Shown here in pieces: positions 1-64,000 of a stretch of 64,000 nucleotides of DNA. Origin of the DNA: Candidatus Staskawiczbacteria bacterium RIFCSPHIGHO2_01_FULL_39_25 (GTDB lineage Bacteria; Patescibacteriota; Minisyncoccia; Minisyncoccales; Staskawiczbacteraceae); assembly GCA_001820095.1 (NCBI GenBank), contig MHOO01000011.1, positions 199,227 through 263,226 of the forward strand. Reading direction: 5' to 3'. The number at the start of each line of letters is the position of its first letter. Positions within the stretch are counted from its first letter, which is position 1. A program made the position numbers and the translations under genes. The notes below the pieces were generated by a model, which did not search any database, was not told the DNA's origin, and saw nothing but the letters and a program-made list of their open reading frames with translations.

Positions 1-32
1 AGAAAAAATTATCGGTAGGATTTGCCAGCAAT

Positions 33-329
33 ATGAAAGCAGACTCTGAAAAGAAAGCAGCAGAGGCAGAAAATAATTTAATAGGAGCGATTAACTTTAT
101 TGATAGTAAAAAAGGTTACTTGAGTGAAGATTTTTATATATTAGCAAAAACAAACATCCATAATGCTAATAGTCTTATCATCCAGGGCCAAACAAAATTG
201 CAGTTGGGCGAATATAAAGAGGCATTTATATTATTTCAAGAAGCAATAAGGACTATAGAAGAGATAAAAATTAATGTAGACGCGGCAATTCATTTAAAGG
301 TCAACGTATTGCCGATATTAAATCAGTAA
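33..329 (+). CDS. hypothetical protein (helical; may be 5'-truncated by window edge)
   Basis: ORF track; frame stays open upstream to window start; followed by hairpin terminator; no motif recognised. Confidence 0.4.
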   Translation: MKADSEKKAAEAENNLIGAINFIDSKKGYLSEDFYILAKTNIHNANSLIIQGQTKLQLGEYKEAFILFQEAIRTIEEIKINVDAAIHLKVNVLPILNQ

Positions 330-378
330 CGAATTTCCAGTTTTAAATTTATCATTTTAAATTTTTAATTTGCATCAA

Positions 379-404
379 ACCCGCTACCCTGCGGGTCTTT
401 TTTT
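379..404 (+). terminator. rho-independent terminator
   Basis: acccgc-taccct-gcgggt hairpin followed by T-run. Confidence 0.6.
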
Positions 405-442
405 ATGATACTATGGAAATAATAAGCTAATAATTAACTAAT

Positions 443-826
443 ATGAATATGAGTAAAAAAACCATAAGTTTTATAGCGCTTGCCGTTGTAGCCACAGGTA
501 TTCTTATATTTATGTGGGTGTCTTACTATAACACTCCGGGGAAACTTGATGCTTTTGCCCAGTGCCTAAAAGATAAAGGCGTGAAGTTCTATGGAACATT
601 TTGGTGCCCTCATTGCCAGAACCAAAAAGCCTTATTTGGAAGCTCTAAGAAATATCTTCCTTATGTTGAATGTTCTACGGCTGACAGCAGGGGGCAGCTG
701 CAGGTGTGCAAAAATGAGAATATAGAGGCGTATCCTACATGGAAATTCCCAGATGGCACCAGTGAACAAGGAGAGGTTGCGTTGGAGAAATTAGCAGAAA
801 AATCAGGCTGCCAGTTGCCGCAATAA
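443..826 (+). CDS. membrane-anchored thioredoxin-fold oxidoreductase
   Basis: N-terminal TM helix then WCPHC redox motif; adjacent to DsbB-like gene. Confidence 0.7.
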   Translation: MNMSKKTISFIALAVVATGILIFMWVSYYNTPGKLDAFAQCLKDKGVKFYGTFWCPHCQNQKALFGSSKKYLPYVECSTADSRGQLQVCKNENIEAYPTWKFPDGTSEQGEVALEKLAEKSGCQLPQ

Positions 827-897
827 CAATTGACTGTTGACAATTGACAATTAACATCGGTGTCAAATGTTAAATGTCAAATGTTAAATGTTGCATT

Positions 898-1437
898 ATG
901 CTTATAGACTTTGTTAATACGGGGCTTGCTTTGGGCACTATTGCAGCCCAGGCCTTTATTTTATTTACGATTGTCTGGTTTTTCTTTTTACAAAAACGAA
1001 ATATTAAAATAATGGAGTTGTTAGGAAAAAATGCGGTGCTTTATGCCGGAGTCGCTGCTTTATTAAGCACACTAGGCAGCTTGTTTTATTCTAATGTTGC
1101 GGGTTTTGCCCCTTGTGCACTATGCTGGATCCAGAGAATTTTCATGTATCCATTAGTCATTATGACAGGAGTAGCCTTAGCTAAAAAAGACCATCAGATC
1201 ATTGATTATATTTTATCCCTTTCGGTGGTTGGGTTTTTAGTAGCTTTATACCATAACTACATGAATTACGGGGGAGTAAGCGCCCTATGCCAGATATTAA
1301 GCACCGATGTTTCTTGTGTAAAAAGATATGTCTTTGAATTTGGATACATTACGATTCCCGTAATGTCCCTTACGGCTTCTGCATTGATAATTACCCTTTC
1401 CCTTCTGTATAAGTTTTACCATCGCAAAAGTTTTTAG
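898..1437 (+). CDS. DsbB/BdbC-family disulfide bond formation protein
   Basis: multiple TM segments, CALCW motif plus second Cys pair (CQILSTDVSC); ORF track gives 874..1437 but 874-897 lies in a tandem word repeat, so ATG 898 preferred. Confidence 0.7.
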   Translation: MLIDFVNTGLALGTIAAQAFILFTIVWFFFLQKRNIKIMELLGKNAVLYAGVAALLSTLGSLFYSNVAGFAPCALCWIQRIFMYPLVIMTGVALAKKDHQIIDYILSLSVVGFLVALYHNYMNYGGVSALCQILSTDVSCVKRYVFEFGYITIPVMSLTASALIITLSLLYKFYHRKSF

Positions 1438-1449
1438 GATAACATTTTT

Positions 1450-2319
1450 ATGATGAATCAAGGCGCCTATACCATTATTCTTTTTTATAAGTTCACTCAT
1501 ATAAAAAATCCCGAGAAATTTAAAATACAGCAACGCAAGATTGCCGAGTCCTTTGGTTTAAAGGGCAGAATGTTAATTGCCACAGAAGGGGTCAATGCCA
1601 CGTTTGAGGGAACTACCAAAAACATCAAAGGCTATATGAAGTCATTGAGACAGCAAAGGGTATTTAAGGATGTAACTTTTAAGGATAGCGCCGGAAATGG
1701 AAAAGCCTTTACAAAATTAATGGTGAAAGTACGGCCTGAGGTAGTAACCTTGGGTGCAGGAGATTTTAATATTAAAAAAGAAACGGCAAGGGCGATTACC
1801 GCAAAAGAACTTGACCAGTTTTACCAAAAGAAGGAAGATTTTGTGGTGCTTGATTTACGCAATGACTATGAAATCCAAGCAGGACACTTTACAAATACCG
1901 TAAACCCAAAATTAAGGAATTTTAGGGAGCTGCCTGAAAAAATGAATGAATTAGCGCATTTGAAAAGTAAAAAAGTAGTGGCAGTATGCACGGGAGGCAT
2001 CAGATGTGAAAAGGCAACCTGCTTGTTAAAGAAAAAAGGATTTAAAAATATATATCAATTAAAAGATGGCATTCATGCGTATATTAAAAAGTTTCCCGGA
2101 AAAAATTTTAAAGGGTCTCTTTTTGTATTTGATAACAGGATGACTACCCCTATTGTTGATTCTGCAAACAGGGAAGTAGTAGCCCGTTGCGCTTTTTGCA
2201 ATGCACCATGTGAGGAATTTTATAATGATGACTCATTCAGGCCTTCAAAAAAGGTGATATGCTGCGATAATTGCATTGCGCGATATCAGCATAAGCTCCG
2301 CCGATGCATCCCAGCGTAA
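1450..2319 (+). CDS. trhO: rhodanese-domain protein, TrhO/YceA (UPF0176) family
   Basis: N-terminal ILFYKF region, rhodanese active-site loop CTGGIRCE, C-terminal Cys cluster. Confidence 0.7.
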   Translation: MMNQGAYTIILFYKFTHIKNPEKFKIQQRKIAESFGLKGRMLIATEGVNATFEGTTKNIKGYMKSLRQQRVFKDVTFKDSAGNGKAFTKLMVKVRPEVVTLGAGDFNIKKETARAITAKELDQFYQKKEDFVVLDLRNDYEIQAGHFTNTVNPKLRNFRELPEKMNELAHLKSKKVVAVCTGGIRCEKATCLLKKKGFKNIYQLKDGIHAYIKKFPGKNFKGSLFVFDNRMTTPIVDSANREVVARCAFCNAPCEEFYNDDSFRPSKKVICCDNCIARYQHKLRRCIPA

Positions 2320-2326
2320 AATTTTT

Positions 2327-2917
2327 ATGATAGAAAAAAATATAAAAAAAGATTGGTCAGAGTATTATGAACTAACTAAAAATAAGCCACCTTCAAAACT
2401 TCTTATCAAAGCGCTTAGTTATGTAAAAAATAAAGGGAAGGCAGTTGATATTGGTGGAGGGGGACTCAAAGATACTCGGTATCTTCTGGCAGAAGGATTT
2501 GATGTAGCAGTAATTGATAGTAGTGAATTAATGGCGAAAGAAGCTGAAAAAATCACGTCAGATAAACTGCATTACTTTGTTGTTTCTTTTGATAGATTTA
2601 ATTTTCCTGAAAGTACCTTTAATATTGCGAATGCTCAATTTTCACTTTCGTTTAATCCACCAGCTACTTTTGATGATGTTTTTAGAAATATCAAAAATTC
2701 TCTTGTTGAAGGAGGAATATTTTGCGGTCAACTATTTGGCGTGAGAGATGAATGGAAAGATAAACCTAATATGATCTTTCATACAAAAGAACAAGTTGGA
2801 AAATTATTCTCAGATATGGAAATAATTTATTTTCGAGAAGAAGAAAAAGATGATAAAACGGCAAATGGCACCCCAAAACACTGGCATGTATTCCATATTA
2901 TTGCCAGAAGGCCATGA
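2327..2917 (+). CDS. class I SAM-dependent methyltransferase
   Basis: motif I VDIGGGG, acidic loop VIDSS; ATG 2327 in frame with ORF 2276..2917 and just after trhO stop. Confidence 0.7.
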   Translation: MIEKNIKKDWSEYYELTKNKPPSKLLIKALSYVKNKGKAVDIGGGGLKDTRYLLAEGFDVAVIDSSELMAKEAEKITSDKLHYFVVSFDRFNFPESTFNIANAQFSLSFNPPATFDDVFRNIKNSLVEGGIFCGQLFGVRDEWKDKPNMIFHTKEQVGKLFSDMEIIYFREEEKDDKTANGTPKHWHVFHIIARRP

Positions 2918-2936
2918 AAATACAAATAACGAAAAA

Positions 2937-2960
2937 AGCGACCAGCTAGTCGCTTTTTTT
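2937..2960 (+). terminator. rho-independent terminator
   Basis: agcgac-cagct-agtcgct hairpin plus T7 run. Confidence 0.6.
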
Positions 2961-3314
2961 GTTATTTGCTCAATTTTTTAGGTGGCCGATAGCGCCACTT
3001 TTTGTTTGCAAAATTTTTTGAAAATAAGAAGCAGGAACGGCAAATCGAGTCCCAGCCGAAAGGTTCACGGATCGTGGCCGAACTCCAGCGACAGATTGTC
3101 ATGAGTGGCGAAGATCGCAATGCTCAGCAAATCGGTTGCCACAACGACAATTCGGGCGGCGGTCACAATGACAACTAGTTCGTTGTGGGTGCAAGCTCTT
3201 TACTGTCAAACAGGCCCCGGAACTTCATCGAAGTTTCGGGGCTATTCATTTATACAAAAACTAAAAGCGGCTCTTTAACTTGAATGGATTTTTTGTTAAT
3301 ATAATCAAATAAAT

Positions 3315-4148
3315 ATGAGCCAAGATTGGGAATCAAAATTAATGACCTTTGAAGAATATGCCAGAAAAAAACATGATCCAGTATATATTTTTGACGTAGA
3401 ATTTGGCAGTAAAAAAGTAACTTATTTTGGTGCCGAACATAACCACAATCCTGAAAGCCCGATGTTTGATCGCATTGAAGCAGAGTTTAAAAAAGCTGAT
3501 CCCCAGATTGTATTTGTGGAAGGAATGTATTTTTCGCAAGGTGGAAAACAAAAGGCGATCGAAAAATATAAAAATACCGATAGAGAATCGGTTATTAAAA
3601 ATCACGGAGAATCAGTGTATGTTTTCAGGTTAGCGGCTGACGCCGGGATTGAAGTTGATTCTCCAGAATCATCGCTTAGTGATGAAATTACTTTTTTACT
3701 GCAGCAAGAATTTTCAAAGGAACAAATTTTTTGCTTCTATGGGTATCGTCAAATCAATGGATTGCATCGCTTAGCAGATAAATCTAAATTTAATGAAGAA
3801 TTAACAAGATATATTTCAGTTTTTCAAAGGGATAGTCAGTGGAAAGATTTTGATTATTCGCCTGAACATTTGGAAAAAATTGGAAAATCAGTTTGGGGAG
3901 AAGTGCGCGGCGACGTTATGATTAACGATGGGTACCGAACAACACCCGTACCGCCAGAAGATAAGAAATTATTTACACTCATTAATCAGATCAACCAAGA
4001 GGTAACTCATTTTAGAGACTGCAATGTCGTACGGAGAGTTGTAGATGCCTTAAAAACCCACGATCGACTATTTATTATTTTTGGATCAACTCATGCTGTC
4101 ATGCAGGAACCAGCTTTGAGATATTTAGCAGAAAGTTATGATAAATAA
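3315..4148 (+). CDS. hypothetical protein (tentatively TraB/GumN-like)
   Basis: long ORF with AT-rich codon use; FGAEHNH near N-terminus and FGSTHAV near C-terminus resemble the TraB/GumN layout; weak. Confidence 0.45.
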   Translation: MSQDWESKLMTFEEYARKKHDPVYIFDVEFGSKKVTYFGAEHNHNPESPMFDRIEAEFKKADPQIVFVEGMYFSQGGKQKAIEKYKNTDRESVIKNHGESVYVFRLAADAGIEVDSPESSLSDEITFLLQQEFSKEQIFCFYGYRQINGLHRLADKSKFNEELTRYISVFQRDSQWKDFDYSPEHLEKIGKSVWGEVRGDVMINDGYRTTPVPPEDKKLFTLINQINQEVTHFRDCNVVRRVVDALKTHDRLFIIFGSTHAVMQEPALRYLAESYDK

Positions 4149-4149
4149 A

Positions 4150-4239
4150 ATGGCAAAATACGATTCAACAACCAAAGACAATAAATGCATTTTTTGTGAA
4201 ATAGTTTCGGGAAACATAAAAACTCCTGGGCTGTTCTGA
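4150..4239 (+). pseudogene. 5' fragment of a HIT-family (histidine triad) gene
   Basis: encodes MAKYDSTTKDNKCIFCEIVSGNIKTPGLF*, a typical HIT N-terminus (CIFC..V.G); stop TGA is the first 3 nt of the repeat at 4237. Confidence 0.6.
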
Positions 4240-4298
4240 TAAAGGTGGCTGACACCTTTACTCACCTTTACTCCTTTACTTTGACACCTTTACTCGAG
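4237..4298 (+). repeat. direct repeat copy 1 (tgataaaggtggctgacaccttta + cctttac words)
   Basis: 24 nt identical to 12411-12434, followed by similar cctttac/ctttaac word run; contains hairpin taaaggtg-gctga-caccttta. Confidence 0.7.
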
Positions 4299-4427
4299 AA
4301 AATAATATACCTTATAAACCGTTACGCGACGGGGAGGTAATTATCGTTAATGATAATAATTTGGAAATCATAAAATAAAAGAAGGGTGACAACTCGAGTA
4401 GTTATCACCCTTTTGGTTTGCAGGAAA

Positions 4428-5732
4428 TTACGGCGTCAGCCGGTTAGGGCCACGGTAGAGATACGTGGCTTCTCGGATGTTTTTGACACCCAGAAGCATC
4501 ATCAGTACCCGAGCCAGGCCGAGTCCGAAGCCTCCGTGTGGCGGACAGCCATAGCGGAAGCATTCCAAATAGTACTTGATTGGATCCAGGGTCAGGCCTT
4601 TCTCCTGGGCTTGCTGGACCAGAACATCGTACCTATGCTCACGCTGGGCACCCGTCGTCACTTCGAGTCCTTTCCAAAGAAGGTCGAAGCTCTTGGTGGC
4701 TTTCGGGCTATCAGCGTGGCGCATGTGGTAGAACGGACGCACGCTGATCGGGTAGTCGGTCACAAACACGAAGTCGTGGCCGGTTTTTTCTTTCATGTGA
4801 GCGCAGAGTTGGCGCTCGCCTTCGGGATCAAGGTCGCCCTTGGTCTCGGCGGAGAGCACGTGGCCGCGCTGTGCGAGAATCGCGTACGCTTCCTGCATCG
4901 AAAGACGCGGGAAAGGCAGCGTGGGAACTTCCACTTCGACGCCGAAGTACTTGGCCACGGCTTCACTGTGCTTGTCCTTGAGGGACTGGAGTACGTACTG
5001 GAGCCACCGCTCTTCGAACTTCATGACATCGTCGTGGGATTCGATCCAGGAAATCTCCACGTCCACACTAGTAAACTCCGTCGCGTGTCTGGACGTGAAT
5101 GACGGTTCAGCACGGAACACCGGTCCGATCTCAAACACCTTGTCGAAGCCCGCCGACATCGCCATCTGCTTGTAAAACTGAGGCGACTGGGCAAGGTACG
5201 CATTGGTCTCGAAGTATTTGACGGTGAAAAGCTCTGATCCCGATTCACTCGGACTTCCCATGAACTTGGGTGAGTGGATCTCGATGAAACCTTCTCTGGT
5301 CCAGAACTCGCGCATGGCGTGTTCCGCCGCCGTTTGGATCTGGAAGATCAGGTAGTTGGCGGGACGGCGCAGGTCTAGGAAGCGCCAGTCGAGGCGCAGG
5401 TCCAGGCCGGATTCTTCCGTGATAGGAAGAGTCGGAGGAGCCACGTTGATGACTTTGAGGTCATCGATGGCGATTTCCAGACCGCCGAGCTTAATCTTTT
5501 CGTTGGCGACCACGGTGCCGGTCAACTCCACTGCGGTTTCTGCTGTGAGGCTAGAGATGAGGACGCTCAGGGGATCCTCCTTCTTTTCACGCACGGTCTG
5601 GACGAGGCCAGTATGGTCGCGAACGACGATGAACTGGACCCGCTTCTGGTCGCGGAGGGTCTGAACCCATCCTTTGACGCAGACGGTGCTGCCGACGGCA
5701 CTTTTGAGAGTGCTGATCAAGGTACGTTCCAT
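4428..5732 (-). CDS. aspS: aspartyl-tRNA synthetase, archaeal/short type, GC-rich copy
   Basis: class II motifs FRAE, GLEVTTGAQREH, GGFGLGLARVLM; 434 aa without the bacterial insertion domain; G/C-rich third positions unlike host genes; RBS gaaaggaagg upstream. Confidence 0.9.
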   Translation of the reverse strand: MERTLISTLKSAVGSTVCVKGWVQTLRDQKRVQFIVVRDHTGLVQTVREKKEDPLSVLISSLTAETAVELTGTVVANEKIKLGGLEIAIDDLKVINVAPPTLPITEESGLDLRLDWRFLDLRRPANYLIFQIQTAAEHAMREFWTREGFIEIHSPKFMGSPSESGSELFTVKYFETNAYLAQSPQFYKQMAMSAGFDKVFEIGPVFRAEPSFTSRHATEFTSVDVEISWIESHDDVMKFEERWLQYVLQSLKDKHSEAVAKYFGVEVEVPTLPFPRLSMQEAYAILAQRGHVLSAETKGDLDPEGERQLCAHMKEKTGHDFVFVTDYPISVRPFYHMRHADSPKATKSFDLLWKGLEVTTGAQREHRYDVLVQQAQEKGLTLDPIKYYLECFRYGCPPHGGFGLGLARVLMMLLGVKNIREATYLYRGPNRLTP

Positions 5733-5869
5733 AAGAACACCTTCCTTTCAGGTTAGATGACTTGTTAAGGTTCTTATTTTACAGATCTAGACGATAAGTA
5801 AAATACTATGCTACTTTACCTCTTTATTATATATTTGTCAATATTTTATAAAACAAAAATTATGCTATC

Positions 5870-7195
5870 ATGAATGACATGGAAAAGATACATATTGATC
5901 AAATAAAAAATAATATCGGTAAGCAGATAACTATTACCGGATTCGTCCAAACGATCAGAGATCAGAAAAACATTAAGTTTTTTTTGATCCGTGATATTTC
6001 AGGAGTCATCCAGGTTGTCATTACCAAAGACAAGGAAGAGGCATTCAAAAATTCTTCCGGTTTGAGTTTGGAGTCAGTAGTAGAAATTACCGGTTTAGCT
6101 AAAGAAGAAAAACAAGCGCTAGGAGGTTTTGAAATAGCCGTAGAAAGCATTGCGACACTCTCTTTATCTGATCCAGAACTTCCAATCCCTGTTATCGAAA
6201 AAGGCCAACAAGAAGAAACCGACCAGTCGATTCGTCTTGATTGGCGATGGATTGATTTACGTAAAGAAAAAAACACTTTGGTATTTAAAGTGTGGACCGT
6301 TATGGAGCAGGCGTTCCGGGAATACTGGGTTAAGAACAACTATATTGAAATCCATTCTCCAAAACTCATTGCTACCGCAAGTGAATCTGGTTCAGAAGTA
6401 TTTGAAGTGAAATATTTTGAACGCAAAGCTTATCTTGCCCAATCTCCGCAATTTTACAAACAAATGGCCATGGCCGGCGGATTTGAAAAGGTATTTGAAG
6501 TAGGGCCGGTATTTCGAGCTGAACCATCGTTCACATCACGGCATGCTACAGAGTTTACCGGTTATGATACTGAAATTTCTTACGTAAAATCCCATTACGA
6601 TATCATGGAAGAAGAAGAAAAAGTAATTCAATATGCATTAGAAAAAGTAAAAGAAAAATATGGCGAAGAAATCTTGAAAGTATTCGGCAGGGAAGTAGTA
6701 GTTCCTAAAATTCCTTTTCCAAAGATTTCTATGAAAGAGACTAAAGAAATACTAGCGAAGATGAGAATCAAAAGCGAAAAGGAAGGCGATATTTCTCCAG
6801 AAGAAGAACGAAAAATCTGCGAATACGTTAAAGAAAAAGAAAACCACGAATTCGTATTTATCACTGAATATCCGGTAAGTGTGCGGCCGTTTTATCACAT
6901 GCATGATGAAGAAGACCCAAAAGTTACTAAGAGTTTTGATTTGTTATGGAACGGTCTTGAGGTAACTACGGGGGCGCAACGTGAACACAGATACGACGTG
7001 CTGGTTGCGCAGGCCAAAGAAAAAAAGATGGATATTGAACATTTGCAATTTTATCTTAACTTTTTTAAATATGGCTGTCCTCCGCATGGCGGTTATGGTA
7101 TGGGTCCCAACAGAATGATTATGCAGCTTTTGGGACTTGATAATGTTCGAGATGCGATGTTTGTATATCGCGGAGTTAATCGATTGACGCCGTAA
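5870..7195 (+). CDS. aspS: aspartyl-tRNA synthetase, archaeal/short type, AT-rich copy
   Basis: 441 aa with the same class II motifs; long blocks identical to the 4428-5732 product; host-like codon use. Confidence 0.9.
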   Translation: MNDMEKIHIDQIKNNIGKQITITGFVQTIRDQKNIKFFLIRDISGVIQVVITKDKEEAFKNSSGLSLESVVEITGLAKEEKQALGGFEIAVESIATLSLSDPELPIPVIEKGQQEETDQSIRLDWRWIDLRKEKNTLVFKVWTVMEQAFREYWVKNNYIEIHSPKLIATASESGSEVFEVKYFERKAYLAQSPQFYKQMAMAGGFEKVFEVGPVFRAEPSFTSRHATEFTGYDTEISYVKSHYDIMEEEEKVIQYALEKVKEKYGEEILKVFGREVVVPKIPFPKISMKETKEILAKMRIKSEKEGDISPEEERKICEYVKEKENHEFVFITEYPVSVRPFYHMHDEEDPKVTKSFDLLWNGLEVTTGAQREHRYDVLVAQAKEKKMDIEHLQFYLNFFKYGCPPHGGYGMGPNRMIMQLLGLDNVRDAMFVYRGVNRLTP

Positions 7196-7209
7196 AGATA
7201 TTTTGCGTA

Positions 7210-7251
7210 AAAAAATAGCTCGGGGTGAAATGATTCACTCCGAGCTTTATT
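7210..7251. terminator. bidirectional hairpin terminator between convergent genes
   Basis: agctcggggtga-aatgat-tcactccgagct flanked by an A-run and a T-run. Confidence 0.6.
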
Positions 7252-8304
7252 TTACGTCGGGGTTGCCAGATGATCAAGGAAATCGCAATAGGCTGCAGTC
7301 AATGGAGCCTCTTTACTACGTTCCCCGATAATCCGCCTTGCAATGCCTTGAATCCATGTCGCACTGTGCTTGTTATGAAGCCGGAAGGCTTCGCAAGCAA
7401 GAGTTGACAAGATGTCAGCCCAAACTGCCGCATATTCTCCCCAGAATTTGCTCATCTGGTCGAACATTGCGTTGGCTGAGTGTGCGCTTTTGCTTCTTAT
7501 GTCTGCTTCCTCCTGGACCAGCCTGAGCCTCAACGTTTCTGAGAACGACGAGATTGCAGGCATGGCGCAGGATTCAGCCGTTTCTCGCGAAAGTTTTTGA
7601 GCTTTGGCAATATTTTCACCTCTGATGTGCATTGACACCGCGGTGTGCCAATAATTGCCAAGCCTTAAACCTGTGCAAGCAGACATGCATTCCTGCAAAA
7701 GCGAGAACTCGAACACGTTGTAGGGCAACAGTTGTATTGCATCGTTCGCGCGCATAGCGACTGTTGTGTGCAACGTGTCACTTCGCGGCATGAAAGCGAT
7801 ATTGAGCGTGCATGGAATGTCTTGTGATTCCAAGCGCGCAAGATCACTTGCGTCATGGAGGTCGATTACCGCCCGCTTCGTGTCGGAACGAGTCGAAATG
7901 GTTTTTGAAGCCAAATCAAACTGGTTCTTTCCTGAAGCTCCTCCAAAAATCCTCATGCCGTATGAAGAACCTGGTATGGTGATACCGTCGTCTGAAAAAC
8001 AGCAGGCTGATTTGGAGTAGAACGCAATCGGCTCAAGCAGATTCGATCCGGATAGCATATAGATGAAGCGCGCTGCCGCAAGTCCTGGATTGAACAGGGG
8101 CAATGCGCTTTTGAATATGCGTTTTCGCGGATCAGTCAGACAGAGCTGGGCATTGAACACTTCCTGAATCGAGAAGTCCCGGTTCATAGAGTGTTCGCCC
8201 GATTGGTAAGTAATGCCATGCGCACTAATCCTGCCGATCATTTCGCGTATGACCGCATTCGTGTCGTCACCCATGACGACACCTACCGAATGTAGTGAGT
8301 CCAC
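7252..8304 (-). CDS. thymidylate synthase / dCMP-hydroxymethylase-fold protein with C-terminal extension
   Basis: IPCTLNIAFMPRSDTLHTTVAMRANDAIQLLPYNVFEFSLL aligns by eye with ThyA [37 protein letters not shown] (Pro-Cys nucleophile, R-x-x-D, LP-x-N); GTG start 1 nt after upstream stop; GC-rich. Confidence 0.7.
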   Translation of the reverse strand: MDSLHSVGVVMGDDTNAVIREMIGRISAHGITYQSGEHSMNRDFSIQEVFNAQLCLTDPRKRIFKSALPLFNPGLAAARFIYMLSGSNLLEPIAFYSKSACCFSDDGITIPGSSYGMRIFGGASGKNQFDLASKTISTRSDTKRAVIDLHDASDLARLESQDIPCTLNIAFMPRSDTLHTTVAMRANDAIQLLPYNVFEFSLLQECMSACTGLRLGNYWHTAVSMHIRGENIAKAQKLSRETAESCAMPAISSFSETLRLRLVQEEADIRSKSAHSANAMFDQMSKFWGEYAAVWADILSTLACEAFRLHNKHSATWIQGIARRIIGERSKEAPLTAAYCDFLDHLATPT

Positions 8305-8305
8305 A

Positions 8306-9856
8306 TCAAGTCCTCCTTTCTTGTCGGATGAATTCCGTCAGATCCTTCAGGTTTGCCGATGGCTGACAGAGTTGGTTGAGATCTTCGGTCCAGATGCTCA
8401 TCTGGTTTCCTATGATCGGATCAATCACTTCCGGATGAGAAGCCTCATCCTTTTCGACGAGCCGAAAGTGCTTTGCGGCTTGATACGCATTTGCCAAGTC
8501 GTTTTGTGGAATGCCGGTCAACTCGCGTACCACATGATCCGCAAACATGATTCCATGTTTTGCATAGTCCTGAAGCAGGCGCATTGTAGTGTACAGGCGC
8601 AGAGCGGGCGTTTCCATTGCCGAATATGCGACTTGGAATACAAAGTTGCGCATGTCCAGCAAAGAATCGATTCCGGGTTCCACTTCCCGAGCATAGCCAA
8701 GAAGAACATCAGTTGGGCGGGTAACTGCAGTAAGCTGTAGCACATCCCTAGAAATAGTTTCCCAGTAGCCTTTCCAGGAATTTATATGTTCCACCGGCTG
8801 CCAAGAATCGGGCGATGATGCGTTGACGATCATTCTTCCGTTTGCGGGAAGATAGACCGATAGCCTCCTTGAGTGGAATTGACGGGGAGTGTTGTAATTG
8901 GGAACTTGTCCCAATTTTGACCGCCAGTAGGTGTATCCTCGAAGGACGGTTTCGTAAAAATTGTGCCCTTCTCCGTGGGTGCCGCGCATAGAAAGGTTAA
9001 AGAAACTGTCGCCAATTTCTTCCACTTTCTTGACATCGCTCCACGAAGTTCCAGGCACATCCTGTTTCGACATTTTCTTGGCAAAGCCAAGAAAATAGGT
9101 TGGTTTGTAGATTACCGGAATTTCCATGTCTCCGGTAACCAGCCAGCGGGTGGGGAATGCGTCGATGATGGGCAGATTGATTACCGGATCAGAAGGATTC
9201 TTTTCCGGCAGCAATTCTGCTCCAAGTCTTTGCGCCAGTTGGATGTCCAGGTTTTGGTTCGGATCAAGGATAGTGCGAACGACGGGACGGATATTGATTC
9301 CGTCGTCGCTTCGTGCGACCGCATACCTGATTGCATGCAGCACATTCTCAACGGACACGTTGTGGAACGTGTCGTAGCTGATGCGCAGGATGAATGTTAA
9401 ATTCCGTCCTCGCATCTTGTTTCCGCGACGCATGGCGTCGATGAACCTGTCCAACATCCGTTCGGTGGCTTCCGCGCTTTCAGCGAAATAAACGCTGGTG
9501 ATGGTCACCACTTCGTGGATGTTTTCCAGATTTTCGACTGCGTAGCACATGGCATCCATGTTCTCATACGATTCTCCGCCGCCGGAAAATACCAGCAACT
9601 GAGCCTTGGCCTCGTTCATGATCTTCACGAAAATTCGCATCTGATCCATGGAGAGCCGAGGCGGAGAACCACCAAAAATCTTTTTTGCCATTGCCGCCGA
9701 AAAGAGGCAGTTTGGGCATGTCAGTGCGCATTGGTCGGCAGCGTTGACGACCATAACCGAAACTTCGAGATTTTCAGCAGACCCGATTTCCGGTACATGT
9801 CGCGCAAGATAGGCGCGCAGTAAATGGGCGTTGCGATCATCAAACAAAGCGTTCAT
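8306..9856 (-). CDS. radical SAM protein with ~300-aa uncharacterised C-terminal domain
   Basis: CxxxCxxC motif CALTCPNC, glycine-rich FSGGGES; GC-rich; aggag RBS. Confidence 0.75.
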   Translation of the reverse strand: MNALFDDRNAHLLRAYLARHVPEIGSAENLEVSVMVVNAADQCALTCPNCLFSAAMAKKIFGGSPPRLSMDQMRIFVKIMNEAKAQLLVFSGGGESYENMDAMCYAVENLENIHEVVTITSVYFAESAEATERMLDRFIDAMRRGNKMRGRNLTFILRISYDTFHNVSVENVLHAIRYAVARSDDGINIRPVVRTILDPNQNLDIQLAQRLGAELLPEKNPSDPVINLPIIDAFPTRWLVTGDMEIPVIYKPTYFLGFAKKMSKQDVPGTSWSDVKKVEEIGDSFFNLSMRGTHGEGHNFYETVLRGYTYWRSKLGQVPNYNTPRQFHSRRLSVYLPANGRMIVNASSPDSWQPVEHINSWKGYWETISRDVLQLTAVTRPTDVLLGYAREVEPGIDSLLDMRNFVFQVAYSAMETPALRLYTTMRLLQDYAKHGIMFADHVVRELTGIPQNDLANAYQAAKHFRLVEKDEASHPEVIDPIIGNQMSIWTEDLNQLCQPSANLKDLTEFIRQERRT

Positions 9857-9934
9857 CTTTTTCTCCTGGGTTTGAGTTCGGTGCTATATTCTCTCTCGAT
9901 AGAGAGCTTTGACAAGGAGCAATCTTTTGCGTAA

Positions 9935-9963
9935 ATAATAATATAGAATTATAAAAATGTCAA
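9935..9963 (-). promoter_or_regulatory. sigma70-like promoter for 8306-9856/7252-8304 unit
   Basis: minus strand TTGACA, 17 nt spacer, TATTAT in the AT-rich spacer. Confidence 0.5.
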
Positions 9964-9984
9964 CAATAAAAAAGATAATTTTAC

Positions 9985-10017
9985 CATAATAAAACCCCCG
10001 ATTTCTGGTCGAGGGTT
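9985..10017 (-). terminator. terminator after methyltransferase gene
   Basis: minus strand aaccctcga-ccagaaa-tcgggggtt hairpin followed by a T-rich tract. Confidence 0.5.
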
Positions 10018-10038
10018 ATGGCTGAAAAACAGCCTTTA

Positions 10039-10776
10039 TTACTTTGAGGCGCTGCAATGTTTGAAAATTGCGCGCACTGATCCATGGCGATGGTTTTCTT
10101 CGGAACCGGCATGGCTGTGAACGATGTCAGTTTCATCCCAGTGGAGCAGGCTCCAATTTTCCGGCCCGAATAGAGTTTTGATCCGTTCGGGGTTCATAAT
10201 GACTCCTTTCAGTTCCGGCTGGATGTCTGGAGCGGGGTATTTGTCTGTCAGGCTTTGCATGATCAGGTAACCGCTTTTGAGAACGATTTGCCTGATGGCA
10301 TCAATTACTTGATGTAGGACAGATTCTTCCTTGAACACATGCAGAAGGCCGTAACAGACTACGATGTCGAATTGCTCACGGTTGTGTTTCAGGAAGCTGA
10401 GCGCGTCATCTTTGACGAGCGCGATTCTTCCTTCTGGCAACAGTCCCGATTCTTCAAGTTTCACGGTAACATCAAGCAATGTTGCCATGGCAAGAGAATC
10501 TATTTCGACAGCGATAGCCCGTTTAACATCTCGACGGACAAATTCCATGATGTTTTTGCCCGTACCGGCACCCAGTTCCAGAACCGAAAATTCGGTCCAT
10601 GGCAAAGATGCCATCTGGTTGAAGAAATGAACCACTTCGCTTCCAGGCTTTAAGCCCCAGAAATCCAATCCATGGGAGCGATAGCCGTTCCTGTAGAGGC
10701 CGATGCCTTCGCCACTTCCTTTTTGAGGATGGGCGAGGACTTCTTGCATTTCTTCGACAGTGAAGAGTGGATTCAC
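10039..10776 (-). CDS. class I SAM-dependent methyltransferase
   Basis: motif I VLELGAGTGKN, acidic AVEID, post-I VVCYGLLH; GC-rich; 14 nt downstream of radical SAM gene. Confidence 0.8.
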   Translation of the reverse strand: MNPLFTVEEMQEVLAHPQKGSGEGIGLYRNGYRSHGLDFWGLKPGSEVVHFFNQMASLPWTEFSVLELGAGTGKNIMEFVRRDVKRAIAVEIDSLAMATLLDVTVKLEESGLLPEGRIALVKDDALSFLKHNREQFDIVVCYGLLHVFKEESVLHQVIDAIRQIVLKSGYLIMQSLTDKYPAPDIQPELKGVIMNPERIKTLFGPENWSLLHWDETDIVHSHAGSEENHRHGSVRAIFKHCSASK

Positions 10777-10790
10777 TTTGACCCCCTTTC

Positions 10791-11786
10791 TTAATAAGTT
10801 TTTTGGGCGTTTGCGGTTATGGTGAACAGACCGTTGACTGACTGGAGTCGGTTGATGATAGCTTTGGGTTGATCTGTCAGGATATTACTCATGAACACAT
10901 CCTTGGTTCCCTGAGTGACTGTCACGACACCGGTAGGTTGCACGAGGAGTGCCGGACTTGCGTAGAAGTCGGCAAGGCTGTGGATGGTCACCCGGATTTT
11001 GTCTCTGAACAGGCGCAGTGCTTCTTCTACGATTGTCCTGTAAGTGTCATCCGAAACACTCATTCGGTCGGCGTTCAATCCTGAAGTACGTCCGACTTCC
11101 CGCCCGAAGAACTGTGTCAGCTTCCAGTTGTCCACGCCAAGGTCTACCATCATGTGGCCCAGTTGGACAATCTTGTTGATGTCTGAGGTCACTGAGGTGA
11201 TCGTGGTACCGACCTTTACTTTGAAGCCGTACTTTTTCAGTTCGGGGATTAGGGCAATCGTTTTGGTGAAGGCAGCATCGTCTCCCCTGATTTCGCTGTT
11301 GGACTTGGCATCCGGGCCGTCCAGTGAAAGCGAGAACCACTTCACATTTCTGTTTGCACAGAATGCCAGCATGGAATTTGTGACATGCATGCCCGTGGTT
11401 TGCACGATCGTTTCCCGGTTGCGCCGAGAAATTTCATCTACCAGTAGGAGAACGTCGTTGCGGTGAGATTCCGGGTCAGCCCTGACGAAAATCTCGCCAC
11501 CAGTGAGTTGAATCCTGTCCGTCAAAATGGCAAGACTGTTGATGATTTTTGCCATTTGTTCGGTGGAGGCGTCCCTGGTGAGTCCCTGGAACTCCTCTTC
11601 CGCATAGCAGTGCGGACACTGCAGATGACAGCGTCCCGTCACGTAGAGGGAAACAAAACCGATGCGAGCAGCCAGGGCAGGCAGTTTTTCATACTGTTCG
11701 AATATTTCAGCGAGTGCTTGGGCGCGTTTGTCGCCCAATTCCTGGCGGGAAGTAACGTACTTCCTGCTAACCTGTGGTAGTTCCAT
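10791..11786 (-). CDS. radical SAM protein, viperin-like (tentative) / MoaA-like fold
   Basis: CHLQCPHC cluster motif, LTGGEIF, SLSLDG; C-terminal NWKLTQFF...SVSDDTY parallels viperin RWKVFQCL...SDEEF by eye; GC-rich. Confidence 0.7.
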   Translation of the reverse strand: MELPQVSRKYVTSRQELGDKRAQALAEIFEQYEKLPALAARIGFVSLYVTGRCHLQCPHCYAEEEFQGLTRDASTEQMAKIINSLAILTDRIQLTGGEIFVRADPESHRNDVLLLVDEISRRNRETIVQTTGMHVTNSMLAFCANRNVKWFSLSLDGPDAKSNSEIRGDDAAFTKTIALIPELKKYGFKVKVGTTITSVTSDINKIVQLGHMMVDLGVDNWKLTQFFGREVGRTSGLNADRMSVSDDTYRTIVEEALRLFRDKIRVTIHSLADFYASPALLVQPTGVVTVTQGTKDVFMSNILTDQPKAIINRLQSVNGLFTITANAQKTY

Positions 11787-11964
11787 GGCATCTTCCTTTC
11801 GTTGATGGGGTTGATTGTAAAAGAGCCGTTCATGCTCTCTAGTACTAGTGTATCAGTGTGCTAATATAATATCACTTATAATTACTTTTGTAAAGACTTT
11901 TGACCATTGAAAATTATTGCATTTTGGTTAGAAAAAAGGCAAAATGGATTTATTAGAAATTAAT

Positions 11965-12378
11965 ATGAATATTTTTGAAAGGGTTAAAAAATTGAATTTT
12001 CCACTAGGAGAATATGTTGTCATCGGAGCTGGTATCCTTGAAGCTATTGGGATAAGGAATACTCATGATGTCGATATTATTGTGGCGCCACAATTGTTTG
12101 AGAAGCTTAGAGAATCTAAAATCTATAAAGAAGAAATAAAGTGGGGCAAAATATTTTTAATTGGAGATGAAATTGAAATTGGTACCAAATTAGATTGGGA
12201 AAACTATTCAACTACTATTGAAGAAGCAATTAATACTGCAGCTATTATTAACGGTGTGCCGTTTTTAAACCTTGAAGAAACTATAAAATTTAAAAGGGCG
12301 ATGGGCAGGAAAAAAGACTTTAAAGATATTGAATTGATAGAAAGTTATTTAAAAAATTATGATAAAAATCTACTTTAA
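11965..12378 (+). CDS. hypothetical protein, nucleotidyltransferase-fold-like
   Basis: VVIGAGILEAIGIRNTHDVDIIV resembles a minimal NTase G-x-motif plus DxD; ATG 11965 preferred over 11944 because the fragment at 13263 starts at the equivalent residue. Confidence 0.45.
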   Translation: MNIFERVKKLNFPLGEYVVIGAGILEAIGIRNTHDVDIIVAPQLFEKLRESKIYKEEIKWGKIFLIGDEIEIGTKLDWENYSTTIEEAINTAAIINGVPFLNLEETIKFKRAMGRKKDFKDIELIESYLKNYDKNLL

Positions 12379-12396
12379 TTTTAATAAGTATAGAGT

Positions 12397-12475
12397 GGAT
12401 AAAGGTGTCATGATAAAGGTGGCTGACACCTTTAACTCCTTTAACTTTAACTCTTTAACATGACACCTTTAACCC
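12397..12475 (+). repeat. direct repeat copy 2 (tgataaaggtggctgacaccttta + ctttaac words)
   Basis: 12411-12434 identical to 4237-4260, same orientation. Confidence 0.7.
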
Positions 12476-12504
12476 TAAAATTGTAATATAATGCACATAA
12501 ATTT

Positions 12505-12564
12505 ATGGAAGATTGTATATTTTGTAAAATTGTGAAAAAAGAAACAAAAGGAGATATTATTTAG
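12505..12564 (+). pseudogene. second 5' fragment of a HIT-family gene
   Basis: MEDCIFCKIVKKETKGDII* : HIT N-terminal CIFCKI motif truncated after 19 codons. Confidence 0.55.
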
Positions 12565-12593
12565 CAAAAAATAAAAAAATTCTCAAAGGTGAT

Positions 12594-13196
12594 ATGAAAA
12601 AACAAATTGTAATAATCCATGGGGGAACAACTTTTGACAATTATGAAGAGTATATTAATTTTCTCAAAAATAGTAAAGTTAATGCCGAAAAGTTTAAAAC
12701 ATCTAAACATTGGCAAAATTTTCTAGATAAGGAGCTAGAGGAAATTTTTGAAGTATTTACACCTAGGATGCCAAATAGGAATAATGCCCGTTATCAGGAG
12801 TGGCGCATTTGGTTTGAGAAAATAATTCCTTTTATCAATGATGATGTAATACTTTTAGGGTATTCTTTGGGAGGGATTTTTTTGGCAAAATATCTTTCTG
12901 AAAATATATTTCCTAAAAAAATAAAAGCAGTATTATTGGTTGCGACTCCTTTTAATAGTGTTGGCTTGAAAGAATCTTTGGGTGATTTTACTTTATCTAC
13001 GCCTCTTAAAGATTTCTCTTTGCAAACTAAAAAAACCTATTTAATATTCAGTAAAGATGATTCAGATGTGCCATTTGAACAATTAGATAAATACAAAAAA
13101 ATATTATCGAATTCAGAAATAATGAATTTTATAGATAAGGGTCATTTTTACCAAGATTCTTTCCCTGAGATAGTCGAGTTAATAAAAAATATCTGA
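12594..13196 (+). CDS. alpha/beta serine hydrolase (YdeN/RBBP9-like)
   Basis: nucleophile elbow GYSLGG, later SKDD and DKGHF consistent with a Ser-Asp-His triad. Confidence 0.6.
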   Translation: MKKQIVIIHGGTTFDNYEEYINFLKNSKVNAEKFKTSKHWQNFLDKELEEIFEVFTPRMPNRNNARYQEWRIWFEKIIPFINDDVILLGYSLGGIFLAKYLSENIFPKKIKAVLLVATPFNSVGLKESLGDFTLSTPLKDFSLQTKKTYLIFSKDDSDVPFEQLDKYKKILSNSEIMNFIDKGHFYQDSFPEIVELIKNI

Positions 13197-13262
13197 ATCA
13201 AATAAATTATAGTGATTTTAATGTAGTTGATCTGCAATTATTAATTATTCCAGGAAATAACA

Positions 13263-13346
13263 ATGACTATTTTTGATGATGTAAAAAAACTTAATCTGCC
13301 GTTAGTGAGAGGCACAGATAAATGTGCTGGCCTCCTCGTCACCTAA
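13263..13346 (+). pseudogene. 5' fragment paralogous to gene 11965-12378
   Basis: MTIFDDVKKLNLPL matches MNIFERVKKLNFPL, then diverges and stops; followed by hairpin gcctcctcgtcac...gtgatgaggaggc. Confidence 0.5.
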
Positions 13347-13375
13347 AAAGTGATGAGGAGGCAATTTGAAAATAT

Positions 13376-13690
13376 ATGAAAAAATATATCTTTTGGAAAA
13401 TTAAACCGGGTAAAAAACAGACATGGATTAATTGGTGTAATGAAATTATACAACACCAAAATGAAGTGATTGAAACAATGAAAGAAGAAAATTTAATTCA
13501 TGAACGATGTGTTATTTTTGAAGATTATGTATTTTATGAACATGAAACAGTTGAAGGTAAAGAAAAAAAACCAATGAATCCAAATCGAGAGATTAATCAA
13601 AAACACCAGCGCATCCTTAATGAATGTCTTGAACATATTGAAGGTAATATTGGAGTAATTGGTTATGATTTGAAGATTACAAATGAATAA
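13376..13690 (+). CDS. hypothetical protein
   Basis: ORF track only; no motif recognised. Confidence 0.4.
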   Translation: MKKYIFWKIKPGKKQTWINWCNEIIQHQNEVIETMKEENLIHERCVIFEDYVFYEHETVEGKEKKPMNPNREINQKHQRILNECLEHIEGNIGVIGYDLKITNE

Positions 13691-13964
13691 AGAAAAAAAT
13701 GAAAAAAGAAATAGAGAAATCACAAGAAATTATTAAAGATATAAAATATTCTCAAAAATCACCAAACTATAAAAAAGCCTGGGAAATTGTAAAAAAAGAA
13801 GGATATAAAAATATAATCAAAAAACTAAAAAATCATAAGTAAAATTTTAGGGTGGCGGGCGGCGCCGCTTTTCGTTTTTGCTAATTGATATTATAATATA
13901 ATAAGTTTATAGTTGTTTATATGTCTAATCTGCTTTTTAACAACCTAATTAAGGGAGTGATTTC

Positions 13965-14549
13965 ATGATTACTGCTGATTTTCTAGGGAAGGTGGCGGGG
14001 GGAGTTGCTTTGTTTGCTTTTGTTCCATATATTATATCAATTCTCCGCGGTAAAACAAAACCCAGTTTTGCATCCTGGTTCATTTGGACAGTTGTTGGGT
14101 TCATGATAGCTTCCAGTTACTATTATTCTGGAGCAGATAGTACTATTTGGATGGCCATCAGTTACTTTGTTGGTCCATTAATTGTTACTATTCTTTCGGT
14201 AAAGTACAGCGATAGTAATCTCAATTTGCTTGATAAAACCTGTCTTTTCTTAGTCGGGTTGAGTGTTGTTGTTTGGGGTTTATCTGGTTCGCCCTTGTTA
14301 GCACTCTTAATCAATATTTTTGCTGACTTTTTAGGCGCTATTCCGACAATTCGGAAAGCATATAAGGGACCTGCCAGCGAAGATCGTCTAGCGTGGAGTC
14401 TGTATTTTGCTAGTAGTATGATTAATTTATTTGCTGTTGAAGAATGGGTATTCTCTATTGCTGTGTATCCGATTTATATGTTCCTTGGCGTCGGATTAAC
14501 CACAATATTGGTATTTAAGAGTAAATCTCGCACACATACAAATCCATAA
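13965..14549 (+). CDS. integral membrane protein (PQ-loop-like, tentative)
   Basis: about six hydrophobic segments; followed by accgcca...tggcggt T-run terminator. Confidence 0.5.
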   Translation: MITADFLGKVAGGVALFAFVPYIISILRGKTKPSFASWFIWTVVGFMIASSYYYSGADSTIWMAISYFVGPLIVTILSVKYSDSNLNLLDKTCLFLVGLSVVVWGLSGSPLLALLINIFADFLGAIPTIRKAYKGPASEDRLAWSLYFASSMINLFAVEEWVFSIAVYPIYMFLGVGLTTILVFKSKSRTHTNP

Positions 14550-14686
14550 CCGCCATGTCGTTTTAATTTCTGGCGGTTTTTTTATGATTTGTATTGTATG
14601 TTTTTAGCAATTTTGTATAATCACAGTATACAATATTAAATCTGAAAGTTTGGGCACAAAATAAGTTTTAAAATGATAAATTTTTT

Positions 14687-15196
14687 ATGAAGAAAGAACT
14701 AGTGCCTCGTTTTGCATTTTTTGTATCTGGTACCGGAAAACATGATGATCGTCTCCAAGCGTTTGATAAGGCTCTACTTAGTGCTGGGCCACTTGCTCAT
14801 AATTTAGTTTCCGTATCAAGCATATTTCCAGCCGGTTGTAAAGTTATATCTGCTCAAAAGGGCTTTTCTATGCTTACTCCTGGTCAGATTACCTTCTGTA
14901 TTATGGCTAGACAAGAAACAAATCAATTCGGTGATGTCGCTTCAGCAGCAGTTGGTCTCGCAATAAAAAACAACAAAAATTTTGGTTATATCTCTGAATA
15001 TCATGGAGCCGCAAAAAATGTGAGTGAGGCTAAATTAATTGCTGAAAAATTGGCTAAAGAAATGTTTGCTAGGAAAATTAGTGTAGATTCTGAAAACCTT
15101 AAACTTGAAATGATTCAGGCAACTTCAGCTTCAATTACTTGTGATAAAAAAAACGAATGGGTGTGTGCTGTTGCCCTTTGTATTTTTGTTTTATAG
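14687..15196 (+). CDS. pdaD: pyruvoyl-dependent arginine decarboxylase
   Basis: size and FFVSGTG...NLVSVSSIFP pattern with a Ser-Ser self-cleavage site, typical of the PvlArgDC family. Confidence 0.7.
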   Translation: MKKELVPRFAFFVSGTGKHDDRLQAFDKALLSAGPLAHNLVSVSSIFPAGCKVISAQKGFSMLTPGQITFCIMARQETNQFGDVASAAVGLAIKNNKNFGYISEYHGAAKNVSEAKLIAEKLAKEMFARKISVDSENLKLEMIQATSASITCDKKNEWVCAVALCIFVL

Positions 15197-15203
15197 AACA
15201 AAT

Positions 15204-16925
15204 CTATTTACTTACTAGATAATTTCCAATTGCTAGATAATCCATTTTAGTTCTCTTAAAAGTTTTTATGGCATCTTCTGGAGAGCATACGATAGGCTCA
15301 TTGTCGTTAAAGGAAGTGTTAAGCACAATAGGTACTCCAGTGCGTTTATAGAACTGATATATAAGTTTGTGATATAGTGGATTAGTTTTTTTGCTAACTA
15401 CTTGCAGACGACCTGTCCCATCTATGTGAATTACTGATGGTATTTTTTTTTGTTTAATTTTTTTTGCATCAAAGTTTACTTCCATAAATTCTGCAGATAA
15501 AGATTTTCCCCATCGGTGTTCTTTGAACCAACTTGATAAAAACTCCTTAAGTACGCTTGGTGCAAACGGTCGGAAGGATTCACGTCGCTTAATGCGTTCG
15601 TTAAGAATTTCTTTCATATCCTTTCGACGTGGATCAGCAAGAAGCGAACGATTTCCTAATGCTCTAGGACCCCATTCTTCTCTTCCCTGAAACCAGCCTA
15701 TAATTTTTCCCTCGGATAATTTTTCTGCTACTTTTTCTGTAATATCCGTAGTTTTTTTATAGGAAGAAATTTTAAATTTTTTTAGAGCTGAAATAATTTC
15801 TAAATCAGAGTATTTCGGACCCCAGTATACATTTTCCATTATAAATGAGCGTGGTTTATTTAACTCTTGATGCCAAATATAATAAGCTGCTCCCAGGGCT
15901 GTGCCCGCATCATTAGCTGCCGGCTGAACATATAAATTTTTACAGATAGAATTTTTCAAGAGTAAACTATTAGATACACAATTCAACGCTACGCCACCAG
16001 CAAGACATATATTTTTTGAACCTGTTTTTTTGGAGAGAAAAGTAACAAGATGGATAACTACATCGTCGGTAATTGCCTGGAGGGCAGCTGCTATATCTTT
16101 ATGATTTTTCGTTGGTTTTAATGGACGCCTAATCTCTTTTGGTGTTTTAAATAAATCTTCAAGCTGGCTGAAATCATCCATTCGGAAACGCATAATGCTA
16201 TTATCTACAGTAAATTCTCCGTCCGCTTTTAGTTGAACTATTTTTTGAAAAATTTTATAGAATCTTCTCGGATTGCCATAAGCAGCTAGACCCATAATTT
16301 TTGAAGCGTCATATTCTGTAAACCCTAAATATTTGCTAATTTTTTCCCAAAGAAAACCTAGGGAATTTGGATAATAAATTTCTTTAAGGACTTGAATGGC
16401 ATTATTCTTCCCATATCCCATCCAAGTAGATGAGAGCTCACCAATACCATCAATAGATAGTATTGCAGATTTAGAAAATGGTGAAACAAAAAAGGCGCTA
16501 CTTGCGTGACAAATATGATGGGGAATCCACCGGATTTTTCTACTTAAATCTTCACCAGCTAGATGGTTTAATAATAATGGGACTCTGGTAATTTTTTTAT
16601 AAAATAATCTTTCTCCTCTTTCACTGCCCCAGTTTCCGGGCATGTAATAAGAATCGACATTAATATTCTTCAGTCGTTCTTTTGGGGAGAATGAAAGACC
16701 AATGTAATTAACGCGCTTAAGTGGGATTTGTGCTATATCTAAGCAATAGTTTATCGCTTCTTTTGGTAAAACATCTGGATTATTAATTAAGGCTTGCTTA
16801 CCACGCTTTATACGTGAGAACCTTTCTTCTTCAACGGCCGCTAATAATTTACCGTTTTTAATAATACAAGCCGATAACTCGTGATAAGCAAAATTAAGTC
16901 CTAAGATGTATGTAGGTTTTTTCAT
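15204..16925 (-). CDS. carbamoyltransferase (NodU/CmcH family)
   Basis: N-terminal ILGLNFAYHELSACIIKNGKLLAAVEEERFSRIK and 573-aa length typical of the family. Confidence 0.8.
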   Translation of the reverse strand: MKKPTYILGLNFAYHELSACIIKNGKLLAAVEEERFSRIKRGKQALINNPDVLPKEAINYCLDIAQIPLKRVNYIGLSFSPKERLKNINVDSYYMPGNWGSERGERLFYKKITRVPLLLNHLAGEDLSRKIRWIPHHICHASSAFFVSPFSKSAILSIDGIGELSSTWMGYGKNNAIQVLKEIYYPNSLGFLWEKISKYLGFTEYDASKIMGLAAYGNPRRFYKIFQKIVQLKADGEFTVDNSIMRFRMDDFSQLEDLFKTPKEIRRPLKPTKNHKDIAAALQAITDDVVIHLVTFLSKKTGSKNICLAGGVALNCVSNSLLLKNSICKNLYVQPAANDAGTALGAAYYIWHQELNKPRSFIMENVYWGPKYSDLEIISALKKFKISSYKKTTDITEKVAEKLSEGKIIGWFQGREEWGPRALGNRSLLADPRRKDMKEILNERIKRRESFRPFAPSVLKEFLSSWFKEHRWGKSLSAEFMEVNFDAKKIKQKKIPSVIHIDGTGRLQVVSKKTNPLYHKLIYQFYKRTGVPIVLNTSFNDNEPIVCSPEDAIKTFKRTKMDYLAIGNYLVSK

Positions 16926-17017
16926 GTATTATTAGCTGTGAATAACTTTTGGTATTGTATATTAATTATTTTCTTATCATAATACAAGTAATACTATAGG
17001 TAAAGCATTATAAAGGG

Positions 17018-17836
17018 ATGAAATTAAATTTTCTTACGAAACTCCTAGTCTTGAATTATGTTTTAGCCGTTGTTATGGTTGTGTTTTTGTATGTTTCTGG
17101 CATCCAAACTTCGCTTTTAAATAATTTATATGGGGTGCTATTTTTAGGATTTATTCCGCTCATCGGAGGCCTTAATGGGTTAATTCTCTCAAAGCACTGG
17201 GGATATTTTAAAAGTGCTATCGGTAAATCTATTATCTTTCTGTCACTGGGATTAATCTCTTGGGGTTTAGGCACATACATTTTTTCTGGTGTATATAATT
17301 TTTTACTTGGTGTAGCAGTACCGTATCCATCTATTGCAGATGTGGGGTACATTTTGAGTATCCCTCTTTGGATAATGGGGGTATTACAATTAGCTAAAGC
17401 TACTGGCGCCAAGTATGGATTGCGTTCGTTAAAGGGTAAATCCTTATTATTGATTATCCCGATATTAGTAATCGGTATTTCATATTATCTTCTTATCACG
17501 GTGGCACGGGATGGTGTAATTGATACTTCTGATTCAGAAATTTTAAAATTATTTTTTGACTTTGCTTATCCTGTAGGAGATTTATTAATCTTAACTGTGG
17601 TGACTCTTGTTTATTCTTTATCCTATAGATATTTAGGTGGGATATTTAAAAATGCTGTTTATTTAATATTATTAGGATTTATTTTAATGTATCTTGCTGA
17701 TTTTGCCTTTTCTTATACAACGACAACAGAAACTTTTTATCCTGCGAATTGGGTAGACCTTTTGTTTACTACAGCTATGTTTATTATAGTATTAGGCGTA
17801 TCGCAATTTACTCCTAAGACTGTTAATCAAGACTAA
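17018..17836 (+). CDS. integral membrane protein
   Basis: about eight hydrophobic segments; no catalytic motif recognised. Confidence 0.5.
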   Translation: MKLNFLTKLLVLNYVLAVVMVVFLYVSGIQTSLLNNLYGVLFLGFIPLIGGLNGLILSKHWGYFKSAIGKSIIFLSLGLISWGLGTYIFSGVYNFLLGVAVPYPSIADVGYILSIPLWIMGVLQLAKATGAKYGLRSLKGKSLLLIIPILVIGISYYLLITVARDGVIDTSDSEILKLFFDFAYPVGDLLILTVVTLVYSLSYRYLGGIFKNAVYLILLGFILMYLADFAFSYTTTTETFYPANWVDLLFTTAMFIIVLGVSQFTPKTVNQD

Positions 17837-17853
17837 TCTAACTTGTAAATTAT

Positions 17854-18132
17854 ATGGTAACGTTTGCTCAAATCCCAATACGTATCATAAAAGAACAGGA
17901 ACTTATTATAGGTCCCTTGGCTTGGGATGAGGCACTTAAGGTGGGCGGGCTTACTATTGATCAATCGCACAGCTCTGTTTCTTTTGCCGGAGATGAAAAA
18001 GATGTCATAAACCGCCTGGTTGCCCAATACGAGCGGCTTTTTGGAAAAGCCTCCCACGAAGTCTGCAAAGAAGCCGTCCAAGATTTGATAGCCGAAATGG
18101 CGCCAGACCAGATACCATCTAGTTTGAAGTAA
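17854..18132 (+). CDS. small conserved hypothetical protein (recombination-target gene)
   Basis: 92-aa ORF ending APDQIPSSLK; 3' parts recur at 18802, 19788 and 23864; strong terminator downstream. Confidence 0.55.
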   Translation: MVTFAQIPIRIIKEQELIIGPLAWDEALKVGGLTIDQSHSSVSFAGDEKDVINRLVAQYERLFGKASHEVCKEAVQDLIAEMAPDQIPSSLK

Positions 18133-18283
18133 TTGATTGATTTTGCGATAATAGTACAAAACGGATCATGATCCGTTTTTTGCATTTTTATTAAAAAACC
18201 TTCATAATAAAAGAAAAATTTATGTCAGAACAACCAAGAAATAATAAAGAAGAAAATAGAGTACCAATAGATTATATAAAAGA
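18061..18283 (+). repeat. ~222-nt direct repeat, copy 1
   Basis: 3' end of the small gene + terminator + first ~20 codons of the methyltransferase gene; near-identical to 19789-20010. Confidence 0.8.
18157..18181 (+). terminator. rho-independent terminator
   Basis: aaaacggatcatgatccgtttttt palindrome plus T-run; duplicated at 19885-19908. Confidence 0.7.
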
Positions 18284-18306
18284 ATGGATTTTCTATTACA
18301 TAAATT

Positions 18307-18780
18307 ATGAATATTAAAATAAGAAAATTTAAAGATTCTGATATTTTAGGTGTTGTTTCTTTAATAAAAGAGACTTTTTATAAATATAATAAAAAAGAGG
18401 CAACTAAAACAGGGATTAAAAATTATCTTACTTACTACAGTATTAATAAAGATAATTTAGAAAAGGTTAAAATTAGTTTTTTAAAAACACCTATATTTTT
18501 TGTTGCTTTAGATAATAAGAAAATTGTAGGCATGATACGGGGTACAAAAAGTTATATGGTTAATCTTTTTGTTAATGGTAATTATCATAATCAGGGAATT
18601 GGTAGAGAATTAGTTAATAAATTTGAAAATGAGGCAAAAAAACAAGTTTCCAGTGAGATAAAAATAAGAGCTTCCTTATTTGCTGTGCCATTTTATCAAA
18701 AAATAGGTTATAAAAAAACTACAGGAATTAAAAACTATAAAGGCATAAAAGTATATCCAATGAAAAAATTAATATTTTAA
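18307..18780 (+). CDS. GNAT family N-acetyltransferase
   Basis: acetyl-CoA motif A NQGIGRELV; 157 aa. Confidence 0.8.
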   Translation: MNIKIRKFKDSDILGVVSLIKETFYKYNKKEATKTGIKNYLTYYSINKDNLEKVKISFLKTPIFFVALDNKKIVGMIRGTKSYMVNLFVNGNYHNQGIGRELVNKFENEAKKQVSSEIKIRASLFAVPFYQKIGYKKTTGIKNYKGIKVYPMKKLIF

Positions 18781-18801
18781 AAATATTAGAAAGGTGAATC
18801 A

Positions 18802-19036
18802 ATAGGGTCGGTCACCATTTATTATCAATTGATCAATCTCATAGTTCTGTTTCTTTCGCCGGAGATGAAAAAGATATTATAGAAATCCCCGCTGCTTCGC
18901 AGCTCTCTAATAATTTTTAAAGATTTATTTTCATTCTGTGAAAACTTTAAAAATTATTGGATTTATATATTTTCCTCCGCTGCGGCTCCGGGCAGGCATT
19001 CGCCTGAAAATATAAACCGCCTGGTTGCCCAGTATA
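18802..19036 (+). pseudogene. internal fragment of the 17854-18132 gene family, split by a 133-nt insert
   Basis: attgatcaatct..ggagatgaaaaagat and aaccgcctggttgcccagtat match 17950-18035; insert 18882-19014 carries several hairpins. Confidence 0.6.
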
Positions 19037-19224
19037 TTTTCATAAAAAAACGACTATCGCCGTTTTTTTATTTGCATTTCCGTTTGCATTTTTGTTACTA
19101 AAAAGGCAAAATAAGTTTACAAATGAAAATATGCCGGTACTGGAGCCTTTTGGTCTTTCAAATAAAGAATCAAGAGGTCATGATACACTTATGTATTTAT
19201 TGGAGAATAAAAAGTAAAAAAAGT

Positions 19225-19698
19225 ATGGCTCACATTAATGAACTCATCGATTTTACAATTGCTGTATATATTGTACATGATGATAAGGTCCTACTTATCC
19301 ATCACAAGCAACTTTTGAAATGGTTGCCTATTGGCGGCCATATCGAACTACACGAAGATCCCGAAGAAGCATTGTTTCGTGAAATTCAAGAAGAGTGCGG
19401 GCTTGAAGTAGAAGTCGCTGGGACAAAACAGACACTCAATGAAGTTGGCACAAAGTCTCTTTTGCCTCCCATATACTTGAATATTCACGATATCAAACTG
19501 CCTCATCGGCATGTTGGATTCATCTATTTTGCTAAGGCAAAATCGGATAAATTTGCCCATAACAAAGAGGAACACGATAATATCCGTTGGTTTACGGCGA
19601 ATGAGCTTTTAGATCCACAGTATGTGATTGGTGAATATGTTCGCTACTACGCCGAACAGGCTATTAAGTACTTCCATAAAGGAGAAAGTAATGCTTAA
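19225..19698 (+). CDS. Nudix hydrolase
   Basis: Nudix box GGHIELHEDPEEALFREIQEECGLEV; ATG 19225 in frame within ORF 19123..19698. Confidence 0.85.
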   Translation: MAHINELIDFTIAVYIVHDDKVLLIHHKQLLKWLPIGGHIELHEDPEEALFREIQEECGLEVEVAGTKQTLNEVGTKSLLPPIYLNIHDIKLPHRHVGFIYFAKAKSDKFAHNKEEHDNIRWFTANELLDPQYVIGEYVRYYAEQAIKYFHKGESNA

Positions 19699-19795
19699 GC
19701 TCGCTGTTATTGGTTTAGGGAAACGAGCTCTTAAGAGCCATATTCCCTCAGTTCTTGAAAGTGAAAAGTTTGATTTAGTCGCATTATATGTGTAA
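19691..19795 (+). pseudogene. 5' fragment of a Gfo/Idh/MocA-type oxidoreductase
   Basis: MLKLAVIGLGKRALKSHIPSVLESEKFDLVALYV* : Rossmann N-terminus cut at the repeat junction. Confidence 0.5.
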
Positions 19796-19859
19796 AGATG
19801 CAGTCCAAGATTTAATTGCTGAAATGCCTCCAGAACAAATCCCATCTAGTTTAAAATAA
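19788..19859 (+). pseudogene. 3' fragment of the 17854-18132 gene family
   Basis: encodes (M)CKDAVQDLIAEMPPEQIPSSLK*, matching the C-terminus of the full gene. Confidence 0.65.
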
Positions 19860-19948
19860 TTGATTGATTTTGCAATACTAGTACAAAACGGATCATGATC
19901 CGTTTTTTGCATTTTTATTAAAAAACCTTCATAATAAAAGAAAAATTT

Positions 19949-20611
19949 ATGTCAGAACAATCAAGAAATAGTAAAGAAGAAAATAGAGTACCAATAGATT
20001 ATATAAAAGACAAATATAATAAAATATATTCTGAAAACGAAGTTACTTTTGGTAAGGGTAAACCAGAAAAAATTATTGAGGATATAATCCAGTATTGTAC
20101 CTCTGGGTCGGTTTTAGAATTAGGTGCTGGTGAAGGAAGAAATTCTTTATTTTTAGCTGGACATGGGCTTGAAGTAACAGCAAAAGACATATCCGATGTA
20201 GGTGTAGATAAGATTAACAAGTTAGCAGAGGCGAAGGGTTTAAATATAAAAGCAGAAGTTGCAGATGTTAGTGATTTAAGTCTTGATAATAATTTTGATG
20301 TACTTATTTCTACTTTTATGTTGCATCATCTATCTCGCAGGGAAGCAATAAAGTTAATTGAGCAAATGAAGGAACATACAAATGTTGATGGATTAAATGC
20401 CATAACTGCCTTCACTAAAAATGGCGATTTTTTCAAAAGAAACCCTGAAACAGATGATTTTTATCCTGAAGAGGGAGAACTAAAAGATATATACTCGGAT
20501 TGGGAAATTTTAGAATACGAAGAAGTTGAAGGCGGGGCGTTTGACAAAAATCCAGATGGAAGTCCTATTTTAAATATATCTGCGAAAATATTAGCTAAAA
20601 AACTGAAATAA
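19949..20611 (+). CDS. class I SAM-dependent methyltransferase (TehB-like)
   Basis: motif I VLELGAGEGRNSLFLA, acidic AKDIS, FMLHHL; first ~20 codons duplicated at 18222. Confidence 0.8.
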   Translation: MSEQSRNSKEENRVPIDYIKDKYNKIYSENEVTFGKGKPEKIIEDIIQYCTSGSVLELGAGEGRNSLFLAGHGLEVTAKDISDVGVDKINKLAEAKGLNIKAEVADVSDLSLDNNFDVLISTFMLHHLSRREAIKLIEQMKEHTNVDGLNAITAFTKNGDFFKRNPETDDFYPEEGELKDIYSDWEILEYEEVEGGAFDKNPDGSPILNISAKILAKKLK

Positions 20612-20614
20612 AAA

Positions 20615-21235
20615 ATGAAACTATATTTAGTAAGGCATGGTCAAACAGAACACAACGCTTCATCATTACATCAAGATGAAAAAGTTGAATTGTCTAAGCA
20701 GGGTAAAAAACAAGCTATAATTCTAGCCAAAAGATTTTCAAAAATTCCCATAGAATTGATTTATTCCAGCCCAATGAATAGGGCCAGAAAGACTGCAGAA
20801 GTTATTAATAAAAAAATTAAAAAAGAAATTATCTATAGTGATTTTTTGAAAGAGTGGAAAAATCCATCGGAAGTTATTGATAAGAGCATTGATGATCCTG
20901 AAGTTAAAAAAATTCATGAACTGACCTATAAACATAGAGACGATCCTTTTTGGCACTATTCTGATGAGGAAAATTTTTTTGAATTTAAAAAAAGAGTTTT
21001 TAAATTCATTAATCTTTTAAGTAAAACTAAAAAAGAAAATATTTTAGCAGTAACCCATGGAGGCCCGATAAGAGTAATGATTCTTTTAATGATGCTTGGA
21101 GACAATATTAATGGAGATGATTTCAGAAAATTTAAATCCACATTCAGATTAGATAATACGGGCATAACTCTGTGCAAGAAAGAAAATGGGTACTGGGTAA
21201 TTCAAACCTTTAACGACCATTCTCACTTAGGTTGA
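20615..21235 (+). CDS. histidine phosphatase family protein (phosphoglycerate mutase-like)
   Basis: LVRHGQTEHN catalytic RHG motif and later THGGPIR. Confidence 0.85.
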   Translation: MKLYLVRHGQTEHNASSLHQDEKVELSKQGKKQAIILAKRFSKIPIELIYSSPMNRARKTAEVINKKIKKEIIYSDFLKEWKNPSEVIDKSIDDPEVKKIHELTYKHRDDPFWHYSDEENFFEFKKRVFKFINLLSKTKKENILAVTHGGPIRVMILLMMLGDNINGDDFRKFKSTFRLDNTGITLCKKENGYWVIQTFNDHSHLG

Positions 21236-21328
21236 TTCATTAATTTTATTTAAATAAATTTATAAGGAACTAATGGATATTGCTAAATTAAAGAAAATAT
21301 AGTATAGTCTTATTAGCTTCTTTGATAA

Positions 21329-22381
<1,053 letters not shown>

Positions 22382-22592
22382 AGGTAAACCCTTATGTTCT
22401 CAAGAGAGAATGTAGGGGTTTTTATATTTTATCTAATATCTTTTAAGAAAATTTACCAAATAAAATTCAAAATATAAGTGAACAAAATAAACTAAAAACT
22501 TGCAATAATTTAAAAGTATGTTACTATAATAAAAAAAGACGCCTATAGCAGGCTTGCCGAAAACTCAGGCCTTTGACAAAAGGAGCATTGGA

Positions 22593-23168
22593 ATGAATCT
22601 TGCACCAGAAATTGCAAAACCAGCTACTTCTACACTGTTGAAAAGATCACATGCCATTATTATCGCTGGGCCTGCGGGTGTTGGTAAGACGGCCGCCGCT
22701 CACTATCTGAAAGATGCCTTACATGCTCATCTTCCGTGGGTAGTAAGATATCTATCAGGAGATATGTATTCGCACATCTCATTTCCGTGGGTTGCGAATA
22801 CTGAGCAGCTTGATAGGAAGTATGATTGCCTCTGTTCTTCAATAGAACATCTGATCAGGAGGGATCATAACATTATTCTTGTTATGGATGATCTCTTCAG
22901 GAGAGACGAAGACTGGAGGCGTGTTCTTGATGCGCTAGATCGGAACGGTGTTTCTGCACAAACATTCCTCTTAGCTACAGAGTTGCCAGAACTACTTGCA
23001 AGGAATGCAAAACGTACTGGTTTCCAGAAAGCTTCGGAGGATCAGATCAGAGAAGCGTTTCGGTTGAGCAGTCTCATTAATTGGATACCATCCATTAGTG
23101 TATCCGCCGACCAGGAAACTGATAGCGTGGTGAAGGAAATCCTGAGTCTCTTTTTATGTAAAATATAA
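22593..23168 (+). CDS. P-loop NTPase, kinase-like
   Basis: Walker A GPAGVGKT, Walker B-like ILVMDD; aggag RBS before ATG 22593 (ORF track starts at 22554); GC-rich. Confidence 0.6.
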   Translation: MNLAPEIAKPATSTLLKRSHAIIIAGPAGVGKTAAAHYLKDALHAHLPWVVRYLSGDMYSHISFPWVANTEQLDRKYDCLCSSIEHLIRRDHNIILVMDDLFRRDEDWRRVLDALDRNGVSAQTFLLATELPELLARNAKRTGFQKASEDQIREAFRLSSLINWIPSISVSADQETDSVVKEILSLFLCKI

Positions 23169-23175
23169 AAAGAGA

Positions 23176-23208
23176 GCGCTGCCTAGTGATAGACAGCGCA
23201 TTTTTTTT
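23176..23208. terminator. bidirectional terminator between convergent genes
   Basis: gcgctg...cagcgc hairpin plus T8. Confidence 0.6.
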
Positions 23209-23223
23209 GGAACGACACTTATA

Positions 23224-23724
23224 CTAGCTGCTGCAACTGCACCAACCGTACACTTCGCACTCCTTGCAGTCCGGATTGCTGTGGACGTACTTGGAGTCAT
23301 CGGCGTGCTTGCGCTTCGGTTCGAGCCAGACAGGGTATGGTTCGCCAAACTCGGCCTTGTATAGCTCGATGGCGTTGAGGTACGCCGTGCGTTGCGGGCT
23401 TCCGGTAGTCGCATGGTGGACGAAAATTCCGAGACGACGGGACAGCTGGCGATAATCTTTCGTTTGAATGATCATCGCGTGCCACATCTCGTCCAACTGG
23501 TCCGAGGGCGTGATATTGTCTGCGTGGAAGCACGCGAGACAGAGAAACTTGAGCATTTCAACGAAATGCTCATTCGCCGTTTTCTGATCGAGGCCGAAGA
23601 TGCGAGCGTAGTAGCTGATCGCGCCTTCGTTTCGAAAGTCTTTCACGGTCTCGAAGAGTGCGGCGGGCGAGGACGGTCGCCGTGGTGATATGCCAATATT
23701 CCTCTCGAGGATAGCAGTGCTCAT
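23224..23724 (-). CDS. hypothetical protein with DExWH...HH motif (glycine-rich-domain-protein/DUF1399-like, tentative), Cys-rich tail
   Basis: DEMWHAMIIQTKDYRQLSRRLGIFVHHATTG; C-terminus NPDCKECEVYGWCSCSS; paralog of 24445-24945; GC-rich. Confidence 0.55.
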   Translation of the reverse strand: MSTAILERNIGISPRRPSSPAALFETVKDFRNEGAISYYARIFGLDQKTANEHFVEMLKFLCLACFHADNITPSDQLDEMWHAMIIQTKDYRQLSRRLGIFVHHATTGSPQRTAYLNAIELYKAEFGEPYPVWLEPKRKHADDSKYVHSNPDCKECEVYGWCSCSS

Positions 23725-23793
23725 AGAGCAGCTCCTTAAAGAACATTCTGAGATTTTGTTAGCGAAATTGCTAACCTAACCCCTTGATTAAAT

Positions 23794-23821
23794 ATTTTAC
23801 ATAAATTTAATACTTTGTCAA
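23794..23821 (-). promoter_or_regulatory. sigma70-like promoter for 23224-23724
   Basis: minus strand TTGACA, 16 nt spacer, TAAAAT; perfect palindrome gttagc-gaaatt-gctaac at 23758-23775 lies between promoter and start. Confidence 0.45.
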
Positions 23822-23863
23822 TAATTTTCGGTCTTTTTGCTTTCATCTCCACGATAATATCTT

Positions 23864-24006
23864 GAGACGAAAAAGATGTGATCAAGCGCCTGGTTGCCCA
23901 ATATGAACGGCTTTTTGGGAAAGCTTCCCACGAAGTGTGTAAGGAAGCCGTGCAAGACCTTATCGCCGAAATGGCGCCAGACCAGATACCATCTAGTTTG
24001 AAGTAG
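23864..24006 (+). pseudogene. GC-richer 3' fragment of the 17854-18132 gene family
   Basis: encodes DEKDVIKRLVAQYERLFGKASHEVCKEAVQDLIAEMAPDQIPSSLK*, almost the same peptide as the full gene but with synonymous G/C changes; own terminator at 24036-24057. Confidence 0.7.
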
Positions 24007-24058
24007 AATGCACAATATCAAGCAATGAATTTTTAAGTGGCTATACTGCCACTTTTTG

Positions 24059-24086
24059 TTGACAGAATCATCTTATGATGTATTAT
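24059..24086 (+). promoter_or_regulatory. sigma70-like promoter
   Basis: TTGACA, 16 nt spacer, TATTAT upstream of 24160. Confidence 0.45.
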
Positions 24087-24159
24087 AAATATAGAGAATT
24101 GCAGAACTCGGCATTGCGCAGAATTTGTGATTTCTACTGTTCTTTTAAGGAGGTATTTT

Positions 24160-24348
24160 ATGCTGACCGAATTGGAGAAAGAACGACTATGTCGTCTTCC
24201 TCTCGATCCTCAAATGTTTGATAAAGAGGATTGGAATGATCTTCAGTTTCGCCTTATGCGCGTTCTCGAAGAAGAGGAGATTTTTTCTTCTTATCAGGAA
24301 TTGTCATTAGTTCCAACTCCACCTCAAAATGGTGAGAATGTTCCATAA
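24160..24348 (+). CDS. small acidic hypothetical protein
   Basis: aaggagg RBS 7 nt before ATG 24160; in frame with ORF 24127..24348. Confidence 0.4.
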   Translation: MLTELEKERLCRLPLDPQMFDKEDWNDLQFRLMRVLEEEEIFSSYQELSLVPTPPQNGENVP

Positions 24349-24444
24349 CATTGACAATTCTCCATGAATGTTCAGAATTGAGTATAAGGTTTGGTAATGT
24401 GCCTTACCTTGAAGATTCCCTGTCCTTTTCACAAAGGAGTTCCA

Positions 24445-24945
24445 ATGACCGTGTATCGTGGGATCAAGATTACCAACAGCTGGGTTGCCACTTCATCGGG
24501 ACCTGGTGGTGGTACTCCCTCGAGGGCGAGTTCGCTCAAGGGTTGCAAGAAAGCGACTCTGGAAGAAGTGTTGGAGTACCAAAACTCCAACGTCGTTCTG
24601 CGAATTCAGAGGGAACTTGGGGTTGAAGTGTCCAAGGCACAGGAATTCTTCACTGATTTGAAGCGCTTCCTGTGGCTGGTTGCCAACTCCTCGGTTGAAT
24701 GTCTCGTTCCTAGTCCTGTCGTCGATGAGGCGTGGCATTCTTTTGTACTCTTCACGCAAGAGTACACCGACTTCTGCGATCGCTACTTCGGTCGCTTCAT
24801 CCATCATTCTCCCGTGCATCAGGGTGAAGCTCGGATGACCGCGGAAGATCTGCAGCCAACCATTGACGCAGTTCAAGCCGCATTCGGCGGGATCCCGTCA
24901 ACCAACTGGCACTACGTGCCGGTCAAGGAATTGCTTGCTGCATAG
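24445..24945 (+). CDS. hypothetical protein with DExWH...HH motif, paralog of 23224-23724
   Basis: DEAWHSFVLFTQEYTDFCDRYFGRFIHHSPV; aaaggag RBS before ATG 24445; terminator hairpin at 24958-24999. Confidence 0.55.
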   Translation: MTVYRGIKITNSWVATSSGPGGGTPSRASSLKGCKKATLEEVLEYQNSNVVLRIQRELGVEVSKAQEFFTDLKRFLWLVANSSVECLVPSPVVDEAWHSFVLFTQEYTDFCDRYFGRFIHHSPVHQGEARMTAEDLQPTIDAVQAAFGGIPSTNWHYVPVKELLAA

Positions 24946-25009
24946 TGAGCAATTCACATGCCCGCTTCTGATGAAAATCATGAGCGGGCTAATTTTTTAT
25001 AAAAACTAT

Positions 25010-25540
25010 ATGAATTATTTGTATCATCGAGTTCCAGAAAATATGCAAGGCAGTGTTTTGTATCCACTGAATGTAATAAAAGAAAAGTACCCCGAAATTT
25101 ACCAAAAGCAGGTTAGTAAATATGTGGGGCGGGAAGAATTAACCAAGCGCATTATTCCAATCTTAAATTGCCTATGGAGCGATGTATTGCATTTTTCTCC
25201 TGTACATCCTGCAGAAGTTAAAAAAGCCCTCATTGAAGCTGGGTGGTCTTCAGATTTTTCTATGCAATATTATCAAATTGATCCTAGAATACTGGAATCG
25301 AAAAATACTATTGTCTATTTTGCGAGTCCTGATAATAAAATAAATGATCCTAATCCAGATAATTTTATATCGTATAATCCCGCTGATTTAGAAAAGTTTT
25401 CTGTGATGCCAGAAAAAAATAAGCAGTACTACAAGGAAGTTATTAATCAGGGTGGACGGCCATTACTTTATCCTTGGATTACACACATTTTATATAAAGG
25501 TAGTATTAATATTACTGATTTTCCAATTATTTCTGTATAA
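25010..25540 (+). CDS. hypothetical protein
   Basis: ATG 25010 lies just after the upstream terminator, so the longer ORF 24863..25540 is unlikely; AT-rich. Confidence 0.5.
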   Translation: MNYLYHRVPENMQGSVLYPLNVIKEKYPEIYQKQVSKYVGREELTKRIIPILNCLWSDVLHFSPVHPAEVKKALIEAGWSSDFSMQYYQIDPRILESKNTIVYFASPDNKINDPNPDNFISYNPADLEKFSVMPEKNKQYYKEVINQGGRPLLYPWITHILYKGSINITDFPIISV

Positions 25541-25664
25541 CTATACATTTTTTAAGATAAATTCTCGGGTTAATTTTCAGATTTTTTTATAAACAACCAC
25601 AAACTAAAAAGCGGCTTTAAAACCGCTTTTTAGTTGTAATATTGTTTCTTATGTCTTAGTTGTT

Positions 25665-26165
25665 CTATTTATCTATTACTTTGTAAGAATAATTAAAATC
25701 TCTTTTTTTAACTTCAATAACAAAAAGATAGTCCTGTTCCTTGCCCTTGGATAACGGCTTTATATATTCGGCAACGCCCTGTGTATCTTCATTTGAAAAT
25801 CCAACACCCTCTAGGACATAAATATAACCTTTTTGCCGTATTACTTCTCCCTCAGGCTTTCCCTCAATAATAACTTCTTGAGAGTTGCCTTTATTGAGTC
25901 TATAATCTAGGTTAGTTTGACCAGGAAGGTTGTTTGGAAAGAGAGCCTTGATAATTGCCACTCCTCCGTCATCGGTAGCATGAAAAATTCCTCTCCCTGA
26001 AATTAATTTCTCACCTTGAGGAATAAGTGTTCCACTGCCATGAAATAAGTATCCTTTTTCTTTATTGAGCCAGTTTAAAAAATCTTCTAGCCTAGAAGAT
26101 GTGAAATTCTCATGTGAAATATATTTATGAGACAATCCTACATTAAGAATTTTTTCAAAATCCAT
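25665..26165 (-). CDS. hypothetical protein
   Basis: ORF track; bidirectional terminator at 25600-25635; no motif recognised. Confidence 0.5.
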   Translation of the reverse strand: MDFEKILNVGLSHKYISHENFTSSRLEDFLNWLNKEKGYLFHGSGTLIPQGEKLISGRGIFHATDDGGVAIIKALFPNNLPGQTNLDYRLNKGNSQEVIIEGKPEGEVIRQKGYIYVLEGVGFSNEDTQGVAEYIKPLSKGKEQDYLFVIEVKKRDFNYSYKVIDK

Positions 26166-26328
26166 TATATTTTTCTAAAGAAGCTTATTTTTATATTTTA
26201 ATTTTAAATCGCCCCGAGACTTTATACAAGTCTCGAGTTTGAAATAATGATAAAACAATTTAAAGATAATAATCAGTTCAAATGCTTTGTATTATTTACT
26301 TTTTCCCCATTTGAATTATGATAAGTCT

Positions 26329-26919
26329 ATGATTGAAGTAGAGAAGAAGTTTATCTTAACCCCAGAGCAAGAAAAAAGCCTTATTGAAGGGGCTGAATTT
26401 TTAGGTGAGAAACAATTTACTGATATTTATTACGACGACAAGGATTTTTCATTAACTACCAAAGATATTTGGTTTCGCCAAAGGGATGGAAGATTTGAAT
26501 TAAAACTTCCTATGAACGTTTCTTTGGAAGAAAGGGTTTCAGACCAATACAAAGAAATAGAAGATGAAAAAGAAATAAAAAAGTATTTTAATTTTAATAA
26601 TGATGCTAGCTTGTCGGATTTATTAAAAGAGAGGGAATACGAATCATTTTGCATTATGACGACTATAAGAAAAAAATACAAAAAAGAAGATTTTGGGATA
26701 GATATGGATATTGTGGATTTTGGTTATGCTATTGCTGAAATAGAATATATGGCCCAAGACAATTCAAATTTACAACAGGCAACTGATAAAATTATTGAAT
26801 TTGCAAAGAAACATAATCTGACGTTTGATGAATTAACACGGGGAAAGGGGTCTGAATACATAAGAAGAAATAATCCAAAGCATTTCCAAGCACTTATTGA
26901 TGTGAAAGTAATTAAATAA
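26329..26919 (+). CDS. CYTH-domain protein (triphosphate tunnel metalloenzyme-like)
   Basis: N-terminal MIEVEKKF (ExExK signature); ATG 26329 in frame with ORF 26287. Confidence 0.6.
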   Translation: MIEVEKKFILTPEQEKSLIEGAEFLGEKQFTDIYYDDKDFSLTTKDIWFRQRDGRFELKLPMNVSLEERVSDQYKEIEDEKEIKKYFNFNNDASLSDLLKEREYESFCIMTTIRKKYKKEDFGIDMDIVDFGYAIAEIEYMAQDNSNLQQATDKIIEFAKKHNLTFDELTRGKGSEYIRRNNPKHFQALIDVKVIK

Positions 26920-26924
26920 AAACC

Positions 26925-27425
26925 ATGGAATTATTACCCGTAAAACCATTTCAAGAAACTCTTTTTAAGAGTATGTGTGGGCCAGCAAGCCTCAAAATGG
27001 TTTTTGATTACTATGGAATTGAGAAAAGTGAAGAAGAAATTGCTAAACTGGCTGGAACCACCGAAGATTTGGGCACAGACGAGGAAGGCATTAAGAAAGC
27101 AGTCGAAAGTTTAGGATTTAAAATAGAAATCAAAAATAATTCTACTTTTGAAGATATAGAAGGCTTTTTGAATAAAAAAATACCAGTCATGGTAAACTGG
27201 TTTACCAGAGGCAGAATAGATTATGATGATTCCCAAGTCCCTGATGGTCATTATTCAGTTGTTGTGGGATTGGATGACGAATTTATTTACCTCCAAGATC
27301 CAGAGATAGGAAAGTTACGGAAAATTGAAAGAAGTGATTTTATGAAAGTTTGGTTTGATTTCAAAGGAGAATATATTAAGTCTAATGAACTCATAATCAG
27401 GCAGATTATTGCAATTTTTCAATAA
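26925..27425 (+). CDS. C39-like papain-fold cysteine peptidase domain protein
   Basis: catalytic Cys context SMCGPASLKMV and His context DGHYSVVVG. Confidence 0.65.
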   Translation: MELLPVKPFQETLFKSMCGPASLKMVFDYYGIEKSEEEIAKLAGTTEDLGTDEEGIKKAVESLGFKIEIKNNSTFEDIEGFLNKKIPVMVNWFTRGRIDYDDSQVPDGHYSVVVGLDDEFIYLQDPEIGKLRKIERSDFMKVWFDFKGEYIKSNELIIRQIIAIFQ

Positions 27426-27546
27426 ATAAGATAGACCATAGGCAGCCTTTTATCTTCAACCTAAACTTTTGGAAGGACGAGCGAAGCTAACCACTTCGCT
27501 TTTTATTTTGTGGTATAATAAAATAATTACTTAAATTTCATACATT

Positions 27547-28923
27547 ATGTTTGGATTTGGCCAGCGTAAAAAAATTACCGAAAAGCTTTACGAACAGAAT
27601 CTTGAGCTTGCGGTGAAAAATAAAACACTTTCCCTCCTTGAAAAGTTGTATCAAACGAGTGTTTTGACCCTGATGCCAGAAGAAATGGCAAGGGAAATAA
27701 CCGATACGATTCGCAAAGACTTGAATCTTGAGTTTGCGGGCGTGTTGATATTCAACAAAGAGTCTGATGCTTTAATACCTCTGGTTTTTTCTAAATCTGA
27801 AAGGCTCGTCAATACGTTGCAAAAGTTAGGCTTTCTTTTGCGGGATGTAACAATAACTAATATTTCAAAGCGGGATTTTTTTAAGCAAGTTGTATATGCT
27901 CAAAAAGAAAATATAACTGATAATATTGAAGAGGTCTGGGAGGAACTTGTAAAACAAGAACATTTACAAGAAATAAAGAAAGCGTCACATATTAAAACGG
28001 TATTGCTGTATCCGCTTATCAAAGGCAAAGAAGCGCTTGGGGTGTTAATATTGGGCCTTAACCGTGACTATCAGACGCTTAATACATTTGAAAAAGCCTC
28101 TATAAAAAGTTTTATCAATGTGATAGCCCTTTTGCTTGATAAGGCATACTTGTATAAAGACTTGCAGGATTCTTATGAAATAACCAAAAAGGCATACGCG
28201 GTTGAAAAACAAGCTAAAGAAGAATTAGAGCAATTAGATAAAATAAAAGACCAGTTTCTTGCCCAGACCCAGCATGATTTGCGTACGCCTCTGACTTCTA
28301 TTATGGGTTATAGTGATCTTCTTTTGGGGGGCACGTTTGGAAAATTGTCTAAAAAAACTACTGAAATAATACAAAAAATACAACTGTTGACGAATGGAAT
28401 GATTAAGAAAGCAAATAACTTTTTGGATTTAGCCCAATTCCAGCTTGGTAAATCTGCCGTTGAGTTGAAACCCGATGTACCGGTGTTGTCTATATTAGAA
28501 GAGATAAAAACCGAACTTGAATTTAAAGCCCAGTCAAAAGGAGTCTCTTTGGATTTAGAAAAGCCAAAACAGGAGCTTATGATCAACGCTGATAGGGAAA
28601 AATTAAAAGCTGCGCTGTTTAATATTGTTGATAACTCAATTAAATATACCCCAAAAGGAGGCGTGACAATAAAAATAGAAAATCACACGAGTGTTAAAAT
28701 TATTATTTCAGATACCGGCATTGGTATTTCTAGGGAAAGAGTTGGAACCATTTTTGAAACTATGTTTGACCGGTCTGAACAGGCTAAAAAAACGGCCACG
28801 GGCATTGGCGTAGGCTTATACCTTTCAACCCAAATTATCAAGGCGCACCAAGGCAAGGTTTGGGCGGAATCAGAAGGAGAGGGGAAGGGATCTACGTTTT
28901 ACATTGAATTACCTCTGGTCTAG
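27547..28923 (+). CDS. cytoplasmic sensor histidine kinase with GAF-like N-terminal domain
   Basis: H-box HDLRTPLTSIMGYSDLL, N-box NIVDNSIKYTP, G1 DTGIGI, G2 GIGVGLYL; no TM segment. Confidence 0.85.
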   Translation: MFGFGQRKKITEKLYEQNLELAVKNKTLSLLEKLYQTSVLTLMPEEMAREITDTIRKDLNLEFAGVLIFNKESDALIPLVFSKSERLVNTLQKLGFLLRDVTITNISKRDFFKQVVYAQKENITDNIEEVWEELVKQEHLQEIKKASHIKTVLLYPLIKGKEALGVLILGLNRDYQTLNTFEKASIKSFINVIALLLDKAYLYKDLQDSYEITKKAYAVEKQAKEELEQLDKIKDQFLAQTQHDLRTPLTSIMGYSDLLLGGTFGKLSKKTTEIIQKIQLLTNGMIKKANNFLDLAQFQLGKSAVELKPDVPVLSILEEIKTELEFKAQSKGVSLDLEKPKQELMINADREKLKAALFNIVDNSIKYTPKGGVTIKIENHTSVKIIISDTGIGISRERVGTIFETMFDRSEQAKKTATGIGVGLYLSTQIIKAHQGKVWAESEGEGKGSTFYIELPLV

Positions 28924-29043
28924 GGTATAGGCCGTCAATTTTTTTTTGGTGTGATTTATAGGATTGTCTTTTTGATAGTTTTTGGTATGGTCAGTTAAGC
29001 TAAAAATTAATTTGTAAAAATATGAGCGGATTTTCTAAAAATT

Positions 29044-30405
29044 ATGATAAGTAAAAAAAACTTTTTGTCATTCGCACATGTTAATCAAGAAGTCATAAAA
29101 GAGAAGTTGGCCTATACTGAAGTTTCTTTTGATTCTGATATTGGATGGTTAAAGTATTTTGTTTCCGAAACACCCAACGGGGTACTTTTCCAGAAAAATA
29201 TTCTCTATGATATTGTTTGTAGTCAAAAAGTTTATCTAGCTCACATCACCACAAATTTACCAGCTATTCAGGCAGAAGGAAGACTGTTATCGAGCAGTGG
29301 ATGTTTGGTTGGTAGTATTTATAGCACACCGGTAATTCAAGAGGGCGAGAATTTTAGATTACACAATCTAGGGGAATATATTCTTCTAAAAGAAGCTCCT
29401 GCTTTCAGTAAAAACAAAAATGTTTGCCCATTATTAGTTGAGCTAGAATTTTCACATCCAGCGATCCGTCCAGCAGTAGGCGTCGACTATCTTAAACTTG
29501 GCCAAGTTCACTTTGATATTTTCTCTGAGCTAAGCTACCTGCTATCTCATCATGAATTGGAAGAATTGAATCTATCAACCATAAATTCTATTCGTAAAAT
29601 CAGCAACTTACTAATAGTAGTCGGGAAGCACAGTCCTGAATCTATCTTGAAAAATTTCGGCAAATTTTATGAGTTATATTTGTGTGCCATAAGTGATTCG
29701 CCTATTCTCGGGTATATATTATTTGAGGTGTTGTGTGAATATATCGCCCTATTTCAAAGGGGAGAACGAGTAGAACGATATAAAGAAAAAGGCGAGCTTT
29801 ACTGTTCAAACTTCAAAAGCATGTTATTTGAAATCTGTCCCAATGTCACAACATCTTTTAATCTCGGCCTTTTTCGTCCAGAATTGAGTAGGATTAAAAG
29901 TTATATAGCCACAATGGCAATTTCTAGCAATGATAAACTATCCTTTGAACAATTTCTTGCCAAGCGCTTACATTATCTGATATCTGGACGTTTCTACCGT
30001 ACTGACAGCGATGAGAATTTAAAAAAATCTTTTTGGGAGAATATCGAATGGAATCTGCCATATTTACAACATCAACTTGCGCCGTTGCTCGGTCACACTA
30101 TCCACCGTTTTCTGAGAAATATGAAGCGATACCCCAACTTCTATTTTTATTTTGATCAATATAAAGCACTACAAGTATGGAACTATTGGAATCAAGCTTC
30201 AATAGCATTACCTTACAATGCCATATTACCAAAAGGAGAGATAGGTATTAATCCCGCAAATCCATATATGAAATATTCTGTCTATACAGCTAAATCTTAT
30301 CAAAAGGATGGTTTGACTTACTTAACAAAAGATAAAAAAATTCAAATAACCATTGAGCCTCGGCTGACCGAATTAAATATGTCGTCGATGAGAAAAAAGA
30401 TATGA
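29044..30405 (+). CDS. hypothetical protein (453 aa)
   Basis: first gene of four overlapping co-directional genes; no motif recognised. Confidence 0.55.
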   Translation: MISKKNFLSFAHVNQEVIKEKLAYTEVSFDSDIGWLKYFVSETPNGVLFQKNILYDIVCSQKVYLAHITTNLPAIQAEGRLLSSSGCLVGSIYSTPVIQEGENFRLHNLGEYILLKEAPAFSKNKNVCPLLVELEFSHPAIRPAVGVDYLKLGQVHFDIFSELSYLLSHHELEELNLSTINSIRKISNLLIVVGKHSPESILKNFGKFYELYLCAISDSPILGYILFEVLCEYIALFQRGERVERYKEKGELYCSNFKSMLFEICPNVTTSFNLGLFRPELSRIKSYIATMAISSNDKLSFEQFLAKRLHYLISGRFYRTDSDENLKKSFWENIEWNLPYLQHQLAPLLGHTIHRFLRNMKRYPNFYFYFDQYKALQVWNYWNQASIALPYNAILPKGEIGINPANPYMKYSVYTAKSYQKDGLTYLTKDKKIQITIEPRLTELNMSSMRKKI

Positions 30406-31163
30406 AAAAAAGACAAGCAGAACTTACATATCGTAAAGTAAAACAAATAGATAAATTCACGAAACAACTGTTGAAAAACAAACAACTCCAACCGGCGTTT
30501 TATATTACATTGCTACAATTACAAAAAGACACAAACGCGGCGCTGTCTTTCTGGAACAGTGTTCGGAATAACAAAACACAAAAAAACAAACCTGAGGTCG
30601 CCAGTAGTGATAAGCTACAGATTGGGGGCGGTAAACGTTATATGCACGGGTTTGTTAATCTTGATATATTTCCACCAGCAGATATTATCTGGGATTCTCG
30701 TTATGGTTTGCCGTTCCAAAAGGATACCTTTAGTTTTATTTTTTCTGAACATTTTCTTGAACATCTTGATTTCCCAATTTCTGTAAATTGTGTGCTGCAA
30801 GAAATCTACAGGATATTGAAACCAAGTGGGAAAGTAGTGATTGGGGTTCCCGATGGTGGGAAAGTGATTAAAGCATACGGTGAAAGAAATAAAAAATTTT
30901 TACACAAACTAAGACAACAAGCTTACAATAGACGCCAACTACCAATCGAAACCTATAGCGATATTGATTTGGTAAATTACCTCTTCCGCGATCAATTAGA
31001 AAACCCCAACTATACCATTCATTATTGGGCATACGATAAAAATTCTTTGGAGAATATTTTACGTTCTGTTGGTTTCAAAAAAGTGGAGAAATACCCCTTC
31101 AACCCTTTATATTGTAATCCAAAGAGAAAATTCTTTACCCTGTATCTACAAGCAGCCAAGTGA
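30402..31163 (+). CDS. class I SAM-dependent methyltransferase
   Basis: QIGGGKRYMHGFVNLD and ILKPSGKVVIGVPD; 4-nt overlap with upstream gene. Confidence 0.65.
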   Translation: MKKRQAELTYRKVKQIDKFTKQLLKNKQLQPAFYITLLQLQKDTNAALSFWNSVRNNKTQKNKPEVASSDKLQIGGGKRYMHGFVNLDIFPPADIIWDSRYGLPFQKDTFSFIFSEHFLEHLDFPISVNCVLQEIYRILKPSGKVVIGVPDGGKVIKAYGERNKKFLHKLRQQAYNRRQLPIETYSDIDLVNYLFRDQLENPNYTIHYWAYDKNSLENILRSVGFKKVEKYPFNPLYCNPKRKFFTLYLQAAK

Positions 31164-31164
31164 T

Positions 31165-31917
31165 ATGAATTTACGCGAACAATTATTAAACTCTCCAAAA
31201 CCACCTCATCAATTTCACGATGCGGATTCCATAGAATGGCTTTCGCTTAATCGCCCAGAGTTTCTTCCAAAAATATATAAACTTAAACAGTCTTTTGTTG
31301 AAATTGTTGAGAGAAAAAAACCATGGGAAAGATGCAATAATGATTGGTTTACAAATAAACTAATCAGAGATGGTATTCATGGGTTTCGCCATGTATGTCG
31401 AGTGGCTATTTATTCAATATCACTGGCCCTACAGGCAAGACCAGAGATATCTGAACAAGAAATAGAAGCCCTGATTTTTGCCGCATTATTACATGACTGT
31501 CGAAGAGTAAATGATAATGCCGACTTCCGACATGGAGTAAGAGCCAAAGAATGGCTCGGTAAAAACAATCATATTTTGCCAAAAAAACTACAGCCGTTAT
31601 ACAAAGCAATACATTTTGCTATAGCCGTTCATAATGATCAGTATGATCAAATAATTAGAAAGGTAAATTATCAAAAATTTAAATTTTTTGTAGACATTCT
31701 TAAAACCGCAGATGCTTTAGACAGGTATCGTTTTCCCAGGGAAGACTGGTGGTTAAAAAATGAATTTGTTGTTCTAATTCCCAACCAACAGAATATGGCT
31801 TTTGCGTATGATCTGGTCTTGGGGTGTGAGAGACTATTCTTACAGACGAAAGACAATCAAGGTTCGGTAGAAAGAGCTTGGAAAAAATTAAATCAGGATA
31901 ATTATGCGAACAGGTAA
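31165..31917 (+). CDS. HD-domain protein
   Basis: GFRHVCRV...AALLHDCRR metal-binding H...HD pattern; ATG 31165 two nt after upstream stop, in frame with ORF 31069. Confidence 0.6.
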   Translation: MNLREQLLNSPKPPHQFHDADSIEWLSLNRPEFLPKIYKLKQSFVEIVERKKPWERCNNDWFTNKLIRDGIHGFRHVCRVAIYSISLALQARPEISEQEIEALIFAALLHDCRRVNDNADFRHGVRAKEWLGKNNHILPKKLQPLYKAIHFAIAVHNDQYDQIIRKVNYQKFKFFVDILKTADALDRYRFPREDWWLKNEFVVLIPNQQNMAFAYDLVLGCERLFLQTKDNQGSVERAWKKLNQDNYANR

Positions 31918-32563
31918 TACAAGAAAAGAAATTTTCACCACTATCTATAAAACTCACCACTGGAAGTCTTCTGAGTCTGTGTCAGGACCGGGTTCAGAAT
32001 TGTGTCAAACCGAAAGTTTGCGTTATGCGCTTCCCATTATTTTTAAAAAATACAATATCAAGACAGTACTCGATATTCCGTGCGGTGATTTTAACTGGAT
32101 GCGATACGTAAATATGAGCTATCTCGACCGTTATGTGGGTGCTGATATAGTGAAAGATATTGTACAGGATAATTCTAAACTTTATACAAATCAAAAAGTA
32201 TCTTTTCAAAAAATTGATATCGTGGAAGATACGCTTCCAATGGTTGATCTTGTATTTACTCGAGATTGTTTTGTCCACTTATCCAATATTGAAGTTTTAG
32301 ATGCAATAAAGAACATTGCAAAAAGCAAATCGAAATACTTTTTATCAACTACATACCAAAATCATTCTAAAAACGAGGATACTTCTCAAGGAAAATGGAG
32401 GCCCATAAATCTTAATCGGACACCATTCAACCTACCACCATACATTGACTATATAGATACAGATTTTCAAGATAGCGGTAAAAATTATCCGGGTAATGGT
32501 TTGGGATTATGGCGTATAGAAAATTTGCTGTTCCTCAAAATTGACATTATGACGCCAAAATGA
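31904..32563 (+). CDS. class I SAM-dependent methyltransferase
   Basis: HWKSSESVSGPGSE...VLDIPCGDFNWM, a pattern seen in glycan-cluster methyltransferases; overlaps upstream gene by 14 nt. Confidence 0.6.
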   Translation: MRTGNTRKEIFTTIYKTHHWKSSESVSGPGSELCQTESLRYALPIIFKKYNIKTVLDIPCGDFNWMRYVNMSYLDRYVGADIVKDIVQDNSKLYTNQKVSFQKIDIVEDTLPMVDLVFTRDCFVHLSNIEVLDAIKNIAKSKSKYFLSTTYQNHSKNEDTSQGKWRPINLNRTPFNLPPYIDYIDTDFQDSGKNYPGNGLGLWRIENLLFLKIDIMTPK

Positions 32564-32612
32564 TAGCGTTAAAGTAGATCGTTCAAAATAAACCACAAAG
32601 TAAGGAGAATGT

Positions 32613-33164
32613 ATGAAAAAACAAATCGAAATTGAACATCGTGCGCGCTTCTCGAAAGAAGAGCGTGACCAGTTGCTATCTTTCCTACAAGAGAACGGCA
32701 AGGACATTGGGGAAGACGATAAGAACGTCTATTTCTTTACCCTTCCCGATAAGCTCTTGAAGGTAACGGATAATATCTCCAAAAACACCGCCAAAATCAC
32801 CGGTAAAATGGGTAGAATTGGTGAAGGCAGTGGATTCGAAGAGATAGAGTTTCCTATTGAGAGAACGGACGTGTTGAAGGCGGTCGAACTCTTTAAAAAG
32901 TTCGGTTTCACTAATGTACACGATTCGTTCCAAAGTCGTCATAATTTCGAGTACAAAGATGTAGAAATTGCCCTCAAGTACAGTGAAATGTGGGGGTATC
33001 ATGCTGAATTTGAGATCGTGATTGATGACGAAACGAAAAAGGGTGTAGCCGACCAAAAGATTATGAGTGTTGCCAAAGAACTTGGTGTGAGGCTCATGAC
33101 CGAAGAAGAACTCAAAGTGTTTATCCGGCAGAAGGAAATCGAGATTAAGTCTGCTCGTTCATAG
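32613..33164 (+). CDS. CYTH-domain protein (CyaB/ThTPase-like)
   Basis: N-terminal IEIEHRARF ExExK-type signature, 183 aa; intermediate GC. Confidence 0.55.
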   Translation: MKKQIEIEHRARFSKEERDQLLSFLQENGKDIGEDDKNVYFFTLPDKLLKVTDNISKNTAKITGKMGRIGEGSGFEEIEFPIERTDVLKAVELFKKFGFTNVHDSFQSRHNFEYKDVEIALKYSEMWGYHAEFEIVIDDETKKGVADQKIMSVAKELGVRLMTEEELKVFIRQKEIEIKSARS

Positions 33165-33269
33165 CCGCATCGTTTCGATTAAACAGAATGATGTGGCTTT
33201 TTTTTGCAAAGAAAAAGCCCTGTCCAGTTGCGATAACTAGACAGGGCCGTCGTCCAGATTAGACGATTG

Positions 33270-34196
33270 TTAGAGCTTGAGCGGCTGCAGCCGATCCCGC
33301 ACCACGTCCTGGTGAATAAGATCGGGAAGCGCCACTCCTTCGACGACCACGTTACGCGCCGCGCACTCTTCCATCGTATCCATCCGACACTTGTCGAAAA
33401 GGGCGATGGCCTCGCGACCGAATCGAATCGCCTGCTCGTCGTTGCCTGCCTGCTTGTGAAGCATGGCAAGGACATAAGCGTACTCGGCGGCGTTGCGAGG
33501 ATCCACTTCGTGTAACGAATTCAGGGTCTGTTCCAGAACTGTGTACTGCATGATGTCACCTCCTTTGGTTTGGTTCTCGGTGAATTCTCCGAGAACGAAA
33601 TGCATAAAATCATCCGTCCTCTGCCATACCACCAGTTCAGCGGGGCTGAACCAATTGGCAACTTCTTGCTCGGCTTCCTCGGTCGTGCCAGAGGCATGAA
33701 CAAGATTCTTGCAGGCGCTTCCCACCACGTTTGCCAAGTCTGGCGCGTTGATGGAAAAGTCTCCACGAATCGTACCCGGCCCTGCCTTGTATGGCAAGGT
33801 GTGTCCGATGAGCTTTCGTACCGTATCAACGGCATGAATGCCTTCGAGTACCATGACCATCACCGGACCGAGCGTCAAGTAGCGGTAGTTCCACTCCTTG
33901 ATTTTCTGCCCGATCTCGAGCGGGTCAGCTGTACCGAGAATCTCGACGGGATCAATCCTATACTCCTGATACGTCTCGAGAGTCTTCTCGCCCATTCCCC
34001 GAATCCAGTCTTCGGACTTGGGGAAATGACCGTCCAGCAGCTTTCTGGTCGGAAAGACCAACTTGCATGCCACGATCTTGAGACCGGCCTGCTCGAAGCG
34101 CTGACAGATAATCCCGATGAGACCCCGCATGACTGCGTCTGGCTTGATGAGTACTAACGTTTTTTCACCAAGCATTTGTTGCAGACGTTCGTGCAT
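33270..34196 (-). CDS. nucleoside diphosphate kinase-like protein with internal insertion and ~100-aa helical C-terminal extension
   Basis: LVLIKPDAVMRGLIGIICQRFEQAGLKIVACKL, GPGTIRGDFS, catalytic His context NLVHASGTTEEAEQEVANWF; GC-rich. Confidence 0.75.
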   Translation of the reverse strand: MHERLQQMLGEKTLVLIKPDAVMRGLIGIICQRFEQAGLKIVACKLVFPTRKLLDGHFPKSEDWIRGMGEKTLETYQEYRIDPVEILGTADPLEIGQKIKEWNYRYLTLGPVMVMVLEGIHAVDTVRKLIGHTLPYKAGPGTIRGDFSINAPDLANVVGSACKNLVHASGTTEEAEQEVANWFSPAELVVWQRTDDFMHFVLGEFTENQTKGGDIMQYTVLEQTLNSLHEVDPRNAAEYAYVLAMLHKQAGNDEQAIRFGREAIALFDKCRMDTMEECAARNVVVEGVALPDLIHQDVVRDRLQPLKL

Positions 34197-34538
34197 TTAA
34201 GACACTTCCTTTCCAAAAATGTTTTTGCTGAATTCTCTGTAAGCATAGATTGATCCTTCCAGAATTACCACAAGGTCAGCGATCTTTGCGACAGCTTGTT
34301 TTTCATCCCACGATACCCAGATCTACTGATAGTGTTGATCCTTCTAGACCACGAAGGAATAGACCGGATGGTTTGTTTTTCCGTCAACTGACAGAACGAA
34401 CGAGTGTCCGTTTTGCAGTTGAGCAACCAAATCCGTCCATGCCCTTCTTTGGTATTGGGCAAATTGCCGCAGGACAGAACTTTTTGTGCAATCCTCACGA
34501 ATAAAATCCTTTGTAAAAAGAACTAAGGGAGCTAGCAC
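34197..34538 (-). pseudogene. upstream ORF translationally coupled to the NDK-like gene, interrupted by two in-frame TAG codons
   Basis: one frame reads through to TAA-ATG junction with the NDK start; TAG at 34344-34346 and 34323-34325; no frameshift. Confidence 0.4.
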
Positions 34539-34562
34539 TATGCCAACTTTACCTTTGATGGT

Positions 34563-34591
34563 AGTATATACTAACAAGCTTTATTTGTCAA
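34563..34591 (-). promoter_or_regulatory. sigma70-like promoter for the 34538-33270 unit
   Basis: minus strand TTGACA, 17 nt spacer, TATACT. Confidence 0.5.
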
Positions 34592-34860
34592 ATCTTATGT
34601 ACATTCGTCAAGCGTTGTATACACCTTTTTCTTAAAAGCTCGTTCAAAACCTATAAAAAGCGTAACCAACCCGCTAGAAATGTACAAAAGTAATAAAAGC
34701 ATGCATCTAAAACAGAGAACAGAGTTTTACACAGCTCTGTTCTTTTTTGCTGTGTTGTTACGTAGTATAATAAATGAATAATCGGGTAGTCTCCCAATTT
34801 GGAGCTAGGCTTAGCCTAGCTCTAACCTAAGATAAGACCCTTATGTTTGCGCATATCTAA

Positions 34861-36660
34861 ATGAATATTGAACCTTTACGCCTTAAAAAATTTCTCTTAG
34901 ATGCAGAACTGATTACTGAAGAGGATTTTGACAGGGCGCTGGATATCAGCACGAAAAATGACCAAGAAATTGGCCAGGTTTTGGTGTCCGAAAAACTGAT
35001 TGACCAGGAACGGCTAACAAAATTTGAAGCTTACCTTTTAGGAATACCTTTTGTAAATATAGAAAAGGAAAGCATAGAACCAGGAGTGCTCAACCTTATT
35101 CCCAAGCAGGTAGCAAAATCCCATAATATTATTGCCTTTAGGAAACGGGATAACAATCTTGAGGTTGCCATGCTTGACCCGGAAGATTTGATTACCATAG
35201 AATTTATTAAAAAAACAAACCCGCTTTTAAAGATTTTGCCTAGGCTTACCACTCCTGACGGCATAAAAAATGCATTGCATCAGTACGAGGCTTCGTTGGA
35301 TATAGAGTTTGGAAATATGATAAAATTAGATGCAAAAGATTTACAGGATGAGAAAGGAAAAAAAGCTGAGCCGTTAACTAGGGGTATAAGGAACATTAAA
35401 GAAGATGCCGGAACGCCGGAAAAAAAGGAAGAATTAATAAAAATTGCCGAGGAGCTGCCGATTATCAATATTGTTGATACGCTGTTAAAGCACGCCATTT
35501 TGCAACGGGCGTCGGATGTCCATATTGAGCCGTTGGAAAAAGAAGTAGTAGCTAGATTCAGGATTGACGGCATCTTATATGATGTAATGACTTTGCCCGT
35601 CGCAACTTCTTTGGGCATTGTAGCAAGGATAAAAGTGCTTTCTAATTTAAAGCTTGATGAGCATAGGCTGCCCCAGGACGGCCGGTTTAAAATTGAAACT
35701 GATGAGTATAAATATTCAATTAGGGTATCGGTGCTGCCGGTATTTAATGGGGAAAAAATCGTCATGAGATTATTGGCTGAAAATGTAAAGACGCAAACTC
35801 TGGATGGTCTGGGTTTTGCGGGCCTGGCGCTTGAAAAAGTCCGCAATAATCTAGTCAAACCTACTGGTATGATATTAATTACCGGGCCTACGGGATCTGG
35901 AAAAACTACTACCCTATATGCCATGATGGAAATTCTCAATACCCCTAGCGTCAATATATCTACTGTTGAGGACCCCATTGAATATAGAATGCCTAGGATT
36001 AACCAAACCCAAGTTAACCCTGCCATAGGTCTGACATTTGCCAACGGATTGCGGGCTTTGGTGAGGCAGGACCCCAATATTATCATGGTTGGTGAAATCA
36101 GAGATAATGAAACGGCAGGTTTAGCTATTAATGCTTCTCTTACCGGTCATTTGGTGTTGTCCACGCTTCATACCACTGAAGCCGCAGGAGCCATTTCAAG
36201 GCTCATTGATATGAAGGTGGAGCCCTTTTTAATTTCTTCAACCTTGAATGTGGTGATAGCCCAAAGGCTGGTAAGAAAATTTGATGGCGATAAGGAAAGG
36301 TATAAACTAAAGCCGGCAGACTTGGAAAACTTGGCAAAATATTGCGATTTGGATAGAATCTTAAAAATATTGAAAGAAGAAAAATTATTAAAACCAAAAG
36401 CTACGCTAAAAGACATTGAACTCTATAGGCCTAGGCCGTCCAAAGATTCTGAAAGCGGCTATAGAGGCAGGGTGGGCATCGTAGAGGTGCTTGTAGTAAA
36501 TGATGCCATCAAAGAGCTTATTGTTAAAAAAACTTCTACCAAGGAAATTAAAATGCGGGCGATCCAAGATGGGATGCGAACTATGGTTGAAGACGGTTTT
36601 GTTAAAGCTGCGCAAGGGATAACTTCCATAGAAGAAGTTCTAAGAGTGATCGTAGACTAA
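34861..36660 (+). CDS. pilB: type IV pilus assembly ATPase PilB/GspE
   Basis: Walker A GPTGSGKTTT, Asp/His boxes, N-terminal GspE-N-like domain. Confidence 0.9.
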   Translation: MNIEPLRLKKFLLDAELITEEDFDRALDISTKNDQEIGQVLVSEKLIDQERLTKFEAYLLGIPFVNIEKESIEPGVLNLIPKQVAKSHNIIAFRKRDNNLEVAMLDPEDLITIEFIKKTNPLLKILPRLTTPDGIKNALHQYEASLDIEFGNMIKLDAKDLQDEKGKKAEPLTRGIRNIKEDAGTPEKKEELIKIAEELPIINIVDTLLKHAILQRASDVHIEPLEKEVVARFRIDGILYDVMTLPVATSLGIVARIKVLSNLKLDEHRLPQDGRFKIETDEYKYSIRVSVLPVFNGEKIVMRLLAENVKTQTLDGLGFAGLALEKVRNNLVKPTGMILITGPTGSGKTTTLYAMMEILNTPSVNISTVEDPIEYRMPRINQTQVNPAIGLTFANGLRALVRQDPNIIMVGEIRDNETAGLAINASLTGHLVLSTLHTTEAAGAISRLIDMKVEPFLISSTLNVVIAQRLVRKFDGDKERYKLKPADLENLAKYCDLDRILKILKEEKLLKPKATLKDIELYRPRPSKDSESGYRGRVGIVEVLVVNDAIKELIVKKTSTKEIKMRAIQDGMRTMVEDGFVKAAQGITSIEEVLRVIVD

Positions 36661-36754
36661 GCATTTGACCTTTGACATTTGACATTTGACTTTCGATTTT
36701 TAAAAGGTAAAATCGTGCGTCAATGGTCAATTGTTAATTGTCAATTGTCACATT

Positions 36755-37975
36755 GTGCCTAATTATTTTTACACTGCAAAATCGTTTGAAGGAGAAAGCC
36801 AAAAGGGAGTTTTAGATGCTAAAGACGAACGCGAGCTTGCCCAAAGCCTTAAAAACCAGGGGCTGATTTTAATCCAGTGCGCTACTCAAGAGAGCAAAGA
36901 GAAAAGAACATTATCTATTGCCCTTCCCTTCCCTAGGATTTCCTTAATTGAAAAAATACTGATGATTAGGAATCTGGGGGTCATGTTTTCTACGGGTCTT
37001 CCCTTGGTGAAAAGCTTTGATATCCTATCTGCCCAAACAAAAAATAAATATCTGAAAAAAGCGCTCACCAATATTAAAGACCAAATTAATAAAGGGGAAA
37101 ACCTTTCTGATGCGCTAAGCAAATTTCCCGATATTTTTTCAGAGCTATTTGTGAATATGATCAAGGTAGGGGAAGAATCAGGAACCTTAGATGAAATTTT
37201 CCAAATTTTATCCTTGCAGCTCACCAAGGAGCATGATTTAAGGTCTAAAATAAAGAATGCCATGATTTACCCTTCCATTATTGTCATGGTAATGATTGTG
37301 GTGGGAATCATCATTGTCACCGTAGTTCTCCCCAGCCTGACGGTATTTTTTACTTCCCTTAATGTAAATCTTCCCATATATACTAAAATCCTCCTTTTTG
37401 TGGGAGGATTCTTGTTAAAGCAATGGTATCTGTTGATAGTGCTTCCAATTTCACTGGCGCTTATCTTCTGGCTTATTATAAGGACAAGACAAGGAAAATG
37501 GATGATAGATACATTTCTCTTGAAGGCGCCGCTTATTTCTCCCATTATTAAAAAAAGCAATTCTGCTTTTCTTATACGTTCGTTAAGTTCGCTCATTACT
37601 GCGGGAGTGCCCTTGATCAGGTCGCTGGAAATTTCTTCAAAAATCGTAGGGAACCATTATTTCAGGGAAGCAATCATGGATGCGGAAAAAAAAATTAGAA
37701 AAGGGGAAAAATTATCAAGTGCTTTAAAGCCTTACCAAAATCTGTTCCCTTTTGGGGTCGTTGAAATGGTTGAAGTTGGGGAAGAAACCGGAAAAACATC
37801 CGCTATTTTAAAAAAATTAGCAGATTTCTATGAGCAAGAAGCGGTTAATGCAATTGAAAAACTGTCTATTTTAATAGAGCCGATTTTAATTATTATCCTT
37901 GGGCTTGCTGTGGGGATCTTTGCGCTATCTATCATCCAGCCGATGTACTCATCGCTAAAATCAGTAAATCAATGA
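36755..37975 (+). CDS. pilC: type IV pilus platform protein PilC/GspF
   Basis: two GspF repeats, three TM regions; GTG 36755 gives the typical N-terminus PNYFYTAKSFEG; ORF track starts at 36731 inside a word repeat. Confidence 0.85.
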   Translation: MPNYFYTAKSFEGESQKGVLDAKDERELAQSLKNQGLILIQCATQESKEKRTLSIALPFPRISLIEKILMIRNLGVMFSTGLPLVKSFDILSAQTKNKYLKKALTNIKDQINKGENLSDALSKFPDIFSELFVNMIKVGEESGTLDEIFQILSLQLTKEHDLRSKIKNAMIYPSIIVMVMIVVGIIIVTVVLPSLTVFFTSLNVNLPIYTKILLFVGGFLLKQWYLLIVLPISLALIFWLIIRTRQGKWMIDTFLLKAPLISPIIKKSNSAFLIRSLSSLITAGVPLIRSLEISSKIVGNHYFREAIMDAEKKIRKGEKLSSALKPYQNLFPFGVVEMVEVGEETGKTSAILKKLADFYEQEAVNAIEKLSILIEPILIIILGLAVGIFALSIIQPMYSSLKSVNQ

Positions 37976-38841
37976 AGCAAGGCGGATTTACTCTCATTGA
38001 GGTATTAGTAGTAGTGGCAATCATCATGGTTTTATCTACCATATTTGTTACGGATTTCGGGGTTATTCAAAAGAAATCAGATTTAGATGCCGGCGTCCAG
38101 GAGGTTGCGGGAATTTTAAAACTTGCGCAAAGCAAAACATTAGCTTCAGAGAATAATAATCAGTATGGAGTGTACCTTAATACTGCCGCTTCTCCCCATC
38201 AATACATATTATTTAAGGGTTCAAGTTATGCTGCCAGAGATACTTCTTATGACCAACAATATCCCTTGCCAAAGACCATAGAATTTTTCGCTATTGACTT
38301 AAATGGCGGTAACGAAGTGGTATTTGATAAAATAACCGGGGCATCCCAGCAATCAGGCAGCATCCCTTTTAGGGTTCAGCTGGATACAACTCAAACTAAA
38401 ACGATTTATGTGGCAAGTTCCGGGACCGTAGGCTTTGAAGCGCCCGTAGCTCCTTCGGATGCAAGCAGGGTAAAAGATTCTCGGCATGTTCACTTTGATT
38501 ATAGCAGGATCATTCTTACCGCCGCTGAAAATATTGTATTGGATTTTAACAATGGCCAAGTAGTGCAAACATTGCCTATTAGCAGCCACCTGGCAAACGG
38601 CCAAATTGATTTAGAAACAACGGCTAATGCGGGAGGTTCTGACCAGACGGTTCAAATCCATACCCACCGGCTTAATAATTTAGATACCCAATTCAGCATC
38701 CACCGCGATAGGCGGTTTAATGATGTGCCGTTGAAGATTACGTTATCGGGGGATATTTCTGGATATCTGGTAAATTATTCAGCAGACGGCTTGACCACCG
38801 ATTTTTCATCTTTATTTACATCAAATTTGAATTGGCAATAA
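37972..38841 (+). CDS. type IV pilin (prepilin-type N-terminus)
   Basis: MKQGGFTLIEVLVVVAIIMVL class III signal with G-F-T-L-I-E. Confidence 0.8.
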   Translation: MKQGGFTLIEVLVVVAIIMVLSTIFVTDFGVIQKKSDLDAGVQEVAGILKLAQSKTLASENNNQYGVYLNTAASPHQYILFKGSSYAARDTSYDQQYPLPKTIEFFAIDLNGGNEVVFDKITGASQQSGSIPFRVQLDTTQTKTIYVASSGTVGFEAPVAPSDASRVKDSRHVHFDYSRIILTAAENIVLDFNNGQVVQTLPISSHLANGQIDLETTANAGGSDQTVQIHTHRLNNLDTQFSIHRDRRFNDVPLKITLSGDISGYLVNYSADGLTTDFSSLFTSNLNWQ

Positions 38842-38885
38842 TAGGTAAAGTTAAATCCGAAGCGCGAAATCCGAAATACGAAACA

Positions 38886-39404
38886 ATGTTTAAAAAAAAT
38901 AAAATTTTAAATAATAAAGAGAAGGGTTTTATTTTTTTGGAAATTCTCATAGGGTCTTCCCTGATTAGCATGGTATTTATCACTCTGTTGGGGATTGGCA
39001 CGCTGGCATTGAATACTTCTTCTTCCATAAAAAAAACCACTCAAATCGACTCTTTGATTAAAGAAGAAATTGAAGCGGTAAGAAGTTTTCGAGACGGGAC
39101 TGTGTGGGGAACCAACGGGCTGGGAACGGTAAGCGTGGGAGGCGCTAACCCTTATTATTTAGTGCTCGACACTGGCAATCCTCCCAAATGGATCTTGCAG
39201 ACGGGGACGGAAATGGTGAATGATGTTACCAGGAATGTTGTTTTTGACAATGTTTCCCGTGATCCTTCCACCAATAATATTGAAAGCGCCTATAATCCAG
39301 CTCATCTTGATCCTGATACAAAAAAGATTACGGTAACCGTTGTCTCGGGAACTAAAACATACCAGGTAGTTACGTACTTAACTAATTGGCTTCCATGGAA
39401 CTGA
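38886..39404 (+). CDS. pseudopilin / minor pilin
   Basis: KEKGFIFLEILIGSSLISMVFI prepilin-like segment; ATG 38886 in frame with ORF 38832. Confidence 0.65.
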   Translation: MFKKNKILNNKEKGFIFLEILIGSSLISMVFITLLGIGTLALNTSSSIKKTTQIDSLIKEEIEAVRSFRDGTVWGTNGLGTVSVGGANPYYLVLDTGNPPKWILQTGTEMVNDVTRNVVFDNVSRDPSTNNIESAYNPAHLDPDTKKITVTVVSGTKTYQVVTYLTNWLPWN

Positions 39405-39931
39405 ACCCTAAAAAAAGCATTATTTTTGAAGCTGGATTTACCGCATTGGAGATTTTAGTATCGGTGGGAGTTTTTTCTATCATATTGCTTACCATCATCT
39501 CATTTCTTTTCTGGATGAATTATTCAAATACCAAGACACAAGCCGATAGGGAAGCCCTAGAAAATGCAAGACGGGTTCTAGATATTATAAATTATGAAAT
39601 ACGAGAATCAAAGGGTATTTATAGTTCAACTTCTACCTCAAACCAGCTTTCTTTAGAAACCAGCAAATATCTGCCCACCGATGAAAAAACCACGTTTATT
39701 GATTTTTTCTTGTGTGGCTCAAGCCTCTGCATGAAAAAAGAATCTCAAAATCCTTTTGCGCTAATTTCAGATAGCGTTGAGGTAACAAGCCTTTCGTTTT
39801 CACAAATTGCAAATGGGACTACTCAATCAATCAAAACAAATATTACCGTCAGCCATAAAAATCCTAACAATCAGGCGCAAAGCGCCGCATCGGTCAATCT
39901 AACGTCAACCGTTTCATTAAGAAGCTACTAG
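39395..39931 (+). CDS. pseudopilin / minor pilin
   Basis: EAGFTALEILVSVGVFSIILL prepilin-like segment. Confidence 0.65.
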   Translation: MELNPKKSIIFEAGFTALEILVSVGVFSIILLTIISFLFWMNYSNTKTQADREALENARRVLDIINYEIRESKGIYSSTSTSNQLSLETSKYLPTDEKTTFIDFFLCGSSLCMKKESQNPFALISDSVEVTSLSFSQIANGTTQSIKTNITVSHKNPNNQAQSAASVNLTSTVSLRSY

Positions 39932-40000
39932 TATTAGCGTATAGCGTCTAGGGTATAGCGTCTAGTCACTAAACCCTAATCCCTATACCCTAAACGCTCA

Positions 40001-41236
40001 ATGAATAATCAGAATGGGTTCGTCATCTCTATCATCACCTTTTTCATTCTCACTTTAATGTTGAGCACTGGTCTTAGCATGAGCGCCGTAACATTGTACC
40101 GGCAGAAAATTGCCACTAATGCGGTAAAGTCAACCCAGTCATATTATGCCGCTGAAGCAGGGGCAGAAGACGCGTTATGGCGCTTGAACAATAATAGCCA
40201 AATGGCGCCCCTTTCATATGCATTAACCATGAATGGCGCTACGGCAAGTGTGGTAGTTTCTGCCATAGTTGGAGGGTCAAGAACTATTACCTCCCAAGGA
40301 GATAATAGCGGAATCATAAGAAAATTGCAGCTAGTTTATAGCATAGACGCCCAAGGGGTGTCTTTTCACTACGGCGTTCAGGTGGGGATTGGCGGCTTGC
40401 AAACTGCAAATGAGAGCGAGGTGCAGGGCAATGTATTTTCCAATGGGAGCGTAACTGGCACAGGAACCATTGTAAATAATGTGATAGTTGCTGGAACAAA
40501 TAATATTAATGGGGTGCATATCATGGGAGATGCTCTTGTGCATAGTTGTCTTAATGCTACTGTGGATGGCAATTTAACCTATGTGACAGGGGGAACGGTA
40601 GTAAATTGCACGGTTGGAGGCGCTACGTTGACCCAAAGCGGCGCCGTAGATCCAGAGCCCTTACCTATTTTACAAAGCCAAATTGATGCATGGAAAGCAG
40701 AGGCGGAAGCCGGCGGGGTGATAGCCGATAATATCGTTATTACCGATGATGCGCCGGTATCAATGGGTCCTGTAAAGATAGCGGGTAATTTAGTTCTTTT
40801 AAATAACGCTACCCTCAATCTTACCGGTACTCTCTATGTGACAGGAAGTATTTTGGCTAATAATGGGGCCACTATAAAATTAGATAATTCCTATGGATCA
40901 GTGGGAGGGGCGCTTTTATCTGACGGCGTTATCACACTTAGCAATAACACGTTAGTTACGGGATCCGGCCAGCCAGGAAGCTATCTTTTGATCCTTTCAT
41001 CCGACTCTTCATCATTAGCCATCGTTGCTGAAAATAACGTAAATGGCGCAGCGATTCTTTATACCACATTGGGTACGGTTCAAGTCCATAATAATGTGAA
41101 TGTGCGCGAAGTAACTGGAAACGCCGTGGCGCTTAGCAATAACGCAATCATCCAGTATGAGAGCGGACTGGAAAATGCTTTTTTTGCCAATGGTCCGGGG
41201 GGCGGTTGGAAAGTAACTAGCTGGGGAGAAAAATAA
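40001..41236 (+). CDS. large PilX-like minor pilin with beta-helix-like repeats
   Basis: N-terminal hydrophobic helix then YYAAEAGAEDALWRL; Gly/Asn/Val-rich repeats (GNVFSNGSVTGTGTIVNNVIVAG). Confidence 0.6.
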   Translation: MNNQNGFVISIITFFILTLMLSTGLSMSAVTLYRQKIATNAVKSTQSYYAAEAGAEDALWRLNNNSQMAPLSYALTMNGATASVVVSAIVGGSRTITSQGDNSGIIRKLQLVYSIDAQGVSFHYGVQVGIGGLQTANESEVQGNVFSNGSVTGTGTIVNNVIVAGTNNINGVHIMGDALVHSCLNATVDGNLTYVTGGTVVNCTVGGATLTQSGAVDPEPLPILQSQIDAWKAEAEAGGVIADNIVITDDAPVSMGPVKIAGNLVLLNNATLNLTGTLYVTGSILANNGATIKLDNSYGSVGGALLSDGVITLSNNTLVTGSGQPGSYLLILSSDSSSLAIVAENNVNGAAILYTTLGTVQVHNNVNVREVTGNAVALSNNAIIQYESGLENAFFANGPGGGWKVTSWGEK

Positions 41237-41287
41237 AAATTTTAATGGTATAATATAATAGGGAGCCTCTAATGCCCTTGGTTTCCG

Positions 41288-42385
41288 GTGTTTAAATTTT
41301 TAAATTTACAACCAGAAGTATTTGGAATAGATATCAATGATTTATCCTTAAGAATTGTTAAGCTTAAAAAGAAGCAGAAAGGTTTTGCGTTGGTTTCATT
41401 CAATGAAATAGAAATGAAGCCGGGGGTAGTGAAGGAAGGGGTTATTCAAGACCAGCAAGCCCTTGTAGAAATTATTAAGTTAGCTTGCAATACGGTTAAG
41501 GGAAAAAAACTGAATACAAGATATGTAATCCTTTCGTTGCCGGAAGAAAAGTCTTTTTCCCAAGTCATCCAGATGCCCAATATGACATACGAAGAATTAA
41601 AATTAGCCGTGCTCTTTGAAGCCGAAAACTACATACCTTTGGCCATTGATAAGGTTTATTTGGATTTTCAAATTATAGATACCCGAGAAGAGGATTCAAG
41701 CCACCTCCATTTGCTGATAAATGTAATGCCAAAGTCTATTGTAGATTCCTATGTTTCCTGTTTTAAAAAAGCGGGCCTTATCCCTTATATTTTGGAATTG
41801 GAATCACAGGCAATCGTGAGAGCCTTAATAAAAAATAGGGGTAGCGATTCATCGCTCATTTTCATTGACTTAGGAGGTTCAAATACGAATTTTATTATTT
41901 TTTCGGGCAACTCCATACGGTTTACTTCCTCAATCCCCATTTCGTCCCAGCAACTAACCAGCGCTATCGCTGAAAGTTTTAATATTAACTTTGATAAAGC
42001 TGAAACACTGAAAACAAAGTATGGTTTGGCGGGAAAAAAGGAAAATTACAATATAAAAGCAATAACAGCGCCTGTCTTGCATGATTTAACTACGCAAATA
42101 AAAAAATATATAAATTTTTATAAGGGACATGTATCACATGAATACTTTTCATCAAGCGGAAAGATAGAAAAAATTATTCTATGCGGCGGCGGCGCGAATT
42201 TGAGAAATTTGCCTGAATTCCTTTCTGATGAATTGAAAATTCCTGTTGAATTGGGAGATCCGTTGATAAATATTATTTCTAAGAAAAAAAATGGCGAGGA
42301 CATTATGCCAAGGGAAAGGGCGCTATCATTTACTACGGCATTAGGATTAGCCCTGCGGGGAACCCGCAACGAATCTGAAATCTAA
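41288..42385 (+). CDS. pilM: type IV pilus assembly protein PilM (actin-like ATPase fold)
   Basis: FGIDINDLSLRIVKLKK start, IDLGGSNTN and ILCGGGANL phosphate motifs. Confidence 0.8.
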   Translation: MFKFLNLQPEVFGIDINDLSLRIVKLKKKQKGFALVSFNEIEMKPGVVKEGVIQDQQALVEIIKLACNTVKGKKLNTRYVILSLPEEKSFSQVIQMPNMTYEELKLAVLFEAENYIPLAIDKVYLDFQIIDTREEDSSHLHLLINVMPKSIVDSYVSCFKKAGLIPYILELESQAIVRALIKNRGSDSSLIFIDLGGSNTNFIIFSGNSIRFTSSIPISSQQLTSAIAESFNINFDKAETLKTKYGLAGKKENYNIKAITAPVLHDLTTQIKKYINFYKGHVSHEYFSSSGKIEKIILCGGGANLRNLPEFLSDELKIPVELGDPLINIISKKKNGEDIMPRERALSFTTALGLALRGTRNESEI

Positions 42386-42410
42386 CGATATTAATTTTTA
42401 TTGTCTTATT

Positions 42411-42965
42411 ATGATTAATCTTTTACCGCCGCAAGAAAAAGAAGAATTGCTGCTGGAAAAAAGCAAAAAGCTAGCTATCATTATCGGAAGTATGATTTTA
42501 ATTTCCTTATGTTGCCTGGTTTTAGTTTTGATTTCATTGAAATTTTATATTCTCAAAGAAGTTTTTTATCAGAAAACTATTTTAAGCAATATAGAAAAAC
42601 AATACCAAACTCCAGATTCTATGCAGGTTAAGGGTATTTTGCAAAAGTATAATAAAACATTTGCCAGCATAGATAATTTTTATAAAACAGAAATATATTT
42701 CAGTGATATCTTAAAAATTATCTTAGAAGTTCAAAGGCCCCAGGACTTATATTTTACTAATATCGTTATGGAAAAGAGCAAGGATAAAGAAAACAGGGTT
42801 AAGGTGGGTATTTCCGGTGTAAGCAATACTCGCGACGATCTCTTGGTTTTTAAAGATAATATCAACGGCAATAAAAAAATAGAAAATGTATATTTTCCGC
42901 CTGATAGCTGGATAAAGCAAAAAGATATCAATTTTTCATTAACATTTGAAATTAATATACCTTGA
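42411..42965 (+). CDS. PilN-like protein
   Basis: MINLLPPQEKEE N-terminus, single TM. Confidence 0.6.
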   Translation: MINLLPPQEKEELLLEKSKKLAIIIGSMILISLCCLVLVLISLKFYILKEVFYQKTILSNIEKQYQTPDSMQVKGILQKYNKTFASIDNFYKTEIYFSDILKIILEVQRPQDLYFTNIVMEKSKDKENRVKVGISGVSNTRDDLLVFKDNINGNKKIENVYFPPDSWIKQKDINFSLTFEINIP

Positions 42966-43131
42966 ATTACGAAATGCCTCATGAAAAAGCAAGTTTCAGG
43001 TCTTTCCTCCAAATTTGGGTCGAAAATCCGCAATAATTATTTTACGTAGCAAGCTACGTAAAATAATTCTATCAAATTTTCGTCTTCCAAATTTGGAGGA
43101 AATACCATGAAAGCATTTCGTAATTCAAGGT
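42960..43131. repeat. ~170-bp imperfect palindrome
   Basis: ccttgaattacgaaatgc...gcatttcgtaattcaagg outer arms, tttcctccaaatttgg / ccaaatttggagga middle arms, ttttacgtagc-aa-gctacgtaaaa centre. Confidence 0.8.
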
Positions 43132-43145
43132 AAGGATATGCAAAA

Positions 43146-43691
43146 ATGAAAATTCAACCTACTTTCTACATAGCCCTCATTATTTTCATGGCATCGGGTG
43201 CTTTAGTTTTGTTGATGGTATATCCACTTTTAAAGGATATTAACCATAGTACTATAGAAATTTTATCGGATCAGGACAGGGTAATTTTAGTAGAGTCAGA
43301 AACAAGAGAATTAGATAATTTTAAGAGCAAGCGCAAGGATTACGAACCCAACTTTAGCAAAGCAGATGCTTTATTTGTTGACTTGCAAAACCCCGTAAAT
43401 TTTATCAGGTTTCTAGAAGATACCGCATCAAGCTTAAATATCAAACTAGATATTAATCTGCCCACCCTTCCAAAAGAACGTACGGGTAATATGCCTCTGG
43501 CTCTTTTCCAGGTTTCTGCCAAGGGGAGTTTTTTAAATATCTTAGAATTTTCCAAAAAACTGGAAACCGGTCCCTATCTTATGGGAATCCGCAAGCTGGC
43601 AATAAGCAAGTTAACTGAAAAAACCGCTGATGGAGAAAGCCCTTCTCATAACGTCAATGCAGATTTCTTGTTAGAAATTATGGGCAAATAA
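43146..43691 (+). CDS. PilO-like protein (tentative)
   Basis: single N-terminal TM plus coiled segment, position after pilN-like gene. Confidence 0.45.
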   Translation: MKIQPTFYIALIIFMASGALVLLMVYPLLKDINHSTIEILSDQDRVILVESETRELDNFKSKRKDYEPNFSKADALFVDLQNPVNFIRFLEDTASSLNIKLDINLPTLPKERTGNMPLALFQVSAKGSFLNILEFSKKLETGPYLMGIRKLAISKLTEKTADGESPSHNVNADFLLEIMGK

Positions 43692-43693
43692 TA

Positions 43694-43961
43694 GGGACAT
43701 GGGACTCGAACAGAATCACTTGAGCTCTCGTATATTGCTTGTATTCAAGGATTGAGGAGTGAGACGATGCAAATCGCATCGTTGAGCTCTGAATACGAAG
43801 AAGACAAGCAATATACGAGAGCCCGAAGGGAAGCGAAAAAATGGCTCATTTCTTCGTTTTTGCTTCTCAAGGTAGCTAAAGCTACCTTTCGTCGCAAGAA
43901 ACATTGAAATGATCACATTTTTTCGCTTCTCAAGCTGATTCGCGTTCGAGCCCCACGTCCC
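43694..43961 (+). repeat. TIR-bounded structured element, copy 1 (MITE-like or structured RNA)
   Basis: ends gggacatgggactcgaacagaatcacttgag / ctcaagctgattcgcgttcgagccccacgtccc are inverted repeats; nested internal stems; related to 51715-51979 in opposite orientation. Confidence 0.75.
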
Positions 43962-43980
43962 TAAGCCAGCAATTAAAAAG

Positions 43981-44304
43981 ATGGTAAAAAAAATACTAGA
44001 AAAGAATTTTCAAGGTACTAAAAAGGCAGCAGCCATGTACTTGCATAAGATTAAAAAAATCCCTTGGATTTTAGGTTATAACGCATTTTTCTTTATGTTG
44101 ATTTTTATTTTGCTGGATTTAATTTTTGGCGAGATATTGCTTTATAATTATATTGTGTCGGTAAATCTTAAAGATCATAAATTTACCTATACGCCCGCCA
44201 AGTTCCACGAAGAAACTTATCAGTCGGTAGTAAATAAGTGGCAGGCAAGAGAGGACATTTTTAAAAATAGCGATCAAGAAAATTACCGGGATCCTTTTCA
44301 ATAG
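43981..44304 (+). CDS. small membrane protein
   Basis: ORF track; one strong TM segment. Confidence 0.45.
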   Translation: MVKKILEKNFQGTKKAAAMYLHKIKKIPWILGYNAFFFMLIFILLDLIFGEILLYNYIVSVNLKDHKFTYTPAKFHEETYQSVVNKWQAREDIFKNSDQENYRDPFQ

Positions 44305-44464
44305 GAACCTAATATTGTATATTAGAGTAATTTCTAATTAACCTAATTATTCTAATTAACCTAATCAAATCCCAATAAGTGAATGTCAAAATTAGAAATT
44401 AGGATTTAGGAATTATTTAGAATAATTAGAGCAATTAGTATAATTAGAATAATTCTAAAATATA

Positions 44465-44875
44465 ATGACTCAAGAAAACAAAAAAAATATTCTTCTTATT
44501 GAAGATGACTCTGCCATTATAGACATTTACACAACCATGATTAAAAAGGCTGATTTTAAGGTAGAAGTTATTACCCTTGGGCAAGAAGCCATTAAAAAAA
44601 TAAAAAGCCTAAAATCTATTAAAGAGGTGCCAGATATCATACTGCTTGATTTAATATTGCCGGATATTAACGGGGTAGAAGTGTTAAAGGAAATAAGAAA
44701 AAATAATATAACTAAGGATGGCGTAGTTTTTATATTAACTAACCAGCAGAATGTAGAATTTCGGGGCTTAGACAATATAAAACCGGATAAGTTTATCATT
44801 AAGGCAAATATTACCCCTTCCCAACTTTTAGAAACTATCAAAGAATACTTAGGCCAAAAAGGCCTAAAATTTTAA
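44465..44875 (+). CDS. single-domain response regulator (CheY-like receiver)
   Basis: ILLIEDD, phospho-acceptor context ILLDLILPDINGVEV, conserved Lys in IIKANI. Confidence 0.8.
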   Translation: MTQENKKNILLIEDDSAIIDIYTTMIKKADFKVEVITLGQEAIKKIKSLKSIKEVPDIILLDLILPDINGVEVLKEIRKNNITKDGVVFILTNQQNVEFRGLDNIKPDKFIIKANITPSQLLETIKEYLGQKGLKF

Positions 44876-44895
44876 GCTCCGATAAAATCGTTAGA

Positions 44896-45279
44896 ATGAG
44901 CAAATTTAGTAACAAAAAAATTCTTATCGTTGAAGATGATAAAGATTTCCTTTGGATTTTCAGGGAGAGTTTTAATAATCAAAATTTATCAGTCGTATAT
45001 GCGATGGATGGCTTAGAAGGGCTGGCTATGGCAGAAAAAGAGAAGCCTGATTTAATTGTACTGGACATTATGCTGCCTAAAATGAATGGCATAGATGTGG
45101 CGAGGGAGTTAAAGCGCAAAGGCATTAAATCCCAGATAATTTTTTTGACGAATATGAAAGATTCAGAACATATCAGCCAAGCCATAGATGTCGTAGGGGA
45201 AACCGATTATATTGTTAAGGCAGATATGCATATTGACGCTATTGTTGAGAGGATCAAAGAAAAATTGGGAGTCAAATAA
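44896..45279 (+). CDS. single-domain response regulator (CheY-like receiver)
   Basis: ILIVEDD, IVLDIMLPKMNGIDV, VKADM. Confidence 0.8.
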   Translation: MSKFSNKKILIVEDDKDFLWIFRESFNNQNLSVVYAMDGLEGLAMAEKEKPDLIVLDIMLPKMNGIDVARELKRKGIKSQIIFLTNMKDSEHISQAIDVVGETDYIVKADMHIDAIVERIKEKLGVK

Positions 45280-45367
45280 CCGTTTCCGTCGCATGTTAGA
45301 TCATTTCTAGAAGGAATGGTCTCTTTTAATATTGTAAAAATTCCATAAATATATTATAAACGATGAT

Positions 45368-46099
45368 ATGGAGGAAATTTCTTTAAAGGCGGAAGAACTT
45401 TTTAATGTGGGCGGATTTATCGTTACCAATAGCTTGTTGCTAACTTTTATTGTTTCTCTGGCATTAATCATCATTTCTTTGTTGCTGTATAAAAAAATCA
45501 GCATGGTGCCTGGAAAATTCCAGTCCGGGGTGGAAATGGGCATAGAATGGTTTTTAGACTTAATGCATTCTACGTTAGGGTCTCTTGAAAAAGCCGAAAG
45601 ATATTTTCCCCTGGTTGCCACGATTTTCATATTCATCCTGTTTTCCAACTTATTGGGCATTTTTCCCGGCGTTGGATCTTTTACCATTGATCGCCATAGC
45701 AACCATGTGCCGCTCTTTCGTTCCCCGGCGGCAGATTTAAATTTTACCATGGCTTTTGCCGTCATTTCCGTAATAGTGACGAATGTGCTGGGAGCAATGG
45801 CAGTTGGCGTATTTCCCCACATTAAAAAATTTTTAAATTTTAGAAATCCGATTACATTTTTTATAGGCATACTAGAAATTGTTTCTGAAGTTGCAAAAAT
45901 TATTTCTTTGTCTTTCAGGTTATTTGGCAATGTATTTGCGGGGGAGGTGCTATTAACTATTATTTTTTTTCTAGCGCCCTATTTCATTCCACTCCCGTTT
46001 CTGATCTTAGAGCTTTTTGTCGGATTAATACAGGCATTCTTATTTGCCATGCTTACGTTGGTTTCAATATCGCTGCATACGGCAGCGCATGAACACTAA
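45368..46099 (+). CDS. atpB: F0F1 ATP synthase subunit a
   Basis: conserved Arg helix SFRLFGNVFAGE, multi-TM. Confidence 0.9.
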   Translation: MEEISLKAEELFNVGGFIVTNSLLLTFIVSLALIIISLLLYKKISMVPGKFQSGVEMGIEWFLDLMHSTLGSLEKAERYFPLVATIFIFILFSNLLGIFPGVGSFTIDRHSNHVPLFRSPAADLNFTMAFAVISVIVTNVLGAMAVGVFPHIKKFLNFRNPITFFIGILEIVSEVAKIISLSFRLFGNVFAGEVLLTIIFFLAPYFIPLPFLILELFVGLIQAFLFAMLTLVSISLHTAAHEH

Positions 46100-46192
46100 A
46101 ATAATTAAAAACTAGGGTCTAGCGTCTAGGGTATAGGGTATAGTGAACGCGTTTCACTAGACGCTAAACCCTATCCCCTAAACCCTCAAAAC

Positions 46193-46423
46193 ATGGATAT
46201 AGATCAAGTGCGTTTATGGGCAACGGTAGGATCTATTGCAATTGGCACCATAGCTCCCGCTATTTCAATCGGCTTTATTGGTTCAACCGCCGTAAAATCA
46301 ATTAGCAGGAATCCGGAAGCCGCCGCTAAAATCCAAACAGCCATGATTTTAGCAATTGCGTTTGCTGAAGCTATTGCTATTTATTCATTGGTTATTGCGC
46401 TAATCATTAAGTTCGTCGCCTAA
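46193..46423 (+). CDS. atpE: F0F1 ATP synthase subunit c
   Basis: two-helix hairpin with carboxylate in AFAEAIAIY. Confidence 0.9.
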   Translation: MDIDQVRLWATVGSIAIGTIAPAISIGFIGSTAVKSISRNPEAAAKIQTAMILAIAFAEAIAIYSLVIALIIKFVA

Positions 46424-46511
46424 TATAATGCAAATATGCAAATGACGTGCCAATGATGCAAATACGTATTCGCAATATTGGCGTAACATTCGCATATTGG
46501 CATTTTATATA

Positions 46512-47021
46512 ATGGAGGAAGCTGGTTTACTGGGACAACTTGGCATTAATTGGAAGCTTTTTTTAAGCCAAGCTTTTAATTTTTTTATTCTCTTGTTGAT
46601 CCTTAGGGCTTTTGTGTACAAACCGCTTTTAGCTGTCATTAAAAAGCGGAATGAAAAAATAGAAGAAGGGCTGGAAAAGGCCAAAGTAGCCGACATCAGG
46701 TTAAAAGAAATTGATGGCATCGCAAAAGATAAAATAAAACAGGCGGAATTGCAATCAATAGATATCATTAAAGACACCGAAGAAAAAGCAAAAAATTTAG
46801 AGCAATCTTTAACAACGAAAGCGGAGATGCATCAAAAAGAATTAATGGCGCAAATTGAAAAAGAGCACCAGCGCCAGCAGGAAGAATCAAGAAAGCTGGT
46901 GGTAAAAAATGCCGCTGAATTGATAAGGAAATTCATTGTAAAAACGGTTGAATTAAAGCCCGAGACCATAGACCAGGCTCTTATTGAAAAAGCGGTAGCC
47001 CAATATGAAACAGAAAGCTAA
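46512..47021 (+). CDS. atpF: F0F1 ATP synthase subunit b
   Basis: N-terminal TM then long charged helix; ATG 46512 in frame with ORF 46497. Confidence 0.8.
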   Translation: MEEAGLLGQLGINWKLFLSQAFNFFILLLILRAFVYKPLLAVIKKRNEKIEEGLEKAKVADIRLKEIDGIAKDKIKQAELQSIDIIKDTEEKAKNLEQSLTTKAEMHQKELMAQIEKEHQRQQEESRKLVVKNAAELIRKFIVKTVELKPETIDQALIEKAVAQYETES

Positions 47022-47376
47022 AAATTACGCAGCAGCATTGGTTGATTCTCTGGCGACCGTAAAGCCAGGGCGGGAAAAAAGCATCGTCGCTAATTTTCTC
47101 AAGCTTCTGGAAGCGAATGGCGATATGAAAAAAGCCAAAGAAATTATTGCTTTGGCAGAGGGCCTTTTTTTAAAAAAAACCGGCAACAAGAAAATTGTGC
47201 TGGAAACGGCACGACCGCTCAATAGCCGCAGCGTATTTAAAAAAATTAAAAAGGAGGGGGATATCATTGAGGAAAAAATTAACCCCGAATTAATAGCTGG
47301 AATAAAAATAATAGTGAATAATAGCAGGCAATTAGATTTTTCATTGCGAAAAAAATTACAGCAAATTTTTCAATAG
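47005..47376 (+). CDS. atpH: F0F1 ATP synthase subunit delta (short, 123 aa)
   Basis: operon position; C-terminal LIAGIKIIVNNSRQLDFSLRKKL resembles the delta C-terminal motif. Confidence 0.65.
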   Translation: MKQKAKNYAAALVDSLATVKPGREKSIVANFLKLLEANGDMKKAKEIIALAEGLFLKKTGNKKIVLETARPLNSRSVFKKIKKEGDIIEEKINPELIAGIKIIVNNSRQLDFSLRKKLQQIFQ

Positions 47377-47394
47377 GTATAGATATAAAAATCC

Positions 47395-48924
47395 ATGGGA
47401 AATGAAATTTTAAATACATTAAAACAAGCTATTGAAGGTTATAAACATAACCCCGAATGGGAAGAAATCGGCACGGTGGTGGAAGTAGGAGACGGCATAT
47501 TAAAAATATCCGGCCTTTTGGATGTCCAAAGCCAAGAAGTGTTAATTGTTGAAGCCGGCAAGGAAAAAATTAAAGCGGTTGCTTTGAACCTTGAAGAAGA
47601 CTCGGTGGGAGCTTTGGTATTAGGAGACTTTTCCCTTATTAAGGCCGGCCAAACCGTAAAAAGGACAAAACAGATTCTATCTATTTCAGTGGGAGAACAG
47701 TTATTGGGGAGGGTAGTGGATCCTTTGGGGAACGCGTTAGATGGGAAAGGCCCGATATTTTCTGAAAAAGATAAGCCTCAACTTAATTTTTTAGAAAATA
47801 ATGCGCCAGATGTGCTGGCCCGGGAATCGGTCCATCAGCCGTTGCATACGGGCATTAAAGCCGTTGATGCGATGATCCCTATTGGAAGAGGCCAGCGAGA
47901 GCTTATTATCGGTGACCGCCAAACCGGAAAAACTGCCATTGCCTTGGATATGATAATAAATCAAATGCAAGACAGTGACCGTAAAAAACCTTTAATCTGC
48001 ATTTACGTTGCGGTGGGTCAAAAAGAGTCAAAAATTGCCAAAATAGTTGAAACACTAAAGAAACACAATGCATTTTCTTACACGATTGTAGTTTTGGCAT
48101 CAGCCTCAAGCCCGGCGGCTTTCTGGTATTTGGCTCCCTTTGCAGGGTGCGCCATTGGGGAATACTTTCGCGATAAGGGGCAGGATGCGCTTATTATTTA
48201 CGATGACTTATCAAAGCACGCCTGGGCCTACCGGCAAATTTCTTTGCTATTAAGAAGGCCGCCAGGCAGGGAAGCCTACCCTGGCGATGTTTTTTATCTG
48301 CACTCAAGGTTATTGGAAAGGGCAGCCAAACTTTCTAAAGAAAAAGGGGGAGGGTCGTTGACGGCCATGCCCATTATTGAAACCCAATTAGGGGACGTTA
48401 CCGCCTACATTCCCACCAATGTCATTTCTATTACCGATGGACAGATTTATTTAGAATCGGATTTATTTTACCAAGGCATGAGGCCGGCGGTAAATGTGGG
48501 GCTTTCGGTTTCGCGGGTAGGTTCATCAGCCCAGACCAAAGCCATGAAAAAGGTTGCCGGCAAGCTAAGGCTACAGCTGGCCCAATTCAGGGAATTACAG
48601 ACGTTTGTGCAGTTTGCTTCCGATGTTGACCAGCAAACCCGCGAAAAAATCCATAAAGGCAGGATTGTTACTGAAATTTTAAAGCAAACTGACTTGGCTC
48701 CCATTCCTTTTGAAAAGCAGGTGTTAGTGTTGTATGCCGCTCTTAATGGATATTTTGACAAATTCCAGCCAGAGCAAATCCAGGGCATTGAAGCAAAATT
48801 TTTGGAATATGTAAAAGACCTGCATGGAGAATTATTACATCAATTAAAAGAGAAAAGAGAGGTTACCGAAGAAATTGAAGGCATCATGAAAGAGGTAATC
48901 GTGAAATTTATTGAATCACAATAA
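47395..48924 (+). CDS. atpA: F0F1 ATP synthase subunit alpha
   Basis: Walker A GDRQTGKT and full-length alpha pattern. Confidence 0.95.
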
Positions 48925-48939
48925 GTTTTTGAATTCCTA

Positions 48940-49914
48940 ATGGAAAATACACAACATCTTAAAAAGCGACTGAAAAGCGTTGCCAACATCAACAAAATCA
49001 CCAAAGCGATGGAGTTGGTTGCGGCCACTAAAATGCGCAGGTCCCAGGAAATTGCGCTGGCTTCGCGTCCCTATGCGTTAACGGCGCTGGACTTACTTGC
49101 AAATTTAACGTTAATTGAAAAATCAACAAAATTTCCTATGCCCGAATTACTCCAGCAGCGGAAGATAAAAAGGGTTTTATTTGTATTGATTTCCTCTGAT
49201 AAGGGCTTGGCAGGTTCATTTAACAGCGCGGTATTTAAGAAATTTGAACAGCACATGGAGCGGGATAAGGAAAAATACCGGCAAGAAGAAAAGTTTTTTG
49301 TAGCGGTTGGGGAAAAAGCGTTCCAGTATCTTTCAAAGAAGGGAATTGCGGTATTAAGAAAATTTGTGCAAGCGGGTGATTATACAACTGCGGAACAGGT
49401 AAAACCATTGACCGATTTTATTGTAAAAGGGTATTTAAAAACTTCTGCCCCAGGTGGGGCAAGCTGGGACAGGGTTGTCATATTTTCCACGCATTTTAGA
49501 TCAGCATTGAAACAAGAACCTCATGTAAGAAAGGCATTGCCCATCCAATTTGACCACCTTTTAGAAACCATAAAAGAAATTACTCCGAGCACCGGAAAAT
49601 TCGCTGATATTATCAAAGAGCAGAATATAACATTTGGCGGAGAGATAAAAGATATTAAAGAATACCTCATTGAACCATCGCCAGAAGCGGTGCTGGAAGA
49701 TCTGGCGAAACATTTGTTGTTTATGCAAATGTACCATTTGATTTTAGAAGCAAACGCATCGGAACATTCAGCTCGCAGGATGGCGATGAAAACAGCTTCC
49801 GATAACGCATCTGATTTATCTGAAACGTTGAACTTGCAGTATAATAAGTCCCGCCAGTCAGCGATTACCAAAGAAATTATTGAAATTACTGCGGGCTCGG
49901 AAGCACTTTCATAA
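48940..49914 (+). CDS. atpG: F0F1 ATP synthase subunit gamma
   Basis: N-terminal IKSVANINKITKAMELVAATKMRR and C-terminal ITKEIIEITAGSEAL. Confidence 0.9.
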   Translation: MENTQHLKKRLKSVANINKITKAMELVAATKMRRSQEIALASRPYALTALDLLANLTLIEKSTKFPMPELLQQRKIKRVLFVLISSDKGLAGSFNSAVFKKFEQHMERDKEKYRQEEKFFVAVGEKAFQYLSKKGIAVLRKFVQAGDYTTAEQVKPLTDFIVKGYLKTSAPGGASWDRVVIFSTHFRSALKQEPHVRKALPIQFDHLLETIKEITPSTGKFADIIKEQNITFGGEIKDIKEYLIEPSPEAVLEDLAKHLLFMQMYHLILEANASEHSARRMAMKTASDNASDLSETLNLQYNKSRQSAITKEIIEITAGSEALS

Positions 49915-49974
49915 AACACATAACATAGAACACACCTGCCTGCCGGCAGGCAGGTAAAAAATTAAACTTATTAA

Positions 49975-51360
<1,386 letters not shown>

Positions 51361-51480
51361 ATCTAGAATCTCGTATCTTGAATCTGGAATAGAATAAAGA
51401 ATAGAGAATGTGAAAAGCCATATTCCAAATTCACCATTCAATTCAAGATACCAGATACTAAATTCAAGATTCTAGTTAAA

Positions 51481-51723
51481 ATGAAACTATCTATTTACTC
51501 ACTAAAAAAAGTGCTATTCCAAGGGCAGGCGCAGATGTTAAACTGCCAGACTGTCATGGGAGAAATTACGATATTGGATAACCACGAAACCTTTATTGGG
51601 GTTTTAAAGCCTGGCGTGGCTAAAGTTGTTGATTCTGCCCAAAAAGAGCATTTCTTTGAGATAACATCAGGGTTTTTAGAAGTGCGCGAAGGCAACGAAG
51701 TTCGTTGTATAGTAGAGGTGTGA
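51481..51723 (+). CDS. atpC: F0F1 ATP synthase subunit epsilon, N-terminal beta-sandwich only (80 aa)
   Basis: GEITILDNHETFIGVLKPG motif; no C-terminal helical hairpin; last codons and stop lie in the element at 51715. Confidence 0.75.
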   Translation: MKLSIYSLKKVLFQGQAQMLNCQTVMGEITILDNHETFIGVLKPGVAKVVDSAQKEHFFEITSGFLEVREGNEVRCIVEV

Positions 51724-51979
51724 GACTCGAACAGAACCAGCTTGAGAAGCGAAAACAGAGATGAGGTCAAGGCGCGACGAGGAAACATAGCCTTGCGCTA
51801 TGTTTCCGAAGTCGCAACGCAGACATCATCTCTGTTTTCGCTTCCCTTCGGGCTCTGTCACTTGCTTGTCTTCTGCGTATTCAGAATGAAACGATGCGCA
51901 AGGCATCGTTTCATTCCTCAATCCTTGAATACAAGCAATATACGAGAGCTCAATTGGTTCTGTTCGAGTCCCACACCTC
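51715..51979 (-). repeat. TIR-bounded structured element, copy 2 (inverted relative to copy 1)
   Basis: gaggtgtgagactcgaacagaacca / tggttctgttcgagtcccacacctc inverted ends; reverse complement shares ~135 nt conserved module with 43694-43961. Confidence 0.75.
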
Positions 51980-52164
51980 TAGAGCAATAAAAATATACTG
52001 CGGGCTGTGGATAAGCTATTGACACGTTGCATGGTATAATAAGAGTGTAGAGTCATGGAACCTAATCTGTCCTATGGCCCTTTAAAGACGTTTTACGAAT
52101 AATCGAGTGAAACCAGTATTCTAAATATCTGGCAAAGGTCGATGTATTTTAAAACATTATTCTT

Positions 52165-52365
52165 ATGCAAAAACTAACAACATTAGATATTGTAGCCCTT
52201 GTTTTACTAGTAGTAGGCGGATTGAATTGGGGATTATTGGGATTAGTTAACATGAATGTGGTAGATACGGTCTTTGGCATGACGATCTCCCGATTCATCT
52301 ACATTGTAGTGGGTTTGGCGGCTCTCTATGTGGCATGGCTTTGGATGAAGCTAGAGAGGAAATAA
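52165..52365 (+). CDS. DUF378-family small membrane protein
   Basis: LDIVALVLLVVGGLNWGLLG pattern, two TM helices. Confidence 0.7.
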   Translation: MQKLTTLDIVALVLLVVGGLNWGLLGLVNMNVVDTVFGMTISRFIYIVVGLAALYVAWLWMKLERK

Positions 52366-52378
52366 CGTATTAAGCGAA

Positions 52379-52456
52379 TTTACGGTTCACACTATAGTGT
52401 GAACCGTAAAATATGCTTAAAAAGCGACAAAAAAACGGCAAAAATGCCGTTTTTTG
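52379..52456. terminator. two hairpin terminators between convergent genes
   Basis: perfect palindrome ttacggttcacac-tata-gtgtgaaccgtaa, and acggca-aaaa-tgccgt flanked by A/T runs. Confidence 0.65.
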
Positions 52457-52470
52457 TTAGATTTGTCCTT

Positions 52471-52659
52471 TTAGCGGCTGAATCTTGGAGGTCTCTTTTT
52501 AGACCAGCAATCTCTGCAGTAAATTGGTCGGTCAGGAGCTGGTTCAAAAGGGAGTTCTGTGATTTCGGTACCACATTCTCCGCATTTCCAGTTTCCTTTC
52601 ACCATTTCACGAGGAGCAAAGCTCCCTCTTCCAGAGTTATCAAATTTATTGAATGCCAT
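52471..52659 (-). CDS. CxxC...CxxC zinc-ribbon protein
   Basis: WKCGECGTEITELPFEPAPDRPIYCRDCW, resembles the CxxC-x17-CxxC family. Confidence 0.65.
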   Translation of the reverse strand: MAFNKFDNSGRGSFAPREMVKGNWKCGECGTEITELPFEPAPDRPIYCRDCWSKKRPPRFSR

Positions 52660-52861
52660 CGAATTTTTGTTTGCTTAATAAAACGACCTTTACCTGGTTT
52701 TAAAAAAATTGCCAGGATTTATGACTCTAAGGTCGTCTTATGTGAACGACTTATTGTCTACATTCACTATACGCCTTGCCGGCAGGATGTCAACCTTAGC
52801 AAACTGGCCTCTCTTTTCTTTTCTCTTTTTATGGGTATGATTAATATAGAAGTAAAAATAT

Positions 52862-53698
52862 ATGAATAAAATTTCTATAATTATCATAATTGCATTATTT
52901 CTCCTGGCGGGTGTGGCGGGATATTTCTTTTTGCAAAAAGAAATGCCAAATACCAACATCCCTATGAACGAAGAGAAAAAAGGCATTCAAGTTTTTTCGC
53001 CAAAGGCGAATGAAACTGTTTCCTCTCCTTTAGAAGTGACGGGTTCGGTAAACGGGGAAGGCTGGATTGGGTTTGAGGGCCAAGTAGGAACCGTAAAATT
53101 ATTTGATTCTTTTGGCAAAGAATTGGCGTTGGGTATTCTAACGGCGACGGAAGATTGGATGAAGTCTTCCGTTAACTTTGAATCAACATTGTGGTTTGAT
53201 TATCCGGAAAACGGCACCGGAAAACTGGTATTTTACAATGAAAATCCCAGCGGAGAGCCGGAAAGGAATAAAACCTTTGAAATTCCGGTAAAGCTTGCCA
53301 AAAGTTCTGCGGCAAAAACAACTTTTAATGTATATTTCAGCCAGCAGGATGCCTCCGATGTCAGTTGTGAAGAAGTAAATCCTTACAAACGAGAAGTGCC
53401 TAAGACCCAATCGGTGGCAAGGGCTGCGCTGGAGGAGCTAATAAAAGGCCCGACTGGTTTTGAAAAATACGCAGGGGCTTTCACTAGCATTAACCCCGGA
53501 GTTGTCATACAAAATTTAACAATAACCAATGGCATAGCGCGCGTTGACTTTAATGAAGCTCTGCAAAAAGACGTGGCGGGATCTTGCAAGGTAAGCGCCA
53601 TACGCGCCCAAATTACCCAAACCCTGCTCCAATTTCCAACGGTAAAAGAGGTGGTAATTTCTATTAATGGCAAAACAGAAGGTATATTACAGCCGTAA
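52862..53698 (+). CDS. secreted/anchored protein with Ig-like (Gmad2-like) and GerMN-like domains
   Basis: N-terminal TM/signal, VFSPKANETVSSPLEVTG segment, later ARAALEELIKGPT typical of GerMN. Confidence 0.55.
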   Translation: MNKISIIIIIALFLLAGVAGYFFLQKEMPNTNIPMNEEKKGIQVFSPKANETVSSPLEVTGSVNGEGWIGFEGQVGTVKLFDSFGKELALGILTATEDWMKSSVNFESTLWFDYPENGTGKLVFYNENPSGEPERNKTFEIPVKLAKSSAAKTTFNVYFSQQDASDVSCEEVNPYKREVPKTQSVARAALEELIKGPTGFEKYAGAFTSINPGVVIQNLTITNGIARVDFNEALQKDVAGSCKVSAIRAQITQTLLQFPTVKEVVISINGKTEGILQP

Positions 53699-55587
53699 TG
53701 GTGCGGCCAATAAGACAAAGCATGAATCTTTTTAAAAGAACAGCACTAACGAGGACTTTGTTTTTTGTTTCCTCTGATATTGCATTAATTGTTATTTCTA
53801 TCCTGCTGGCTTTTTTAATGAGATTTGACGGCCAGATTCCGCCCCACTACTATCAATTTATTATAAGAATGGCGGCATTGGCAATCATATTCACGATTCC
53901 TATATTTTATTTCCAGAGGCTGTATTCTTTCTCGTGGTCATATGTGAGCGCCAATGAAGCGATTTCCTTGTTTAAAGCCTCCCTTATTTCCTTCCTCTTT
54001 CTAAGCATTGCCATTTATATATCTAATTACTTCCCTAAATTCCAAAATTTTCCCAGGTCAACTATTTTCATCAGTTATATCTTGATATTTACCTTATGCG
54101 GCGCCCTGAGATTCTCTAAGAAAATTTATTTGCATATAAGGGGGTCCAGCCGCTTAATGGAAAAAGAAAGAACGTTAATTGTGGGGGCAGGCGACGCCGG
54201 CGAGCAGATTTTAAGGAATATGCTGTCTTCTGCAAAAAACAATTATTATCCGGTTGGATTTGTTGATGACAGCAACATAAAGCAAGGGGTGAAAATACAC
54301 GGCTTAAAAGTACTGGGCAAGATTTCAGATCTCCCCAGAATTATTGTTAACAGTGAAATAAGGCAACTAATCATTGCTCTTCCCTCTGCTAGCAACAAAG
54401 TGATAAAACAGGCGGTTGAATTGGGGAGAAGCGCAGGTTTGAAGAAAATTAAAATTGCTCCGCCGATGAATGAAATCATACGCGGAGAAGTTTCCCTTAA
54501 GAATTTAAAAGATGTTGGCGTAGAGGATTTACTAGGCAGGGATCCCGTTGGGCTGGATAAAAAACAAATAGAAAATTTTATAAAGGATAACGTAGTTTTA
54601 ATTACCGGGGCTGCAGGCTCCATTGGCTCTGAATTAACCAGGCAGGTTGCAAAGTTCAGGCCAAGCAAGCTGGTGCTGTTAGATCAAGATGAAACTGGCA
54701 TCTTTGCCATTGCAAAAGAAATGCAGGATAAGTTTCCCATGCTCCAGATGCCATCATTAATTGCAGATATACGGGATAAGGAAAAGATGGATGCTGTTTT
54801 TAAGGAATTCCATCCGCAGATAGTATTCCATGCCGCTGCCTATAAGCATGTTCCCTTAATGGAGCTGCAGCCTGACGAGGCCGTAAAAAATAATGTTTTT
54901 GGCACGGAGATACTAGCTGATATTAGCGCAGAACATGGAGTAGAAAAATTTATTTTTATTTCAACGGACAAGGCGGTCAACCCCACATCGGTCATGGGGG
55001 CTACTAAAAGGGCGGGGGAGATGATCTGCCAAGAGCACAACCAGGCCGGAGGCGCCAAATTTATTTCGGTAAGGTTCGGGAATGTATTAAATAGCCGGGG
55101 CAGCGTTATCCCTATTTTCCGCGAGCAGATAAGAAAGGGAGGGCCGGTTGAAGTTACCGATCCAGAAATGAAAAGATATTTTATGCTGACTTCAGAAGCC
55201 TGCCTTTTGGTCATGCAAGCTGGCGCCATGGGCCAGGGCGGGGAAGTGTTTGTTTTAGACATGGGCAAGCCGGTTAAGATTTTAGACCTAGCTAGAGAAA
55301 TGATAAAGTTATCAGGGTTTGAGCCGGATAAAGATATTGCCATTGTCTTTGTGGGCATCAGGCCCGGAGAAAAATTATTTGAAGAGATTTTAACGGCAGA
55401 AGAAGGAACGGTAGTAACCGAAAACCAGAAAATTTTTATGGCGAAACTTTCCCAAATTAATGTAGGTGAATTCGCTGAAAAATTAGAAAAGTTAAAAGAG
55501 TCTGCGGTAAAAAATAACAAAGAAGAAATAATAAAAAATTTGAAAGATATAATTCCTTCTTTTGCTAACCAAACTTATGAGAAATAG
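53698..55587 (+). CDS. polysaccharide biosynthesis protein CapD/PglF-like (membrane NDP-sugar 4,6-dehydratase)
   Basis: four N-terminal TM, Rossmann VLITGAAGSIGSEL, YKHVPLME; alternative start ATG 53722. Confidence 0.85.
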   Translation: MVRPIRQSMNLFKRTALTRTLFFVSSDIALIVISILLAFLMRFDGQIPPHYYQFIIRMAALAIIFTIPIFYFQRLYSFSWSYVSANEAISLFKASLISFLFLSIAIYISNYFPKFQNFPRSTIFISYILIFTLCGALRFSKKIYLHIRGSSRLMEKERTLIVGAGDAGEQILRNMLSSAKNNYYPVGFVDDSNIKQGVKIHGLKVLGKISDLPRIIVNSEIRQLIIALPSASNKVIKQAVELGRSAGLKKIKIAPPMNEIIRGEVSLKNLKDVGVEDLLGRDPVGLDKKQIENFIKDNVVLITGAAGSIGSELTRQVAKFRPSKLVLLDQDETGIFAIAKEMQDKFPMLQMPSLIADIRDKEKMDAVFKEFHPQIVFHAAAYKHVPLMELQPDEAVKNNVFGTEILADISAEHGVEKFIFISTDKAVNPTSVMGATKRAGEMICQEHNQAGGAKFISVRFGNVLNSRGSVIPIFREQIRKGGPVEVTDPEMKRYFMLTSEACLLVMQAGAMGQGGEVFVLDMGKPVKILDLAREMIKLSGFEPDKDIAIVFVGIRPGEKLFEEILTAEEGTVVTENQKIFMAKLSQINVGEFAEKLEKLKESAVKNNKEEIIKNLKDIIPSFANQTYEK

Positions 55588-55639
55588 TATTGCAAACTAG
55601 GTTCAGAAACAGTAAAATGTAAAATTACCGGTGATAAAA

Positions 55640-57352
55640 ATGAATCTTATATATAAAAATATTATCTTGGCCGCTGCTATATTAGTCTCGGTGCTTGTCA
55701 CACCAGAAGCTAAAGCTTTTACGGTAGGCGAGGCGGTAAATTTTAATGTTGATAAAGACTTTGATGCAAGCGCTCGTTCCCAAGTATCGGCGGTCTTGGT
55801 GAAAACTTCTTCCAATCTCTACTTTTATGTTGAAAAAAATTGGTGGGAAGTTCAGGCCCCTGCCAAGCAGAATGAAATTTTAGGCTACCTGGATGAGCTA
55901 TCATTGGAATTTGACAAGAAGATTTATCCCAACCTAACATCTATTTTTGGTTCAGAGTGGAAACCGGGAGTTGACGGCGATCCTAAAATTACCATTCTAT
56001 TCCACGCATTAAAAGAAAATGCCGGCGGATACTTTCGTTCGGCAGACGAGTACCTTAAGCTGCAAATCCCCGATTCAAATGAGCGGGAGATGGTTTACCT
56101 GCCCATTGCCCATATTGACAGCCGCCAATTGAAAGTATTTTTAGCCCATGAGTTCGTGCACCTTATTACCTTTAACCAAAAAGATAAACTGCGTGAAGTC
56201 CAAGAAGAAATCTGGTTGAATGAGGCGCGGGCGGATTATTCTTCAACCATCTTAGGTTATGACAGTTTGTACGACGGGAGCAACCTCCAAAGAAGAGTGA
56301 GAAATTTTTTAGAAAAGCCATTTGATTCATTGACCGAATGGCAAGAGAATAAATATGACTATGCGGTGGCTAGCTTATTCACCCATTATTTAGTGGACCA
56401 TTACAGCATTAATGTCTTAGCTGATTCCCTTAAATCCAAGGCGGTCGGCATTGCCAGCATTAATGAAGTCCTTCAGAAAAACAATGAAAAAGAGGATTTC
56501 GCCCAAATATTCATTCATTGGACGATTGCCACTCTTATTAACGATTGTTCGGTTGAAATAAAGCATTGCTATTTAAACCAAAACCTTAGGGGCTTGAGAA
56601 TAAATCCAACGCTTAACTTCTTGCCGCTATCGGGCAGCAGTTCTCTGTCGGTAACCAATGTGACAAAAAACTGGGCGGGCAATTGGCAAAAGTTTATTGG
56701 CGGAAAAGGGGATCTTACTTTGGAGTTTACCAGCCTAGCCGGCCTTAGTTTTAAAGTTCCCTACCTGATCTTTAACAAAGATGGAAGCTATGCCATACGA
56801 TATTTGGATCTTGACCAAAAAGAGAAGGGCCAATTGGAAATTGAAAATTTTGGAGATACGGTTGCTTCTTTGGTCATTATTCCATCGTTGCAAAGCAAAA
56901 CATCGGATTTTAATGGGTTAGAATTAACGTATCCTTACACGTTTACGGTTTCCATTGTAGATAAGACGATGAGCGAAGAAGAAGCGCTTATCCAGAAATT
57001 ATTAGTCCAAATTGAATTCCTTAAAAAGCAGATTGTCGCCCTCCAGTCCGGCGTTGGCAATCCTGTTCCAACTTTTGCCTGCGGCCCCTTGAATAATAAT
57101 TTATACAAAGGTACTGCTTATAGCAGCGATGTTACCTGCCTGCAAAATTTCTTAAAATCCCAAGGGCCGTCAATCTACCCGGAAGGGCTTGTTACGGGAA
57201 GTTTTGGGAACCTCACAAAGTCAGCTGTCATCCGTTTCCAGGAAAAATACAAAGAAGAGATTTTAGCGCCATTAGGATTATTGAGAGGAACCGGTTTCGT
57301 TGGCCCTTCTACCCGGATAAAAATAAATAAGCTGCTGCTCGGCGGCGCATAG
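55640..57352 (+). CDS. secreted HExxH-motif protein with C-terminal peptidoglycan-binding-like domain
   Basis: signal peptide ...TPEAKA, LAHEFVHLITF, C-terminal LQNFLKSQG...GSFGNLTKSAVIRFQEKY. Confidence 0.55.
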   Translation: MNLIYKNIILAAAILVSVLVTPEAKAFTVGEAVNFNVDKDFDASARSQVSAVLVKTSSNLYFYVEKNWWEVQAPAKQNEILGYLDELSLEFDKKIYPNLTSIFGSEWKPGVDGDPKITILFHALKENAGGYFRSADEYLKLQIPDSNEREMVYLPIAHIDSRQLKVFLAHEFVHLITFNQKDKLREVQEEIWLNEARADYSSTILGYDSLYDGSNLQRRVRNFLEKPFDSLTEWQENKYDYAVASLFTHYLVDHYSINVLADSLKSKAVGIASINEVLQKNNEKEDFAQIFIHWTIATLINDCSVEIKHCYLNQNLRGLRINPTLNFLPLSGSSSLSVTNVTKNWAGNWQKFIGGKGDLTLEFTSLAGLSFKVPYLIFNKDGSYAIRYLDLDQKEKGQLEIENFGDTVASLVIIPSLQSKTSDFNGLELTYPYTFTVSIVDKTMSEEEALIQKLLVQIEFLKKQIVALQSGVGNPVPTFACGPLNNNLYKGTAYSSDVTCLQNFLKSQGPSIYPEGLVTGSFGNLTKSAVIRFQEKYKEEILAPLGLLRGTGFVGPSTRIKINKLLLGGA

Positions 57353-57374
57353 AAACCGTATCAACGAAACGGAG

Positions 57375-57403
57375 TTGACGGATGTTGTTTTTTGTTATAT
57401 AAT
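57375..57403 (+). promoter_or_regulatory. sigma70-like promoter overlapping murB start region
   Basis: TTGACG, 17 nt spacer, TATAAT. Confidence 0.45.
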
Positions 57404-58394
57404 GTCTTTATTAATGCGAGACGAAATTTATAGGCGATTTAAACAAATATTGCCAGAGGTTAAGCGCAATGTATTGCTGCAAAAGCACACTACCTTTAAA
57501 GTTGGCGGACCGGCCAGATATTTTTTGGTTGCCCACAAGCAAGAAACCATTGTAAAAGCGCTTCAATTAGCAAAAAAAATAGGCATGCCATTTTTTATTT
57601 TAGGCGGAGGCAGCAATATTTTGGCTTCTGACAAGGGTTTCTCGGGGCTCGTAATAAAAATTTACCACCAAGAAAAGAGCTTTCCGGTAAAAAAAATAGG
57701 ACAGGATTTTTTAGTTGAGGTAAAAGCGGGCGTAGCAATGAAGGATCTGGTCAGTTTTTTGGCTGGCCGCTCATTAAGCGGGTTGGAGTGGGCCGGCGGG
57801 CTTCCCGGCACCTTTGGCGGAGCCATACGGGGAAACGCGGGGGCATTTGGCGGAGAAACCAAAGATTCTATTTTTGAAGTTTTAGCGTTAGATAGTAATT
57901 TAAAACTAAGAAAATTTTCAAATAAGCAGTGCCAGTTTTCTTACCGCAATTCAATCTTCAAAGAGAAAAATTGGATTGTCCTTTCAGCTACCCTAAAAGT
58001 GAAAAAGGGAGATAAGAAAACTATCTGGCAAATTGCAAAAAATAATATCAACTATCGCAAAACTCGGCATCCTTTGGATTTGCCGAACGCCGGGTCTATT
58101 TTTAAAAATTGCGATCTAAAATATTTTTCAGAACCGTTAAGAAAACAGCTGGCAGGCGTAGTGAAAAAAGATCCCTTTGAAGTGGTGCCGACCGCCTATT
58201 TAATTTCAGAAGCGGGATTAAAGGGAACTACCATTGGAAAAGCCCAAGTGTCAGACAAGCATCCTAATTTTATTGTAAATCTGGGAGCGGCGCAAGCCGA
58301 GCATATTTTACAGATTATTGACCTTAATAAAAAAGAAATTAAAAAACGGTATGGCGTTGACTTGGAACAGGAAGTGCAATTTTTGAAAGATTGA
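57402..58394 (+). CDS. murB: UDP-N-acetylenolpyruvoylglucosamine reductase
   Basis: FAD-binding FKVGGPARYF, GGGSNIL; in-frame starts at 57375(TTG)/57402/57414, the last may be nearly leaderless. Confidence 0.85.
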   Translation: MSLLMRDEIYRRFKQILPEVKRNVLLQKHTTFKVGGPARYFLVAHKQETIVKALQLAKKIGMPFFILGGGSNILASDKGFSGLVIKIYHQEKSFPVKKIGQDFLVEVKAGVAMKDLVSFLAGRSLSGLEWAGGLPGTFGGAIRGNAGAFGGETKDSIFEVLALDSNLKLRKFSNKQCQFSYRNSIFKEKNWIVLSATLKVKKGDKKTIWQIAKNNINYRKTRHPLDLPNAGSIFKNCDLKYFSEPLRKQLAGVVKKDPFEVVPTAYLISEAGLKGTTIGKAQVSDKHPNFIVNLGAAQAEHILQIIDLNKKEIKKRYGVDLEQEVQFLKD

Positions 58395-58408
58395 TATATC
58401 ATGGATAT

Positions 58409-58786
58409 ATGCAAATCATTATAAAAACAAAAAATCTGGAACTTACCGGGCAGCTGGAGAGTTTTATCAATAAAAAAATCGGGGGTTTAAAAAAATTTCT
58501 CACCTCTTTTGAAGGCCATGCGCTTCCCATTGCGGGAGGGAGAAACTTATTTGATACATTTGTAGAAGTAGAAAAAGAAACCAACCACCATAGGAAAGGA
58601 GATATATTTTCAGCAGAGGCAAAGCTGTACCTTCCAGGAAAAAGCTTATTTGCCAAAGCCCATGGCGATGATCTGATGAAAGTAATTAGTGAATTACGAG
58701 ATGAATTGGAGAGCGAAATCCGGCGATACAAAAGCAAGGTAATTGAATTTCCCCGAAGACAGTCAAAAAAACTAAAGAGCCGCTAA
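58409..58786 (+). CDS. hpf: ribosome hibernation promoting factor / RaiA family
   Basis: MQIIIKTKNLELTGQLESFINKKI N-terminus typical of the S30AE family; ATG 58409 in frame with ORF 58391. Confidence 0.7.
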   Translation: MQIIIKTKNLELTGQLESFINKKIGGLKKFLTSFEGHALPIAGGRNLFDTFVEVEKETNHHRKGDIFSAEAKLYLPGKSLFAKAHGDDLMKVISELRDELESEIRRYKSKVIEFPRRQSKKLKSR

Positions 58787-58870
58787 CAAAAACTGGATGA
58801 TCATCCAGTTTTTTGTTCGGTAGCAGATTTACAAGACCCCTCTTTTAAGGTACTATTATGGCATAAAAAG

Positions 58871-61312
58871 ATGTCACTATTTACTAAAATTTTTGGAGAC
58901 GCCAACCAGAAATTCATAAAAAATATACAGCCGGCCGTAGAACAAATAAACTCTCTTGAACCGGAGATGCAGAAGCTTTCTGCCGAACAGTTAAAAGAAA
59001 AAACGAAAGAGTTTAAGGAAAGACTACAGAAGGGAGCTACTCTAGATGATCTGCTCCCCGAGGCTTTTGCCTTAGTCAGGGAAGCAGGAAAAAGAACGCT
59101 GAACCAGCGCCATTTTGACGTTCAATTGATCGGCGGGATTGCACTGCACCAAGGCAACATTGCTGAAATGCGCACCGGCGAGGGAAAAACCCTGTCGGCC
59201 ACGCTGCCTGCCTACCTGAACGCGCTAGAAGGCAAGGGAGTGCATATTGTTACCGTAAACGAATATTTGGCCAAACGAGACATGATATGGATGGGGCAGA
59301 TTTACGCGGCGTGCGGGCTATCTACCGGATGCATCACCAATGCATCAGGATACGTTTACGACGCTTCCTATGTAAATACTGAAAAAGACCAGCAGCGGGA
59401 TTTAGTGGGTTCCTTCAAAGTTGTGGAAGATTATTTAAGGCCGGTTTCTAAAAAAGAAGCCTATCAAGCCGATATTACCTATGGCACCAACAACGAATTT
59501 GGGTTTGATTATTTACGAGATAATATGGCCTATGATCTCAACCAGCAGGCCCAGCGAGGACATCGCTTTGCCATTGTAGATGAGGTGGATTCTATCTTAA
59601 TTGACGAAGCGCGCGTTCCTTTGATTATCTCCGGAGAGGCTGAAAAAGCGACGGACAAATACTACCAGTTTGCAAAAATAGTAATTCCATTAGTGAAAGA
59701 AGAGGATTATATCATTGATGAGAAAATGAAAGCAGTAAGCTTTACCGAAAACGGCCAAAATAACGTGGTAAAAAGCTTGGGCCATGATCCATGGGCTGAA
59801 AACGATATTGCCGCAACCCACCAATTAGAATCCGCCCTGCGGGCTAAAACCCTCTTTTTGAAAGACCGGGATTATGTAGTTAAGAATGGAGAAATTATTA
59901 TTATTGATGAATTTACGGGCAGAATGCTTCCGGGGCGCCGCTGGTCAGCCGGCCTCCACCAGGCCGTAGAAGCTAAAGAAGGTGTTGATATTCAGCCAGA
60001 ATCTACTACCTTGGCAACCATTACATTGCAGAATTATTTCCGCCTCTATAAAAAGCTTTCAGGCATGACGGGAACCGCGCTCACGTCAGCTGAAGAATTT
60101 GATAAAGTGTATAAGCTGGATGTGGTGGTAATTCCAACGCACCGGCCCATGGTAAGAAAAGATTTTCAGGACAAAATTTATAAAACCGAGGCAGGCAAAT
60201 TCAAGGCAGTGATAAAAACTATCAAGGAGCTGCATGAAAAAGGCCAGCCGGTATTAGTAGGCACTAAGTCAGTGGAACGGAATGAGTACTTAGGAAAATT
60301 GTTAAGCATGGAGGGAATTCCACACCAGATTCTAAATGCCAAAAACCATGAGCAAGAGGGCCAAATCATTGCCCAAGCGGGAAAAATGGGTTCAGTTACC
60401 ATTGCCACTAACATGGCGGGCAGAGGAGTTGATATCCTCTTGGGTGGGAATCCCGCAACCCCTGAAGAATCCCAGAAAGTCAGGGACATAGGGGGGCTTT
60501 GCGTCGTAGGCACTGAACGCCATGATGCCAGAAGAATTGACAACCAGCTGCGCGGCCGGGCAGGCAGGCAGGGCGACCTGGGAGCCTCTGAATTTTTTGT
60601 TTCTTTAGAGGATGACCTCATGAGGATTTTTGGCGGCGACCGGATAAAGTCGTTAATGACGGCTTTGAATGTTCCGGAAGACGAACCCATCCAGGCGGGC
60701 ATGATTTCTGGAGCCATTGAGTCAGCCCAAGAAAAAATTGAGGGCTTTAATTTTGATGCCAGGCGCCATTTGTTAGAATACGATGATGTTATGAATAAGC
60801 ACCGTGAAATTATCTACAAAAAACGCAGGGAAATGCTGGAAAATTTTGAATTCGAGATTTCGGACTTTGAGAAATTAGAGTTCAAGGCAGAAGATTTTGA
60901 AAAAAAGAAAAAGGAGCTGGGAGAAGAAAATTTTAACCAGGCAGCCAGATTTGTCAGTTTGAAAGTACTTGATAATCTGTGGCAGGAACACCTATCTAAT
61001 ATGGACCATATGCGAGATTCTGTTCGCTTGCGGGCCTATGGCGGACATGATCCTTTAATTGAATATAAGAACGAAGGCAGAAGATTATTTCAGCAGCTGT
61101 TAGAGCAGATGGATTTTGAAACCGCCGATAATATCTTGAAAGCTAGCGCGCAGGTGCAATCTGCGCCGCGGAATAATATGATAGTTAATATTGGATTACA
61201 GGGAAAAGAAGTGGGGCGAAATGACTTTTGCCCGTGCGGTTCAGGTAAAAAGTTCAAGAAATGCGGGATGCTGAATACGGAGGAACATAAGAAACTAATA
61301 AGCCAAAAATAG
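58871..61312 (+). CDS. secA: preprotein translocase ATPase SecA
   Basis: MRTGEGKTL Walker A, DEVDSILIDEA, C-terminal zinc motif CPCGSGKKFKKCG. Confidence 0.95.
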   Translation: MSLFTKIFGDANQKFIKNIQPAVEQINSLEPEMQKLSAEQLKEKTKEFKERLQKGATLDDLLPEAFALVREAGKRTLNQRHFDVQLIGGIALHQGNIAEMRTGEGKTLSATLPAYLNALEGKGVHIVTVNEYLAKRDMIWMGQIYAACGLSTGCITNASGYVYDASYVNTEKDQQRDLVGSFKVVEDYLRPVSKKEAYQADITYGTNNEFGFDYLRDNMAYDLNQQAQRGHRFAIVDEVDSILIDEARVPLIISGEAEKATDKYYQFAKIVIPLVKEEDYIIDEKMKAVSFTENGQNNVVKSLGHDPWAENDIAATHQLESALRAKTLFLKDRDYVVKNGEIIIIDEFTGRMLPGRRWSAGLHQAVEAKEGVDIQPESTTLATITLQNYFRLYKKLSGMTGTALTSAEEFDKVYKLDVVVIPTHRPMVRKDFQDKIYKTEAGKFKAVIKTIKELHEKGQPVLVGTKSVERNEYLGKLLSMEGIPHQILNAKNHEQEGQIIAQAGKMGSVTIATNMAGRGVDILLGGNPATPEESQKVRDIGGLCVVGTERHDARRIDNQLRGRAGRQGDLGASEFFVSLEDDLMRIFGGDRIKSLMTALNVPEDEPIQAGMISGAIESAQEKIEGFNFDARRHLLEYDDVMNKHREIIYKKRREMLENFEFEISDFEKLEFKAEDFEKKKKELGEENFNQAARFVSLKVLDNLWQEHLSNMDHMRDSVRLRAYGGHDPLIEYKNEGRRLFQQLLEQMDFETADNILKASAQVQSAPRNNMIVNIGLQGKEVGRNDFCPCGSGKKFKKCGMLNTEEHKKLISQK

Positions 61313-61356
61313 TTACGTAGCTTGTTACGTAACATGTTACGTAACAATATAATGTT

Positions 61357-61539
61357 ATGAAAAAATATATAAGAAAAGTTACGCGGGTAGGCAAGCGAAG
61401 TTTAGCCTTGGTAATCCCTGCAGTGATTGCAGATGACCTTAAGATAAAAGAAAAACAGAAATTAGTTATAACTTCTGCCAGAAAGACCATTACCGTTAAA
61501 GACTGGAAAAAACCTGCCAACAAAAAGCTCCATAGGTAA
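61357..61539 (+). CDS. AbrB/SpoVT-like small DNA-binding protein (tentative)
   Basis: KVTRVGKRSLALVIPAVIADDLKIKEKQKLVI resembles a swapped-hairpin domain. Confidence 0.45.
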   Translation: MKKYIRKVTRVGKRSLALVIPAVIADDLKIKEKQKLVITSARKTITVKDWKKPANKKLHR

Positions 61540-61609
61540 CCTCTAGTTAGAGTTAGGCTAAGCCTAACTCTCAAGCCTACAGAGCTAGGCTTAGCCTAAC
61601 TCTCGGAGG

Positions 61610-62230
61610 ATGGAAGTAAATTATATGGAAGAAAGCAGAACAGAATTATTGCGCCAGATTAAAAACGAGGTGATTAATTTGAAAGAATCATCGCTTTATA
61701 AATTCAGAATAGAAAATAAAGTCTTTCCGGTGATTGGAGAAGGAAGCCATGAGGCCGAAATAATGTTTATCGGCGAGGCGCCCGGGAAAAATGAAGCGGC
61801 AACTGGCAGGCCATTCTGTGGAGCGGCCGGGCGCGTATTGACTGAATTAATAGAATCTATAGGATTAAACAGGAAAGAAGTGTATATTACTAATATTGTT
61901 AAAGATCGGCCGCCTGACAATCGCGACCCTTTGCCAGAAGAAATAAGAATATACTCACCATTTTTAGACCGGCAGATTGATATTATCCAGCCAAAAATCA
62001 TTGCTACGTTGGGCAGGTATTCTATGGCATATGTGATGGAAAAATTTAGCTTGCAGAATGAATTAAAGTCTATAAGCCAGATTCATGGAAAAGTGTTTGA
62101 TGCTAAAGCTTCCTATGGAGAAATTAAGGTTATTCCCTTATACCATCCTGCCGTTGCCTTGTATCAAAACAGCTTAAAAGAGCAAATGTTCAAAGATTTT
62201 AAGGTAATTAAAAGTTTTTATGGAAAATAG
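61610..62230 (+). CDS. uracil-DNA glycosylase, family 4
   Basis: GEGSHEAEIMFIGEAPGKNEAATGRPFCGAAG and LYHPA motifs; alternative start 61625. Confidence 0.85.
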   Translation: MEVNYMEESRTELLRQIKNEVINLKESSLYKFRIENKVFPVIGEGSHEAEIMFIGEAPGKNEAATGRPFCGAAGRVLTELIESIGLNRKEVYITNIVKDRPPDNRDPLPEEIRIYSPFLDRQIDIIQPKIIATLGRYSMAYVMEKFSLQNELKSISQIHGKVFDAKASYGEIKVIPLYHPAVALYQNSLKEQMFKDFKVIKSFYGK

Positions 62231-62232
62231 TT

Positions 62233-63105
62233 ATGAATAAAAAAGTTTTAGTTTTATTATTACTGTTAGCAGCTATAGGGCTGGGTTTTTATTTTAAAAA
62301 TGATATTTTAAAAATTTATAATAATACCGCCAAAAATCTGCAGTATTTCCAGAAAAATGATTTAGGGGATATCATCAATGAAGTAAAAAGGGAAATTTTC
62401 ACTCCTCCGCCGCTTAATATCGGAGGGAAGGCGAATAATGTAGTTCTTACTAAAGATAAAATAATTGCGGCGACAAATATCCAACGGTATGATAATGGAT
62501 TATTGCCGCCCTTAATTGAAAATGCACAGCTAACTGCGGCCGCAAAGGCAAAAGCGGAAGATATGTTTGCCAAGCAATACTTTGAGCACGTTTCGCCTTC
62601 GGGGTTAGATCCGGGAACCTTGGTGAAAAGTTTTGGGTATGATTATATTGTTACGGGAGAAAATTTAATCCTGGGTAATTTTTCAAGCGAACAGGAAGTG
62701 GTTCAGCTTTGGATGAACAGCCCCGGGCATCGGGCAAACATTTTGAACAGCAGATTTACTGAAATTGGCGTTGCCATGGTTAAGGGAACCTATAAAGGCC
62801 AAACCGCCTGGATAGGGGTGCAGGAATTCGGCTTGCCGATATCGGCGTGCGCCCAACCCAGCGGCAGTTTGAAAAACCAGATTGCGGCCAATAAGAGCAG
62901 GCTAGACATTCTTGCGGCGCAAATAGAGGCAAAAAAAGCTGAAATTGATAATACCAACCCGCATTCTCCAGAATATAATAGGCTGGTTGACGAGCATAAT
63001 GCCTTGGTGGCAGAATATAATTCTTTGAATCAGGAAACCAGGAATCTTATCATCCAATACAACAGCCAGGTGAGCAAGTTTAACCAGTGCGTAGCGGGGA
63101 GCTAA
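62233..63105 (+). CDS. CAP/SCP-domain secreted protein with C-terminal coiled coil
   Basis: signal/TM, YFEHVSPSG, GENL, NSPGHRANIL. Confidence 0.75.
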   Translation: MNKKVLVLLLLLAAIGLGFYFKNDILKIYNNTAKNLQYFQKNDLGDIINEVKREIFTPPPLNIGGKANNVVLTKDKIIAATNIQRYDNGLLPPLIENAQLTAAAKAKAEDMFAKQYFEHVSPSGLDPGTLVKSFGYDYIVTGENLILGNFSSEQEVVQLWMNSPGHRANILNSRFTEIGVAMVKGTYKGQTAWIGVQEFGLPISACAQPSGSLKNQIAANKSRLDILAAQIEAKKAEIDNTNPHSPEYNRLVDEHNALVAEYNSLNQETRNLIIQYNSQVSKFNQCVAGS

Positions 63106-63203
63106 CGAATTTGAAATTTGAAATTTACAATTTGAAATCAATTTGAATTCATTGAATTTGAAATTTTTAAACACGTTTTAAAATTACGTTAAAATATCAA
63201 TTT

Positions 63204-63470
63204 ATGGCGATTATAAAAAACAAAATTTGGCCGGAATACTTTGAATCGGTGACTTCAGGCAAAAAGAAATTTGAGCTTCGTCTCAATGATTTTGAGGTGA
63301 ATGAAGGAGATACTCTTATTCTTCAAGAATATGATCCCATTAGTAAAGAATATACAGGCAGGCAGGTTGAAAAAAAGGTAACCTATGTGGGAAAATTTAT
63401 GATCGATAAATTATTTTGGCCCAAAGAAGATATTGAAGAAAAAGGCATACAAATTATTTCAATAGAGTAA
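63204..63470 (+). CDS. ASCH/DUF3850-like protein
   Basis: IWPEYFESVTSGKKKFELRLNDFEVNEGDTLILQEYD. Confidence 0.6.
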   Translation: MAIIKNKIWPEYFESVTSGKKKFELRLNDFEVNEGDTLILQEYDPISKEYTGRQVEKKVTYVGKFMIDKLFWPKEDIEEKGIQIISIE

Positions 63471-63471
63471 T

Positions 63472-63972
63472 ATGAAATTTGCGATTGTTTCTGATACCCA
63501 CGATAATATGGCTAACTTTAATAAAGTGATTGATTTTTTGAATGTCCAAAAAATTGATAGGATGTTGCATTGCGGGGATATTTGCAATCAAGATACCATA
63601 GAAGAGGCAGAAAAAAATTTTAAGGGTGAGATTATTTTTGTCAGGGGCAATGGAGATTTTAACCTAAAAGACGTTCCCGATACTATGGAGGTTGATTTAG
63701 GCAATAAAAAAGTGGCTTTTATCCATTATCCTGACTTGGCAAAAAAATTGGCAGAGTCTGGCAAATATGATTTGGTGTTTTACGGCCATACGCACCGGCC
63801 GTGGGAAGAGAGAATACTTGTCTCGCCGAAGCCAAATGGCGAAGGCGGAGGGAACTGCAGGCTAGTAAATCCCGGCGAAGTTGCCGGCCAGCGTTTCAAG
63901 CCCACATTTGCCATATATGACACCGAAACCGACAAGCTAGAACTCAAAATCCTAGAAAAAATGCAAGATTAA
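63472..63972 (+). CDS. YfcE/MJ0936-family metallophosphoesterase
   Basis: IVSDTHDN, CGDICN, VRGNGD, YGHTH motifs. Confidence 0.8.
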   Translation: MKFAIVSDTHDNMANFNKVIDFLNVQKIDRMLHCGDICNQDTIEEAEKNFKGEIIFVRGNGDFNLKDVPDTMEVDLGNKKVAFIHYPDLAKKLAESGKYDLVFYGHTHRPWEERILVSPKPNGEGGGNCRLVNPGEVAGQRFKPTFAIYDTETDKLELKILEKMQD

Positions 63973-64000
63973 ATTCTTGCGTTTTTTATTTAGATGAGGT

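Follow-up and report, generated by a model that had tools for sequence, protein, structure and literature searches.

Stacked 3' ends of a small conserved gene in Staskawiczbacteria point to a probable hotspot of horizontal transfer without mobile elements

Our analysis indicates that the junction between a small conserved gene, here g92, and a downstream histidine kinase gene probably serves Staskawiczbacteria, and certain other Patescibacteria as well, as a mobile-element-free hotspot of horizontal transfer, in which homologous recombination in g92 provides the anchor and illegitimate joins complete the event. The window, the 64-kb stretch of DNA that was analyzed, belongs to a contig of Candidatus Staskawiczbacteria (CPR), an ultra-small groundwater bacterium. 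In it, a tblastn search with the 92-aa product of g92 recovers the full gene and three same-strand partial copies with nothing else significant, bearing out the original prediction that the 3' part of a 92-aa gene recurs on one strand. A self-search of all ORFs of the window found no gene besides g92 leaving such pieces.

The full-length, 92-codon anchor gene (17854-18132, + strand) is strongly conserved in Patescibacteria and unannotated, with 886 homologs, many above 75% identity. Its product has no family match in Pfam or NCBIfam; it is modeled by AlphaFold2 with a pLDDT of 94 and bears only a weak resemblance to H-NOX, in the N-terminal half of the latter. A search of the viral contig collection found no g92 sequence. 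Immediately upstream lies its conserved left core neighbor, which codes for a multi-pass membrane protein without a Pfam or NCBIfam family (17018-17836, +) and occupies this position in nearly all of the ~160 related loci.

Copy 2 combines residues 33-52 (copy 2a; 18822-18881, +; E 9e-8) with residues 52-59 (copy 2b; 19012-19035, +; both by tblastn) and is without residues 60-92. It had been described as a split middle part, which stands, but it starts at 18822 rather than 18802 and is interrupted by 130 nt (18882-19011) rather than 133. Copy 3 spans residues 71-92 and the stop codon (19791-19859, +; E 3e-10), perhaps beginning from residue 67 at 19779, and copy 4 spans residues 47-92 and the stop codon (23864-24006, +; tblastn match 23866-24006, 98% aa identity, E 8e-27). 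Terminator-like hairpins lie 3' of copies 1, 3 and 4; that of copy 4, which had been anticipated, is its own (24035-24054, +) and is accompanied by a promoter-like site (24059-24086, +; 11/12 matches). The alignment of the copies that had been proposed for defining junctions delimits a direct repeat, D1, of 220 nt between copies 1 and 3 (18064-18283 versus 19791-20010; 92% identity), which continues for 151 nt after the stop codon, taking in a terminator hairpin and ending about 20 codons into a TehB-like methyltransferase gene. In the first tail (18133-18283, +), the hairpin (18158-18179) and a promoter-like site precede a methyltransferase start that is cut at 18283; in the second (from 19860, +), the hairpin (19885-19906) and promoter-like site precede the intact gene.

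The DNA between g92 and the kinase constitutes an island of 9.4 kb, which, by comparison with the related locus L011, occupies exactly 18144-27544. The inserted region runs about 3.5 kb further than the end originally given (24006), to 27544. The right-hand core (27479-28923, +) consists of a terminator hairpin (27479-27501), the extended -10 motif TGTGGTATAAT, conserved throughout the clade ahead of the kinase gene, and the histidine kinase itself (HisKA/HATPase_c; 27547-28923). As homology to relatives returns at about 27490-27545, the right end of the island is the kinase's own predicted terminator and promoter. The kinase directly follows g92 in 94 of the 111 distinct related loci with a kinase in reach (about 85%); 0.6-7 kb is inserted between the two in 16 related loci, and four further ones have no kinase within 3-10 kb. 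In a lineage whose g92 protein is 95% identical, the kinase lies 12 nt after g92 and the island is absent. Taken together, gene order among the relatives shows the g92-kinase adjacency to be the ancestral state.

Pfam confirms the predicted GNAT, Nudix, TehB-type methyltransferase, His_Phos_1, TrpRS and AAA_33 identities of the cargo, and a homolog in the related locus L113 confirms that of an oxidoreductase fragment. In order, the island carries a GNAT acetyltransferase (18307-18780, +; Acetyltransf_10, E 8e-23; GC3 0.13), a Nudix hydrolase (19228-19698, +; NUDIX, E 3e-16), a GFO/IDH/MocA oxidoreductase remnant (19691-19790, +; about 33 codons) cut where copy 3 begins, the intact methyltransferase (19949-20611, +) and the histidine phosphatase (20615-21235, +). 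These are followed by a GC-rich block (21341-23724; GC3 0.40-0.71 against 0.22-0.37 in the native neighbors) coding for TrpRS (21341-22381, +), the P-loop AAA_33 protein (22554-23168, +) and a UCP032817-like protein (23224-23724, -), all recognized by Pfam/NCBIfam. Beyond copy 4 lie a second UCP032817-like protein (24391-24945, +; Pfam), two ORFs of no assigned identity (one ending at 25540, +; the other at 25665-26165, -), a CYTH protein (26287-26919, +; Pfam) and a Peptidase_C39 protein (26925-27425, +; Pfam). Two cargo genes are truncated at junctions: the methyltransferase is cut after about 20 codons, and the oxidoreductase after about 33, where it meets copy 3. The oxidoreductase/g92 join has a possible GTCGCA microhomology, microhomology at the joins being a guess. 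The segment 19224-19783, comprising the Nudix gene and the oxidoreductase start, is 84% identical at the DNA level to L113 (the Nudix genes alone being 90% aa and 84% nt identical), a distant lineage whose membrane-protein neighbor is only 45% aa identical to that of the window. In L113 the Nudix gene is followed by a much fuller GFO_IDH_MocA homolog, read there as a pair of ORFs that overlap and differ in frame; in the window the gene is cut precisely at the start of a fragment. Cargo is thus shared between distant lineages. Additionally, g92 is followed by one and the same MNT gene in L104 and L113.

The phenomenon recurs widely. Extra g92 3' fragments are present in at least seven other lineages, namely L021/L112 (two), L050/L177, L095, L098, L113 (two), L121 and L172/L174. 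Every fragment sits 3' of the full gene and in its orientation, and every one but copy 2 of the window extends to the stop codon; 5' fragments were not seen. The fragments start at residues of about 23, 33, 45-47, 50-53, 58, 61 and 70-72, and starts vary even inside one array (33, 70 and 47 in the window; 45 and 58 in L113). The relatives' cargo at this spot differs, including nucleotide hydrolases (Nudix and others), methyltransferases and toxin-antitoxin pairs. This recurrence with different cargo shows independent events. Thus, the comparison with related genomes that had been suggested finds the arrangement not to be fixed: the island is missing next to the 95%-identical g92, and elsewhere other cargo comes with its own fragments. 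The alternative of independent paralogs fails, for the copies are without 5' parts and all lie inside the island. The two fragments of L021 are 100% identical, which points to a recent duplication or the repeated use of one sequence.

What drives these insertions? As had been remarked, no integrase is visible: we found no integrase, transposase or homing endonuclease within the 64-kb window, and in those of the relatives' insertions that were searched with Pfam or read as ORFs, the sole recombinase is the remnant of an IS1595 transposase in L107, where the gene order is lost. This makes ordinary cellular homologous recombination the likely cause. The layout, in which displaced 3' ends of one orientation trail behind an intact gene, does resemble that of tandem islands at tRNA/tmRNA genes, and three fragments (window copy 3 and both of L021) begin within codons 70-72; hence, one could envisage islands driven by integrases, since lost or acting from elsewhere in the genome, that use the g92 3' end as an attachment site and carry a replacement tail. 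We consider this unlikely: beyond the lack of an integrase in the window and in the insertions so examined, the fragment starts spread over codons 23 to 72, even inside one array, cargo genes are truncated at junctions, unlike in a precise site-specific reaction, and g92 is absent from the viral contig collection searched.

A more elaborate alternative is raised by two structured inserts. The interruption of copy 2 (+ strand) falls in codon I52, with an ATA codon on both sides, and its DNA folds far better than shuffled controls (z -6.3). A homologous element of this 130-nt type sits at the same codon in L113, where 8 of 34 pairs are compensatory and none is broken. It matches nothing in Rfam, and related loci totaling 1.8 Mb hold no additional copy. 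This insert is a conserved element of predicted structure rather than random filler. The second, a 61-nt palindrome in codon 79 of the L021 g92 fragment (fold z -6.9 versus shuffled controls), lies exactly between the resident-identical part and the diverged part, with the whole unit present twice at 100% identity. The homologous-recombination model does not explain these conserved inserts of two fragments. They could instead be the true recombination sites, their folded single strands being recognized by a trans-acting enzyme, much like integron attC sites or the ends of IS200/IS605-type elements; the strong folds, the helices preserved in two distant lineages, the position of the palindrome and a cargo of toxin-antitoxin pairs, GNAT and Nudix typical of integron cassettes would all fit. 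Against this, most fragments (copies 3 and 4, L095, L098, L121 and fragment 2 of L113) are without any element, as are the boundaries between single cargo genes; the elements have no relation to each other and occupy different codons; the GTTAAAT...ATTTAAC boxes of the palindrome are in reverse order relative to attC; Rfam and the related loci yield nothing akin to them; and an IntI or TnpA gene is absent. On balance, this explanation appears quite improbable.

The divergence of the fragments bears on their provenance. Relative to copy 1, copy 2a has 10 differences (3/0/7 by codon position), copy 3, with a GC3 of 0.17, has 13 (1/0/12) and copy 4 has 16 (1/0/15), the last in keeping with the many synonymous changes that had been noted. 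Across fragment-versus-full-copy comparisons, 97 of 115 differences are at third positions and 18 (16%) at positions 1+2, against 27% in real ortholog pairs of similar divergence and no less than the 40-50% expected from decay in place (binomial P < 1e-8 against decay). As the differences are almost all at third positions, the fragments diverged as working genes in other lineages; the pattern shows them to derive from functional g92 alleles from elsewhere and not from decay in place. They are also mosaic: copy 4 matches copy 1 without a difference over the final 42 nt and diverges from it by 16% upstream, the last 50 nt of the L095 fragment and full copy are identical, and copy 3 has 81% identity to copy 1 within the coding part but 97.4% over the 151 nt downstream (4/151 differ; 18133-18283 versus 19860-20010). 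The search turned up no donor genome for either copy 3 or copy 4, whose best matches at the nucleotide level are of 82-88%. A tandem duplication of g92, with 5' loss and drift in the additional copies, would be expected to yield one-strand direct repeats, and the identical L021 fragments do resemble a recent internal duplication. However, such a history is very improbable and, as the sole explanation, already contradicted by the third-position bias, which is at least that of working orthologs, by the GC3 of the blocks between copies (0.13 to 0.71), by the cargo common to the window and a distant lineage, and by the D1 non-coding tail being far more alike than its coding part.

Finally, the notion that the assembler joined strain variants in series at common k-mers, to which exact stretches of 22-42 nt common to copies and the ending of three contigs of other assemblies at 18781-18889 might lend color, has a negligible chance of being right, for copies 1-3 or all four are spanned, with 99.7-100% identity, by contigs of separate origin (that of NCBI, a scaffold from ENA and megahit contigs of several different samples), and like structures occur in unrelated genomes sampled at other sites. 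The four-copy arrangement is not an assembly artifact, and among the contigs compared we saw no presence/absence polymorphism at the locus within this population.

Returning to recombination anchored in g92, we advance the following plausible mechanism. The conservation of g92 DNA would let DNA from other lineages pair with the resident gene. The incoming DNA would bring a g92 3' end, terminator and promoter, plus the cargo behind g92 in the donor. One end might be joined by homologous recombination within g92 and the other illegitimately, often inside the resident g92, such that g92 would remain intact with a new tail, while the old tail and older cargo are displaced downstream. Repeats of this process, along with homologous exchange or gene conversion between copies and small deletions, could then build a stack of units, each with a g92 tail, terminator, promoter and cargo. 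Alternatively, circular DNA with a truncated g92 tail could give equivalent products by a single crossover. In E. coli, single crossovers with a truncated homologous segment yield partial duplications of 109-950 bp, and classical one-sided homology-facilitated recombination usually deletes rather than duplicates recipient DNA (PMC3240628). To account for the duplications observed here, then, the join would have to fall within the anchor, or else the intermediate would have to be circular. Genes for homologous recombination and competence are retained in Patescibacteria, whose gene exchange is mostly with one another (PMC12455944). We infer RecA dependence, entry by natural transformation, the choice between linear one-sided and circular single-crossover routes, and the order of events. 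The original proposal that the small gene serves as an attachment or homology anchor for serial cargo acquisition, possibly through homology-facilitated recombination, gains support from the third-position pattern, the cargo common to a distant lineage, the truncated cargo, the variable starts and the lack of a recombinase.

Several known systems share features with this locus. Integron cassette arrays and integrase-less attC clusters likewise hold small accessory genes mostly in one orientation, including toxin-antitoxin, GNAT and Nudix genes, with structured elements at some boundaries; in contrast, the g92 locus has no intI and no attC-like site after each gene, and its repeats are pieces of a protein-coding gene. 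Tandem islands of tyrosine recombinases at the 3' ends of tRNA, tmRNA and protein genes similarly preserve the target with a replacement 3' end and leave displaced ends and cargo downstream in one orientation, whereas the g92 locus is without an integrase or a fixed crossover core, its breakpoints being variable and its cargo truncated at junctions. Homology-facilitated illegitimate recombination and single-crossover integration of DNA with a truncated homologous segment (PMC3240628) likewise have one homologous anchor, other junctions running through genes and no need of a dedicated enzyme. The partial duplications there are of 109-950 bp in E. coli experiments as against about 70-220 bp at g92; unlike those laboratory events, the g92 products are fixed in natural populations, serial at one locus and present in several lineages. 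The hotspots of Oliveira et al. 2017 (PMC5635113) share with it a variable block between two core genes with high turnover among relatives, the lack of an integrase or transposase (in this window), recombination signals in a flanking core gene, and organisms presumed to be naturally transformable. At the g92 locus, however, the displaced 3' ends of the left core gene are stacked, thereby recording separate events and donors and showing that one end per event was illegitimate rather than part of a clean double crossover.

Behind the conserved 92-codon gene g92 (17854-18132, + strand; residues 1-92, intact; copy 1), tblastn and a repeat search across the 64-kb window recovered three partial copies of it in the same orientation. 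Copy 2 (18822-18881 and 19012-19035, +) encodes residues 33-52 and 52-59 and is divided by a 130-nt insert; copy 3 (19791-19859, +) encodes residues 71-92, with a start perhaps at residue 67 (19779); and copy 4 (23864-24006, +) encodes residues 47-92, with 98% amino-acid identity to copy 1. Within the window, the respective tblastn E-values are 9e-8, 3e-10 and 8e-27, and neither further g92 copies nor fragment trails from any other gene were found there. Thus, the partial copies of the original prediction are borne out with small coordinate corrections, and Pfam bears out its identification of the cargo genes between them. Copies 1 and 3 belong to a 220-nt repeat (18064-18283 versus 19791-20010; 92% identity), which spans the terminator hairpin and enters the first ~20 codons of a TehB-like methyltransferase. 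Terminator-like hairpins occur 3' of copies 1, 3 and 4, each followed by a promoter-like site, and this combination of terminator and promoter, kept for each fragment, is the native layout in the Staskawiczbacteria-like clade. Hence, the mobile unit would be of the form 'g92 tail - terminator - promoter - cargo'.

The native context of g92 is conserved. In the lineage with a 95%-identical g92 protein, the genes run as a membrane protein, g92, a 12-nt gap, a HisKA/HATPase_c histidine kinase and the type IV pilus genes. DNA alignment with the relative breaks at 18143 and 27545 of the window; thus, between g92 and the kinase the window carries a 9.4-kb island (18144-27544). The membrane protein, g92 and the kinase (17018-18132 and 27547-28923) form a triad that is kept in ~160 Patescibacteria loci, where type IV pilus genes often come next. 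Of the 143 distinct g92 loci that we surveyed in metagenomes and species-representative genomes, 111 have the kinase in reach: it directly follows g92 in 94 of these, and 16 have 0.6-7 kb between the two genes, while in four further loci no kinase is present within 3-10 kb of g92. The expanded spacings concentrate in the Staskawiczbacteria-like clade and are also found elsewhere. No family annotation was found for g92; a search with its confidently predicted fold (pLDDT 94) gave only a weak match (E 0.28), to the N-terminal half of H-NOX sensors, and hence g92 may act as an accessory protein of the kinase. Upstream of the kinase, a terminator hairpin precedes an extended -10 motif (TGTGGTATAAT; window 27479-27520), an arrangement kept across the Staskawiczbacteria-like clade (loci L117, L121, L125, L102 and L173). 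A GC-rich TrpRS gene lies inside the island (21341-22381); in many other Parcubacteria it is found just downstream of the kinase (loci L090, L150, L171 and L095), so it is a gene of this neighborhood that appears to have been relocated or replaced here. The stretch from the kinase to PilB (28914-34852) forms a second insertion zone, where relatives have ~60 nt; its cargo comprises two methyltransferases, an HD and a CYTH protein, an uncharacterized 453-aa protein and, on the - strand, a GC-rich NDK-TPR gene, and no fragments of flanking genes were seen in this zone.

Related loci also carry extra 3' fragments of g92, in the same orientation as the intact gene and 3' of it. L113 and the L021/L112 locus carry two each, and L050/L177, L095, L098 and L121 carry one, that of L121 immediately 5' of the terminator and promoter of the kinase; the L172/L174 contig has a fragment and no full copy. 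All g92 fragments reach the stop codon, save copy 2 of the window, and no 5' fragments were seen among the related loci. Their start points vary: in the window they begin at residues 33 (copy 2), ~70 (copy 3) and 47 (copy 4), and at the other loci at 45/58, 47-53, 51, 53, ~61, 70/72 and 23, for an overall spread of 23, 33, 45-47, 50-53, 58, ~61 and 70-72. The resulting partial duplications are repeats of ~70-220 nt in the window and ~120-165 nt in L095, L098, L113 and L121. The cargo of the relatives comprises ParE-type and MNT/HepT toxin-antitoxin pairs; Nudix, MazG and ITPase-like enzymes; a small coiled-coil protein; a Peptidase_S51 protein; and methyltransferases. A PADLOC search of cargo for defense systems gave only weak matches.

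Components are exchanged between these loci. The Nudix gene common to the window and L113 is 90% identical at the amino-acid and 84% at the nucleotide level, as against only 45% amino-acid identity between the membrane proteins of the two loci. In L113, the Nudix gene is followed by a GFO/IDH/MocA oxidoreductase that is far more complete than that of the window, though in two overlapping ORFs in different frames; the window oxidoreductase is cut after ~33 codons, exactly at the start of copy 3. The MNT gene of L113 is also found directly behind g92 in L104. At the nucleotide level, the copies themselves are mosaics: copies 1 and 4 are identical over their last 42 nt and have 16 differences in the preceding 100 nt; between copies 1 and 3, identity is 81% in the coding part and 97.4% over the next 151 nt; and the L095 repeat is identical over its last 50 nt and ~20% different in the remainder. 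Such sharp transitions in identity are what crossovers or conversion tracts would leave. The junctions cut the oxidoreductase and the methyltransferase, and a possible 6-nt overlap (GTCGCA) at the oxidoreductase/g92 join is a tentative candidate for microhomology.

Taken together, the variable breakpoints, the genes truncated at the junctions and the absence of a recombinase gene favor host homologous recombination over the action of a site-specific enzyme, with g92 as the anchor and the other end joined illegitimately. A Pfam search of the whole 64-kb window recovered no integrase or transposase, and there were no Phage_integrase, resolvase or rve matches in the window or the islands examined. 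The sole recombination enzyme in those insertions of the relatives that were searched with Pfam or read as ORFs is an IS1595-type transposase remnant right behind g92 in L107 (9963-10328), beyond which the gene order is lost. Right behind g92 in L104 (~1175-1370) lies a MITE-like element of ~200 nt with ~28-nt ends in inverted repeat. We advance two plausible routes for the postulated unit: it might arrive as a linear fragment whose far end is joined inside the resident g92, or as a circle bearing a truncated tail and inserted through a single crossover; either would yield a partial duplication. The circular single-crossover route gave duplications of 109-950 bp in E. coli, whereas the classical one-sided kind yields deletions for the most part (PMC3240628). 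Patescibacteria generally retain genes for homologous recombination and DNA uptake (PMC12455944), and transformability has in general been linked to mobile-element-free hotspots (PMC5635113); from these we infer that the DNA probably entered by natural transformation. The original prediction had proposed g92 as an attachment or homology anchor for successive cargo acquisition, with no integrase visible, and the above observations support this interpretation.

Certain folded inserts leave room for an improbable alternative in which the exchange is catalyzed by a dedicated system. The 130-nt insert of copy 2 (18882-19011) folds strongly (z -6.3) and recurs in L113 (10886-11015), again within a g92 fragment and at the same codon, with 8 of the 34 helix pairs showing compensatory changes between the two and none broken. 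It has no Rfam match at either gathering or relaxed thresholds; a covariance model matched only the window and L113 in 1.8 Mb of related loci; and its conserved end is absent from the viral contig collection. A different element, a 61-nt palindrome with a 12-bp perfect outer stem and two inner hairpins, is found in both L021 fragments (4891-4951 and 7624-7684), which are 100% identical to each other over ~125 nt; it sits exactly between the part identical to the resident gene and the diverged, foreign part. These might be read as a recognition site, formed by the g92 tail and the folded inserts, of an undescribed CPR cassette-capture system, which we regard as very improbable; on the same reading, to which we likewise attach very little weight, the recombinase would be encoded elsewhere and would take folded single strands of DNA as its substrate. 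If true, this would amount to an integron-like device with a protein-coding gene as its basis. The structured inserts are confined to some g92 fragments, and the box order of the palindrome is the reverse of that of attC. The folded elements leave such a dedicated folded-DNA system a small probability beside homologous recombination anchored in g92.

A further alternative, that the partial copies are tandem duplicates of g92 decaying in place, is rejected by a codon-position test with an orthologue control. By codon positions 1/2/3, the differences from copy 1 number 1/0/15 for copy 4, 1/0/12 for copy 3 and 3/0/7 for the first part of copy 2 (copy 2a); relative to the respective full genes, they number 3/3/22 for the L121 fragment, and 3/1/28 and 3/0/13 for L113 fragments 1 and 2. 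When these six comparisons are pooled, positions 1 and 2 hold 18 of the 115 differences (16%), as against 27% in 95 intact orthologue pairs of similar divergence and at least 40-50% expected under neutral decay (P < 1e-8). Thus, the tails diverged in other lineages while under selection at the protein level, with little decay since. The amino-acid variants of the fragments fall within the natural range of the g92 family. A comparison with 180 loci and 120 homologous proteins gave no close donor for copies 3 and 4. The GC3 of the island blocks ranges from 0.13 (GNAT) to 0.71 (UCP032817-like), with the native neighbors at 0.22-0.37; the 3' half of the window g92 is GC-richer than its neighbors (+0.23), which is only at about the 90th percentile of 144 relatives and hence not decisive as to which tail is foreign.

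Outside the island, three other features bear mention. A 1.1-kb stretch (3027-4135), encoding a 277-aa protein of no known family, is 92.6% identical to L011 (4384-5492), with the core genes at ~70-74%, and this suggests a recent transfer between co-resident lineages. Head-to-head class II aminoacyl-tRNA synthetase paralogues of the Asp/Asn/Lys type (4428-5732, -; 5870-7195, +) are 53.5% identical and differ in GC content (0.49 versus 0.39); hence, one copy may be foreign. Finally, an 82-aa ORF (51742-51990, +) has a 50%-identical partial match ~8 kb away (43692-43895, -).

Two other alternatives were considered. An assembly chimera is rejected as independent assemblies agree: the g92 protein is identical to that of Candidatus Staskawiczbacteria GCA_001820275.1, whose contig MHPB01000013.1 matches window 7854-28132 base for base, and further samples of this aquifer agree with it at 99.7-100% identity, through an ENA scaffold and several megahit contigs that cover either copies 1-3 or the complete set of four. 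Accordingly, the arrangement is real and fixed in this population, for which no presence/absence variant was seen in the NCBI, ENA and megahit contigs. These assemblies have one small indel within copy 2 (contig L005, 18839-18865), and contigs from three independent assemblies (L004, L007 and L009) stop at 18781-18889, i.e., at copy 2; both may reflect strain heterogeneity. A phage or viral origin is likewise rejected, with neither the g92 protein pattern nor a degenerate DNA pattern of its tail being present in the viral contig collection.

To our knowledge, genetics is not yet possible in the CPR/Patescibacteria, and gene gain has been inferred there mostly from composition. Against this backdrop, each displaced g92 tail would serve as a dated, donor-tagged footprint of one acquisition in which no mobile-element enzyme is present, and the locus offers an event-by-event view of gene acquisition in an uncultured and genetically intractable lineage. 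The locus suggests that Patescibacteria carry out homologous recombination with illegitimate joins, and it shows that small accessory genes, namely toxin-antitoxin pairs, Nudix and other nucleotide-cleaning enzymes and methyltransferases, move among lineages via one shared landing site. The conserved order of membrane protein, g92 and kinase is a possible marker for finding and comparing accessory gene pools in metagenomes.

Among known systems, the g92 locus has the tested features of a mobile-element-free hotspot of horizontal transfer between core genes: the genes on either side of its variable region are conserved in relatives; its gene content varies, with insertions of 0 to 7 kb and unlike cargo in at least 16 lineages; and the flanking core gene bears the signs of homologous recombination, in the form of mosaic g92 tracts and alleles from other lineages. 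It likewise shows the partial duplication of the homologous segment beside the insert that characterizes homology-facilitated illegitimate recombination and single-crossover integration. With islands that integrate at the 3' end of a gene, it has in common the 'replacement 3' end' logic, the target being restored by an element-borne 3' end such that a full g92 stands intact beside fragments with foreign alleles. However, such islands have an integrase gene beside the attachment site and displaced copies that start at one nucleotide, the shared core, whereas the g92 locus has no integrase and variable starts; hence, it lacks their defining features. Xer/dif-type modules are integrase-less, use the Xer enzymes of the host and are flanked by 28-bp dif-like sites; in our repeat search, the only short repeats seen to bound the modules of the g92 locus were g92-derived. 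An integron is rejected: in place of intI, attI and a promoter heading the array, there is a conserved membrane protein upstream and no integrase, and the attC-type folded site that follows each integron cassette is absent between the cargo genes, where a repeat search found no repeated structured family. Since the general principle is known from cultured bacteria, what the g92 locus adds is better documentation and resolution and not a new kind of process.

What the first reader, a model, noticed from the sequence alone, without database searches (positions are those of the whole stretch)
43694..43961. Conserved ~265-bp TIR-bounded, deeply nested hairpin element present twice in opposite orientation
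Seen: 43694-43961 and the reverse complement of 51715-51979 share three features. (a) Inverted termini (gggac/gaggtg..gggactcgaacagaa...ttgag versus ctcaagctg.ttc..gttcgag.c.cac). (b) A ~135-nt conserved module (ctctcgtatattgcttgtattcaaggattgagg..acgatgc..gcatcgt..ctgaatacg.agaagacaagcaa..gagcccgaagggaagcgaaaa). (c) A ~90-nt inner region bracketed by gaagcgaaaa/ttttcgcttc. The inner region is completely different in sequence between copies, yet folds into long hairpins in each (for example ggtagc-taaa-gctacc versus ggaaacatagc-gcaa-ggctatgtttcc). Both copies sit immediately after the last gene of an operon segment (pilO-like, atpC). Both are flanked by TA on each side, which is weak evidence in AT-rich DNA. 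Inference: either a MITE-like non-autonomous mobile element or a structured RNA acting as a terminator or processing module. A conserved fold with diverged sequence in the inner arm hints at structural selection.
Basis: partly seen in the sequence, partly recalled or inferred. Interest (0 to 1): 0.65.

Follow-up and report, generated by a model that had tools for sequence, protein, structure and literature searches.

The report
Mobile double-hairpin repeat in a CPR bacterium
The two look-alike ~265-bp hairpin sequences are copies of a small non-coding "jumping" palindromic repeat that has inserted at the ends of genes in one groundwater Staskawiczbacteria population; it is an undescribed but ordinary kind of selfish DNA, not a terminator or a known RNA gene.

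Summary
Window 43694-43961 (+) and 51715-51979 (-) are homologous (78% over 260 nt, E 1e-49). Each folds into a long outer stem enclosing two side-by-side hairpins (z -15 and -17).

The source is a Rifle-aquifer Candidatus Staskawiczbacteria MAG. At least five distinct junctions exist in this population. Three copies are ~99% identical and sit after atpC, ruvB and a 223-aa ORF, and many assemblies break or mis-join inside the element.

Three related species keep the pilN-pilO-106aa-RR-atp gene order. They have 0-10 nt where the window has the 268-nt copy 1, and none carries the element. So it is an insertion, and copy 1 lies inside an operon, not at its end.

Insertions sit within a few nt of stop codons, are flanked by TA, and replace the C-termini or stop codons of AtpC, RuvB and the 223-aa ORF. 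Both strands fold equally well. There is no promoter, no U-tract terminator and no Rfam match, and no transposase lies nearby.

Best reading: a MITE/REPIN-like non-autonomous palindromic element whose mobilising enzyme is unidentified. A different 276-nt element with the same architecture is present or absent between 99.9%-identical strains of a relative.

Interest is modest: a new member of a known kind.

The parts
43694..43961 (+). Copy 1 of the element (268 nt), divergent subfamily. It is inserted between the pilO-like gene (stop at 43691) and the 107-aa gene (start 43981).
   Evidence: Relatives have a 0-10 nt spacer at this site.
43692..43693 (.). TA immediately 5' of copy 1. A second TA lies at 43962-43963. 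These are either a candidate TA target-site duplication or the outermost pairs of the palindrome.
43694..43725 (+). 5' terminal arm of copy 1 (GGGACATGGGACTCGAACAGAATCACTTGAGC). It pairs with 43930-43961.
43726..43821 (+). Left, conserved hairpin module of copy 1. It has a 17-bp perfect lower stem, a conserved asymmetric internal loop (ATTCAAGGATTGAGG / CTGAATACGAAGAAGA) and an apical hairpin ACGATGC-AAATC-GCATCGT.
   Evidence: (I10).
43822..43830 (+). Junction mini-hairpin CCCGAAGGG between the two modules. It is identical in all copies.
43831..43929 (+). Right hairpin module of copy 1. Its base (AAGCGAAAA / TTTTCGCTT) is conserved and its inner ~80 nt are fast-diverging.
43930..43961 (+). 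3' terminal arm of copy 1. It carries three A.C mismatches against the 5' arm.
51715..51979 (-). Copy 2 of the element (265 nt), the young subfamily. It is antisense to the atp operon, with TA at 51713-51714 and 51980-51981.
   Evidence: I4.
51715..51745 (-). 3' arm of copy 2. On the + strand it supplies the last two codons and the stop codon of atpC (gag gtg TGA, 51715-51723).
51746..51844 (-). Right hairpin module of copy 2 (apex GGAAACATAGC-GCAAG-GCTATGTTTCC).
   Evidence: I8.
51854..51947 (-). Left conserved hairpin module of copy 2. Its upper stem is a perfect 15 bp and its lower stem is imperfect.
   Evidence: (I3).
51948..51979 (-). 5' arm of copy 2 (GAGGTGTGGGACTCGAACAGAACCAATTGAGC).

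Best explanation
This is a non-coding, non-autonomous palindromic mobile element of about 260-310 bp (MITE-like, with REPIN-like traits). It is confined, as far as the data reach, to one Candidatus Staskawiczbacteria (Patescibacteria/CPR) population from the Rifle aquifer.

Anatomy: 25-32-nt inverted terminal arms (consensus TA-GGGGTGTGGGACTCGAACAGAACCA) close a junction that carries two long hairpins separated by a CCCGAAGGG mini-hairpin.

Shown:
- It has been copied to at least four or five unlinked sites.
- It lands within a few nucleotides of stop codons in very short spacers.
- It occurs in either orientation.
- It is flanked by TA.
- It rewrites the C-terminus or stop codon of AtpC, RuvB and a 223-aa ORF.

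Inferred:
- It is mobilised in trans by an enzyme encoded elsewhere in the genome. One option is a TA-duplicating cut-and-paste transposase of the IS630/Tc1-mariner type. The other is a hairpin-recognising HUH/Y1 enzyme acting on single-stranded DNA, as for REPINs.
- Pairing of the arms is kept either because the hairpin is the substrate or because of template switching inside the quasipalindrome.
- When co-transcribed it must form an extremely stable RNA hairpin that may affect mRNA processing or stability. That would be a side effect and not its reason for existing.
For: Multiple copies with unrelated flanks:
- Copies 1 and 2 lie in the window.
- Left junctions exist after ruvB (L005, L012) and after a 223-aa ORF (L011, L034, L039).
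- A right junction lies before a Pro_CA_2 gene (L012, L014, L035-L041).
- A fifth junction is seen in protein P0001.

Recent copying: the young copies are 98.9-99.6% identical.

Repeat behaviour in assemblies: contigs from many assemblies end inside the element, or join different flanks across it.

Insertion relative to relatives:
- Orthologous pilN-pilO-106aa-RR-atp loci in three relatives have a 10-nt spacer or overlapping genes where the window has 289 nt. Orthology was confirmed by blastp.
- Their AtpC ends RCIIE*/RCIVD*, while the window reads RCIVEV* with the V codon and the stop codon inside the element.
- blastn and nhmmer find no copy in about 110 kb of relatives.

Effects on host genes:
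- RuvB reads 16 codons into the element.
- The 223-aa ORF stops at TAG, made of the flanking TA plus the first G of the element. Removing the element plus one TA restores an in-frame TAA.

TA flanks: TA abuts five of the six ends of the three complete copies, and the sixth is offset by 1 nt. The background TA frequency is 0.071.

No strand signal: both strands fold equally well, and the element occurs in both orientations relative to host genes.

No RNA-gene or coding signal: there is no promoter, terminator or Rfam family. The ORFs inside the element have no homologues other than the element itself.

Analogy from a relative: a 276-nt element of the same architecture is present in L020/L021 and absent in L022, whose flanks are 99.85-99.95% identical.
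Against: - No transposase or autonomous partner with matching ends was found. About 30 window ORFs and the Pfam tables of the loci show none. The rest of the genome could not be searched.
- TA...TA is self-complementary, so a target duplication cannot be told apart from two extra base pairs of the palindrome.
- The 45-nt hairpin nested inside one copy has no TA duplication.
- No empty site was seen within the same species for this family.
- Internal blocks are more conserved (100%) than the arms (73-81%), and the outermost 7 bp of the arms co-vary. Both are unusual for a transposase-recognised TIR.
- The family was found only in this population. Exact-pattern scans of GTDB representatives, JGI metagenomes and viral contigs gave only this organism or chance hits.
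- Which left flank goes with which right flank is ambiguous for the young copies, because assemblers cannot resolve the repeat.
Confidence: 0.72

Rival explanations
1. REPIN-type replicator. The unit that is copied is the single-stranded DNA hairpin itself. It would be excised and re-inserted by a single-copy HUH/Y1 (RAYT or IS200/IS605-like) enzyme without target duplication, and the flanking TAG would be part of the recognition motif. This is a mechanistic variant of the best explanation, not an opposite to it.
For: - Arms co-vary: four fully compensated pairs in 27 bp among three sequences.
- The inner hairpin diverges fast yet stays a hairpin, with about eight compensated pairs. REPINs show exactly this pattern, with conserved ends and a variable spacer carrying compensatory changes (PMC3116915).
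- TAG is conserved at both ends of all copies.
- The nested 45-nt hairpin has no TA duplication.
- The polymorphic 276-nt element of the relative shows no clean target duplication.
Against: - No Y1/HUH gene was seen in the DNA held.
- The element is three times longer than described REPINs and has two branches.
- Some stems carry uncompensated mismatches.
- TA on five of six ends fits a TA duplication equally well.
Confidence: 0.2
2. Functional structured RNA. This would be a cis-acting mRNA element (RNase III processing site, 3' stabiliser, transcriptional insulator or terminator) or a small RNA gene, kept by selection and spread by duplication.
For: - Extreme folding energy.
- Blocks of 39, 22 and 18 nt are 100% conserved, including a non-palindromic internal loop, next to an inner region of only 42% identity. 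This is rate heterogeneity that neutral decay does not explain.
- Compensated pairs are present.
- All copies sit at gene 3' ends.
- Other operon spacers in this genome and its relatives also hold very stable hairpins.
Against: - No U-tract terminator and no promoter.
- No Rfam family.
- Both strands fold equally, and the copies lie in both orientations relative to transcription.
- Copy 1 splits two genes that are translationally close-coupled in relatives.
- Relatives lack the element altogether.
- It damages C-termini.
- Stems decay without compensation in places.
Confidence: 0.1
3. Plain duplicated spacer or assembly artefact. The two copies would be a local segmental duplication, or a chimeric assembly, with no mobility.
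For: The two copies are only 8 kb apart in one window. Some contigs are clearly chimeric across the repeat: L005 joins ruvB to atpA, and L002/L033 join atpC to Pro_CA_2.
Against: - Copy 1 and copy 2 are recovered identically in independent assemblies from several samples and pipelines (NCBI, ENA, JGI).
- Flanks share no similarity beyond the element.
- Further junctions lie on other contigs.
- The two copies differ by 22%, which rules out a recent local duplication.
Confidence: 0.02

Closest known systems
REPINs (REP doublets forming hairpins) mobilised by RAYT transposases (PMC3116915)
   Same: - Non-coding, extragenic, multi-copy.
- The whole unit is a long hairpin.
- Conserved end regions with a less conserved inner part that keeps pairing through compensatory changes.
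- No transposase of its own.
   Different: - 265-310 nt instead of about 70-110 nt.
- Two side-by-side hairpins inside the outer stem.
- Copy number appears low.
- No RAYT gene identified.
- Found in Patescibacteria, not in Proteobacteria or Cyanobacteria.
Correia repeat-enclosed elements (CREE/NEMIS) of Neisseria (PMC2649163, PMC2229807)
   Same: - Small MITE with ~26-bp inverted ends.
- TA at both junctions.
- Inserted next to or into gene ends and co-transcribed.
- The transcript hairpin is an RNase III substrate in Neisseria, which is a plausible side effect here.
   Different: - No sequence similarity.
- Roughly twice the length, with a branched fold.
- No IHF-type site or promoter hexamers found.
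- RNase III processing is not testable here.
IS630/Tc1-mariner-derived bacterial MITEs (TA target duplication; the family properties are from my own knowledge)
   Same: TA flanks, inverted ends of about 25-30 bp, size of a few hundred bp, dependence on a transposase supplied in trans.
   Different: - No cognate IS630-like element with matching ends was found.
- The terminal 7 bp vary between copies in a concerted way.
- Internal blocks are more conserved than the ends.
Rickettsia palindromic elements and ERIC/RUP-type palindromic repeats (my own knowledge; review PMC3184786)
   Same: Palindromic repeats that can overlap coding ends and add residues to host proteins. Here they add tails to AtpC and RuvB.
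   Different: Unrelated sequence. RPEs insert in frame inside genes, whereas here only the extreme 3' ends are touched.
276-nt polymorphic double-hairpin element of a related Staskawiczbacteria (L020 9267-9542)
   Same: - Identical architecture: outer stem, two long hairpins, and a CCC-loop-GGG mini-hairpin at the junction.
- Located in a spacer of the same pil-atp gene cluster.
- On the opposite strand the junction reads CCCGAAGGG, as in the finding.
   Different: - Sequence similarity is not significant (p 0.1-0.45).
- The covariance-model hit of 27 bits is barely above generic hairpins at 22 bits.
- No TA flanks and no clean target duplication.

Membership tests
Bacterial MITE | Small (under about 600 bp) and without coding capacity | tested here: met
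   The element is 265-310 nt. Its internal ORFs (66-82 aa) have no homologue except another copy of the element among 5.8 and 1.8 billion proteins.
Bacterial MITE | Terminal inverted repeats | tested here: met
   Copy 2 arms are 27 nt and 96% complementary. Copy 1 arms are about 27 bp with three A.C mismatches.
Bacterial MITE | Several dispersed copies with unrelated flanks | tested here: met
   There are at least four or five distinct junctions: pilO/107aa, atpC/DUF378, ruvB, 223-aa ORF/Pro_CA_2, and P0001. Pairing of some flanks is ambiguous.
Bacterial MITE | Target-site duplication | tested here: inconclusive
   TA abuts five of six ends, and the sixth is offset by 1 nt. TA...TA also extends the palindrome, and no same-species empty site is available.
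Bacterial MITE | Autonomous IS with the same ends encoding the transposase | not testable with these tools
   No transposase occurs in the window or in the fetched loci. TIR-pattern scans of GTDB representatives, JGI metagenomes and viral contigs found no longer element. The rest of this genome could not be read.
Bacterial MITE | Presence/absence at orthologous sites | tested here: met
   The element is absent from the pilO-106aa spacer and from the atpC 3' end in three related species. Within-species polymorphism was not seen for this family. It was seen for the architecturally similar element in L020 versus L022.
REPIN/REP-RAYT system | Hairpin unit with conserved ends, variable paired spacer and compensatory changes | tested here: met
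   Four compensated pairs occur in the outer stem and about eight in the inner hairpin. The inner region is 42% identical yet still folds as a hairpin.
REPIN/REP-RAYT system | RAYT (Y1_Tnp, PF01797) gene in the genome, usually flanked by REPINs | not testable with these tools
REPIN/REP-RAYT system | Size of about 70-110 nt made of two inverted REP singlets | tested here: not met
   The element is 265-310 nt with a branched two-hairpin interior.
Correia element (CREE) | Characteristic Neisseria inverted-repeat sequence and core | tested here: not met
   The arms read GGGGTGTGGGACTCGAACAGAACC. By my recollection of the Correia repeat sequence (not retrieved or aligned here), they do not resemble it. 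No hit was found in annotated plasmid or phage records.
Intrinsic (Rho-independent) terminator | GC-rich hairpin followed directly by a U-tract | tested here: not met
   No terminator-like site lies at either end of either copy. The sequences after the element read TAAGCCAGC and TACTATAC.
Any curated RNA family (Rfam 15) | Covariance-model score at or above the gathering threshold | tested here: not met
   There are no hits at gathering threshold in the window. Only generic hairpin (miRNA/snoRNA) matches far below threshold appear in permissive scans.
Integron attC site | R''/R' core sites RYYYAAC...GTTRRRY, 57-141 bp, within a cassette array | tested here: not met
   By inspection the arms have CTCGAAC / GTTCGAG, which violate the consensus at the R positions. 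The length is 265 nt or more, and the neighbours are pil and atp housekeeping operons.

The most novel reading that the evidence does not exclude
Staskawiczbacteria may carry a clade-wide class of 'double-hairpin' elements: an outer stem plus two long hairpins around a CCC-GAA-GGG junction. Their architecture, but not their sequence, would be conserved between species. They would move in and out of operon spacers without a classical transposase or target duplication. This could be a new kind of hairpin-templated replicator, or a mobile RNA module whose conserved asymmetric internal loop and junction are bound by a host or element-encoded factor.
Probability: 0.12. Interest if true: 0.65.

Novelty: new member of a known kind. 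Interest (0 to 1): 0.35.

Why it matters
CPR/Patescibacteria have tiny, densely packed genomes and are thought to carry few repeats. My full-text searches found no description of MITE-like elements in this group.

This element shows that such genomes tolerate 270-nt hairpins wedged between tightly coupled operon genes and into stop codons. The same repeats break and mis-join MAG assemblies: three different left flanks are joined to one right flank in public assemblies.

If the shared architecture with the polymorphic element of a relative reflects common descent or a common mechanism, it would define a lineage-specific class of hairpin replicators. That class would be worth testing for how it moves and for its effects on mRNA processing.

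Tried and rejected
RNA-family and tRNA checks
- Known RNA families: Rfam at gathering threshold on the whole window, plus permissive scans on both copies, gave only generic hairpin noise.
- tRNA or tRNA-derived: ARAGORN found nothing. The arm shares 12 nt (TTCGAGTCCCAC) with the T-arm of a tRNA-Ser of the same organism, but the 5' T-stem partner is missing. I treat this as coincidence or an unproven origin.
- Self-cleaving ribozymes, retron msr/msd, IS110 bridge RNA and TnpB/IscB guide RNA: there is no Rfam hit and no adjacent RT, recombinase or nuclease gene.
- Integron attC: the core sites do not fit.

Searches for further copies
- Exact-pattern scans of GTDB representatives gave 0 and then 3 hits, of which two were read and lie inside coding sequence and the third was not inspected.
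- The JGI metagenome scan gave 3 loci from this organism plus 2 other short arm matches with no element behind them: L010 is the same record as the GTDB coding-sequence hit L007, and L013 matches only part of the arm.
- Viral contig scans gave nothing or GC-rich coding chance hits.
- Plasmid and phage records gave no match.
- Using the element's spurious ORF as a protein probe gave one hit only, P0001. Its contig is not on record.
- One contig look-up was wasted on a wrong start codon.

Homology to the relative's element
- Pairwise alignment was not significant.
- A covariance model of the right module gave 27 bits against 22 bits for an unrelated hairpin. Homology is left open.

Other tests
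- Idea that the 45-nt hairpin nested in one copy is an arms-only derivative: 12 of 14 nt match at one end (p about 0.004 by shuffling), which is suggestive only.
- Inversion of the inner hairpin between subfamilies is rejected. The direct orientation aligns significantly and the reverse complement does not.
- Strand assignment from G.U versus A.C pairs showed no asymmetry.

Full report

Yes. Window 43694-43961 (+) and the reverse complement of 51715-51979 align over their whole length. blastn gives 78% identity over 260 nt, E 1e-49.

Identity is very uneven:
- 5' arm 81%
- left hairpin module 84%, with a 39-nt block at 100%
- junction plus base of the right hairpin 100%
- inner 80 nt of the right hairpin 42%
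- 3' arm 73%

The inner region is not unrelated. In direct orientation it aligns far better than shuffles (score 8 against -13 +/- 4.5, 0 of 1000). In reverse-complement orientation it does not.

Each copy folds into a long outer stem that closes two side-by-side hairpins separated by a CCCGAAGGG mini-hairpin. Energies are -138.8 and -159.1 kcal/mol, z -15.0 and -17.0. TA abuts both ends of both copies.

**2. Where does it come from, and how many copies are there?**

The exact AtpD protein places the window in a Rifle-aquifer metagenome-assembled genome, GCA_001820275.1. Its AtpB carries the name Candidatus Staskawiczbacteria bacterium RIFCSPLOWO2_01_FULL_40.

Independent assemblies from NCBI, ENA and JGI reproduce both copies. 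Several contigs end inside the element, or join different flanks across it.

A scan with the arm pattern, plus contig look-ups, produced further junctions:
- a left junction after ruvB (L005, L012/L032)
- a left junction after a 223-aa ORF next to three tRNA genes (L011, L034, L039)
- a right junction 28 nt before a Pro_CA_2 gene (L012, L014, L035-L041)

The single protein-database hit to the element's spurious ORF, P0001, carries yet another flank.

The young copies are 98.9-99.6% identical to copy 2. The one after the 223-aa ORF carries an extra 45-nt hairpin nested between GAGAAG and CGAAAA.

Because the repeat is longer than the reads, the Pro_CA_2 flank is joined to ruvB, atpC or the 223-aa ORF in different assemblies. 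Synteny with a relative, where tRNA genes sit next to Pro_CA_2 (L042), favours the 223-aa ORF pairing.

At least four, and probably five or more, copies therefore exist. Two lie in 71 kb of unbiased sequence.

**3. Is it an insertion?**

Three related species (AtpB 80-84% identical; L015/L016, L018, L020-L022) keep the order pilM-pilN-pilO-106aa-response regulator-atp operon. blastp confirms full-length orthology.

At the copy 1 site, their pilO-like gene and the 106-aa gene are 10 nt apart or overlap. The window has 289 nt there. Copy 1 is thus wedged inside an operon.

At the copy 2 site, their AtpC ends RCIIE* or RCIVD*. The window's AtpC ends RCIVEV*, with the V codon and TGA inside the element's arm.

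At the other copies, RuvB reads 16 extra codons (RGVGLEQNQLEKRKQR) into the element. The 223-aa ORF stops at TAG, made of the flanking TA plus the first G of the element. Deleting the element plus one TA restores ccc TAA.

blastn and nhmmer find no copy in the relatives. Exact-pattern scans of GTDB representatives, JGI metagenomes, viral contigs, plasmids and phages find nothing beyond this population.

**4. Is it RNA or DNA?**

Several results argue against an RNA gene or terminator:
- Both strands fold about equally: -138.8 / -141.4 for copy 1 and -159.1 / -151.0 for copy 2.
- Copy 1 is sense to its operon. Copies 2-4 are antisense to the upstream gene.
- There is no sigma-70-like promoter and no hairpin-plus-U-tract terminator.
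- There is no Rfam family.

The evidence on structure is mixed. The outer stem shows four fully compensated pairs among three sequences, including one between 99%-identical copies (GAGG...CCTC versus GGGG...CCCC). It also shows one G.U and three A.C mismatches. About eight compensated pairs occur in the inner hairpin.

Against this, copy 1 has a perfect lower stem and an imperfect upper stem in the left module, and the young subfamily has the reverse. Each lineage is therefore decaying from a perfect palindrome.

Such paired change with a variable inner hairpin is described for REPINs (PMC3116915). It can also arise by template switching in quasipalindromes (my own background knowledge).

One point is unexplained. 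Internal blocks, including a non-palindromic internal loop, are 100% conserved while the arms are only 73-81% identical.

**5. What is the mechanism?**

The class is well supported: a non-autonomous palindromic mobile element. The enzyme is unknown.

No transposase was found among about 30 window ORFs or in the Pfam tables of about 100 kb from this genome.

TA at five of six ends, plus the restored TAA stop codon, favours a TA-duplicating cut-and-paste enzyme of the IS630/Tc1-mariner type.

Three observations favour a hairpin-recognising single-stranded-DNA mechanism of the REPIN/RAYT type instead: the co-varying arm tips, the conserved TAG at both ends, and the TA-less nested hairpin.

I rate the class at about 0.7 and each specific mechanism well below that.

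**6. Context noticed on the way**

This genome's operon spacers hold other very stable hairpins. The main example is 42958-43132 (z -14.9), which spans the whole pilN-pilO spacer.

Relatives have their own. The most informative is a 276-nt insertion, L020 9267-9542. It is absent from strain L022, whose flanks are 99.85-99.95% identical.

That insertion folds into the same outer stem / two hairpins / CCC-loop-GGG architecture. Its sequence similarity to the finding is not significant. A covariance-model hit of 27 bits is only slightly above an unrelated hairpin at 22 bits.

It shows directly that elements of this shape come and go in the clade.

**7. Verdict**

- The MITE-like reading is supported.
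- The terminator or structured-RNA reading is not supported.

This is an undescribed, lineage-restricted member of the known world of bacterial palindromic mobile repeats. It has a few odd traits: a branched double hairpin, internal blocks more conserved than the ends, and co-varying tips. Those traits keep a small probability open for something more unusual.

Noticed in passing
window 42958-43132: A second, unrelated 175-nt perfect nested hairpin (-81.8 kcal/mol, z -14.9). It fills the whole pilN-pilO spacer and overlaps the pilN stop codon. In relatives these two genes overlap. Its ends also read TA...TA.
   Followed up: partly
window 44332-44454, 46423-46508, 51358-51466: More inverted-repeat or palindromic spacers lie inside the same pil-atp gene cluster: 107aa-RR, atpE-atpF and atpD-atpC. 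The first is built from repeated TTCTAATTAACCTAAT units. z-scores are -2.1 for the atpE-atpF spacer, -4.5 for atpD-atpC and -5.3 for 107aa-RR.
   Followed up: partly
window 2918-3314: A 397-nt intergenic region folds strongly (z -6.5 to -8.5). It holds a terminator-like perfect hairpin at 2923-2968 and then a GC-rich multi-stem region (about 3030-3260). Rfam gives no convincing family, so this may be an unannotated CPR ncRNA.
   Followed up: partly
L020 9267-9542 (absent in L022): A 276-nt double-hairpin element is present or absent between strains with 99.85-99.95% identical flanks. The empty site reads aaaTAGA|TGGACTC. The filled site has three tandem 11-mers (GAGATGGGCTC GAGATGGACTC GAGCTGGACTC) at its right end that resemble the target, and there is no clean target duplication.
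   Followed up: partly
L015 707-1077: A 371-nt spacer upstream of pilM in another relative contains a near-perfect hairpin with ~37-bp arms (GAGAAACTTACAGACGTCCAACGTC...). It folds at -121.5 kcal/mol with z -9.8 for the spacer itself, and -128.5 kcal/mol with z -10.1 for a slightly wider stretch (L015 700-1085).
   Followed up: no
L039 2610-2654 (also L011 2551-2595, L034): A 45-nt hairpin (TAGGGACGCGAGGCGTAATTTGC-TTTA-GCAAATTCGCCCCGTCCT) is nested inside one copy of the element. Its first 14 nt match the 3' arm of copy 1 at 12 of 14 positions, so it may be an arms-only mini-derivative.
   Followed up: partly
L015 7753-8115 and 10652-11029; L018 131-475; L020 1838-2065: Relatives carry small selfish-looking genes (23S_rRNA_IVP/bAvd-like, PDDEXK_3, GIY-YIG) inserted between atp or pil operon genes. 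The window genome has none at those places.
   Followed up: no
window 51980-52165 versus L015 11316-12026 and L020 16451-17158: The short-chain dehydrogenase gene that directly follows atpC in relatives is missing in the window genome. Copy 2 plus 185 nt of spacer sit there instead, which may reflect an element-associated deletion.
   Followed up: no
L011 1737-1820 versus the element arms: The arm motif TTCGAGTCCCAC is identical to the T-loop and 3' T-stem of a tRNA-Ser of the same organism. The 5' T-stem partner is absent from the element, so a tRNA origin is unproven.
   Followed up: partly
window 4428-5732 (-) and 5870-7195 (+); 4001-12000: Two divergently oriented paralogous class II (Asp/Asn/Lys-type) tRNA synthetase genes lie in an 8-kb stretch with clearly higher G+C (0.43-0.49 against about 0.38). 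The stretch also holds a thymidylate-synthase-like gene and a radical SAM gene.
   Followed up: no
L002/L033, L005, L012/L032, L034: Public assemblies of this population join different flanks across the repeat: atpC-Pro_CA_2, ruvB-atpA, ruvB-Pro_CA_2, and a scaffold gap of Ns. Gene order around these copies in the deposited MAGs should not be trusted.
   Followed up: yes
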